Positions 1 to 32,000 of a DNA stretch of 32,000 nt are shown piece by piece; the first letter of the stretch is position 1; the number at the start of each line of letters is the position of its first letter. A program made the position numbers and the translations under genes. Below the pieces are notes generated by a model, which ran no database searches, was not told the origin of the DNA, and saw nothing but the letters and a program-made list of their open reading frames with translations. The stretch is from Pyrococcus furiosus DSM 3638 (GTDB lineage: Archaea; Methanobacteriota_B; Thermococci; Thermococcales; Thermococcaceae). Location of the stretch: positions 1,568,141-1,600,140 of the forward strand of contig NC_003413.1 in assembly GCF_000007305.1 (NCBI RefSeq), written 5' to 3'.

Positions 1-378
1 TTTGTTGCATATGAAAGGGAGTTTGACTTTTTTGGAGAGATGATAGTTAATTTAAGAACTCCTCCCGGATATATGCCTCCAAAAGAATGGGACATCATTG
101 ACTTTGTTCCAGCATATGAAGTAAGTAGAACTTCTCCCCTTGTAAGAGCGTTCGTTAGAGCAATAAGGAAAGCAGGTTACAAGCCGAAGCTAAAGAAAAA
201 AACTGGCACAGCCGATACAAATATTCTCGGACCAAAGTATGGAGTGGATGCAATAGCATATGGGCCTGGAGATTCCAAGCTTGACCACACTCCCTACGAA
301 AGGATAAAGCTCAGGGAATACCTAGAAGCTATTGAAATCCTTAAAAACGCAATTCTCGAGCTCAGCTCAAACGATTGA
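1..378 (+). CDS. lysK: C-terminal part of an ArgE/DapE/LysK-family deacylase, probably [LysW]-lysine/ornithine hydrolase (5' end outside window)
   Basis: Frame is open from base 1 (FVAYEREFDFFGEMIVNLRTPPGY...) into the 40-378 ORF; NLRTP...GTADTNILGPKYGVDAIAYGPGDSKLDHTPYE is typical of the M20 peptidase/LysK C-terminus. Confidence 0.75.
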   Translation, partial: FVAYEREFDFFGEMIVNLRTPPGYMPPKEWDIIDFVPAYEVSRTSPLVRAFVRAIRKAGYKPKLKKKTGTADTNILGPKYGVDAIAYGPGDSKLDHTPYERIKLREYLEAIEILKNAILELSSND

Positions 379-406
379 CAAACCGCTACTTTTCTAATTC
401 ATATCT

Positions 407-421
407 TGACAAATTTTGTCA
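407..421. repeat. Perfect inverted repeat TGACAAA-T-TTTGTCA upstream of the aro cluster promoter; candidate operator
   Basis: Read directly: 7-bp arms around a 1-nt centre, about 30 bp upstream of the putative TATA box; a further TTGACAAA lies at about 375-382. Confidence 0.4.
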
Positions 422-445
422 TTTGGATAGGAACAGTTGCCCAAG

Positions 446-456
446 AATTTAAATAC
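446..456 (+). promoter_or_regulatory. Putative archaeal BRE/TATA box for the aro cluster
   Basis: AAGAATTTAAATACTC, about 35-40 bp upstream of the leader ORF start in an otherwise non-coding gap. Confidence 0.55.
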
Positions 457-486
457 TCTTTTTATTTTCTTTGTGGATGGTGATAG

Positions 487-551
487 GGTGATGCCACGCC
501 AATTTACACAGCAAAAGGTGATGCCCCGCCAATGGGTGATGCCCTGCCAAT
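487..551 (+). repeat. Three imperfect direct repeats GGTGATGCC(A/C)(C/T)GCCAAT at 487-503, 517-533 and 535-551; a fourth copy is at 13539-13555
   Basis: Direct reading: ggtgatgccacgccaat, ggtgatgccccgccaat, ggtgatgccctgccaat; starts spaced 30 and 18 nt apart. Confidence 0.9.
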
Positions 552-559
552 ATCAATAG
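491..559 (+). CDS. Candidate leader peptide MPRQFTQQKVMPRQWVMPCQYQ* (Phe/Trp/Tyr)
   Basis: ATG CCA CGC CAA TTT ACA CAG CAA AAG GTG ATG CCC CGC CAA TGG GTG ATG CCC TGC CAA TAT CAA TAG; SD-like GGTGAT at 479-484, 6 nt before the ATG; downstream of a putative TATA box and overlapping the HTH gene start in another frame. Confidence 0.5.
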   Translation: MPRQFTQQKVMPRQWVMPCQYQ

Positions 560-846
560 ATAACGGCGGGGTAGATGTTCTAAGAAAACTACTTCTTAGA
601 GCTTTAAACGAAAATCAGAGGCTTATACTTGAAAGCATAAACGGCAAGCACAGGTCATTGAACGCTCTACTTGAGGAACTTAGCAGAAAGAAAAGGAAAC
701 CACTGTCAACCCTAAAGCTTAATGCAAGAATTCTGAAGGAGCTAGGATTGATAGAATACGGAACAAAGGATGATCCAAAACCCGTTAGATTGACTGAAGA
801 AGGAAAACTTGTTCTGACAATTTTAAGAGGTGATGGAAGTGAGTGA
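532..846 (+). CDS. Small winged helix-turn-helix protein; candidate aromatic pathway transcriptional regulator
   Basis: 104-aa ORF; NENQRLILESINGKHRSLNALLEELSRKKRKPLSTLKLNARILKELGLIEYG...PKPVRLTEEGKLVL resembles an archaeal wHTH. SD GGTGAT at 517-522, 9 nt upstream. Confidence 0.7.
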   Translation: MGDALPISIDNGGVDVLRKLLLRALNENQRLILESINGKHRSLNALLEELSRKKRKPLSTLKLNARILKELGLIEYGTKDDPKPVRLTEEGKLVLTILRGDGSE

Positions 847-1492
847 AGTTCTTACAGTAAAGTTAAAAGAGATGCTAAAGCCTGTTAATGGCTTCCACAT
901 GAACTCCTCCTTAACTTGCCTTAGAATACTCCAAGCAGTTTTAGAACTAAAGAAGGAAGAAGATACGATAATAATAAGCAAGGGACATTCAGCCCCAGCA
1001 TTCTACGTTTTGCTCTGGAAAATGGGACTAATAAGTGACGAAGAACTTATGAGCTTCGCAGAAATTGACGGACTTCCAAGCCACGTAACTAGAGGACTCC
1101 CCTTTATTGAAGTCTCTTCAGGATCACTAGGTCAAGGCCTCTCTGTTGCAAACGGTATAGCACTAGCTAAAAAGATGGACAACAAGAAAGGCAGAATATT
1201 CGTTATTTTAGGAGATGGAGAGCTAGATGAGGGTCAAATATGGGAAGCTGCCATGACAGCAGCTCACCACAACCTTGACAATGTTGTAGCAATTATTGAC
1301 AGAAATTACCACCAGCTTACAGGACATACTGAAGATATACTCGCAAAAGAACCGTTAGCAGAGAAGTGGAAGGCCTTTGGATGGGAGGTTAGGGAAGTTG
1401 AAAATAATGTGGAAAAGCTAAAGGAAACCATAATCGAGCTAGAAAAGATCAATGATAGACCAAAAGTCATAATAGCGAGGTGGAATTGGTGA
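830..1492 (+). CDS. Transketolase, N-terminal (TPP-binding) subunit
   Basis: SKGHSAPAFYVLL, SSGSLGQGLSVANGIALA, GDGELDEGQIWEAAMTAAHHNLDNVVAIIDRN; GTG start. Confidence 0.85.
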   Translation: MMEVSEVLTVKLKEMLKPVNGFHMNSSLTCLRILQAVLELKKEEDTIIISKGHSAPAFYVLLWKMGLISDEELMSFAEIDGLPSHVTRGLPFIEVSSGSLGQGLSVANGIALAKKMDNKKGRIFVILGDGELDEGQIWEAAMTAAHHNLDNVVAIIDRNYHQLTGHTEDILAKEPLAEKWKAFGWEVREVENNVEKLKETIIELEKINDRPKVIIARWNW

Positions 1493-2412
1493 TAGAAAGC
1501 TTCAGAGAAGCTTTCGGAAGAGCACTTGTCGAAATTGGGAAGAAAAGAGAAGAGGTTGTAGTAATTGATGCGGATGTAAAAGGCTCAACAAAGACAATAT
1601 ATTTCGAAAAAGCATTCCCAAAAAGATTTATCCAAGTCGGAATAAGCGAACAAGATATGATAGGAACTGCGGCAGGGCTTGCAATTGCGGGTAAGATACC
1701 AGTAGCCTCTGCATTTGCAGTATTCCTAATGAGGGCCTGGGAACAGATAAGAAATACCGTAGCAAGAGACAACCTAAACGTGAAGATAGTAGGAACCCAT
1801 TCGGGATTTTCAGATTACATGGATGGATCATCCCATCAGTGTCTGGAAGATATCGCCCTTATGAGGGTTTTACCAAACATGAAGGTGGTTGTCCCAGCAG
1901 ACGCATACGCAACAAAAGTGCTGCTCGAGCAGATTATAGACACTTATGGACCAGTATATATGAGGTTGGGAAGAGACTATGCTCCAAGGGTTTACGAGGA
2001 TGGGACAAAGATAAAGCTAGGAAAGGCCAATGTGTTAAGAAAAGGAAAGGAAATACTTCTAGTGGCAGCTGGAACTTTAGTCCATACAGCGTTAAATGTA
2101 GCTAAAATGCTTGAGAAACTGAATGTAGATGCGAGTGTTATTGACATGCATACAATAAAGCCACTTGACGAAAAAACTCTCTTGAACTATGCAAAAAGAG
2201 CTGAATTAGTTATTACCCTTGAAGAACACAGCATTTATGGAGGGCTAGGAGGAGCAGTTGCGGAGGTTTTGAGCGAAAAACTTCCCAGGAGAGTAGTTCG
2301 GATAGGAACAGTAGAGTTTGGACAATCTGGTAGGGATTATCTTGCACTTCTAGACAGGTATGGATTAACACCCGACAAAATCTACCAAAAAATTGTCCAG
2401 GTGGTGATGTAA
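1480..2412 (+). CDS. Transketolase, C-terminal subunit
   Basis: SFREAFGRALVEIG...VVIDADVKGSTKT...FPKRFIQVGISEQDMIGTAAGLA; overlaps the preceding gene. Confidence 0.87.
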   Translation: MELVIESFREAFGRALVEIGKKREEVVVIDADVKGSTKTIYFEKAFPKRFIQVGISEQDMIGTAAGLAIAGKIPVASAFAVFLMRAWEQIRNTVARDNLNVKIVGTHSGFSDYMDGSSHQCLEDIALMRVLPNMKVVVPADAYATKVLLEQIIDTYGPVYMRLGRDYAPRVYEDGTKIKLGKANVLRKGKEILLVAAGTLVHTALNVAKMLEKLNVDASVIDMHTIKPLDEKTLLNYAKRAELVITLEEHSIYGGLGGAVAEVLSEKLPRRVVRIGTVEFGQSGRDYLALLDRYGLTPDKIYQKIVQVVM

Positions 2413-2413
2413 T

Positions 2414-3211
2414 TTGAGCGTTATGAAGTACTCAAAAGAATACAAAGAGAAGACCGTAGTTAAAATCAATGACGTTAAGTTTGGTGAGGGGTTCACAATA
2501 ATCGCAGGGCCATGCTCAATAGAAAGCAGGGATCAAATTATGAAGGTGGCTGAATTTTTGGCAGAAGTTGGAATCAAAGTTTTGCGTGGGGGAGCATTTA
2601 AACCAAGGACTTCCCCCTATTCCTTCCAAGGGTATGGAGAAAAGGCCCTAAGGTGGATGAGAGAGGCCGCTGATGAATACGGATTAGTAACTGTAACTGA
2701 AGTTATGGACACAAGGCATGTCGAACTCGTGGCAAAATACTCAGACATCCTCCAGATAGGAGCCAGAAATTCCCAGAACTTTGAACTCTTAAAGGAGGTT
2801 GGTAAGGTGGAAAATCCAGTTCTGCTAAAAAGAGGCATGGGGAACACAATACAAGAGCTGCTATACTCGGCCGAATACATTATGGCGCAAGGAAACGAGA
2901 ACGTAATATTATGTGAAAGAGGTATAAGGACTTTTGAAACAGCTACGAGATTTACACTTGATATTTCTGCAGTCCCAGTGGTGAAGGAACTTTCTCACCT
3001 ACCAATTATTGTAGACCCCTCCCACCCAGCAGGAAGGAGAAGCCTAGTAATTCCACTAGCCAAGGCTGCATATGCCATTGGAGCAGATGGTATTATGGTT
3101 GAAGTTCATCCAGAACCAGAAAAGGCACTCTCAGATTCCCAGCAACAACTAACGTTTGATGACTTCTTACAACTACTAAAAGAGCTGGAGGCCCTGGGAT
3201 GGAAGGGATAA
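2414..3211 (+). CDS. aroF: 3-deoxy-7-phosphoheptulonate (DAHP) synthase, AroAbeta/KDOPS-like type
   Basis: [66 protein letters not shown]; TTG start at 2414 or ATG at 2423. Confidence 0.93.
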
Positions 3212-4206
3212 TTTTTGGAGATCTTTCAACACTTCCCGATTTGCTTTCTTCTCTTTCTCCCTACAAGGTAGTAGTTCTAACTAACACAACTCTAAAGGAA
3301 TTATGGCTCGAAGAAGTTCTAACGTGGTTAAAAGAGTTCAAACCCCAGACAATCGTTGTTCCAGATGGGGAAAAATACAAAGATTTAGATACAGTTAGAT
3401 ATATTTGGGAAAAATTACTAGAAATGGGATTTACACGAAGATCACTCCTAATAGGGTTAGGTGGAGGGGTTATAACAGACATTGCTGGTTTTGTTGCCTC
3501 AACATATATGAGAGGAACATACCTAGGTCTCGTTCCCACAACACTTCTAGCCCAAGTTGATGCAGCTATTGGGGGAAAAACTGGCATAAATTTCTACGGG
3601 AAGAATATAATTGGAACATTTTACCTTCCGAAATTCGTGCTAATTTGTAGGGACTTTCTCAAGACCCTCCCAATGGTGGAAATTCTTAATGGGTTAGCTG
3701 AAGTTGTGAAGTATGGAATACTAGACAAAGAAGTCTACAATGCAATTAAAACAATGAACTCTCCCAGGGAAATTGTAGAAAGGGAGGATATAATAAAGAA
3801 ATCTGTAGCGGTAAAACTGAGAATCGTAGAGGAAGATTTAAAGGAAAACGGAAAGAGGAGAGTTCTAAACTTGGGTCACACAGTAGGACATGCCATAGAG
3901 AAAATTTCTGACTACAAAATAAAACACGGCTTCGCAGTTTCAATGGGATTAGTTGTGGAAGCAAAAATTGGAGAAATATTGTATGGCTTTGATTCAGGGA
4001 AAGTTGTTGAGATACTAACTAAATTTGGTTTGCCTGTAAAAATACCCTTTGATCCATACACAACTCTTCAAGCCATGAAAATCGACAAAAAGGCTTGGTA
4101 CGGAAAGATAGTTATTGTTGTTCCGGTTGAGATTGGAAAAGCCAATATTGAGGAGGTAGATGAAAAGATAATTCTACAAGCGCTGGAGGAAGCTAAAAAT
4201 GCCTAA
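3199..4206 (+). CDS. aroB: 3-dehydroquinate synthase
   Basis: [67 protein letters not shown]. Confidence 0.95.
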
Positions 4207-4852
4207 ATTGGCCGGAGTTATAATAGCTAAAACCATTGAAGAAGCTGTAAAAAAGATAAAGCTACATGAAGCCGACCTTTATGAGCTTAGAGTAGATTAC
4301 CTGGAGAGCATGGAGAACATTGAACTCCTCTTACCTCATTCAAACAAGCTGATAGTGACCGTGAGGAAAGTAGAAGAGGGAGGAGCAAAACGCATTGAAG
4401 AACAAGAAAGGTTAAAATTATTTGAGAAGTTTGCAAAAATTAAACCTGCATATTTCGATGTTGAACTTTACTCAAATATCGTGGAGGATGTAATAAACCT
4501 CTCCTCAAAAATAGGGAGCAAAGTAATCCTATCATACCATAACTTTTCTAAAACTCCTTCATACCAAACTCTCCAATCAATTTTGGATTCGATGATAGAG
4601 CTTGAACCAGATATAATAAAAATCGTGACCTATGCGAGGGATTTTCGAGACAACATAGAGGTGATCAAACTCTACGAGAACAGCGAAAATCTAATTGCGT
4701 TTTGCATGGGCGAGAAGGGAAAAATTTCAAGAATATTTAGCGCCCTCTACTCTCCTTTTACGTATGTTAGCATTGACAATAGCGTAGCTCCTGGACAATT
4801 TACAGTTGGAGAGATGAGAAAAATCCTAGAATTGCTAGGTGAGACAAAATGA
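4199..4852 (+). CDS. aroD: 3-dehydroquinate dehydratase, type I
   Basis: [45 protein letters not shown]; position between aroB and aroE. Confidence 0.93.
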
Positions 4853-5664
4853 TAAACGGAGAAACAAAAATTTATGGAATAATTGGCAATCCAGTAAAAC
4901 ACTCCTTGAGCCCAATAATGCACAACGCCCTATTCAAAAAATTTGGAATAAATGCCATTTACGTCCCATTCGAAGTGAAAAAAGATCTAAAGAATGCAAT
5001 AAACGGTGTTAAGGCACTTGACATTCAGGGAGTAAACGTTACAATGCCCTACAAAGAAGAAGTTATAAAATTCCTTGATGAGCTCTCCGAAGACTCTCAA
5101 AATATAGGAAGCGTAAACACTGTTGTGAACCTTGAAGGAAAGCTAGTGGGGTATACAACGGATGGAATAGGAGCCAGAAGAGCATTGGAGCGATTTACTC
5201 AGGTAGATGGGGCCAACATTTTAATTCTAGGAGCAGGAGGTGCTGGAAAAGCAATTGCATATGAACTCTCAAAAGTTGCAAATGTCGTAGTCTTAAACAG
5301 AACCATAGAGAAAGCCAAGAGGTTAGAAAAGTTTGGAATAGTGGGAGACTCCCTAGAAGCCCTCCCATATTATGTCGAGTGGGCAGATATACTGATTAAT
5401 GCAACCTCAGTTGGAATGAATGAAGAAAAAAGTCTAGTACCAAAGAATCTCCTAAGACCTGGGCTAGTTGTTATGGATATAGTCTACAAACCACTAAACA
5501 CCCTACTTCTTAGATATGCTCAGGAAAAGGGATGTATAGCTATTGATGGACTTTGGATGCTAGTCTATCAAGGAGCAGAGAGTTTTAGACTTTGGACTGG
5601 AGAGGAGGGAGACGTAGAACTTATGAGGAGGGTCGCCCTTGCGTGGCTTAGGGAAAGGAAGTAG
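4849..5664 (+). CDS. aroE: Shikimate dehydrogenase
   Basis: [61 protein letters not shown]. Confidence 0.95.
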
Positions 5665-6460
5665 TGCAATAACTGTCGTTAATGCTTTTGCAACTGGAAA
5701 AGGCGGAGCTATTGGAATAGACCTATGGACTGAGGCCAAGGTAAAGATAACAGACGGAGAAGTTAAAGGGAAAATTCTTGTAAACGGGTTAGAATTCAAC
5801 GATTTTAGAGTAGTAAATGCCGTTTTGGATGTAATGAGGAGGTATTCTGGGATAGAATTTGGAATAGAGTTCGAGATAAACTCTGAAATACCCGTAGGAA
5901 AAGGTCTAAAAAGTAGCTCTGCCGTAGCAAATGCTCTTGTAGAAGCAATAGCAAGGGCTCTTCGCTTAAATATTCCCGGAATAAAGGTCGTAAAGCTTGG
6001 AGTTGAGGCAGCGAAAAAAGCAGGGGTAACATTGACGGGAGCTTTTGACGATGCTTGTGCCTCTTATTTTGGAGGTTTGTGCCTAACAGATAATCTAAGA
6101 GTTGAACTACTTAAGAGAATTGAAATTGATGAGTTGCCAGTGGTAATTTTAGTTCCAAATGAGACAGTTCTTACAGAAGAGCTGAAAGGGGTAGATTTCC
6201 TAAAAATAGCCCCCTATGTTGAGGAAGCATTCAAGCTTGCAATTAAAGGGGAATGGAAAAAGGCACTTGTTTTAAACGGATTGATATACTCAACATTTCT
6301 AAGCTATCCTCCTGAACCCATATCCAAAGCCTTACATCTTGGAGCTGTAGTGGGGTTAAGTGGAAAAGGACCAAGTGTATTTGCAATTACAGATGAACCG
6401 GAGAGGATAGAAGAAGTTTGGAGAGAATTTGGAGATGTTATAATTACTTCAACAAGATAA
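5639..6460 (+). CDS. aroK: Archaeal shikimate kinase (GHMP kinase family)
   Basis: [62 protein letters not shown]; TTG start at 5639. Confidence 0.92.
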
Positions 6461-6509
6461 GACGAAAAAGATAAATCCTGAAACATGATTTATTTTTGGT
6501 GATACTAAG

Positions 6510-7706
6510 ATGAGAAAGGTAGGAATTACACTTTCTGTAGTTGCTCTAGTAATAATGGGATTTGTAGCAGGATGTATTGGTGGTACTCAAACCCAGGGAG
6601 AAAAAGTAAAGGTAGCAGTTCTCTTTGACGTTGGAGGGAGGGGAGATTTAAGCTTCAATGATATGGCATACTTAGGAGCAGAAAGGGCAAAGAAAGAACT
6701 TGGAGTAGAAGTTGAATACATGACTCCAAAGTCTCGTGAAGATATGGTACCTTTACTAAAGCAACTGGCTGAAAGCAAGGAATATGACCTCCTAGTTCTA
6801 ATTGGGTTCCTTTGGACTACTCCATTAGATCAAGTAGCAGATCAATATCCAGATCAAAAGTTTGCCCTCATAGACTCAACTACTGGAAAAGTTAGGGAGA
6901 ATGAAGTAGATATTCTCTTTAGAGAACAAGAAGCTGCAGCACTCATAGGCGTGATAGCCTCTGGAATGGCCTATGAACTTGGTGGCGATACCATAGGTGC
7001 TGTAGCTGGAATGGACATTCCACCACTTTGGAAATTCCACATAGGCTACCTCTATGGAGCAAAGTATTTTGAGAAGAAGACTGGGAAGCCCGTGAAGTTG
7101 CTCTGGCAGTACACTGGAACATTTACAGATACACAAGTTGGATACACTACTGGAATGCAACTGTTGCAACAGGGTGCCAAAGTTCTCTATGGCCTAGCAG
7201 GTCTAACTCACGTTGGAATGTTTGACGCAGTAATCGACTGGAATAAGCAAGGAAAGGGCAAAGCACTTGCTATTGGTCAAGACGCAAGTCAAGAGTGGTA
7301 TGCACCAGAGTATATCCCAATTAGCGGAGCTAAGAGAGTTGACGTTGCTGTTTATACGGCCATTGAAATGGTTGTCAAAAATCAATGGAAAGGAGGAATA
7401 ATGACCCTCGGTCTCAAAGAGGGAGGCGTTGGCTACTGGAATTTGGATGGAGTTAGGCAATTTGCAGAATTTGCCCAGGAGGGTGGAAAACTAAAAGACA
7501 TGACCCCAGAAGATGTTGTTAGAATAGTAAAAGAGCAGAGAGAGAAGTACATAAAGCCAGAAGTTTGGGAGATCGTGCGTGAGCTTGAGGAGAAGATAAA
7601 GAATGGAGAGATAAAGTTCAAGACACCACAGAGCCACGACGAATATGAGCAGATAATTAAGGAGTTAGAGAAAGGTAACTTAGATGCCGCCCTCGAAAAA
7701 GAGTAA
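6510..7706 (+). CDS. BMP family (Med/PnrA-like) substrate-binding lipoprotein of an ABC transporter
   Basis: Signal peptide with lipobox (FVAGCIGG); KVAVLFDVGGRGDLSFNDMAYLGAERA; followed by a matching ATPase and two permeases. Confidence 0.88.
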   Translation: MRKVGITLSVVALVIMGFVAGCIGGTQTQGEKVKVAVLFDVGGRGDLSFNDMAYLGAERAKKELGVEVEYMTPKSREDMVPLLKQLAESKEYDLLVLIGFLWTTPLDQVADQYPDQKFALIDSTTGKVRENEVDILFREQEAAALIGVIASGMAYELGGDTIGAVAGMDIPPLWKFHIGYLYGAKYFEKKTGKPVKLLWQYTGTFTDTQVGYTTGMQLLQQGAKVLYGLAGLTHVGMFDAVIDWNKQGKGKALAIGQDASQEWYAPEYIPISGAKRVDVAVYTAIEMVVKNQWKGGIMTLGLKEGGVGYWNLDGVRQFAEFAQEGGKLKDMTPEDVVRIVKEQREKYIKPEVWEIVRELEEKIKNGEIKFKTPQSHDEYEQIIKELEKGNLDAALEKE

Positions 7707-7750
7707 CTTTTTATTACCCCTTTCTCTTCTTTTTTCAGGTGTGCCAAGTT

Positions 7751-9256
7751 ATGAATGCAATTGAGATGGAGAATATAGTAAAGGTTTATCCAGATGGAGT
7801 TGTAGCCCTCAAGGGAGTCGACTTTAAAGTAGAAGCTGGGGAAATTCATGGTCTTCTTGGCGAGAACGGAGCTGGAAAAACAACGCTAATGAGGATCCTC
7901 TATGGGGAGATAAAGCCAACAAAGGGAAAAATAAGAGTTTTTGGAAAAGAAGTAAAATTTTCTGGGCCCTGGGACGCAATAAGATCAGGTATAGGAATGG
8001 TTTACCAGCACTTTACATTGGTCCCAACTTTTACTGTTCTTGAAAACCTTTACCTTGCCTTACTTCCATTAAATCCAAAAATTACCCTAAAAGAAGTCAA
8101 AAAACTTGCAAAAGAAAAGATGAAAGAAACTGGGCTCAAAATCCCCCTTGATGAAATAGTAGAGGATCTTCCTATTGGAATTCAGCAGAGAGTTGAGATA
8201 ACTAAGGCACTCATGCAAAATGCTAAGATTTTGATACTAGATGAGCCAACATCAGTATTAACTCCAATTGAAGTTAGAGAACTCTTCAAGACACTTAGAA
8301 AGCTCAAAGAAAAGGGAATTACAATAGTGTTCATTACCCACAAACTGAAGGAGGTAAAGGAGATAACTGATAGAGTCACCGTAATGCGAAGGGGAGAGGT
8401 AATTGGAACAGTGAAGACGAGTGAAGTTTCGGAAAAGGAGCTAGCAAAAATGATGGTGCAAAGGGACGTTGTAATGAAAATTGAGAAAATGCCCAAGGAG
8501 CCAGGAAAAACAGTGCTTAAGGTAGAGAATCTTTGGGTAAAGGACGATAGAGGATTAGATGCAGTAAAGGGAATATCACTAGAGATAAGGGAAGGAGAAA
8601 TACTCGGAATTGCAGGAGTTCAAGGAAATGGACAGAGAGAATTGGCTGAGACACTTGCAGGAGTTAGAAAACCAGAAAAAGGTAAAATTATCTTTGATAA
8701 AAAAGATATTACAAAAACAGGAGCACTTGAAAGATATAAGATGGGAATTGCATACGTTCCCGATTCCAGAAAAGTAGGATTAGTGGAAGAGATGAACATA
8801 GTAGAAAACACCATTCTCACAAATTTATTTGAAGTAGTTAAATCCGGAAGAATTTCTTGGGACAAGGGAAGAAAAATGGCAAAAGATATTGTAGAGAGGT
8901 TTGAAGTCATTACTCCATCCTTAGCTGCCAAAGTAAAACACTTGAGTGGAGGGAACCAACAAAAAATAATGGTTGGAAGAGAGATAATCAGAGAACCAAA
9001 GGTCTTCATAGTTGCAGAGCCAACTCAAGGGTTGGATATAGGAGCAACGGAATTCATAAGAAAAACATTACTGAATCTTAGAGATCAAGGAAAGGGAATT
9101 CTCCTAATTTCAACAGATCTAGATGAGATTCTTCAATTAAGTGATAGAATTGCCGTGATATATGAGGGTCAAATTATGGCAGTTGGAAAACCTGAAGAGT
9201 TCACCCTTGAGAAGCTAGGACTGCTAATGGGTGGTGTGCATGCTGAAAGTGAATGA
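7751..9256 (+). CDS. ABC transporter ATP-binding protein with two fused ATPase domains (nucleoside/BMP type)
   Basis: GLLGENGAGKTTLMRIL, VYQHFTLVPTFTVLENL, ILILDEPTSVLTP; second domain LSGGNQQKIMVGREI..VAEPTQGLD. ORF opens at 7739 but ATG 7751 is more likely. Confidence 0.92.
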   Translation: MNAIEMENIVKVYPDGVVALKGVDFKVEAGEIHGLLGENGAGKTTLMRILYGEIKPTKGKIRVFGKEVKFSGPWDAIRSGIGMVYQHFTLVPTFTVLENLYLALLPLNPKITLKEVKKLAKEKMKETGLKIPLDEIVEDLPIGIQQRVEITKALMQNAKILILDEPTSVLTPIEVRELFKTLRKLKEKGITIVFITHKLKEVKEITDRVTVMRRGEVIGTVKTSEVSEKELAKMMVQRDVVMKIEKMPKEPGKTVLKVENLWVKDDRGLDAVKGISLEIREGEILGIAGVQGNGQRELAETLAGVRKPEKGKIIFDKKDITKTGALERYKMGIAYVPDSRKVGLVEEMNIVENTILTNLFEVVKSGRISWDKGRKMAKDIVERFEVITPSLAAKVKHLSGGNQQKIMVGREIIREPKVFIVAEPTQGLDIGATEFIRKTLLNLRDQGKGILLISTDLDEILQLSDRIAVIYEGQIMAVGKPEEFTLEKLGLLMGGVHAESE

Positions 9257-10229
9257 GAAAACACTCGAAGTTATATCTTCGCTAATATTTGCATTCTTAA
9301 TAGGGGCAATTGTCTTAACATTGTTGGGATATAACCCGGCTAAAGTTTACATCATACTATTTAAATACGGGTACGGAAATCTTGAGTATCTCCTTAATAA
9401 AAGCACACCACTTATATTGACAGGACTTGCATTCTCAATACCAGCTCTTGCAGGTGTTTTTAACATAGGGGGAGAAAGCCAACTTTATGTAGGTGCACTT
9501 ACAGCCCTTCTAGTTGCTTATTATACAAGAAATCCTATTTTAGCCCTAATCCTCGGAGGAATAGCAGGAGGTGCCTTAGGACTTTTCATCGGAGCACTTA
9601 GAGTTTACAGAGGCATTAATGAAGTGATAACGGCAATAATGATAAACTGGACAATGTTCTACATTCTAGCGTACCTCATATCAGCCAAATACCACGATCC
9701 AAAAAATCCTCATGAATCCGTTCCAGTCCCATCTGAAGCAAGAATAGGGGGAATTTTCATAATTGCAGTTCTTATTGCTATTCTCTACTATTACCTCCTT
9801 AATTTTACGGAACTTGGGTACAAGTTGAGGGTGTCAGGATTGTCACCTAAATCTGCAAGGTATGCAGGGTTCAATCCCTCCAAGCTAATTCTCTCTTCAA
9901 TGCTATTGGGTGGTCTAGCTGCGGGCCTTGGAGGGGCCCTCTTAGTCCTGGGAATAACATATGCTATTGATGACACTCTCTCCACAGTATATGGAGTTGG
10001 ATTTACGGGAATAGGAATAGGGCTCTTGGGAAGGAACAATCCAATAGGAATAATATTCTCGGGAATATTTATGAGCGGACTGATAATTGGAGGGCAATGG
10101 GTTGAGTTAAAAACAGGAGCCCCACCAGAGCTTGCAGATACGCTAGTAGGTGTAATAGTGATAACCCTTGCAGTTCCCCAGCTGTATAGAGAAATTTTCA
10201 AGAGAATTAGGAGGGAGAAGCATGCTTGA
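9240..10229 (+). CDS. ABC transporter permease, BMP/nucleoside type (YufP-like)
   Basis: Hydrophobic protein with KSTPLILTGLAFSIPALAGVFNIGGESQLYVGA; ATG at 9240 chosen within the 9231 ORF. Confidence 0.87.
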   Translation: MLKVNEKTLEVISSLIFAFLIGAIVLTLLGYNPAKVYIILFKYGYGNLEYLLNKSTPLILTGLAFSIPALAGVFNIGGESQLYVGALTALLVAYYTRNPILALILGGIAGGALGLFIGALRVYRGINEVITAIMINWTMFYILAYLISAKYHDPKNPHESVPVPSEARIGGIFIIAVLIAILYYYLLNFTELGYKLRVSGLSPKSARYAGFNPSKLILSSMLLGGLAAGLGGALLVLGITYAIDDTLSTVYGVGFTGIGIGLLGRNNPIGIIFSGIFMSGLIIGGQWVELKTGAPPELADTLVGVIVITLAVPQLYREIFKRIRREKHA

Positions 10230-11130
10230 AGATGTATTTGTGCTTCTCTCAAACACATTATTTTCAATGGTCCCATTGGTTCTTGCTGGGGTTGGAGAAG
10301 TAATAACAGAGCGCTCTGGAGTGGTTAACATCGGGCTAGAGGGGATATTCATTCTCTCTGCCTTCCTCACAACTGTAGTTACGTTTTACACAGAAAATCC
10401 CTATCTGGGCCTCATAATTGGAATATTAGTTGGAGCACTCTCCGGACTTCTCCACGGGATAATCAGCGTATACTTGAAAGGTGATCAAATAATTGCAGGA
10501 GTTGGTTTTAATTCTCTAGCCTATGGAATAAGCATACTTTCACTTGTAGCCCTATGGCACAGTCACGGCTCCTCTCCTTCTGTAGAAAAGATGCCCGTAA
10601 TTATTATCGGCCACCTTACAATTCCCCCAATGGCAATAGTGGCAATATTAGTTGGAGTAATTACATGGTGGTGGCTATATAAAACTCCAAGCGGTTTAAA
10701 ACTGAGAGCTTGTGGAGAGGATCCAAGAGCTGCTGAGGCTATGGGGGTTAACGTTCACAGAACTAGGCTATATGCAACGATGGTGGGGGGAGCTTTAACT
10801 GGGCTCGGAGGTGCGTATTTAGTTGTGGGATGGATAGGGCAGTTTACAAAGTTTATATCGGCAGGAAGAGGATTCATAGCCCTAGCAAATGTAGCTTTCA
10901 GCAATTGGAATCCACTGATGGCAGTGGTGGGGGGAATTATATTTGGATTCTTTGACGCACTGTCAATATACGTACCAATAAAGATCCAGAAAACCACTGG
11001 AAGAATAATAACCGCAGAATCAAATCTCTTTAGGATAATCCCATATATAGGAACATTATTAGTGGTCACAATAATCATGAAAAAAGTTAAAGCTCCCAGG
11101 GCTCTTGGGAAACCTTATATCAAGGAGTAA
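10222..11130 (+). CDS. ABC transporter permease, BMP/nucleoside type (YufQ-like)
   Basis: TLFSMVPLVLAGVGEVITERSGVVNIGLEGIF, GDQIIAGVGFNSLAYGIS; GGGAGAAG SD before ATG 10222 (ORF opens at 10168). Confidence 0.87.
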   Translation: MLEDVFVLLSNTLFSMVPLVLAGVGEVITERSGVVNIGLEGIFILSAFLTTVVTFYTENPYLGLIIGILVGALSGLLHGIISVYLKGDQIIAGVGFNSLAYGISILSLVALWHSHGSSPSVEKMPVIIIGHLTIPPMAIVAILVGVITWWWLYKTPSGLKLRACGEDPRAAEAMGVNVHRTRLYATMVGGALTGLGGAYLVVGWIGQFTKFISAGRGFIALANVAFSNWNPLMAVVGGIIFGFFDALSIYVPIKIQKTTGRIITAESNLFRIIPYIGTLLVVTIIMKKVKAPRALGKPYIKE

Positions 11131-11206
11131 CTTTCTTTCCCTTTTTAAATTCTGGCCAGCTCCACTAATCCAAAAAACAATAAATTCATTGGAAGTAGCA
11201 TTCCAC

Positions 11207-12427
11207 ATGCTTAGAATTGTTCCACCAAAAGAAATTCAAGGTGAAGTAATAGCCCCGCCCTCAAAGAGCTACACCCATAGGGGTTATTTTTTGTCCCTCC
11301 TTGCAGATGAAAAAAGTATAGTAGAGAGACCCCTAATTAGTGATGATACCCTTGCAACCATAGATGCAATTAGAGCTTTTGGTGCTGATCTCATAGAAGA
11401 GGTGGTCTATCCTCCCGAAGAATTAAGGCCAAACTATATATTTGCCCGAGATTCTGGAACAACAGCAAGGATTTCAATAATAGTTTCTTCCCTAGCTAAG
11501 GGTGTTAGTGTAATAGATGGTAGGGAACAGCTCCGTAGGAGACCAATGGAAGATGGAGTATCTTCTTTGAGAATGATTGGTGTAGAAGCAATTGGAAAGA
11601 GACTTCCAGTGAAAGTCTTTGGGAGGGGAAGAATTAGTGCCAAAGAAGTCTCCATAGTGGCCGAAAAGTCCTCTCAATTTGCAACAGGCTTTCTAATACT
11701 AGCAGCGAAGATCGGATTGAAAGTCGAAATAGTGAAACCAGTCTCAAAGCCTTATATTGAGATGACACTAAAAACCATGGAAGAGTTTGGCGTTAAATAC
11801 GATAAAGCTCAAGAAAATGAGAGACTAGTAATTTTTGTTGACCCAGGAGTTAAGGGGACAAAATTTAAGGTTCCAGGGGATTATTCCTCAGCGGCAAACT
11901 TCTTAGTTGCCGGTGCACTCTACGGCAAGATAAGGGTCAGAAACTTGATGAGGGATGACGTTCAAGCAGACAAAGAAATCCTCAACATATTGAGGGAATA
12001 TGGAGCAAAAGTTAAGGTAAAAGATGAGTATGTAGAAGTTGAAAGCAACGAAAGAAATCCATTAAATGTAGATTGCTCAAACTTTCCTGATTTATTTCCC
12101 CTCCTAGCTGTTCTTGCGGCATATGCCGAAGGAAAAAGTGTGATACGAGGGAGACAGTTGAGGATTAAAGAAAGTGACAGAATCCATGCAATGGCGGTAA
12201 ATCTTTCAAGAGCTGGAATTAGAGTTAGGGAGCTTAGTGATGGACTTGAAATCTGGGGTGGCCAACCTAAGGGATTTAGGGGGAAAACATTCAATGATCA
12301 TAGGATTACAATGGCTTTAGCAATCCTCGCCCTGGGGGCTAAGGGCGAGAGTATAATTCCTGAAACTAAAAGTATTGCAAAGTCCTATCCAAACTTTTTC
12401 GAGGATTTAATGAGGGTGATAAAATGA
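11207..12427 (+). CDS. aroA: 3-phosphoshikimate 1-carboxyvinyltransferase (EPSP synthase)
   Basis: PPKEIQGEVIAPPSKSYTHRGYFLSLLADEKS, ARDSGTTARISII, DYSSAANFLVAGAL, FNDHRITMALAILAL; ATG 11207 fits the family N-terminus. Confidence 0.93.
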   Translation: MLRIVPPKEIQGEVIAPPSKSYTHRGYFLSLLADEKSIVERPLISDDTLATIDAIRAFGADLIEEVVYPPEELRPNYIFARDSGTTARISIIVSSLAKGVSVIDGREQLRRRPMEDGVSSLRMIGVEAIGKRLPVKVFGRGRISAKEVSIVAEKSSQFATGFLILAAKIGLKVEIVKPVSKPYIEMTLKTMEEFGVKYDKAQENERLVIFVDPGVKGTKFKVPGDYSSAANFLVAGALYGKIRVRNLMRDDVQADKEILNILREYGAKVKVKDEYVEVESNERNPLNVDCSNFPDLFPLLAVLAAYAEGKSVIRGRQLRIKESDRIHAMAVNLSRAGIRVRELSDGLEIWGGQPKGFRGKTFNDHRITMALAILALGAKGESIIPETKSIAKSYPNFFEDLMRVIK

Positions 12428-13511
12428 ATGGGAAAATGTTGTCATTTCACTTATTTGGAGAGAGTCATGGGAAAGCCGTAGGAGAGTTCTAATAGAAGGA
12501 GTGCCTCCTGGGATAAGAGTTAACCTGGAGGAGTTAAAAGCCGAACTTGAAAGAAGAAAGGGGATTTCCAAATTTTCAACTGCCAGAAAAGAGAGCGACG
12601 AACCTATAATAATTTCCGGAGTTTTTAGAGGATACACTACTGGAGCTCCAATAACAGTAATTGTGGAAAATAAAGACGTAGATTCTTCATATTATGAGGA
12701 GATCAAAGATACTCCTCGACCTGGGCATGCAGATTATCCAGCAAAGATCAAGTATTTTGGCTTCAATGACTATCGAGGAGGAGGAAGGTTTTCTGGAAGG
12801 CTAACTATAGGCTTTGTAATCGCCGGATATTTCGCCAAGAAGATTCTCGAACCAGTGGGAGTAAAAATTAAAGCCTATATAAAGAGAGTTGGAAAAGTGG
12901 AAGCTAGAAACATGAGCATCGAGGAAATATTCAATTCTCCGAACCCTTACTGCCCAGATGAAGATGCATTTAAAGAGATGCTTAAGGAGATGGAAAGTGC
13001 AAAAAAGTCTGGAGACAGCGTTGGTGGAGTGGTAGAGGTTGTTGCAATAAACGTTCCCCCAGGATTAGGTGGACCTTATGAGGATGATATAGAAGCTGAT
13101 CTTGCCTCAACATTTTTCAGAATTCCAGCTGTAAAGGGTGTTGAGTTTGGACTTGGATTTAAGGTTAGTGAAAAGAGAGGTAGTGAAGTAAACGACCCTT
13201 ATGTCATAAAGAACGGAGAAATACAGACGGTAACAAACAATCATGGAGGCATTATAGGAGGAATAACAACAGGAATGCCAATAGTAGCTAGAATAGCGTT
13301 CAAACCAACTCCCTCAATATACCTTCCCCAAAAAACCGTAAATTTAAGAGAAATGAAGGAAACAACTATAAAGCTAAAGGGGAGATTTGACTCCTGCATA
13401 GTTCCTAAAGCTCTTCCCGTGGTTGAAGGTGCAATGGCCTTTGTGCTTGCAGATCACTTTCTTAGGAGGTTAGCCTGGGAAAGATATGTCCACCTATCCA
13501 AAGAATTTTAA
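12424..13511 (+). CDS. aroC: Chorismate synthase, frameshifted near 12481-12486 in this sequence
   Basis: N-terminal MNGKMLSFHLFGESHGKAVG (12424-12483) is followed in another frame by VLIEGVPPGIRVNLEELKAELERRKG... to 13511. ATGA overlap with the aroA stop. Confidence 0.88.
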
Positions 13512-13517
13512 ATAAAA
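13505..13517 (+). promoter_or_regulatory. Putative internal TATA box for the chorismate mutase-aminotransferase-tyrA unit
   Basis: AT-rich ATTTTAAATAAAA spans the aroC stop, about 30 nt upstream of the MPRQY leader ORF. Confidence 0.4.
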
Positions 13518-13536
13518 GGACAACCAAAAAGTGGGG

Positions 13537-13569
13537 ATGGTGATGCCACGCCAATATCAACGAATTTAG
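13537..13569 (+). CDS. Candidate leader peptide MVMPRQYQRI* (Tyr)
   Basis: ATG GTG ATG CCA CGC CAA TAT CAA CGA ATT TAG; shares ggtgatgcc-cgccaatatcaa with the 5' leader of the aro cluster and ends 8 nt before the chorismate mutase ATG. Confidence 0.45.
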   Translation: MVMPRQYQRI

Positions 13570-13577
13570 ATGAACAA

Positions 13578-13808
13578 ATGACAACATTAAAACTCCTTAG
13601 AAAGGAGATAGATAAAATAGACAACCAAATAATATCTCTTCTAAAAAAGAGACTTGAAATAGCCCAAGCAATTGGGAAAATAAAGAAAGAGCTCAATCTC
13701 CCCATAGAAGATAGAAAAAGAGAAGAAGAAGTTCTAAGAAGAGCTGGCGAGTTTAGGGAAATTTTTGAAAAGATTTTGGAGGTTAGCAAAGATGTTCAAC
13801 GTTTATGA
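13578..13808 (+). CDS. Chorismate mutase (AroQ type)
   Basis: LLRKEIDKIDNQIISLLKKRLEIAQAIGKIKKELNLPIEDRKREEEVLRRAG is the classical AroQ motif pattern. Confidence 0.92.
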   Translation: MTTLKLLRKEIDKIDNQIISLLKKRLEIAQAIGKIKKELNLPIEDRKREEEVLRRAGEFREIFEKILEVSKDVQRL

Positions 13809-14829
13809 GCTATTTAATAAGATAAATGAGGTAAAACCAGAGATTCGACTTGATGCAGGACAACCAGATATCCCCGTAGCTAACGAAATAATAGAAGAAG
13901 CCATAAATTCTCTAAAAAGGGGAGAAACTGGCTATGTAAGTACAACTGGAATTAACGAGTTGAGAGAAAAGATAGCAGAAGTAGAAGGAGTGAGCAAAGA
14001 AGAGGTAATTGTTGGGCCTGGAGCCAAAATATTGATAGCTGCAGAGATAGCAATGGCCAACAAGATTGGAGTAATTGCCCCCTACTGGAATGCCTACCTA
14101 TTGATAGCCAAGAACTTTGAAAAAGAAGTTAAAATAATTGAGACAACATTAGAAAACTCCTGGGAGCCTGAAATTAACGACAACTTAGATGTTGACCTCC
14201 TAATTCTCAACTACCCCAATAACCCTACTGGAAAAATACTCCCAAGAGAAAAACTCAAAGAACTCGTAGAAGTTGCAGAAGAGAAAGGAATCAAAATTCT
14301 TTCCGATGAAATCTATGCTGAAATTTCTTTTAAGTCATTTACTCCTGTTCGAGAGCTCTATGAAAACACGGTCACCGTAAAGGGGTTCTCCAAACTGTAT
14401 TCAATGACTGGCTTTAGGCTTGGATACGCTATTGCCGATAAGGAAGAGATAAGGAAAATAAAAACATTCATTGAATCAACTGTCACCTGTGTTCCTCCTT
14501 TCGTTCAAAGGGCTGGGATCAAGGCTTTGGAGCTTAGAGATGAGTTAATGAAAAAAGTGAGTAGGGAGTATAAGAGAAGAGCAGAACTTGCCTCCAAAAT
14601 CTTGAGGGGATTAGAGTTCTATGAACCCGATGGAGCATTCTACATATTCCTCAAAACACCCATTGATGGGTTGGAATTTGTCTATAAACTACTCGAGAGG
14701 GGAGTTTCAGCATTCCCAGGAATAGCGTTTGGAAATTATCAAAACTTCATAAGGATCTCACTAACGAGTGATAAGCTCGAGAAGGGATTAAACATAATCA
14801 AGGAGGTAGCAGAATGCGAATCACAATAA
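13792..14829 (+). CDS. PLP-dependent class I/II aminotransferase, probably aromatic/prephenate-linked
   Basis: DAGQPDIPV, GPGAKILIAAEIAM, LLILNYPNNPTGKI, SDEIYAEISF, VKGFSKLYSMTGFRLGY; ATG 13792 within the 13765 ORF. Confidence 0.87.
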   Translation: MFNVYELFNKINEVKPEIRLDAGQPDIPVANEIIEEAINSLKRGETGYVSTTGINELREKIAEVEGVSKEEVIVGPGAKILIAAEIAMANKIGVIAPYWNAYLLIAKNFEKEVKIIETTLENSWEPEINDNLDVDLLILNYPNNPTGKILPREKLKELVEVAEEKGIKILSDEIYAEISFKSFTPVRELYENTVTVKGFSKLYSMTGFRLGYAIADKEEIRKIKTFIESTVTCVPPFVQRAGIKALELRDELMKKVSREYKRRAELASKILRGLEFYEPDGAFYIFLKTPIDGLEFVYKLLERGVSAFPGIAFGNYQNFIRISLTSDKLEKGLNIIKEVAECESQ

Positions 14830-15588
14830 GTGGATATGGTAAAATGGGAAAACTCTTTGGAAGAGTTCTTTCTGAGGAATTAAACTCAGAAGTGAAATTT
14901 TACTCTAGCCATACAATACTAGATTTTTCCACCCTTAGTGAAGCCTATGAATGGAGTGATGTTATGATACTCGCCTCCACAATAGATAACATAAAAGCTC
15001 AGATTAGGGAGTTAAGAGAGATATCATTGAGTAATCCAAAAGATATTATGATTTTTGACATAGCAACGTTCAAAAAAGACGTACTTACCGAGTACCAAGG
15101 ATTTCCCAGGGAGGTAAAAGTAGCAAGCGTCCACCCAATGTTCGGCCCAGGAGCTAAGAGTTTTAGGGGGCATTTATTTTATCGTTGTCCCTGTAAAGGG
15201 CAGGGAAAAAGACGCCGAAGATGTCGGAAAGTTTATCGAAGGATTGGGGGGAAAAGTTGAATTTATGAGTGTGGAGGAGCATGATAGAATAGTTGGATTC
15301 GTTATTGGAGTGCCCTATCTATTGGGCATTGCATATCTTAAACTATCACTTGAAAACAATCTAGAAAGATTTGGGGGGACCTCTTTTAGATTTCTAACAA
15401 TTTATGGAAAGGCAGTGCTAAATGATGGTCCAAGGTTTATAGAAGAAGTCATTAGAAGATCTAGAGAAGAGATAGCAGAATTCCTAAAGAGTATAGATTC
15501 TGTAAATGTGCATGAACTATCTAAAAAAGTCTCAAGAGAAGAGATAGAGAGGGCATATGAAAAGTTTTACAAAATTTTAGATCCCTAA
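14814..15588 (+). CDS. tyrA: Prephenate dehydrogenase, frameshifted around 15165-15180 in this sequence
   Basis: ISGYGKMGKLFGRVL...ASVHPMFGPGAKSFRG in frame 1; FIVVPVKGREKDAEDVGKFIEGLGGKVEFMSVEEHDRIVGFVIGVPY... continues in another frame to 15588. Confidence 0.88.
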
Positions 15589-16329
15589 AAGTTCCTCTAC
15601 TTTCTTCTTTAAGAATTCTGTGGCCTCTCTTCCCTTTTCTCCTATTATTTTTACCAAAGCGCTTCCCACAACAACTCCATTCGCACCTTCTTTAAGTAAA
15701 CTCACAACGTGCTCCCTTTTAGACACCCCGAATCCCACAGCAACCTTGTTTCTGCATATCCTTTTAGCTCTTCTGAGCAAATCATAAGCAGTTTTGGGTA
15801 TTTCCTCCCTAGCTCCTGTTGTTCCATATAGGGAGACTAGATAGACAAACCCAGTCGTCATGTCATCAATAACCTTGAGCCTTTCATCTGGAGTATTGGG
15901 AGCCGCCAAAAATACTGTCTTAATGCCTTCTTCTCTAGCAATCTCTGTAAACTCTTTAGCATGAAAAACTGGAAGGTCCACAACTAGAATTCCATCGACA
16001 CCACTAGCCTTTGCCTCTGCTAGAAAATTCCTAACCCCTGCTCTGTATATTGGATTGTAGTAAGTCATCAGGACTATTGGTGTACTGGAATGCCTTCTGA
16101 ATTCCTTAACAATCCAGAAGGCCTCTCTCAACTTAAATCCATTTTTTAGTGCCCTGTAGTGCGACTCTTGAATTGTCTTACCATCAGCTATTGGATCACT
16201 AAATGGAATTCCCAGCTCTATTGCCCCAGCATACTCATCAAGAGCTAGGAGAAAATTGAGAGTAGACTGCTTATCAGGGTCCCCCGCTGTTAAATATGGA
16301 ATTAGAGAACCATCCTTAAACATTTCCAC
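15577..16329 (-). CDS. trpA: Tryptophan synthase alpha chain
   Basis: [63 protein letters not shown]. Confidence 0.95.
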
Positions 16330-17482
16330 TCACCTTCAAGACTATATCAAGATCCTTGTCTCCCCTTCCAGATAGGTTTACTATAATTATCTCGTCTCTA
16401 CTCATTTCTTTTGCAAGCTTCATAGCATAAGCTACTGCATGTGCTGATTCAAGAGCAGGAATTATACCTTCAGTTCTTGAAAGTTCGTGAAACGCTTTCA
16501 ACGCCTCTTCGTCAGTTACAGTAACGTATTCAGCCCTTTGGATTTTCTTAAGATATGCATGTTCAGGCCCCACTCCTGGGTAATCGAGGCCAGGAGCAAT
16601 GCTGTGTGTAGGCTTTATCTGTCCCTCCTCATCCTGTAAGAAGTAGCTAAGCATTCCATGGAATACTCCAACTTGACCAGCATTCAGAGATGCCGAGTGT
16701 TTCCCACTTTCCAAACCCTTACCCCCAGCCTCAACTCCCACAAGTTTAACCTTCTTATCATTTACAAACGGGTAAAATATCCCCATTGCATTGCTTCCTC
16801 CTCCAACACAGGCCACTATTACATCAGGCAACTGCCCTTCAGCCTCAAGAATTTGGGCCTTAGCTTCCCTTCCTATTACGGACTGAAAGTCTCTAACTAT
16901 TGTTGGATATGGATGGGGCCCAACCACGGAACCTATTAAGTAGTGAGTGTATTCAAACGTGGCCACCCAATCCCTTAGGGCTTCATTTATTGCATCCTTT
17001 AATGTCCTAGAACCAGAATTTACTGGAATAACATTTGCCCCCAATAGTTTCATTCTGAATACATTCATTTTTTGTCTTTCAACGTCCTCAGCTCCCATGT
17101 ATATATCAACCTTCATGCCAAGTAAAGCTCCAGCCATTGCCGTTGCAACACCATGCTGACCAGCTCCGGTCTCAGCTATTAGCCTAGTTTTACCCATAAA
17201 CTTCGCTAACAAAGCTTGCCCTATTGCATTGTTCGTCTTGTGGGCTCCTCCGTGAACTAGATCTTCTCTCTTTAGATATATTTTTGCCCCACCTATCTTT
17301 TCAGTTAGTCTTTTGGCATAATATAGAGGAGTTGGTCTGCCAGCCCAGGTTTTAAGATAATAATTCAACTGCCTGTTAAACTCCTCATCGTCTTTAAACC
17401 TTTTATATGCCTTTTCTAATTCTTTTAATGGTTCTATTAGAGTCTCAGGCACATATTGACCTCCAAACTCACCAAACCACAT
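16316..17482 (-). CDS. trpB: Tryptophan synthase beta chain
   Basis: [74 protein letters not shown]. Confidence 0.97.
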
Positions 17483-18095
17483 TTTTGGCCCTCCTTACAA
17501 ACTCTTCAACTAACTTGGGATCTTTTATTCCATATTTCTCAACTCCAGAAGAGACATCAACACCATAAGGCTTCACAACTTTAATGACTTCCTCAACGTT
17601 TTCAGCATTTAAGCCTCCAGCTACTATAACTGGAATTTTTCTTGCGACTAGAGAAGAAACCCTTAAGTCATGAAGCTTCCCACTCCCCGCTCCTGTATCA
17701 AGTAGTACCATATCAGCGTTGTACCTAGATATTTCTGAGAGAAGCCTGTTGGCATCTTCTTCAGGATTCTTGGAGATAGTTGGAACCCTAAACGCTTTCA
17801 TAACAAAAACCCCGAACTCTTTTTTCAATGTGTCAATTGTTTGAGGCAAAGCATTAGAGTGAACCTGAATGTATTGAGCTCCAGTTCTCTCGATTGCCAT
17901 GGCCCATTCAGAAAATCCAACCATAGTAGAAACTAGAAACACTGGAATAGCAGAGTTTTCTATTATTTCCCTAGCTTTTTCAAGCGGTATTCTCCTCTTA
18001 GAGTTTGAATTGACCACAACTCCTGTAGCATCTGCATGCTTTTCTACGATTTCAAGCTCTTCGAGACTTTTTATTCCGCATATTTTTACGAACAT
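17469..18095 (-). CDS. trpF: Phosphoribosylanthranilate isomerase
   Basis: [65 protein letters not shown]. Confidence 0.94.
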
Positions 18096-18661
18096 TATCT
18101 TGTCATCTCCACGAAGTTTTGTATAATCCTTAATCCGTCCTCTCTCTTTGTCAAAACGCTCTCTGGGTGAAATTGGACTCCTTCTATTGGGAGAGTCTTA
18201 TGCCTAATGCCCATGATTACTCCATCATCCAGAGAAACTGATGTAACTTTGAACCCTTTTGGGGGCTCTAAAACTGCCAAAGAGTGATATCTTCCGGCTA
18301 AAAATGGATTATCGAGTCCTCTATAGACACCCTTGCCATCATGTCTAATAAGGCTAGCTTTCCCATGTTTTGGAGTTACCCTTCCAATCTTCCCCCCAAA
18401 AACAGCTCCGATTATTTGGTGGCCCAGACAAACTCCCAAGAGGGGAACCTCTGATTCCAAAACTATTTCTGGTGAATTGCCGACTTCTCTTCTATCAAGT
18501 GGATGACCTGGGCCCGGTGAGATTATTATACCATCGGGATCCAGCTTTTTAACTTCACTAAGGGTTATCTTGTTAGAAACTACTACTGCTTCATCAAAGA
18601 ATGATACGTATTCAGCGAGATTCCAGACAAAAGAATCTCTATTGTTGATTATTAGAATCAT
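18095..18661 (-). CDS. trpG: Anthranilate synthase component II (glutamine amidotransferase)
   Basis: IIINNRDSFVWNLAEY, ISPGPGHP, LLGVCLGHQIIG, GVQFHPESVLT; start at MILIINNRD within the ORF opening at 18676. Confidence 0.94.
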   Translation of the reverse strand: MILIINNRDSFVWNLAEYVSFFDEAVVVSNKITLSEVKKLDPDGIIISPGPGHPLDRREVGNSPEIVLESEVPLLGVCLGHQIIGAVFGGKIGRVTPKHGKASLIRHDGKGVYRGLDNPFLAGRYHSLAVLEPPKGFKVTSVSLDDGVIMGIRHKTLPIEGVQFHPESVLTKREDGLRIIQNFVEMTR

Positions 18662-18662
18662 G

Positions 18663-19961
18663 CTACTCCACCCCAAAGGCTTTTAGAACAGCCCTCATCT
18701 TGTTTTCAGTTTCATAAAACTCCTTTTCTGGAATTGAATCTGCAACTATACCTGCTCCCGCTCTAATGTGAGCGTGCTTATCTATTTCCGCCATTCTTAT
18801 CGCTATGGCAAAATCTGCATAGCCTGTTACGGAAAAATATCCAACAGCTCCTCCATAAACTCTTCTCCTGCTTTTTTCCAGTTCATCTATAATTTCCATT
18901 GCCCTAATTTTTGGAGCTCCTGTCAATGTTCCAGCTGGGAAAGTTGCCTCAATTGCATCAAACATGTCTTTATCCTCGGCCAACTCCCCAATTATCTCAC
19001 TTTCAATGTGCTGGACATAGCTATACTTGACCACATCAAAGTACCTCACTACCTTAACACTCCTGGGTTTCGAAACTCTCCTAACGTCATTTCTAGCTAA
19101 ATCCACTAGCATTACATGCTCCGCTCTTTCTTTCTCATCAGAGAGTAGGGCTTTTTCAAGTGCCTTGTCTTCTTCCTCGTTCTTTCCCCTTGGAATAGTT
19201 CCGGCAATTGGGTTTATCTTAACAATTTTTCCTTCAACAGAGCCCATTGTTTCAGGAGACGCTCCCACCACTACTTTTTCAAATTCAAGGAGAAAAGTAT
19301 AAGGCGATGGATTAATGTCTAGCAATCTAAGGTAGATTGTAAAAGGATCTAAGTCCGTCTCAACTACGTACTCTCTCGAAAGGACTACTTGAAATACGTC
19401 TCCTGAAAATATGTACTCTTTTCCTTTTTCTACAATTTCAACAAACTCTTCTTTATTTGCATCAGTTTTTAAAATTGAACTTCCTCCATCCTCTCTGGGA
19501 ATTTTTGCCCTTTTGGCCTTTTCCACTATAGCTTCTGGATCAAATGGCGGTTCTTCTAGGGAAACAAAGTAGAGTTTATTTTCTAAATGATCATAAATGT
19601 ATGTCCATGGATAATAGCCAAAAACTGAAGGCTCCTCAACATTCCCCTCTATGTAGTTGTGAACGGCATCATAAGCTATATATCCAACCAAGCCGCCCAT
19701 GAATCTTTCTCCACTTATTGAGTGCTTTATAAAGCCCTTTAACCCCTTAAATGGATTTCTTTCTTTTGATACCTTTTTTCCATCTAAATAAGTTCCTCTC
19801 TCATTTATACTCACAATGAATTCAGGTGCTGCTGAGAGGTAAGTGAATCTGGCCTTTTTGCTATGCTTTTCTGCTGACATTAGGATAAAAGGATACTCAA
19901 GTTGTCTGAGAATAAGGTATAAGCGAAGAGGAGACACTCGATCTAACTCTTTGATAAGCAT
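18663..19961 (-). CDS. trpE: Anthranilate synthase component I
   Basis: YIFSGDVFQVVLSREY, GSVEGKIVKINPIAGTIPRG, VDLARNDVRRVS, ATFPAGTLTGAPKIRAMEIIDELE, IRAGAGIVADSIPEKEFYET. Confidence 0.96.
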   Translation of the reverse strand: MLIKELDRVSPLRLYLILRQLEYPFILMSAEKHSKKARFTYLSAAPEFIVSINERGTYLDGKKVSKERNPFKGLKGFIKHSISGERFMGGLVGYIAYDAVHNYIEGNVEEPSVFGYYPWTYIYDHLENKLYFVSLEEPPFDPEAIVEKAKRAKIPREDGGSSILKTDANKEEFVEIVEKGKEYIFSGDVFQVVLSREYVVETDLDPFTIYLRLLDINPSPYTFLLEFEKVVVGASPETMGSVEGKIVKINPIAGTIPRGKNEEEDKALEKALLSDEKERAEHVMLVDLARNDVRRVSKPRSVKVVRYFDVVKYSYVQHIESEIIGELAEDKDMFDAIEATFPAGTLTGAPKIRAMEIIDELEKSRRRVYGGAVGYFSVTGYADFAIAIRMAEIDKHAHIRAGAGIVADSIPEKEFYETENKMRAVLKAFGVE

Positions 19962-20917
19962 GCAATCTCCTCCAATTTCTTTATTATTTTTTCTCCTAGA
20001 ACATTCTCAGCCAGTTCTACTCCTTCTTTCAAATCAGAGGCGATCCCTATTGTATAAAGTGCCATAGCCGAATTTATTAAGACAAAATTCCTGTCTTCAT
20101 TTTTTCCATTTCCACGCAAAACAGCTCTAATTCTCTCTGCACTTTCTTCTGGAGAATAGCAGGGGATAACTTTAGTTCTAGCCAATCCGAAGTCTTCAGG
20201 AGTAACAGTGTAAAAATCTATGTCACCTCTATTGACTTCGGCAACTATAGTTTCTTTCTCTGGACTAATCTCATCCAATCCGCTACCATGAACAACTGTA
20301 GCTCTTTTAACACCGAGGTAATTTAGAGCTCTTGCCATCTTCTCTACTAGGTCTCTAGAATTAACTCCTACAACTTGATAAGCTGGATTTGCTGGATTTG
20401 CTAGCGGTCCCAAAATGTTGAAAATGGTCTTTATTCCCAATTCTTTCCTTACGGGCATTATTCTCTTTAGGGCTGGATGATACATTGGAGCAAATATAAA
20501 TGTGAAGTTAACTTTTTCAATCATCTCTTTAGCCTTCTCTGGAGAAATCTTGATGTTTATTCCCAGGGCCTCTAGAAGATTTGCAGAACCACTTCTTGAA
20601 GTTACGGAGACATTGCCATGCTTAGCTACCTTTGTATATTCTGAAAGAATAAGGGCTGATGCAGTGCTTACATTTATCGTGAATGATTTATCTCCTCCAG
20701 TACCAGCAGTGTCTAGAACCTCCCCAAGATCCAACTTAATTGCATTGTCTCTCATTGCCTTTGCAAATCCCGCTATTTCCTCTGAAGTATACCCTTTAGT
20801 TTGGAGAGCCGCGAGATATGCTGCAATCCTAACTTCGCTTTCTTCCTTGAGGATGTTAAATAAGTCGTAAGCCTCCTCGAAGGATAAATGCCTATTTTCT
20901 ACTATCTTCTCCAGCAT
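19943..20917 (-). CDS. trpD: Anthranilate phosphoribosyltransferase
   Basis: DTAGTGGDKSFTINVSTASALI, AKHGNVSVTSRSGSANLLEALG, FIFAPMYHPALKRIMPVRKELGIKTIFNILGPLANPA. Confidence 0.96.
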   Translation of the reverse strand: MLEKIVENRHLSFEEAYDLFNILKEESEVRIAAYLAALQTKGYTSEEIAGFAKAMRDNAIKLDLGEVLDTAGTGGDKSFTINVSTASALILSEYTKVAKHGNVSVTSRSGSANLLEALGINIKISPEKAKEMIEKVNFTFIFAPMYHPALKRIMPVRKELGIKTIFNILGPLANPANPAYQVVGVNSRDLVEKMARALNYLGVKRATVVHGSGLDEISPEKETIVAEVNRGDIDFYTVTPEDFGLARTKVIPCYSPEESAERIRAVLRGNGKNEDRNFVLINSAMALYTIGIASDLKEGVELAENVLGEKIIKKLEEIACLSKS

Positions 20918-21603
20918 TATATCTCAGCCTCCACGAATTTTTTGAGAAGTTCTGCGGGATTTTCAGCTTTCATTAAAGCCGTCCCAATGAGTGCAGCATC
21001 AGCAACCCTTAAGGCCCTCTTCAAATCTTCCAATGTTGCTATTCCGCTTTCACTAACTTTCACGAATTTTCCTGGGATTTTTGGAGCTAAAATTTCAGTT
21101 AGAGAAACATCTCCATCGTCCATCTCTAGCTTTCCAATGTCCCTATTGTTTATTCCTATCATTGTAGAATTTGTTTTAATTGCGAGCTTTAGCTCATCTT
21201 CGGTATGAACTTCCACTAGAGTGTCAAGCCCATGCTCTTTTGCATAATCCACAAACTCTGGCAGCTTATCTTTCAATATTCTAGTTATTAATAGAACAGC
21301 AGAGGCACCAACTTCGGCAGTTTTTTCAATTTCCTCTTTGCTTGTTATAAAGTCCTTCCTCAGCACTGGGAGGGTAGTTTCCTTACATAAAACTTTTAGA
21401 AAGTCAAAGCTCCCTTTGAAATACTTTTGATCTGTTATGTAAGAAATCCCCACAGCTCCAGCTTCTTCATATGCCCTCAAAATCCTTAGAGGATCCCTGC
21501 CCCGTAAAAGATCTCCATATTTTGGAGAATAGACTTTGATTTCTGCTATAATAGGATTTTTCTTAGCCTTTCTAATAGCCCTGCTCAGTCCAAAAATCAC
21601 CAC
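20917..21603 (-). CDS. trpC: Indole-3-glycerol-phosphate synthase (first gene of the trp operon)
   Basis: IIAEIKVYSPKYGDLLRGRDPLRILRAYEEAGAVGISYITD, GINNRDIGKLE, KVSESGI; GTG start at 21603. Confidence 0.95.
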   Translation of the reverse strand: MVIFGLSRAIRKAKKNPIIAEIKVYSPKYGDLLRGRDPLRILRAYEEAGAVGISYITDQKYFKGSFDFLKVLCKETTLPVLRKDFITSKEEIEKTAEVGASAVLLITRILKDKLPEFVDYAKEHGLDTLVEVHTEDELKLAIKTNSTMIGINNRDIGKLEMDDGDVSLTEILAPKIPGKFVKVSESGIATLEDLKRALRVADAALIGTALMKAENPAELLKKFVEAEI

Positions 21604-21607
21604 CCAT
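21572..21607 (-). CDS. Candidate leader ORF MGGDFWTEQGY* overlapping the trpC start
   Basis: Minus strand ATG GGT GGT GAT TTT TGG ACT GAG CAG GGC TAT TAG, preceded by SD-like GGTGGAG with a 4-nt spacer. Confidence 0.3.
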   Translation of the reverse strand: MGGDFWTEQGY

Positions 21608-21640
21608 TATACTCCACCACTACGACAAAAATAACATGAT

Positions 21641-21650
21641 AAATTTAAAC
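21641..21650 (-). promoter_or_regulatory. Putative TATA box of the trp operon
   Basis: Minus-strand GTTTAAATTT, about 35-40 nt upstream of the first start codon in the divergent intergenic region. Confidence 0.5.
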
Positions 21651-21759
21651 ATTTGGACAGCTCTATCAAGCTAGAATTGAATACACATGTTTGATGAGAA
21701 TTTGATCTAAAGAAATTTAAACAAATTTATTATAATCAGAAATTTAGGAGGGAGAGAGC

Positions 21760-22440
21760 ATGAAAAAAGAAGAGGAAAAGCCTAGTATAGCAAAGCTTGT
21801 AAAGGAGTACATAGAAACAAAACCCTGTATAAGAGAACTTATGATCCTCGGGATAGTAAATTATAGTGCTCTAGCGAGATTTATAGAGGGAGAATTCAAG
21901 AAAAAAGGCATAAAAGCATCCACCGGAGCTATAAAAATGGCCCTTATAAGACTGGGTGAAGAGCTCAGCGAAGAAAGAAGTGGGTTTGAGAAAGCTATAA
22001 AAAATGTCATCTCAAAAACGGTTATCCAACTACAATCAGATTTAGTTGTAATTACAGCAAGAAGGGACATTGTTCTTTCAAAAATAAAAGAATTGGTTGA
22101 GGTGGCAAAAGATTCGAGATTCTTCCAGCTGACTCAGGGAATTGAAACTTTCACTATAGCGATGGCAAACGAAGAAAAGGAAAAAATATTAGAACTATTG
22201 AAGGGTGGAATAATTGACGTTCAAGAAGGGCAAACGGCTATTCTCCTAATAAGCCCATTGGCAATAATAAACACCCCAGGAATCGTGGCATTCATTACCA
22301 CGGCTCTTGCTGTCAATGGGATAAATATAACCCAAATTATTTCATGTTATAAGGATACGATACTGTTAGTTGATAGGAGAAATGCCCCTTCAGCTTACAC
22401 TATTCTTGAAGATCTAATTATCAAGATGAGAGAGCTATAA
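21760..22440 (+). CDS. Protein with a C-terminal ACT-like domain and N-terminal helical/HTH-like region; function unknown
   Basis: SPLAIINTPGIVAFITTALAVNGINITQIISCYKDTILLVDRRNAPSAYTIL resembles an ACT domain; RBS GGAGGGAGAG; divergent from trpC. Confidence 0.7.
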   Translation: MKKEEEKPSIAKLVKEYIETKPCIRELMILGIVNYSALARFIEGEFKKKGIKASTGAIKMALIRLGEELSEERSGFEKAIKNVISKTVIQLQSDLVVITARRDIVLSKIKELVEVAKDSRFFQLTQGIETFTIAMANEEKEKILELLKGGIIDVQEGQTAILLISPLAIINTPGIVAFITTALAVNGINITQIISCYKDTILLVDRRNAPSAYTILEDLIIKMREL

Positions 22441-22534
22441 ATTTTGTTCTATTTGCAACTTTCTATTATATTTTTGCAGTTGATGTTACAAAAGAAATAA
22501 AAATCAGAAAAGACTGAGGGCAAGAGGGCATTTA

Positions 22535-23650
22535 ATGGGGGTGCACAAAAAAGGGTACTTAGTTTTGGAAGATGGCTCAGTGATAGAAGGGAAGGCCTTT
22601 GGTGCAGAAACGATTCGATATGGGGAAGTAGTCTTCACAACGGCAATGGTGGGATATCCAGAATCCCTAACTGATCCTTCATATAAAGGCCAAATCTTAA
22701 TTGCAACAAATCCCTTAATGGGAACTTATGGAGTTTCATCAAAAAGTCTAAAAGAACATGGACTGCCTCTACATTACGAATCGGACTCAATTAAGGTAGA
22801 AGGATTTGTTATATCTTTTCTAATGAGGCCTAATCACTGGAGCAGCGAAATGACTCTAGATGAATGGTTAAGGAGGGAGGGCGTTCCAGGGCTCTATGGA
22901 GTTGATACTAGAGCCTTAGTCAAGAAGATTAGAGAGGAGGGTGTAATGAGAGGAGCAATAGTCACAACAGAAACAGATTTAGAAGAAATTTTAGAGAATA
23001 TTAGAAAAATAAGCTATGAAAGTACCAATTTCGTTGAACTTGTATCGCCAAAAAACCCAATTGTACACACACCAAAAAATGTCAAATTCAGAGTTGTGGT
23101 TCTTGATTTGGGAGTGAAGTTTGGTATTCTTAGAGAGTTACTCAAGAGGGGAATTGAAGTTGTTAGAATTCCATGGAATTGGGACATATTGGAGGCCTAT
23201 TACTCCTACAACGCAGATGGCATATTCATAAGCAATGGGCCTGGAAATCCTACCCTCTTAAAAGAAGTTGCTAAGAGGATTAGAAAGGCATTCAATGAAG
23301 AAATTCCGATGATGGGAATATGCCTTGGCCAACAACTTTTAGCCTTAGCAGATGGGGCAGAAATATACAAGCTTAAATACGGTCATAGAGGGATTAACAA
23401 ACCTGTTAAAGATTTAGAGAGTGGAAAAGCATTTGTTACTACTCAAAATCATGGCTATGCAATTGTTCCTGAAAGCCTAAATGAGTTTAAGGTATGGATG
23501 GTAAACCTAGATGATAACTCTGTAGAGGGAATAAAACACGAAAGTTTACCTATTATAGCTACCCAATATCATCCCGAGGCTTCTCCTGGCCCCTGGGATT
23601 CATTGTGGGTTTTTGATGAATTTGTAAAGATTTTGGAGGGGAGAAAATGA
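22535..23650 (+). CDS. carA: Carbamoyl-phosphate synthase small subunit
   Basis: YLVLEDGSVIEGKAFGA, EVVFTTAMVGYPESLTDPSYKGQIL, ISNGPGNPT, GICLGQQLLAL, NHGYAI, QYHPEASPGP. Confidence 0.96.
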   Translation: MGVHKKGYLVLEDGSVIEGKAFGAETIRYGEVVFTTAMVGYPESLTDPSYKGQILIATNPLMGTYGVSSKSLKEHGLPLHYESDSIKVEGFVISFLMRPNHWSSEMTLDEWLRREGVPGLYGVDTRALVKKIREEGVMRGAIVTTETDLEEILENIRKISYESTNFVELVSPKNPIVHTPKNVKFRVVVLDLGVKFGILRELLKRGIEVVRIPWNWDILEAYYSYNADGIFISNGPGNPTLLKEVAKRIRKAFNEEIPMMGICLGQQLLALADGAEIYKLKYGHRGINKPVKDLESGKAFVTTQNHGYAIVPESLNEFKVWMVNLDDNSVEGIKHESLPIIATQYHPEASPGPWDSLWVFDEFVKILEGRK

Positions 23651-26600
23651 AAATCGATGTATCAAAAGTCATTGTTATTGGTTCCGGTGCAATAAAAATA
23701 GGTGAAGCAGCTGAGTTTGACTACAGTGGAAGTCAAGCATTAAAAGCATTAAGGGAAGAAGGGATAGAATCAGTGCTAGTAAATCCAAATGTTGCAACTA
23801 TTCAAACTAGCTATGAGCTGGCAGACAAGGTTTATCTTCTTCCATTGAAAACCGAGTTCATAGAAAAGGTAATTGAAAAGGAAAAGCCTGATGGAATACT
23901 AGTCGGTTTTGGAGGACAGACTGCACTCTCCCTGGGAGTTTCCTTGTACAAAAAGGGTATATTAGACAAATACAACGTAAAGGTCCTAGGAACTCCAATT
24001 GAAGGCATTGAAAGAGCACTCGACAGGGAGAAGTTTCAAAAGACCATGAAAAAAGTAGGCCTACCAGTTCCCCCAAGCGATGCAGCAAAAACTCCAGAGG
24101 AAGCCATCGAAATTGCTGAAAGCATAGGATTTCCAGTAATAGTAAGAGTAAGCTTCAACTTAGGAGGCAGAGGCTCTTTCATAGCTAGGTCCAGAGAAGA
24201 GTTTGAGAAATATATCATAAGAGCCTTTGCTCAAAGCGAAATAAGGAAAGTTCTCGTGGAGAAGTATCTCAACGGATGGAAAGAGATAGAGTTCGAAGTT
24301 GTTAGGGATAAAGCTGGAAACTCAGTTGCTGTTGTATGTTTAGAGAACGTTGATCCAATGGGAGTTCACACAGGAGAATCAATAGTTGTAGGCCCTTCCC
24401 AAACCCTGACCAACAGGGAGTATCAAATGCTGAGGGACGCTGCAATAAGGGTTGCGGACGCAATAGAGTTAATTGGAGAAGGAAATGTCCAGCTCGCGTT
24501 AAGTCCCAACTCAGAGGAATACTATGTTATCGAAACAAATCCCAGGATGAGTAGGTCGTCGGCACTAGCAAGCAAAGTTACTGGATACCCTCTCGCATAC
24601 ATAGCTACAAAGTTAGCAATAGGATACACCCTAGATGAACTAAGAAACACTGTTACAGGGATCACAACAGCAGCCTTTGAGCCAAGTCTTGACTATGTAG
24701 CTGTTAAAATTCCCAGGTGGGATTTTAAGAAGTTTGAGGAGGTTAACAAGAGCATAGGAAGTGAAATGAAGAGCATAGGAGAAGTTATGGCAATCGGAAG
24801 GAACTTGCATGAAGCGTTTCAAAAGGCAATAAGAATGCTTGACATAGGTGATGAGCTCATTGGAAAATACTACTTGGAAGATGAGCCTCTCGAGAATGTC
24901 CTAGAGAGACTAAAGAAAAAAGAACCATACTTATTGATGCACATAGCCAAGGCCCTTAGGCTCGGAGCTACGGTTGAAGATATCCACAAGATAACAAAAG
25001 TTGACAAGTTCTTTATCTATGTAATAGAAGACCTTGTTAAGATAGCAGAGGAATTAAGGAAGAATCCAACAGAGGAACTTATTAGGGAAGCTAAAAGGCT
25101 TGGATTCAGCGATTGGGAGATTGAGCTCCTAACAAAAAGAAAAGTAAAAAAGAAATGGAAGCCAGTGGTTAAGAACATTGACACGTTGGCTGGAGAATTT
25201 CCAGCAAAAACAAACTACCTATATGTTACGTATGATGGTGTTGAAAACGACATTCCAAAACCAAAGAAACCCAGCATTCTAGTCTTGGGAGCAGGAGTGT
25301 TTAGGATAGGGGTAAGTGTTGAGTTCGATTGGGCAGTTGTTAACTTTGTAAATGCCATAAGGAAGAGGGGAATAGAAGCAGCAATTCTAAACTACAACCC
25401 AGAAACAGTGTCAACTGATTGGGACATGAGTGATAGACTATACTTTGAGGAAATAACACTTGAGAGAGTTCTTGATATATATGAATTTGAAAGACCCATA
25501 GGCGTAGTGGCATTTGCAGGCGGCCAATTAGCTAATTCTCTAGCAAAGAAATTAGAAAATGCTGGAGTGAAGCTACTCGGAACTTCAGGAAAGAGTGTGG
25601 ATAAGGCAGAGAATAGGGCTAAGTTTTCAAAGTTATTAGAGAAGCTCGGAATTCCTCAACCAGAATGGATCTCAGCAGAGAGCATTGATGAGGCTATAAA
25701 ACTTGCAAAGAAAATTGAATACCCAGTCATAGTGAGGCCAAGCTACGTCTTAAGTGGAACAGCAATGAAAGTTGCTTGGAATGAGAAAGAGCTAATAGAC
25801 TTCTTAAAAGAAGCTGCTTCAGTTTCACCTGAACATCCAGTTTTAATATCCAAGTTTATCCCAGGAACAGAAGCTGAGATTGACGCTGTTAGCGATGGAA
25901 AGAAAGTTGTTGGAGTAACACTCGAGCATATCGAAGGTGCAGGGGTTCACAGTGGGGATTCAACAATGGTAACCCCGTGGAGAACTTTAAGTGAACGAAA
26001 CGTGAAGAGAATATGGGAAATAACATACGAGCTTGCCAAAGAGTTAGAAATTAAGGGACCCTTCAATGTTCAGTTCGTGATAGACAAAAAGCCCTACGTC
26101 CTAGAACTTAACCTAAGGACTAGCAGGTCAATGCCATTCTCCAGTAAGTCCAGAGGAGTAAATCTAATGGAGTTATCTGCCCAGGCAGTGCTAGATGGAG
26201 AGTTAAAAATTGGAGTTGAAGGGAAATATTATGAGATCCCACCTGTAGCCTATGGAGTAAAGAGTCCACAGTTCTCCTGGGCCCAACTCCAGGGAGCATA
26301 TCCATTCCTCGGCCCAGAAATGAGATCAACAGGAGAGGTTGCGGCCCTGGGAACACATTACGAAGACGCCTTACTGAAAAGCTGGCTCTCAGTAAAGCCG
26401 AATGAACTTCCAAAGACATCCGCTTTAATCTATGGTTGGGAGAAAAAAAATATCCTAAAAGAAACGGCAAAAATTTTAGAGAACCTCGGAATTACAACAT
26501 ATTCAATTGGTGGAGACATTGGAGAAATTAATATTTCAAAACAAGAGGCAGTTAATATGATCAAAGAAGGAAAAATAGATATTATAATGACCACAGGATA

Positions 26601-26817
26601 TGCAAAAGATAAGGATTATGAAATTAGAAGGCTTGCAGCAGATTTAAATGTTCCCTTGGTCTTAGATGCAAACTTAGCTTTGGAGCTAGCAAAGGCTATA
26701 GAGTGGAAAACAAAAACTCAAGAAGAGTTTGAAATCAAAGAACTGAGAGAATACTGGATCAGAAAAATCGAAGAAAATGTTGAAGAATATGCAGCTTCAG
26801 TAGTTTTAAGGAGATAA
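23647..26817 (+). CDS. carB: Carbamoyl-phosphate synthase large subunit
   Basis: 1056 aa; VIVIGSGAIKIGEAAEFDYSGSQALKALREEG, NPNVATIQTS, GFGGQTALSLG, ENVDPMGVHTGESIVV, NPRMSRSSALASKVTGYPLA. Confidence 0.98.
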   Translation: MKIDVSKVIVIGSGAIKIGEAAEFDYSGSQALKALREEGIESVLVNPNVATIQTSYELADKVYLLPLKTEFIEKVIEKEKPDGILVGFGGQTALSLGVSLYKKGILDKYNVKVLGTPIEGIERALDREKFQKTMKKVGLPVPPSDAAKTPEEAIEIAESIGFPVIVRVSFNLGGRGSFIARSREEFEKYIIRAFAQSEIRKVLVEKYLNGWKEIEFEVVRDKAGNSVAVVCLENVDPMGVHTGESIVVGPSQTLTNREYQMLRDAAIRVADAIELIGEGNVQLALSPNSEEYYVIETNPRMSRSSALASKVTGYPLAYIATKLAIGYTLDELRNTVTGITTAAFEPSLDYVAVKIPRWDFKKFEEVNKSIGSEMKSIGEVMAIGRNLHEAFQKAIRMLDIGDELIGKYYLEDEPLENVLERLKKKEPYLLMHIAKALRLGATVEDIHKITKVDKFFIYVIEDLVKIAEELRKNPTEELIREAKRLGFSDWEIELLTKRKVKKKWKPVVKNIDTLAGEFPAKTNYLYVTYDGVENDIPKPKKPSILVLGAGVFRIGVSVEFDWAVVNFVNAIRKRGIEAAILNYNPETVSTDWDMSDRLYFEEITLERVLDIYEFERPIGVVAFAGGQLANSLAKKLENAGVKLLGTSGKSVDKAENRAKFSKLLEKLGIPQPEWISAESIDEAIKLAKKIEYPVIVRPSYVLSGTAMKVAWNEKELIDFLKEAASVSPEHPVLISKFIPGTEAEIDAVSDGKKVVGVTLEHIEGAGVHSGDSTMVTPWRTLSERNVKRIWEITYELAKELEIKGPFNVQFVIDKKPYVLELNLRTSRSMPFSSKSRGVNLMELSAQAVLDGELKIGVEGKYYEIPPVAYGVKSPQFSWAQLQGAYPFLGPEMRSTGEVAALGTHYEDALLKSWLSVKPNELPKTSALIYGWEKKNILKETAKILENLGITTYSIGGDIGEINISKQEAVNMIKEGKIDIIMTTGYAKDKDYEIRRLAADLNVPLVLDANLALELAKAIEWKTKTQEEFEIKELREYWIRKIEENVEEYAASVVLRR

Positions 26818-27591
26818 CCTTGTGGATAAGATCTTTGATTTTTTAGTTGCTGCATCAATGGCTTTCATTATTGTTGTTCTAATTTTTCCTTCCTCCAACT
26901 CAAATATCCCATCTATCGTTGTTCCTCCGGGGGTAATTACCATATCTCTAATTTCAGCAGGGTGTCCCTCAAAATTTAGTAAGAGCTTCGCAGTGCCTAA
27001 GAGGGTTTGAGCGGCCGCAAGTTTTGCAATATCTCTTGGGAGTCCAACCCGTAAACCGCCATATATCATGGCTTCTAAAAACACAGAGACATAAGCTGGT
27101 CCAGAGCCACTTAATCCAGTTATGGCATCCATATATTCTTCGTCGATTCTTATATACTTCCCAAAGGACTCAAAGATTTTTTCAACAGTTCTAATTTCCT
27201 CTTCGCTTAAATCTTCCGTTGCATAGGCTGTAAAGGACTCTTTTACGAGAACAGCTATATTTGGCATAGCCCTCACAAATTTTGCATTTGCAAACCTCTT
27301 AAGAAGCTTTATTGGAATTCCCGCCGCTAAAGATATCACAATTTTACTTTCAACTTCTTCCTTTATTTCTTCAAGAACCTTTCCTACTTTATTTGGCTTT
27401 ACTGCGATAATCACGATATCCGCTTCCCTACTGGCTTTTTTGTTGTCTTTTTCAAGTTTTACCCCATATTTCTCCAACCATTTAACCTTTTCAATGCTTC
27501 TCCTTGTAGCAATGACTTCGTAATTACTTTCAGCCAAGGCCTTTGCAACAGCACTCCCAATTGTTCCCGCTCCAATTACAGCAACCTTCAT
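26806..27591 (-). CDS. proC: Pyrroline-5-carboxylate reductase
   Basis: VAVIGAGTIGSAVAKALAES, KFVRAMPNIAVLV, ITGLSGSGPAYVSVFLEAMIYGG, RDMVITPGGTTIDGIFELEEG. Confidence 0.94.
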   Translation of the reverse strand: MKVAVIGAGTIGSAVAKALAESNYEVIATRRSIEKVKWLEKYGVKLEKDNKKASREADIVIIAVKPNKVGKVLEEIKEEVESKIVISLAAGIPIKLLKRFANAKFVRAMPNIAVLVKESFTAYATEDLSEEEIRTVEKIFESFGKYIRIDEEYMDAITGLSGSGPAYVSVFLEAMIYGGLRVGLPRDIAKLAAAQTLLGTAKLLLNFEGHPAEIRDMVITPGGTTIDGIFELEEGKIRTTIMKAIDAATKKSKILSTRLSP

Positions 27592-27657
27592 TTATTTCAC
27601 CTAAACTTTGGAAATAATGTAGAATGTTTATAACTCTTCTTGAGAATACTTCGTCAT

Positions 27658-28074
27658 TTATCCCAACATACCCTCAAGTTCTAGCTTTTTCTTTTGTCTT
27701 AGAAACACAACTGGAACCCCTGCTTCCCTTAACCTTTTTCTCAATTGCTTATCATTAGTGCAAACTATCACATTGTCGTTTGAAATCGCAAACTCATAAA
27801 TTAACTCATCTGTAGTTTTGGACATAAAATCTCCTACGTAAATTGTGGGAAACCGTTCAGCCAACTTAAGTGCCATTCGAGCAGCAATAAGGTCTTTTCC
27901 TCTAAGCTTGCCTTCTCTGAGAATAGTCTTCAATTCTTCCAAAACTATGTTCGGTATTACAATTTTGTAATTCACATCAAGTATTCTTTCGAGCTCAGAT
28001 ATTATGTCCACGCCAAATTGCCCAGGGATAAAAAGAAAATTTGTATCAGGAATAACCAGCCAAACTCTCTTCAT
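27658..28074 (-). CDS. PIN-domain protein (Fcf1/VapC-like), probably rRNA-processing related
   Basis: VIPDTNFLFIPGQFGVDIISEL, IVIPNIVLEEL, NVIVCTNDKQLRKRLREAGVPVVFLR; immediately downstream of aIF2-gamma. Confidence 0.8.
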   Translation of the reverse strand: MKRVWLVIPDTNFLFIPGQFGVDIISELERILDVNYKIVIPNIVLEELKTILREGKLRGKDLIAARMALKLAERFPTIYVGDFMSKTTDELIYEFAISNDNVIVCTNDKQLRKRLREAGVPVVFLRQKKKLELEGMLG

Positions 28075-28079
28075 TGCCT

Positions 28080-29315
28080 TTACTCCTTAATTATGCCGTA
28101 TCCTATCAATCTCCATCTTGACCCTATTTGCCTGCTAATTGCAACTCTTTCTCCAGGTTCAGCACAAACTGGTATCTGGAGCTTAAGCTCTATCTCATCC
28201 TTACCTAGAGCTGTAACTAAACCCATTGTTCTAGCCGTTCCAACGTTTAATAGGAGAACTTCTTTCCTCTTAATGGGCTCAACATTCAGCTCTTGCTCAG
28301 TACCAACGACTCTCTCCAGTAGGTGAACTTCAAGCCTCAGATCTGTCCAAACTGGCGGCAACTTCCCTGGTTTTCCAACTACGTTTCCTGCCATTAAATC
28401 ACCTTTAGTCAAGTAAGGGTCAAGCTTTGTTCCAATACCCACAAGTCCTCCTGGGTATGCCTCCTCTACGAATTGTCCTCCTGCCTGTAATGATACAATT
28501 TCGGTAGTTATTGGCTCATATTTTATCCTTCCGTGCTCTTCATAGGGAACTCCCGGCCTAATTTCTATCTCATCCCCAACTTTTAGCTTTCCTTGAACTA
28601 TCGAACCTCCCAAAACTCCTCCCACGAGCTTTTCTGGAGGAGTTCCCGGCTTATTTACGTCAAAGCTCCTAAGCACGAGCATCTTTGGAGGCTTATTTGA
28701 ATCTCTCTTTGGGGTCGGTATAAACTCCTCTATTGCCTTGACAAGCACATCAATATTGGCCCCATGAAGGGCAGATATTGGAATTATTGGAGCGTTTTCA
28801 GCTACAGTCCCCTTGATGAACTCTTTTATCTGTCTGTAATTTTCCAAGGCTTTCTCTTTATCAACCAATTCAATTTTGTTTTGAGCAATTATTATGTTCT
28901 TTTGCCCAATAATTTGGAGAGCCATCAAGTGCTCTCTCGTCTGAGGCCTTGGACAGGGCTCATTTGCAGCTATAACTAAAATTGCTCCATCCATTAATGA
29001 TGCCCCAGCAAGCATTGTGGTCATTAACGCCTCGTGACCGGGAGAGTCTATGAAAGAAACTCTCCTTATGAATTCTGTCTCGTGACCACAGTAAGGACAT
29101 ATCGGTGAAGTTGAATACCTGCCACAGTTAGAACATCTCCTTATCTCTGCATCTGCAAATCCTATCTTAATTGTGATACCCCTTCTAAGCTCTTCACTGT
29201 GAGTATCTGTCCAAACCCCCGTAAGAGCTTTTGTAAGGGTTGTTTTACCGTGGTCAACGTGACCAACCATCCCTATATTTACCTCCGCCTGCCTAGTTTT
29301 TCTTTTCTCACCCAT
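28080..29315 (-). CDS. eif2g: Translation initiation factor 2 gamma subunit
   Basis: [50 protein letters not shown], zinc-finger [27 protein letters not shown]; start at [12 protein letters not shown] within the ORF. Confidence 0.97.
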
Positions 29316-29373
29316 TGTCCTCTCCCCCAAAATGGTAGATAGCTATTCCATTTATAGCTTTATTCCTGGGAAT

Positions 29374-30396
29374 TCAATGTTTAATAAACCTCCCCTCCAG
29401 TCCTGTTCCAGAAGGATCTACATCGTCTCTCATAATCAAAACTACCCTACTTGGTTCATATTCATCTTCAATGTGATAACCCGGAAGATACTTGACCAGT
29501 GCTTCAGCGAATTCTCTTATGTCTTCATGGCTTGGCATGTTGTTTATTGTGAGCCTATTCCTTGAAAATCCTACAAACATGTAAGCCTTTGCCTCAACGA
29601 ACATTGGCCTCGCTTTCATTATTAGCCTAGCGTATCCTTCTGGATTGTGCATGTTCTCTCCCTTAACTAGTGTTAGTCTAACAACAGTTCTCGTTGGGAT
29701 ATCTCTCATCAATTCTAGGAACTCCAGTATCTTCTCCCACCCATCTGGGATCATAGGAATATTTACTTTGTTATAGGATTCTATATCCGGAGCTGTCAGA
29801 GATACATAGAGCTGAGTTGGTAGCTTATCATCCTTTATCATCTCCCTGAGGCTTTCTGGGACTGTTCCGTTGGTAACTATAAATGTCGTGAACCCTCTCT
29901 TGTGGAACTCCTCTACCAGATCTCCCATATATGGATAAAGCATTGGCTCCCCTGAAAGACTTATTGCAGCATGCTTTGGTTCCCAAGCTTCCTCAAATTT
30001 TTTCTTGTCAACTTTTGGATTACCCTTGTACCCCACCAACAGCTTTCTTTGGGCCTTTATACTCTCCTCAACTATGAAAGCTGGGTCATCCCAGGGCTCT
30101 GGAACTTCAGTACCTAAGAAAGTCTCCATTGGACGCCAGCAGAAGATACAGTTGTGGGTGCACCACGCTAGCACTGGAGTCATTTGAAGGCAACGGTGAG
30201 AGTGAATGCCATAGAACTTCTGCTTATAACAGAATCTCCCTTCCGTTAGACTCTTCTTCAACCAGTGGCAAAGTTTAACCCCGCTGTGCCTACCTACGAG
30301 TTCATAGTGTTGTTTTCTAAACAAATTAGCTATCTCTTCAGGCATGTTTGGATTAGCTTGAACAGTAATTTTTCCAGGCTTTATATCCATTCTCAC
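29374..30396 (-). CDS. taw1: tRNA 4-demethylwyosine synthase (TYW1/Taw1), radical SAM
   Basis: LAWCTHNCIFCWRPMETFLG (CxxxCxxC), AAISLSGEPMLYPYMGDLVEEFHKRGFTTFIVTNGT, KAYMFVGFSRNRL. Confidence 0.93.
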   Translation of the reverse strand: MRMDIKPGKITVQANPNMPEEIANLFRKQHYELVGRHSGVKLCHWLKKSLTEGRFCYKQKFYGIHSHRCLQMTPVLAWCTHNCIFCWRPMETFLGTEVPEPWDDPAFIVEESIKAQRKLLVGYKGNPKVDKKKFEEAWEPKHAAISLSGEPMLYPYMGDLVEEFHKRGFTTFIVTNGTVPESLREMIKDDKLPTQLYVSLTAPDIESYNKVNIPMIPDGWEKILEFLELMRDIPTRTVVRLTLVKGENMHNPEGYARLIMKARPMFVEAKAYMFVGFSRNRLTINNMPSHEDIREFAEALVKYLPGYHIEDEYEPSRVVLIMRDDVDPSGTGLEGRFIKH

Positions 30397-30561
30397 TCAC
30401 CTCCAGATTAGCTCGCCTAACTTAAATACCAGAATAATCATTTAAAAAGTTATTTACCTTCATTTAACCAACAACATTTTTTGAAAACTAATTCATTAAA
30501 CAGTATTGTTAACCCAAAATGCCTTAAAGAAAAGCCACGAATAAAGTCTTTGGTGATAGGA

Positions 30562-31062
30562 ATGAAGATACTGTTCTTGAGTGCAAACGAATTTGAAGAT
30601 GTAGAGCTAATCTACCCCTACCACAGGCTCAAGGAAGAAGGTCACGAAGTTTACATAGCGAGCTTCGAGAAGGGTGTAATTACAGGAAAGCACGGATATT
30701 CAGTCAAGGTGGACTTAACCTTTGACGAGGTTAACCCCGACGAATTCGACGCTTTAGTTCTCCCAGGAGGAAGGGCCCCAGAGAGAGTAAGGCTTAACGA
30801 GAAAGCAGTTGAGATAGCAAGAAAAATGTTCACCGAAGGAAAGCCAGTGGCAACTATCTGTCATGGTCCTCAGATATTGATTTCCGCTGGAGTGCTAAAG
30901 GGAAGAAAGGGAACAAGCTACATAGGAATAAGAGACGACATGATTAATGCCGGAGTAGAGTGGATAGACAGAGAGGTTGTTGTTGACGGAAACTGGGTTA
31001 GTTCTAGACACCCAGGAGACCTTTACGCTTGGATGAGAGAATTTGTTAAATTACTTAAGTGA
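30562..31062 (+). CDS. pfpI: Intracellular protease/deglycase PfpI (DJ-1/PfpI family)
   Basis: MKILFLSANEFEDVELIYPYHRLKEEGHEVYIASFE, LVLPGGRAPERVRL, ATICHGPQILISAG; preceded by GGTGAT SD; ATG 30562 within the ORF opening at 30481. Confidence 0.95.
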   Translation: MKILFLSANEFEDVELIYPYHRLKEEGHEVYIASFEKGVITGKHGYSVKVDLTFDEVNPDEFDALVLPGGRAPERVRLNEKAVEIARKMFTEGKPVATICHGPQILISAGVLKGRKGTSYIGIRDDMINAGVEWIDREVVVDGNWVSSRHPGDLYAWMREFVKLLK

Positions 31063-31131
31063 TCATTGTAAGTATTCATAATTCATAAATTTTTTATATT
31101 TTTGTTAGTCCTTTTTCATTGGTGAATACTA

Positions 31132-31860
31132 GTGAGAAGGGGGCTATCATTACTTGGTTTTATTATTGGTGCAGTTATTGGGATAATAATAGGAGCACTA
31201 ATTTTAGCAGGAATATTCCTCCTAGCTTTAGGGAGCACCATAAGTTTTCTAGACTTCCCCAACTGCCACTGCACATGTGAAACTATTAATAATGCAGGTC
31301 CTATAAAAGAAATAGGAGCGTATAATGCAACATCCCTTATCATAGAGGACGTAATTGGAACGGTAAAAATAAAGCCAAGTAACGAACCACAGATAAAGGT
31401 TCTCTCCAACCTTCCGATAAATGTGTCCGTTTCTGAAGACTCGCTGGTTATAACGTGCTCAGAATGTCGCGAAAAGAGCTTTAAAAACGGAGAAATAATA
31501 CTCATGGGAAACTTATCGAGCATAAAAACATCAGACATCCTGGGAAGACTTATAGTTGAAGTACCAACTAAGAGAATAGAGGTTGGAGACGTATTAGGGG
31601 AAGTTAATATTCAAGCATACACAGAAGTGTTTGAGAGCGAGGACATTCTTGGAAGAGCCGAGATCAAGGCAACAAGAGAAGTTCAGATTGAGGATGTCAT
31701 AGGAGAGGTAAAAATCACGATACCAAAGAATTCTACCGCCAAGATATCATATTCTAAAATTATCGGAAAGATTGCTGATCTTTCAGAAGATAGCAATAAG
31801 ATTGTTAAAGTAGATATTGAAGACATTCTGGGTGAGCTAACCGTTGAAAACGAAAAGTGA
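31132..31860 (+). CDS. Membrane-anchored protein with DUF4097-like beta-strand repeat domain
   Basis: N-terminal TM segment (GFIIGAVIGIIIGALILAGIFLLALG) then repeated VEDVxGxV/ILGxxx motifs (DVIGTVKI, DVLGEVNI, DILGRAEI, DVIGEVKI, DILGELTV); GTG start. Confidence 0.7.
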   Translation: MRRGLSLLGFIIGAVIGIIIGALILAGIFLLALGSTISFLDFPNCHCTCETINNAGPIKEIGAYNATSLIIEDVIGTVKIKPSNEPQIKVLSNLPINVSVSEDSLVITCSECREKSFKNGEIILMGNLSSIKTSDILGRLIVEVPTKRIEVGDVLGEVNIQAYTEVFESEDILGRAEIKATREVQIEDVIGEVKITIPKNSTAKISYSKIIGKIADLSEDSNKIVKVDIEDILGELTVENEK

Positions 31861-32000
31861 AATAGTAAGGGCATTCATCCTAGGAAGTCTGTTAGAAGTA
31901 GCTATTCCAAAGCCTGGAAACGTTTCAAGATATAAGGACTTTGAAGACCTAACATTCTATCATTTTTTATTTGGAAATACTGCCCTAATCGGACCTTATT
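31844..32000 (+). CDS. N-terminus of a CitG/MdcB-like triphosphoribosyl-dephospho-CoA synthase family protein (continues past window)
   Basis: Hand translation from TTG 31844: LKTKSEIVRAFILGSLLEVAIPKPGNVSRYKDFEDLTFYHFLFGNTALIGPY; KPGNVSRYKDF is a family hallmark. Start codon uncertain. Confidence 0.65.
   Translation, partial: MKTKSEIVRAFILGSLLEVAIPKPGNVSRYKDFEDLTFYHFLFGNTALIGPY

Follow-up and report, generated by a model that had tools for sequence, protein, structure and literature searches.

Aromatic codon cassettes at the head of archaeal aromatic amino acid operons: a candidate -1 frame switch in Pyrococcus furiosus

The aromatic amino acid operon of Pyrococcus furiosus opens with a tiny unannotated open reading frame (ORF) that contains codons for Phe, Trp and Tyr once each, every one of them directly behind a copy of a 17-nt cassette. 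The same cassette was found in 94 tar-linked loci of several archaeal phyla. On the evidence of reading frames and codon choice we favour, with some reserve, a mechanism in which ribosomes start at the leader AUG and slip by -1 into the following gene at a hungry aromatic codon.

The leader ORF, its cassettes and its transcript

The leader ORF occupies positions 491-559 of the window (the whole stretch of 32,000 nucleotides of P. furiosus DSM 3638 DNA that was analysed; all features given below lie on its forward strand), from ATG 491 to TAG 557-559. As read from the sequence, its 22 codons encode MPRQFTQQKVMPRQWVMPCQYQ, a peptide of the pattern MPRQF..MPRQW..MPCQY. It is preceded by a GGTGAT hexamer (479-484), which is both the predicted transcription start (G479) and, with a spacer of 6 nt to the leader AUG, the predicted Shine-Dalgarno sequence (SD), and by the TATA box of the aro/tar promoter, TTTAAATA (448-455), a box that is identical in sequence and distance in all Thermococcales orthologs. 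An earlier note on this DNA had described a 22-codon ORF with an SD-like GGTGAT 6 nt upstream and a TATA box, and each of these elements was confirmed. Directly 5' of BRE/TATA, a pattern search located a Tar-box-like operator, TGGATAGGAACAGTTGCCCA (424-443), with 2 mismatches to the T. kodakarensis consensus TGGACA-N8-TGTCCA, the Tar box that lies upstream of BRE/TATA in that species (PMC6737238). The position of the leader ORF is the head of the Tar regulon.

Primary transcription start sites (TSSs) determined by dRNA-seq in T. kodakarensis lie 58 nt (TK0271) and 111 nt (TK0261) upstream of the annotated ATGs. The T. kodakarensis locus was represented here by the near-identical MAG locus L003, which all Tko primers match with 0-3 mismatches. 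On L003 both TSSs coincide with the initial G of the GGTGAT/GGTGAC hexamer before the cassette, and published run-off lengths agree with the mapped TSSs within 2 nt. The L003 start lies 24 nt after the TATA box, and an equal distance in the window leads to 479. Transferred to the window, the T. kodakarensis data would therefore place the 5' end of the aro mRNA at about 479, in the GGUGAU hexamer, upstream of 491 and not downstream of it, the alternative raised by the earlier note. Because the 5' end is placed at the GGTGAT just upstream, AUG 491 would be the first AUG of the mRNA. Spacing between GGTGAT and the start of long ORFs peaks at 3-7 nt in the histogram; it amounts to 4-6 nt for the leader AUG and to 9 nt for the tar-frame AUG/AUA. 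As the first AUG of the mRNA, and with a normally spaced SD, the leader is very probably translated.

Three direct copies of the unit GGTGATGCCNNGCCAAT begin at 487, 517 and 535; successive starts are 30 and 18 nt apart, each distance a multiple of 3. The first, R1 (GGTGATGCCACGCCAAT, 487-503), runs into the Phe codon TTT (503-505) and is conserved together with it in at least 8 Thermococcales lineages. R2 (GGTGATGCCCCGCCAAT, 517-533) runs into the Trp codon TGG (533-535), which overlaps the annotated tar ATG (532-534) inside the leader ORF, an arrangement also visible in the T. kodakarensis primers. R3 (GGTGATGCCCTGCCAAT, 535-551) is followed by the Tyr codon TAT (551-553) and, shortly after it, by the leader stop; the Tyr type is the most widespread type of cassette. 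The threefold unit with its three different aromatic codons, as the earlier note had it, is therefore present. Allowing up to 3 mismatches, the unit has 5 matches in the window against 0.5 expected, and its recurrence there is not due to chance.

A fourth cassette, at 13539-13555, is an exact copy of GGTGATGCCACGCCAAT followed by TAT (13555-13557), and heads the chorismate mutase operon behind a near-identical BRE/TATA. Its leader ORF (13543-13569) encodes MPRQYQRI*; an in-frame ATG at 13537 would give MVMPRQYQRI*. The tyr-phe operon promoter (13495-13514) comprises a Tar half-site, TATCCA (13495-13500), and a TATA box (13507-13514), and Tar half-sites adjoin the TATA boxes of both the tyr-phe and the trp promoters. 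Orthologous copies of the fourth cassette occur in five other loci (L002, L003, L006, L212 and L213). The chorismate mutase gene PF1701 (13578-13808) is read in the -1 frame of the cassette, which is open from 13539, and its CM_2 domain begins 19 codons after the start of the cassette.

Conservation of the aromatic codon and of the -1 frame

Across the loci the cassette has the form (G)GUGAUG-N5-CCAA-U followed by an aromatic codon. In the leader frame, the SD-like GUGAU is followed at a constant distance by the Gln codon CAA and a codon for Phe, Trp or Tyr, with a stop soon after. TAT, TAC, TTT, TTC or TGG came next after 75 of 80 cassettes (94%) at the archaeal tar-linked loci, which are phylogenetically non-independent. 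The corresponding figure was 39 (32%) among 121 random matches to the 17-mer in metagenomes, a chance control drawn from about 120 unrelated single matches (soil, gut) to GGTGATGNCNNGCCAAT, which has 14 specified bases. The earlier note's view that the aromatic codons are non-random, despite a repeat ending in T that constrains the codon after it, is upheld by this difference. Both members of the synonymous pairs TAT/TAC and TTT/TTC occur, and no stop, Leu, Ser or Cys codon was seen after a cassette at the tar/aro sites surveyed. One cassette in L014 is followed by ATG; apart from it, no ortholog with a cassette carried a non-aromatic codon, a loss that the earlier note had considered. In Thermococcales the residue after the ATA of the -1 frame varies between S, L and F, with an invariant first base T.

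The leader frame itself was never found broken in orthologs, the other form of decay envisaged in the earlier note. Leader ORFs are retained where R1 has decayed (P. abyssi, NA2, L210 and T. stetteri); in the R1-decayed lineages the leader frame is open and has its own SD, and the tar frame contains stops in 4 of 5. T. stetteri has lost the Phe codon, and P. abyssi, NA2 and L210 have aro genes with the Trp cassette only. The order of cassettes before tar differs between phyla (F-W-Y, F-Y-W, F-Y and W-W-Y), and the multi-cassette arrays arose in different orders from phylum to phylum. A Phe cassette stands ahead of pheA in both cases found. Selection on the leader aromatic codons as codons is supported by these comparisons.

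A second open frame across the repeats is that of tar itself. The tar homolog PF1687 (532-846), identified by homology search as a winged-helix activator homologous to TK0271, is read in the leader frame minus 1, which is open from 487. Tar homologs are 72-87% identical across Thermococcales, with an invariant STLKLNA..LGLI core, and tar is the first gene of the aro operon, followed by transketolase, DAHP synthase and other aro genes. The -1 frame was open into the downstream gene for 74 of 75 cassettes: tar in 59, chorismate mutase in 6, prephenate dehydratase in 2 (here behind a Phe cassette) and a bridge ORF in 7. The bridge ORFs have 48-62 amino acids, and the 5 that were checked all terminate no more than about 17 nt from the ATG of DAHP synthase. 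The first cassette of L065 has a closed -1 frame.

In most lineages the -1 frame lacks a start of its own. Between the cassette and the conserved core, no ATG, GTG or TTG was present in the tar frame at 14 of the 18 non-Thermococcales loci in which the core was located (26 examined); none was present in the -1 frame in 4 of 7 single-cassette Thermococcales, nor in 3 of 6 chorismate mutase genes, including that of the Tko-like locus. In this window both genes possess a start, at ATG 532 for tar and at ATG 13578 for chorismate mutase, and P. furiosus shares an in-frame tar ATG with the other three-cassette lineages. A frameshift is not strictly needed for P. furiosus tar, because ATG 532 is present in frame, and recombinant Tar made from the in-frame ATG of tar binds DNA and activates transcription (PMC6737238). 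Considering all cassettes, we infer that the -1 frame is translated.

A candidate hungry-codon switch and its alternatives

In the proposed switch, a ribosome on the leader would read through when the matching aminoacyl-tRNA is plentiful and terminate after a few codons, yielding a micropeptide only. When Phe-, Trp- or Tyr-tRNA is scarce, it would pause while the P site is occupied by CAA and the A site is empty, slip back by one base (CAA to CCA), read AUU, AUG or AUA and continue into Tar. The single Tyr cassette at 13539 would work likewise, directly for chorismate mutase. In published T. kodakarensis microarrays the three operons were all induced whenever one of the aromatic amino acids was absent (PMC6737238), a response that three cassettes in series would explain.

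The slip site is C CAA UNN, on which tandem re-pairing is impossible; P-site CAA re-pairing on CCA keeps two of three pairs. No slippery heptamer of the form X XXY YYZ was present in the sequence at the cassette, and a point against the slip is the central mismatch of tRNA-Gln on CCA. In every cassette GUGAU precedes the CAA codon by a constant 7 nt. A hairpin is predicted downstream at 540-573, at both 37 and 85°C, with arms at 540-548 and 565-573 (UGCCCUGCC / GGCGGGGUA); its stem starts 4 nt past the Trp codon, and both the Tyr codon and the leader stop fall within its loop. The hairpin is also predicted in P. chitonophagus, L003 and T. stetteri, while L002 has another stem and L213 uses the R2 arm. 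Single-cassette lineages lack the hairpin, and their leaders are unstructured at 85°C. Since the hairpin is confined to three-cassette lineages, a conserved downstream stimulatory structure was rejected as a feature common to all cassettes. Transcriptional slippage at the CCCC stretch within the cassette was likewise rejected as a cause of the shift in frame, since conservation of this stretch is lacking (GCCACGCC, GCAACGCC, GCCTTCCC).

The earlier note had proposed a bacterial-type attenuator or a translational switch governed by stalling at the aromatic codons. Classical attenuation is unsupported, because no terminator/antiterminator pair and no T-run were found at the leader, which overlaps the regulated gene. 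The notion of a ribosome-mediated switch fares better, in that the comparative data fit a switch of frame to -1; control by simple stalling does not, because a ribosome stalled at the Trp or Tyr codon would cover the tar start and regulation would have the wrong sign. This weighs against the first alternative, an ordinary leader peptide or uORF at which stalling, without any frameshift, would alter access to the tar start, the stability of the mRNA 5' end, or transcription-translation coupling with premature termination. Such a uORF agrees with a real leader whose aromatic codons are selected, and with the tar ATG that three-cassette species possess. In some lineages the leader stop overlaps a tar-frame TTG or ATG (L002 TATTGATGG, L009 TATTGATAG and L013 pheA), resembling termination-reinitiation, and in T. 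kodakarensis RNA-seq the reads of TK0271 exceed those of TK0270 about 10-fold, which is compatible with early termination. However, a canonical in-frame start is lacking in half of the chorismate mutase genes and, the three-cassette group aside, in most tar genes; there is neither a terminator-like T-run nor an alternative hairpin pair, and leaders with one cassette form no stable structure. Nor would such a uORF explain why CAA is invariant, why GUGAU stands at a fixed distance and why the -1 frame is open throughout. We consider an ordinary uORF unlikely for these reasons.

The missing starts could also be accounted for if the cassette were a ribosome-binding module for non-AUG initiation, with GGUGAU as SD, AUU, AUG or AUA 9 bases on as the start, and the leader AUG as a decoy. 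One of these three triplets does occupy a constant place in the frame of the gene, and that of R2 is the annotated tar ATG. The 9-nt spacing, however, falls outside the 3-7 nt of GGTGAT-led genes. The base after AUA or AUU is only U or C, and that after AUG only G, a restriction that is meaningful only in the leader frame, and the G of the leader AUG is conserved though it adds nothing to SD pairing. Thermoplasmata copies, moreover, carry CGUGAU or AGUGAU. Initiation of this kind therefore seems improbable; to our knowledge, AUA and AUU starts have not been established in archaea.

It is very unlikely that the repeats serve as DNA sites for a repressor at the transcription start, or as RNA sites for a TRAP-like protein, with the frames incidental. 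The cassette does lie at +9 to +73 of two Tar-dependent promoters, and nucleotides are conserved (GTGATG, CCAAT) beyond the need of a four-residue peptide. Yet it is non-palindromic, always on the sense strand and always within the transcript; the spacings of the repeats shift only by multiples of 3 (30 versus 36 nt), it is precisely the wobble base of the aromatic codon that varies synonymously, and the -1 frame is continuous with four different types of gene. Rfam covariance models run against positions 350-900 gave nothing near gathering score. A GD(A/V)PP(I/M) peptide repeat as the N-terminal part of Tar is presupposed by several automatic gene calls, which extend many homologs through the repeats (e.g. 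IGDVPPIYEVVKPGDVPPMGDAPPIL), and a GTG of that frame at the mRNA 5' end of L001-L003 and L213 would permit it. This reading is scarcely credible, given that TAG 484-486 closes the frame just before R1 in P. furiosus, that stops are found there also in P. chitonophagus, P. abyssi, NA2, L210 and T. stetteri, that the identical 'motif' precedes the unrelated chorismate mutase, prephenate dehydratase and bridge ORF, and that the extended calls run across the TATA box. The protein-repeat and DNA-operator readings were both rejected on this evidence of frame, stop, strand and spacing.

For the -1 switch as a general device, the prospects appear evenly balanced. It would be a modular sensor common to Thermococcales, Thermoplasmatota, Korarchaeia/Thermoproteota, Nitrososphaeria and Aenigmatarchaeota, through which Tar, chorismate mutase and prephenate dehydratase would be made only if the matching charged tRNA is scarce, with DAHP synthase boosted by coupling.

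Relation to known systems

Sensing of amino acid supply by a leader peptide is a textbook mechanism of bacteria, exemplified by trpL and pheL of Escherichia coli. In Corynebacterium glutamicum, the AroR leader with its Phe-Tyr-Phe sequence lies upstream of aroF (PMC11802643). The archaeal leader resembles these in being a very short 5' ORF of a biosynthesis transcript with codons for the end products, and, like AroR, joins more than one aromatic amino acid; in the bacterial systems the translating ribosome senses charged tRNA, and the same is proposed for the archaeal cassette. Unlike them, the archaeal leader has no terminator/antiterminator hairpins and overlaps a -1-frame gene that often lacks a start codon. 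Its regulatory codon sits within a 17-nt cassette conserved in nucleotides, one copy per amino acid, and its primary target is a transcription activator and not enzymes only. In the literature searched, nothing relevant was found on an archaeal leader peptide, uORF or frameshift tied to aromatic amino acids, nor was a description of an archaeal counterpart of leader-peptide amino acid sensing.

The only reported archaeal -1 programmed ribosomal frameshift (PRF) is that of fucA1 of Saccharolobus solfataricus (PMC8211752). As in fucA1 and E. coli dnaX, the downstream product of the cassette lies in the -1 frame of an early-terminating upstream ORF; an SD-like sequence upstream of the proposed shift site recalls dnaX, and in three-cassette lineages only, a hairpin follows the Trp codon by a few nt as in -1 PRF. 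The cassette differs from both in having no slippery heptamer; what is proposed instead is one slip in the P site while the A site is empty, and the output of the cassette would depend on amino acid supply, unlike the fixed ratio of -1 PRF. In prfB (RF2) and antizyme, as proposed here, slow decoding of the A-site codon settles whether translation ends early or changes frame to yield the functional product, and prfB likewise has an upstream SD-like element; these two, however, shift +1 and sense release factor or polyamines. Descriptions of hungry-codon shifting concern errors of starvation or engineered reporters, and we know of none in which it serves biosynthesis genes as a natural sensor of amino acids. 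According to the account of Gallant and Lindsley's work cited in PMC8211752, -1 shifts at hungry codons proceed through P-site slippage under limiting aminoacyl-tRNA.

The P. furiosus locus shares with the TK0271 regulon a tar homolog, three operons and a Tar box before BRE/TATA. Tar activates all three operons and did not respond to Trp, Tyr or Phe in vitro; how the cell senses these amino acids was given as unknown, and erythrose 4-phosphate was proposed as effector (PMC6737238). The model of that paper contains no sensor of Trp, Tyr or Phe, the leader cassettes are not described in it, and TK0261 is annotated from an internal Met (PMC6737238). The 2019 study left the sensing of Trp, Tyr or Phe lack open because Tar itself does not bind them; the cassette offers a concrete, testable answer for Thermococcus and, if the proposal is true, would explain how the Tar regulon detects the loss of any single aromatic amino acid. 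It would then be the first ribosome-based amino acid sensing in Archaea and the first natural regulatory use of hungry-codon frameshifting. Confirmation of the frame switch would define a new class of regulatory recoding and provide a portable Phe-, Trp- or Tyr-specific switch for hyperthermophile genetics. The compact motif GTGATG-N5-CCAA with an aromatic codon offers a means of locating regulated genes in different archaeal phyla. The analysis also corrects annotation: TK0261 appears to be mis-started for want of a start codon in its own frame, as do many genes for Tar and chorismate mutase, and at the Tko-like locus the annotated TK0261 start cuts off the first 19 positions of the CM_2 profile.

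The leader ORF and its locus

The leader ORF described in an earlier note was recovered when the sequence was re-read, beginning at ATG 491, comprising 22 codons (MPRQFTQQKVMPRQWVMPCQYQ*), ending at 559 and preceded by GGTGAT at 479-484. The threefold repeat reported with it is a 17-nt unit, GGTGATGCCNNGCCAAT, present at 487, 517 and 535 and followed by TTT, TGG and TAT, respectively; the unit is referred to below as the cassette. A fourth, exact copy at 13539-13555 lies behind a near-identical BRE/TATA and ahead of the chorismate mutase gene PF1701, at the head of which the ORF MPRQYQRI* begins within the cassette.

The window belongs to P. furiosus DSM 3638; its positions correspond to old RefSeq coordinates minus 1,568,140, and the ORF at 532-846 is PF1687, by sequence a homolog of the T. 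kodakarensis activator TK0271 (Tar). In T. kodakarensis, all three aromatic operons are induced whenever a single aromatic amino acid (Trp, Tyr or Phe) is missing (PMC6737238). The lysine/arginine cluster (PF1686) stops at 378, upstream of the aro/tar promoter, where a Tar-box-like sequence detected by pattern match, TGGATAGGAACAGTTGCCCA (424-443), adjoins a TATA box at 448-455. Downstream of PF1687 are a split transketolase, DAHP synthase, dehydroquinate synthase and the remaining aro genes.

Several further features of the locus were noted. A perfect palindrome, TGACAAATTTTGTCA, and a direct repeat, TTGACAAA, occur at 407-421 and 375-382, 30-70 nt upstream of the Tar box, and palindromes of the form GACA..TGTC or TTTGTC..GACAAA occupy the equivalent place in other Thermococcales (9806-9826 in the T. 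kodakarensis-like MAG locus L003, about 9870 in L084); a second regulator may bind there. Genes for a BMP-family binding protein and an ABC transporter (PF1695-PF1698; 6510-11130) separate shikimate kinase from EPSP synthase within the aro operon. P. chitonophagus, ST04, P. abyssi and NA2 share this insertion, which none of the examined Thermococcus species (T. gammatolerans, T. stetteri and L213) carries. Prephenate dehydrogenase is called as two overlapping ORFs, PF1703 (14814-15260) and PF1704 (15244-15588), a split shared by L213, and could be either a frameshifted or a truly split gene. In T. kodakarensis RNA-seq data, reads for TK0271 exceed those of the next gene, TK0270, by about 10-15x under two conditions (Additional file 10, PMC4247193), suggesting that, after tar, transcription stops prematurely or a 5’ fragment is stably retained.

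Conservation of the cassettes and selection on the aromatic codon

Comparison of the orthologous loci of about 20 Thermococcales genomes and MAGs showed that the Phe-Trp-Tyr leader recurs in several lineages and that the ORF is kept even where cassettes have decayed. Leaders with all three cassettes, such as MSRQFTRPSNQVMSRQWVMPRQY* and MSSQFMEYKPVKSRQWVMPNQY*, are present in P. furiosus, P. chitonophagus, Pyrococcus ST04, T. kodakarensis/L003, L001, L002, L006 and L213. A GC hairpin that is predicted to remain stable at 85°C begins 4 nt past the Trp codon in three-cassette lineages such as P. furiosus. The spacing between the first two cassettes is 30 or 36 nt, differing only by multiples of 3. 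The leader of T. stetteri reads Trp-Trp-Tyr, its first cassette having decayed, with the ORF retained from a well-spaced GTG. Only the Trp cassette remains in P. abyssi, NA2 and L210, yet an SD-led ORF of equal length spans the decayed part. The T. barophilus/sibiricus-like group has one Tyr cassette only (MPRQYL*, MSRQYL* or MPRQY*), and the tyr-phe promoter bears a single Tyr cassette in six lineages. The aro genes have been lost from P. horikoshii and P. kukulkanii, where eroded remnants of the leader persist as natural cases of decay after loss of the pathway. In both (L087 and L208, around 9986) tar is kept, with BMP/ABC transporter genes directly after it, and the leaders read MSCQWKYLP* and MSRQWVMPH*, respectively.

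Among other tar-linked loci from the genome search, the cassette, as (A/C/G)GTGATG-N5-CCAAT, was found ahead of tar homologs in MAGs of Thermoplasmata, Korarchaeia/Thermoproteota, Nitrososphaeria, Aenigmatarchaeota and DHVE2, with leaders that include MPRQYELPR*, MPCQFEKSMVVMPGQYLLPC*, MSRQYR* and MPSQFMKEGMPSQYGKRTMDVMPSQWA*. By this sequence distribution the cassette is far older than the Thermococcales. When the base after CCAA was left free in the search pattern, the next codon was aromatic in 75 of 80 distinct cassettes (TAT 37, TGG 16, TTT 10, TAC 8 and TTC 4), and three of the five exceptions were isolated matches far from tar. Aromatic codons followed 32% of 121 random metagenome 17-mer matches, the chance value (5 in 16). 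The occurrence of TAC and TTC shows that selection acts upon codon meaning and not upon the DNA alone. Residues between GTGATG and CCAA vary (P/S/Q, then R/C/H/Y/N/S), and their variability against the fixed GTGATG and CCAA, an invariance that follows from the search definition, points to a sequence-level function of the cassette as well.

In seven Thermoplasmata MAGs (L012, L018, L019, L022, L023, L024 and L026) a class I DAHP synthase gene is preceded, across a bridge ORF of 48-62 codons, by a Tyr cassette that has a separate Tar half-site and TATA box; tar comes second and is served by another promoter and cassette. The leader has a constant 9 codons, MP(R/C/Y)QY(E/Q/L)LP(R/G)*. In two metagenomic chorismate mutase lineages, P0064 and P0061, compared at the protein level, the cassette has decayed, its position reading NNGDVSLMTKQ or GNCDVSSNL, and in P0064 an in-frame ATG has arisen.

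Transcript start and the frame of the downstream genes

In T. kodakarensis, dRNA-seq placed the primary start site of TK0271 58 nt before its ATG and that of TK0261 111 nt before the annotated ATG (Jäger et al. 2014, PMC4247193). L003, a Thermococcaceae MAG, served as a stand-in for this genome, all primers of the Tar study matching it with 0-3 mismatches and ORF lengths being identical. Placed on L003, both sites coincide with the leading G of GGTGATC or GGTGAC, the hexamer directly before the first cassette, and the published run-off lengths (286 and 360 nt; PMC6737238) agree with them to within 2 nt. Transferred by equal TATA-to-start distance, the P. furiosus start would be at about 479, upstream of the leader ATG at 491 as a translated leader entails, and the leader AUG would therefore be the first of the transcript, about 10-12 nt from its 5’ end. 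In about 20 Thermococcales loci, long ORFs most often start 3-7 nt after GGTGAT; this spacing is 4-6 nt for the leader AUG and an atypical 9 nt for the tar-frame ATG/ATA within the cassette.

The frame of the downstream gene lies one base upstream of that of the leader (GGT GAT GCC ...), and this -1 frame runs without a stop into the downstream reading frame in 74 of 75 cassettes. It leads to tar from 59 cassettes, to chorismate mutase from six, all Tyr cassettes, to prephenate dehydratase from two, both Phe cassettes, and to the bridge ORF from the seven of Thermoplasmata. In the five loci checked, no more than about 17 nt separate the stop of the bridge ORF from the start codon of DAHP synthase, by sequence the usual geometry of translational coupling. 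No ATG, GTG or TTG occurs between the transcription start and the conserved core in 14 of the 18 non-Thermococcales tar genes with a located core (26 examined); an own start codon is also absent from 4/7 single-cassette Thermococcales tar genes and from three of six chorismate mutase genes, the T. kodakarensis-like one among them. Because the -1 frame lacks a start codon, gene calls for homologs of such genes are truncated or run back across the TATA box. The annotated TK0261 begins at an internal Met and lacks the first 19 CM_2 profile positions.

A candidate frame switch and its alternatives

A good leader AUG, a selected aromatic codon and a gene in the -1 frame, often without a start, are most simply reconciled by initiation at the leader AUG and a -1 change at the aromatic codon, a mechanism to which we give slightly better than an even chance. 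With ample aminoacyl-tRNA the ribosome would decode the aromatic codon and terminate 0-10 codons on. If the A site stayed empty, peptidyl-tRNA-Gln would move back from CAA onto CCA, bringing AUU, AUG or AUA into the A site, and the ribosome would go on to translate Tar, chorismate mutase or prephenate dehydratase. The accepted way in which hungry codons cause -1 shifting is slippage of a single tRNA while the A site is vacant (reviewed in PMC8211752). An SD-like GUGAU stands at a constant 7 nt upstream of CAA. Upstream frameshift stimulators are known from dnaX and prfB, of which this arrangement is reminiscent. The proposed switch gives the correct regulatory sign at all three codons, and it accounts for the induction of the whole Tar regulon by the lack of any single aromatic amino acid. 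Against it, the cassette has no slippery heptamer and re-pairing is imperfect, P. furiosus tar (532) and chorismate mutase (13578) each have an in-frame ATG, cassettes have been lost from some lineages and two are irregular (L014 and L065). In form the system resembles sensor frameshifts such as prfB, and also -1 PRF, apart from the missing heptamer.

Non-AUG initiation at the AUA or AUU of the cassette would have to proceed at an atypical SD spacing and leaves the constraint on the next base unexplained: in Thermococcales, the -1-frame ATA is followed by a codon for Ser, Leu or Phe whose first base is always T, a base needed only for TAT in the leader frame. A protein-binding site on DNA or RNA does not account for the frame-preserving spacing, the wobble variation or the strict strandedness. 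The ribosome-mediated attenuator or translational switch put forward in the earlier note stands in part. The aromatic codons are under selection, and a translational switch fits the comparative data; a conventional uORF or attenuator fails, since downstream genes often lack start codons, terminator structures are absent and the regulatory sign is wrong at the Trp and Tyr codons. A GDxPP protein repeat was excluded by stops just upstream in Pyrococcus (TAG 484-486) and by the occurrence of the cassette ahead of unrelated proteins.

In function the leader is akin to bacterial leader-peptide sensing by trpL, pheL and C. glutamicum AroR (a Phe-Tyr-Phe leader), while falling outside the structural definition of an attenuator. 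No archaeal aromatic leader, uORF or frameshift was described in the literature searched, the leader region had no match in Rfam, and fucA1 is the sole known case of -1 PRF in Archaea (PMC8211752). The leader was rated a variant of ribosome-mediated sensing through regulatory codons; that it represents a categorically new recoding switch has an even chance.

A short out-of-frame ORF with adjacent Phe and Trp codons also overlaps the trpC start, at 21572-21607 on the minus strand and at the trpC starts of L212 and L213, encoding MGGDFWTEQGY* in P. furiosus, MTGDGFWPEQSY* in L213 and (V)SGDGFWIEQDD* in T. stetteri. The start of this ORF is well spaced from its SD, whereas GGTG lies immediately next to the annotated start of trpC. 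At a hungry UGG, a ribosome on GGU UUU UGG A could make a perfect +1 slip (UUU to UUU) and enter the trpC frame; alternatively, the ORF could be a side effect of the conservation of (V/I)FGLS at the N-terminus of TrpC. In T. kodakarensis, transcription begins only 18 nt upstream of trpC.

Follow-up and report, generated by a model that had tools for sequence, protein, structure and literature searches.

The closest described counterparts of the element analysed here are the leader-peptide attenuators of bacteria (trpL, pheL of pheA, hisL), in which a very short ORF, situated after the promoter and ahead of the first biosynthetic gene, contains codons for the end product, and charged tRNA is sensed by the ribosome that translates it. 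Other short 5′ ORFs, those of the ermC leader, tnaC, the fungal arginine attenuator peptide and the GCN4 uORFs, control a downstream cistron through ribosome occupancy and without a dedicated protein sensor. T-box riboswitches, RNAs of ~200 nt, read out tRNA charging in a codon-specific manner upstream of amino-acid genes. In the programmed frameshifts of Escherichia coli prfB (+1) and dnaX (-1), an internal Shine-Dalgarno (SD)-like stimulator acts together with a slowly decoded A-site codon, and frameshifting also occurs at hungry codons. We know of no natural frameshift site for which regulation by amino-acid supply has been shown.

A transcriptome study of Thermococcus kodakarensis noted that no attenuator or riboswitch has direct in vivo support in Archaea. 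The aromatic operons of that organism are activated by Tar at the aro, tyr-phe and trp promoters (Yamamoto et al. 2019, PMC6737238). When Trp, Tyr or Phe is lacking, the transcripts of all three operons rise, and in vitro none of these amino acids releases Tar (PMC6737238). The words leader and attenuation are absent from that report. Our literature searches, whose coverage stopped short of subscription journals, retrieved no archaeal aromatic leader peptide or uORF, and a family of leaders with Phe, Trp and Tyr codons appears to be undescribed in archaea.

We analysed a 32-kb window of the Pyrococcus furiosus DSM 3638 genome, which holds the same three promoters and a Tar orthologue. As in the bacterial attenuators, a very short ORF with end-product codons lies between a promoter and the first biosynthetic gene, and separate leaders precede the common pathway (Phe, Trp and Tyr codons) and a branch (Tyr codon). 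Unlike those attenuators, the leaders belong to an archaeal host, have one regulatory codon per unit rather than runs, and lack both a terminator/antiterminator pair and a nearby U tract; each runs up to or into the first gene in a different reading frame, the unit is a module that recurs and contains an SD-like sequence, and the output is probably translational. The ermC, tnaC, arginine attenuator and GCN4 elements respond to a drug, to a free amino acid or to the status of eIF2, several of them through specific nascent peptides, whereas the conserved feature of the Thermococcales leaders is a codon and its nucleotide context. The T-box differs in its size (the unit measures ~20 nt), in its antiterminator and in dispensing with the ribosome.

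A tyrosine-codon leader between a putative Tar-type promoter and chorismate mutase

The ORF MVMPRQYQRI* that the initial annotation had proposed upstream of chorismate mutase (CM) is encoded at positions 13537 to 13569 of the + strand (MPRQYQRI* if read from the ATG at 13543). Its only aromatic residue is, as claimed, a Tyr encoded by a single TAT codon (13555-13557), and it ends at a TAG (13567-13569). The ORF is built around a repeat unit, GGTG ATG CCA CGC CAA TAT (13539-13557, + strand), in which an SD-like GGTGAT overlaps the ATG and the Tyr codon comes last. The reported match of 20/22 nt to the third repeat of the aro leader was confirmed (13539-13560 versus 535-556). Allowing at most two mismatches, the unit GGTGATGCCNCGCCAAT occurs four times in the window, at 487, 517, 535 and 13539, always on the + strand; shuffled sequences are expected to contain 0.01 copies, and none of 100 shuffles reached four. 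Another SD-like sequence, GGGGAT at 13533-13538 of the + strand (GGTGAY in Thermococcus), is 5′-terminal and lies 4 nt before the ATG at 13543. SD spacing is 4 to 6 nt for the leader AUGs and 4 to 5 nt for the GGTGAY of the Thermococcus orthologues; the aligned norm is 3 to 5 nt (67 of 77 genes of related loci). The leader, which lies after the promoter and before the first structural gene, has a predicted translation start of its own.

All three genes said to follow the leader are present on the + strand. They are the AroQ/CM_2-type chorismate mutase PF1701 (13578-13808, 76 aa, 100% identical to CM of P. furiosus DSM 3638), the aminotransferase PF1702 (13792-14829), with its own SD GGAGGT, and prephenate dehydrogenase (14814-15588), which a frameshift splits into two ORFs (14814-15260 and 15244-15588) and which is a single gene for 259 to 263 aa in Pyrococcus sp. 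ST04 and P. kukulkanii.

Upstream of 13537 we found a promoter (hereafter P2; 13500-13513, + strand), with the BRE AAAGA at 13500-13504 and the TATA box TTTTAAAT at 13506-13513. It fits the P. furiosus consensus, in which BRE occupies -36 to -32 and WTTTAAAW -30 to -23 (PMC6640164), and closely resembles the aro promoter sequence AAGAATTTAAAT at 444-454. Upstream of BRE/TATA lies an imperfect palindrome, AAGATA-N8-TATCCA (13481-13500, + strand), that matches the T. kodakarensis Tar consensus TGGACA-N8-TGTCCA (PMC6737238) at 8 of 12 positions and aligns with the TGGNCA-N8-TGTCCA boxes of seven orthologous promoters. The orthologous boxes are closer to the consensus (TGGACATGTGATCCTGGCCA in ST04, 11/12; TGGCTAGGTGAACCTGTCCA in Thermococcus). 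Tar may also bind the P. furiosus tyr-phe promoter; Tar-dependent transcription of the tyr-phe unit in vitro has been demonstrated in T. kodakarensis only (PMC6737238).

The predicted transcription start site (TSS; 13533-13536, + strand; NC_003413 1581673-1581676 and CP023154 1565005-1565008) is 23 nt past the last TATA base, which would place the leader ORF right at the 5′ terminus of the transcript. In T. kodakarensis, the published primary TSS at 219368 is 43 nt after TK0262, the chorismate synthase gene. We transferred it by spacing to genome L154, a proxy for T. kodakarensis DNA (CM 91% identical, spacing within 1 nt), where it falls on the first G of GGTGAC-GGTG-ATG, approximately 10 to 11 nt before the leader AUG. 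Measured from the annotated ATGs, the primary TSSs of T. kodakarensis are 58 nt upstream for tar and 111 nt upstream for CM. In vitro run-off transcripts of 286 nt, where 230 bp of template followed the TK0271 ATG, and of 360 nt, where 251 bp followed the TK0261 ATG (PMC6737238), imply 5′ segments of 56 and 109 nt, in agreement with the mapped values.

The leader belongs to a conserved family

At the aro promoter (P1; 424-454, + strand), the Tar box TGGATA-N8-TGCCCA (424-443) and the TATA box ATTTAAAT (447-454) precede a TSS predicted at 475-477 and the three-unit leader VMPRQFTQQKVMPRQWVMPCQYQ (488-559, + strand; MPRQF..MPRQW.MPCQY), which holds the units at 487, 517 and 535. The leader overlaps the gene for the TK0271-family activator Tar (PF1687; 532-846, + strand), in which NCBIfam TK0271_fam matches residues 16 to 103 only. 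The Tar ATG spans the CAA|TGG junction in the Trp unit and is shifted by -1 relative to the leader. Three-unit leaders carry exactly one codon each for Phe, Trp and Tyr in seven genomes, in the order F-W-Y, or F-Y-W in genome L008. In P. abyssi two units are lost, and the leader MRGEFKVMPYQWKILE* retains one TTC, one TAC and one TGG. Linkers are 12, 15, 18 and 18 nt long, every one a multiple of three. A hairpin of unit 3 (UGCCCUGCC paired with GGCGGGGUA; 540-573, + strand) is present in eight genomes with weak covariation and has no equivalent at P2. The P2 leader is best explained as a one-unit derivative of this modular Phe/Trp/Tyr leader.

Orthologous loci were collected by a genome scan with chorismate synthase, which yielded seven Thermococcales loci, and mostly by protein look-ups for the others. 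The small ORF is kept before CM in three Pyrococcus and four Thermococcus genomes, and all seven intact P2 leaders retain the TAT codon. The orthologous leaders include MPRQYT*, MPRQYL*, MSRQYRVLIL*, MQRQYP*, MSHQYWIQ* and MSCQY*. In an alignment of eight genomes, no other part of the intergenic region is conserved as well as the unit and its upstream SD, and the flanks have fully diverged. Several Thermococcus metagenome-assembled genomes (MAGs) lack P2, and there CM overlaps chorismate synthase. A scan of metagenome contigs with GGTGATGCCNNNCCAAT returned 120 single chance matches, none of them with Tar, CM or related genes.

Is the P. furiosus P2 copy merely a functionless by-product of a duplication that comprised the aro promoter, its last unit and the 5′ end of tar? 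P2 does resemble P1 in its promoter, its unit and the bases that follow (ATAGATAAGGGTGAAGG in ST04 versus ATAGATAACGGCGGGG at P1), P2 is missing from the MAGs mentioned above, and tyrA is split in the P. furiosus strain. Nevertheless, the unit and its Tyr codon were kept in seven Pyrococcus and Thermococcus genomes while the flanks diverged completely, and in the one lineage without the Tyr codon ATA has become ATG as well, which looks like the compensated loss of a functional element. We therefore regard a functionless copy as the least probable of the readings considered.

Extending the comparison to both leader types, each of 37 units (23 leaders, 15 genomes) has Phe, Trp or Tyr directly after CAA, whereas the next codon varies freely; since the genomes are related by descent, these counts overstate independence, and approximately seven lineages are clearly separate. 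The base preceding CAA is C in every unit, and the ‘Arg’ codon varies only as YRC. TAT accounts for 14% of Tyr codons and CAA for 12% of Gln codons in Thermococcus, and CGC for 8% of Arg codons in Thermococcus and 1.6% in Pyrococcus; the units use these rare codons without exception.

Conservation at the nucleotide level, including synonymous sites, would also be expected of a nucleic-acid recognition element in which the small ORF is incidental, i.e., a repressor operator past the TSS, or an RNA hairpin (GGUG/YRCC) bound by a tRNA or by a protein such as the ACT-domain neighbour. The YRC-only variation of the ‘Arg’ codon preserves pairing with GGUG, archaeal repressor sites typically lie at or after the TSS, and an ACT-domain gene adjoins trp (21760-22440). 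However, such an element does not explain why the triplet after CAA is always aromatic and the next one free, why the units always share one stop-free frame, or why the rearranged P. abyssi leader keeps F, Y and W. Furthermore, units 30 and 18 bp apart are out of helical phase, the hairpin has only 4 to 5 bp and is lost in L008, no Rfam family matches, and Tar binds elsewhere, upstream of BRE. This reading is improbable, although marginally less so than a functionless copy. A T-box-like or other tRNA-binding RNA was rejected because the element is too small and its 4- to 5-bp stem is not kept in L008. P2 quite probably harbours a real, conserved aromatic-codon leader that is read by the ribosome.

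Chorismate mutase is tied to the leader region

In P. furiosus, the leader TAG is separated by the 8 nt ATGAACAA from the CM ATG at 13578, and no SD match precedes this ATG (best run, 3 nt). The initial annotation was accurate in this respect, but the arrangement is peculiar to P. furiosus: the gap is 14 nt in ST04 and P. kukulkanii, and the CM ATG is preceded by an SD-like GGGTGA in the former and by a weaker GGAG-type match in the latter. Also peculiar to P. furiosus is a mini-ORF of three codons, ATG AAC AAA TGA (13570-13581, + strand), that abuts the leader stop (TAG-ATG) and overlaps the CM start (ATGA); it is absent from ST04 and P. kukulkanii.

The frame relation is constant. CM lies in the -1 frame of the leader, this frame is open from 13512 in the window and continues open through the unit, and in each of 23 cases the main ORF shows the same -1 offset from its leader. 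In the CM frame, an ATA (13554-13556, + strand) overlaps the Tyr codon by 2 nt; it is a candidate landing codon after a frameshift or a candidate non-AUG start. In each of the three Pyrococcus genomes, CM has an ATG of its own, 35 nt past that of the leader. In three Thermococcus genomes (L154, L157 and L159), no ATG, GTG or TTG is present between the TSS and helix 1 of CM. Pfam CM_2 begins 12 to 15 codons after the ATA, and the annotated TK0261 begins only at profile position 20. Because the reading frame lacks a canonical start, Thermococcus CMs have been misannotated, either as truncated proteins (TK0261, 58 aa) or with starts within their own promoters. Wild-type T. kodakarensis grows without Tyr or Phe. 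T. gammatolerans has an ATG exactly at the position of the ATA, together with a dead leader, MVMFR*, whose stop overlaps this ATG (TAATG), and T. stetteri has a TTG directly after the ATA.

None of the findings that the initial annotation had named as refuting its reading was made. The earlier proposal that translation of CM is coupled to that of the leader is partly upheld, insofar as the three Thermococcus CMs without canonical start tie the gene to the leader region. Its mechanism, coupling of the leader stop to the CM start, has the wrong sign, and the geometry is not conserved. According to that model, the leader is translated and CM is made by ordinary initiation or re-initiation, the leader delivering ribosomes or occluding the start; the route would be the chain of TAG-ATG and ATGA in P. 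furiosus, and ATA, TTG or ATG inside the unit elsewhere. The mini-ORF overlapping an SD-less CM start, the TAATG of T. gammatolerans, the TTG of T. stetteri and the leader stops located 0 to 5 codons past the Tyr codon are all as this model would have them. For a biosynthetic operon, though, slow decoding of UAU would lower CM output under Tyr shortage, and the CM start would lie beneath the stalled ribosome. The invariant aromatic codon, the CAA, the C before it and the use of rare codons are left unexplained, neither the 8-nt gap nor the mini-ORF is conserved, and the SD of the unit is 9 nt from the ATA or ATG rather than at the normal distance. We consider re-initiation rather unlikely, if still the most credible of the alternatives. 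For the same reason of spacing (GGTGAT lies 9 nt before the ATA at 13554-13556, compared with a norm of 3 to 5 nt), the simple view that the unit is nothing but an SD and a start codon for Tar or CM is weakened; that view also leaves the aromatic codons unexplained.

Absence of a bacterial-type attenuator and possible outputs

Rfam models gave no match at the gathering threshold in the whole window and none at E ≤ 1 in 13450-13700. Folding z-scores at P2 ranged from -0.4 to -1.3, showing no significant structure. On the + strand, no hairpin/U-tract terminator follows the leader and no T5 run occurs within 200 nt; the first is 225 nt downstream, inside CM. The lack of structure, of a nearby U tract and of an Rfam match rules out a bacterial-type attenuator. 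Since there is no terminator, the output of the leader is more readily placed at the level of translation, on the overlapping CM frame.

A ribosome stalled at UAU could instead act on the transcript, raising the whole operon: parked within ~25 nt of the 5′ end, it might shield the mRNA from 5′-to-3′ decay, or else keep translation coupled to RNA polymerase and thereby counter FttA-type premature termination. Leader-stalled ribosomes stabilise mRNA in the case of ermC, and polarity is established in T. kodakarensis. This mode of action would have the correct sign and suit any position of the aromatic codon, the leader is always found at the extreme 5′ end (in Thermococcus 10 to 11 nt after the TSS), and T. 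kodakarensis transcripts do rise on starvation. Conversely, it explains neither the constant -1 frame nor the start-less CM genes nor the invariant C-CAA, and the stalled ribosome would block the first cistron. We hold it to be unlikely, somewhat more so than re-initiation.

The initial annotation had further proposed branch-specific control. The response of all three T. kodakarensis operons to the lack of any single aromatic amino acid shows that purely branch-specific control is not the whole story; a Tyr-specific translational layer may be added to this general response.

A proposed ribosome-based sensor of tyrosyl-tRNA with a possible -1 shift

Our preferred reading, with a probability of about 0.45, is that P2 drives a Tyr-codon leader of the Tar-activated tyr-phe unit and that this leader is a ribosome-based sensor of charged tRNA-Tyr with a translational output, possibly a -1 frameshift. 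We infer that the leader is translated, that ribosomes pause in it and may shift frame, and the direction of regulation. Ribosomes would meet the leader ORF first, loading at the 5′-terminal SD-like GG(G/T)GAY at canonical spacing. The sensor would be the single UAU, which is decoded by wobble and seldom used in Thermococcus. Under a shortage of charged tRNA-Tyr, the ribosome would wait with CAA in the P site and UAU in the empty A site. In the mechanism that we favour, it would then slip by -1, from C-CAA to CCA, aided by the SD-like GGUGAU of the unit 7 nt upstream of the P-site codon, as in dnaX; AUA would be read next, and translation would run on into CM. With ample Tyr, the ribosome would complete the leader and terminate a few codons later. 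The two outputs predict different proteins. A -1 shift would yield the leader-CM junction QISTNLDEQMTTLK in P. furiosus and QISSPDLVELAILR in the T. kodakarensis type, and ...PRQMGDALPISIDNGGVDVLR at the tar leader, whereas ordinary starts would yield the CM N terminus MSSPDLVELAILR from the ATA in the T. kodakarensis type and Met-Thr-Thr-Leu in P. furiosus.

The -1 shift itself is doubtful. As in prfB and dnaX, an SD-like GGUGAU is located upstream of the proposed shift site (7 nt before the P-site codon, versus an optimum of 3 to 5 nt), A-site decoding depends on a limiting factor, and a 0-frame stop follows soon after. Unlike those sites, CGC CAA UAU contains no slippery heptamer of the form X XXY YYZ and is followed by no stimulatory pseudoknot or hairpin. 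The only re-pairing open to the ribosome is that of C-CAA to CCA at positions 1 and 3, with a central mismatch; the invariant C before CAA provides the best re-pairing available to a CAA codon after a -1 slip. The ATG-for-ATA replacement of T. gammatolerans, next to a dead leader, shows that the ATA position can act as an ordinary coupled start, and the ATA of other genomes could be a weak non-AUG start. In P. furiosus a shift would be unnecessary, given that the Pyrococcus CMs have their own ATG, with SD-like matches in ST04 and, more weakly, in P. kukulkanii. Also against the preferred reading, recombinant Tar that begins at the annotated ATG is active (PMC6737238). The preferred reading as a whole must also contend with the non-specific response of T. 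kodakarensis transcripts to any of the three amino acids.

A candidate parallel exists at the trp operon. The short ORF MGGDFWTEQGY* (21572-21607, - strand), at its 5′ end, contains UUU-UGG and overlaps the start of trpC (GTG 21603) in another frame. We first dismissed it as a shifted reading of the conserved TrpC N terminus and then partly reinstated it: counterparts are present in six genomes, and all six have an SD-served start, NNU-UUU-UGG and fixed synonymous T's. A hypothetical +1 slip of tRNA-Phe at the hungry UGG would land in the trpC frame and give the junction MGGDFGLSR. There, the SD-like GGUGAU is 0 to 3 nt upstream (short, as in RF2), compared with the long spacing of 7 nt in the -1 units.

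These elements can be combined into a wider scheme, as speculative as the shift at P2, in which ‘frameshift attenuators’ would control each of the three aromatic operons of Thermococcales: a well-initiated 5′ short ORF overlaps the first gene in another frame, and a ribosome held up at a hungry aromatic codon would switch into the frame of that gene. Shifts would be -1 at C-CAA-UUU, C-CAA-UGG and C-CAA-UAU for tar, -1 at C-CAA-UAU for chorismate mutase and +1 at UUU-UGG for trpC, the direction being set by the spacing of the internal GGUGAU. Because Tar activates its own promoter, a frameshift-driven rise in Tar would switch on all three operons on shortage of any aromatic amino acid. On top of this, translation would be made branch-specific by the Tyr-only and Trp-only leaders.

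Implications for amino-acid sensing in Thermococcales

If confirmed, this leader family would be a clear case, the first of its kind, of ribosome-mediated amino-acid sensing in archaea, operating without a bacterial terminator hairpin. If the frameshift reading holds, the family would also represent a natural regulatory use of hungry-codon frameshifting. It may explain how Thermococcales detect that aromatic amino acids are running short. The three codons placed over the start of tar, a single one each for Phe, Trp and Tyr, are a candidate answer to the failure of Tar to respond to Trp, Tyr or Phe, and if frameshift attenuators indeed operate at all three operons, the question left by the Tar study would be answered.

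A repeated unit ending in an aromatic codon precedes tar and chorismate mutase

The short ORF at 13537-13569, upstream of the chorismate mutase (CM) gene, reads ATG GTG ATG CCA CGC CAA TAT CAA CGA ATT TAG and encodes MVMPRQYQRI. Its core is the unit GGTGATGCCNCGCCAAT, found in the window at 487, 517, 535 and 13539, all four on the + strand, where shuffles predict 0.01 occurrences. The three upstream copies, before tar, form a single ORF, (V)MPRQFTQQKVMPRQWVMPCQYQ followed by a stop, in which a different aromatic codon ends each unit. The 20-of-22-nt match reported in the initial annotation between the unit before CM and the third of these repeats (535-556) proved exact on direct comparison. 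As it had also claimed, 8 nt separate the leader stop from the CM ATG, and no Shine-Dalgarno (SD) match precedes this ATG in P. furiosus. The 8 nt lie within a mini-ORF, ATG AAC AAA TGA, that adjoins the leader stop and overlaps the CM ATG. The CM frame is -1 relative to the leader, and this -1 frame is open through the unit.

The CM of the window is 100% identical to the P. furiosus protein, and gene coordinates match NC_003413 (original assembly) with an offset of +1,568,140. Assignments by Pfam and NCBIfam place the TK0271-family activator Tar at 532-846, followed by transketolase, DAHP synthase, DHQ synthase, DHQ dehydratase, shikimate dehydrogenase and shikimate kinase (830-6460), an inserted ABC transporter (6510-11130), EPSP synthase (11105-12427), chorismate synthase (12501-13511), CM (13578-13808), an aminotransferase (13792-14829), prephenate dehydrogenase, split in two (14814-15588), and the convergent trp operon on the minus strand (15577-21603).

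The region has several further peculiarities. The four transporter genes (a Bmp/PnrA-type binding protein, an ATPase and two permeases), located between shikimate kinase and EPSP synthase, are also in the aro operon of P. abyssi, Pyrococcus ST04, P. kukulkanii and T. chitonophagus and are absent from the examined Thermococcus loci; ST04 and P. kukulkanii carry three extra minus-strand genes at the insertion. Prephenate dehydrogenase (PF1703/PF1704, 14814-15260 and 15244-15588) is frameshifted at ~15200-15250 near a G6/A4 run, and is unsplit, at 259-263 aa, in ST04 and P. kukulkanii. The chorismate synthase ORF has a late GTG start at 12501, leaving a gap (12427-12501) behind EPSP synthase. According to a 2019 resequencing paper, the sequence differs by 2 nt (ga) at old coordinate 1580622-1580623, window 12482-12483; this restores a longer N-terminus, and the window therefore contains an old-assembly frameshift. 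Divergent from the trp operon is the ACT-domain protein PF1712 (ACT_7 + DUF7523; 21760-22440), also present in a Thermococcus locus (L157), which could be an amino-acid-binding partner within the aromatic regulon.

The leader lies at the predicted 5' end of the transcript

The P. furiosus promoter consensus comprises a BRE at -36 to -32 and WTTTAAAW at -30 to -23 (PMC6640164). By this consensus, the promoter postulated upstream of 13537 is present immediately 5' of the leader (P2, the tyr-phe promoter), with BRE AAAGA at 13500-13504 and TATA box TTTTAAAT at 13506-13513, whose positions predict transcription start at 13533-13536. At the aro promoter before tar (P1), the TATA box ATTTAAAT (447-454) predicts a start at 475-477. 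The two promoters have in common AAGAATTT(T)AAAT and then GG(G)GATGGTGAT, with an unrelated spacer between. Upstream of the TATA box, Tar-type palindromes are found at P1 (TGGATA-N8-TGCCCA) and, weaker, at P2 (AAGATA-N8-TATCCA); those of orthologous promoters are much nearer to the published TGGACA-N8-TGTCCA.

In T. kodakarensis, dRNA-seq placed primary start sites at 227747 for TK0271, 58 nt before its ATG, and at 219368 for the CM gene TK0261, 43 nt past the chorismate synthase end and 111 nt before the annotated ATG (PMC4247193). These agree with starts 56 and 109 nt upstream of the respective ATGs, as implied by the run-off lengths in the Tar paper (PMC6737238): 286 nt for aro, on a template reaching 230 bp past the TK0271 ATG, and 360 nt for tyr-phe, on one reaching 251 bp past the TK0261 ATG. 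We carried both starts over by spacing to L154, a Thermococcus locus whose CM is 91% identical and whose spacing from chorismate synthase end to annotated CM ATG is within 1 nt of that in T. kodakarensis. Both fell on the first G of GGTGAY-(C)GGTG-ATG, which makes the leader the 5'-most feature of the mRNA. An SD-like hexamer stands 4-5 nt before the leader AUG in L154; of 77 genes in the Thermococcales loci analysed, 67 have an aligned SD spacing of 3-5 nt.

The aromatic codon is conserved across Thermococcales

Orthologous regions were found by protein look-ups and one genome scan. The small ORF before CM and its Tyr codon are kept, as anticipated, in Pyrococcus ST04 (VMPRQYT), P. kukulkanii (VMPRQYL), Thermococcus loci L154 (VTVMSRQYRVLIL), L157 (VMVMQRQYP) and L159 (VMVMSCQY) and T. 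stetteri (VMVMSHQYWIQ), all ending at a stop codon, the exception being the degenerate MVMFR of T. gammatolerans, likewise followed by a stop. An alignment of eight P2 promoters shows GGTGAY-GGTGATG-NNN-YRC-CAA-TAT to be the best-conserved block, better conserved than the TATA box, and all sequence past TAT diverges. P2 is absent from several Thermococcus metagenome-assembled genomes (MAGs; L001-L006, L009), in which CM overlaps chorismate synthase.

F-W-Y is the order in the P1 leaders of P. furiosus, T. chitonophagus and four Thermococcus genomes. A distant MAG (L008; Tar 45% identical) has F-Y-W, T. stetteri W-W-Y and T. gammatolerans ..Y-W, and three genomes (L001, L004, L005) have Y only. 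P. abyssi has a rearranged leader, MRGEFKVMPYQWKILE and a stop, in which TTC, TAC and TGG each occur once; a Baldrarchaeum MAG has MLFCQY.. and another distant contig MRCQFQY... The search pattern left the final codon free, and an aromatic codon ended all 37 genuine units (F 8, W 11, Y 18), the triplet after it varying freely; linkers between units (12, 15, 18 and 18 nt) are multiples of three. Chance is below 1e-3 even counting only the ~7 clearly separate lineages.

Two possibly related arrangements occur elsewhere. On a distant contig (L160; 3230-3340, 4768-5856), MVIRMRCQFQYRIV.. (CAA TTC CAA TAT) precedes a Tar homologue of 51% identity; this homologue lies outside any aro operon, and a class Ib aminoacyl-tRNA synthetase gene (TyrRS/TrpRS family) is found ~1.2 kb away. 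At the 5' ends of lysine/AAA-pathway operons in three genomes (L154 ~270-315, L028 ~1010-1056, L156 ~1270-1314), GGTG(A/G)TG-N3-ATTAAG stands 15-25 nt before the homocitrate-synthase start; one frame reads ..I-K.. with a Lys codon, in an ORF that is not short, and the block may be an analogous Lys-codon element.

The leader is not a bacterial-type attenuator

The leader region matched no Rfam family, the P2 5' region folded no better than shuffles (z-scores -0.4 and -1.3), and we found neither a hairpin/U-tract terminator after the leader on the + strand nor a T run of at least 5 within 200 nt, which together rule out a bacterial attenuator. The element resembles bacterial leader peptides in its end-product codons and in its proposed use of the ribosome as sensor, but it is devoid of the terminator/antiterminator that is their defining structural feature. 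Only P1 has a GC-rich hairpin (540-573), formed between unit 3 and a GGCGGGG early in the tar coding sequence; eight genomes retain it, with little covariation. Units 1 and 2 could pair with its G-rich arm as well.

Frame relations point to a possible -1 shift at the hungry codon

Every one of the 23 leaders has its first gene (Tar or CM) in the -1 frame, which stays open across the units. The CAA-TGG junction of the Trp unit creates the ATG annotated for Tar, and the P1 leader (MPRQF..MPRQW.MPCQY, stop; 488-559) overlaps the Tar start. The unit's GGTGAT is 9 nt from the Tar ATG and from an ATA in the CM frame, outside the 3-5 nt norm, and both genes therefore lack a properly placed SD. In L154, L157 and L159, the CM frame contains no ATG, GTG or TTG between the transcription start and helix 1 (LRxxIDxID motif), and the Pfam CM_2 match starts 12-15 codons past the ATA. 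Wild-type T. kodakarensis grows without Tyr or Phe, indicating that full CM must be made. The annotated 58-aa TK0261 starts at CM_2 profile position 20; other database entries start MNLSKRLNP.., a translation of the Tar and TATA boxes. Because the frame has no canonical start past the transcription start, Thermococcus CMs are misannotated (L154 18333-18665; proteins P0057-P0069; TK0261), with a GTG/ATG start in their own promoter or cut to 58-66 aa without helix 1. In T. gammatolerans, which has lost the Tyr codon, an ATG stands exactly at the ATA position of the others, overlapped by the dead leader stop (TAATG).

The units use rare codons without exception: in Thermococcus, TAT makes up 14% of Tyr codons and CAA 12% of Gln codons, and CGC 8% of Arg codons (1.6% in Pyrococcus). 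C precedes CAA in every unit, and the "Arg" codon varies only as YRC.

Overall, we estimate a probability of about three in four that this is a real, ribosome-read aromatic-codon leader. How it works is far less certain; the most likely mechanism, which we propose with low confidence, is a -1 shift of a ribosome paused at UAU. When Tyr is short, the ribosome would stall with UAU in the A site and shift from C-CAA to CCA with pairing kept at positions 1 and 3, the best possible re-pairing for a Gln codon, which would account for both the invariant C and the choice of the rare CAA. AUA, AUU or AUG would then occupy the A site, and the 0-frame stop would follow 0-5 codons on. The SD-like GGUGAU would lie 7 nt upstream of the P-site codon, a spacing above the optimum, as in dnaX. 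Such a shift would also account for the CM genes that lack a canonical start and for the fixed relation between the frames.

The initial annotation had instead coupled CM translation to that of the leader. This reading is supported in part: the element itself is real and conserved, but stop/start coupling, like occlusion, has the wrong sign: a ribosome stalled at UAU covers the overlapping start, predicting less CM under Tyr starvation. A 5'-proximal stalled ribosome that protects the mRNA or transcription-translation coupling would, like the -1 shift, give the right sign and account for the leader position, but for none of the frame features. In P. furiosus CM has its own ATG, and tyrA is split in DSM 3638; there, the leader could act through the mini-ORF chain or not at all.

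A parallel is found at trp. In six genomes (P. furiosus, P. kukulkanii, L157, T. stetteri, L159 and L008), a short ORF with an SD-served start lies at the mRNA 5' end, overlapping the trpC start in another frame and always containing NNU-UUU-UGG (F-W); it reads MGGDFWTEQGY in P. furiosus (21607-21572, minus strand), others being MTGDGFWPEQSY and MSGDGFWPEQSH, each followed by a stop. It looks like a classic +1 slip site: with UGG hungry, tRNA-Phe slipping along the U run would lead exactly into the trpC frame. SD-like GGUGAU lies 0-3 nt upstream of this site; a short SD-like spacing is also a feature of prfB. GDGFW also results from reading the conserved TrpC N-terminus in a shifted frame, so that the only independent evidence is the upstream start together with two T's at synonymous positions, fixed in 6 of 6 genomes.

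A candidate sensor within the Tar regulon

The P2 leader is presumably part of the Tar regulon. The Tar paper mentions no leader and, since none of Trp, Tyr or Phe releases Tar, leaves open how lack of any one of them is sensed (PMC6737238). We found no description of such leaders in archaea in the literature outside subscription journals, and the P2 element is apparently undescribed. The one-Phe/one-Trp/one-Tyr leader over the start of the autoregulated tar is a direct candidate for the sensor of aromatic shortage. If the frameshift reading is true, the leader would be categorically new.
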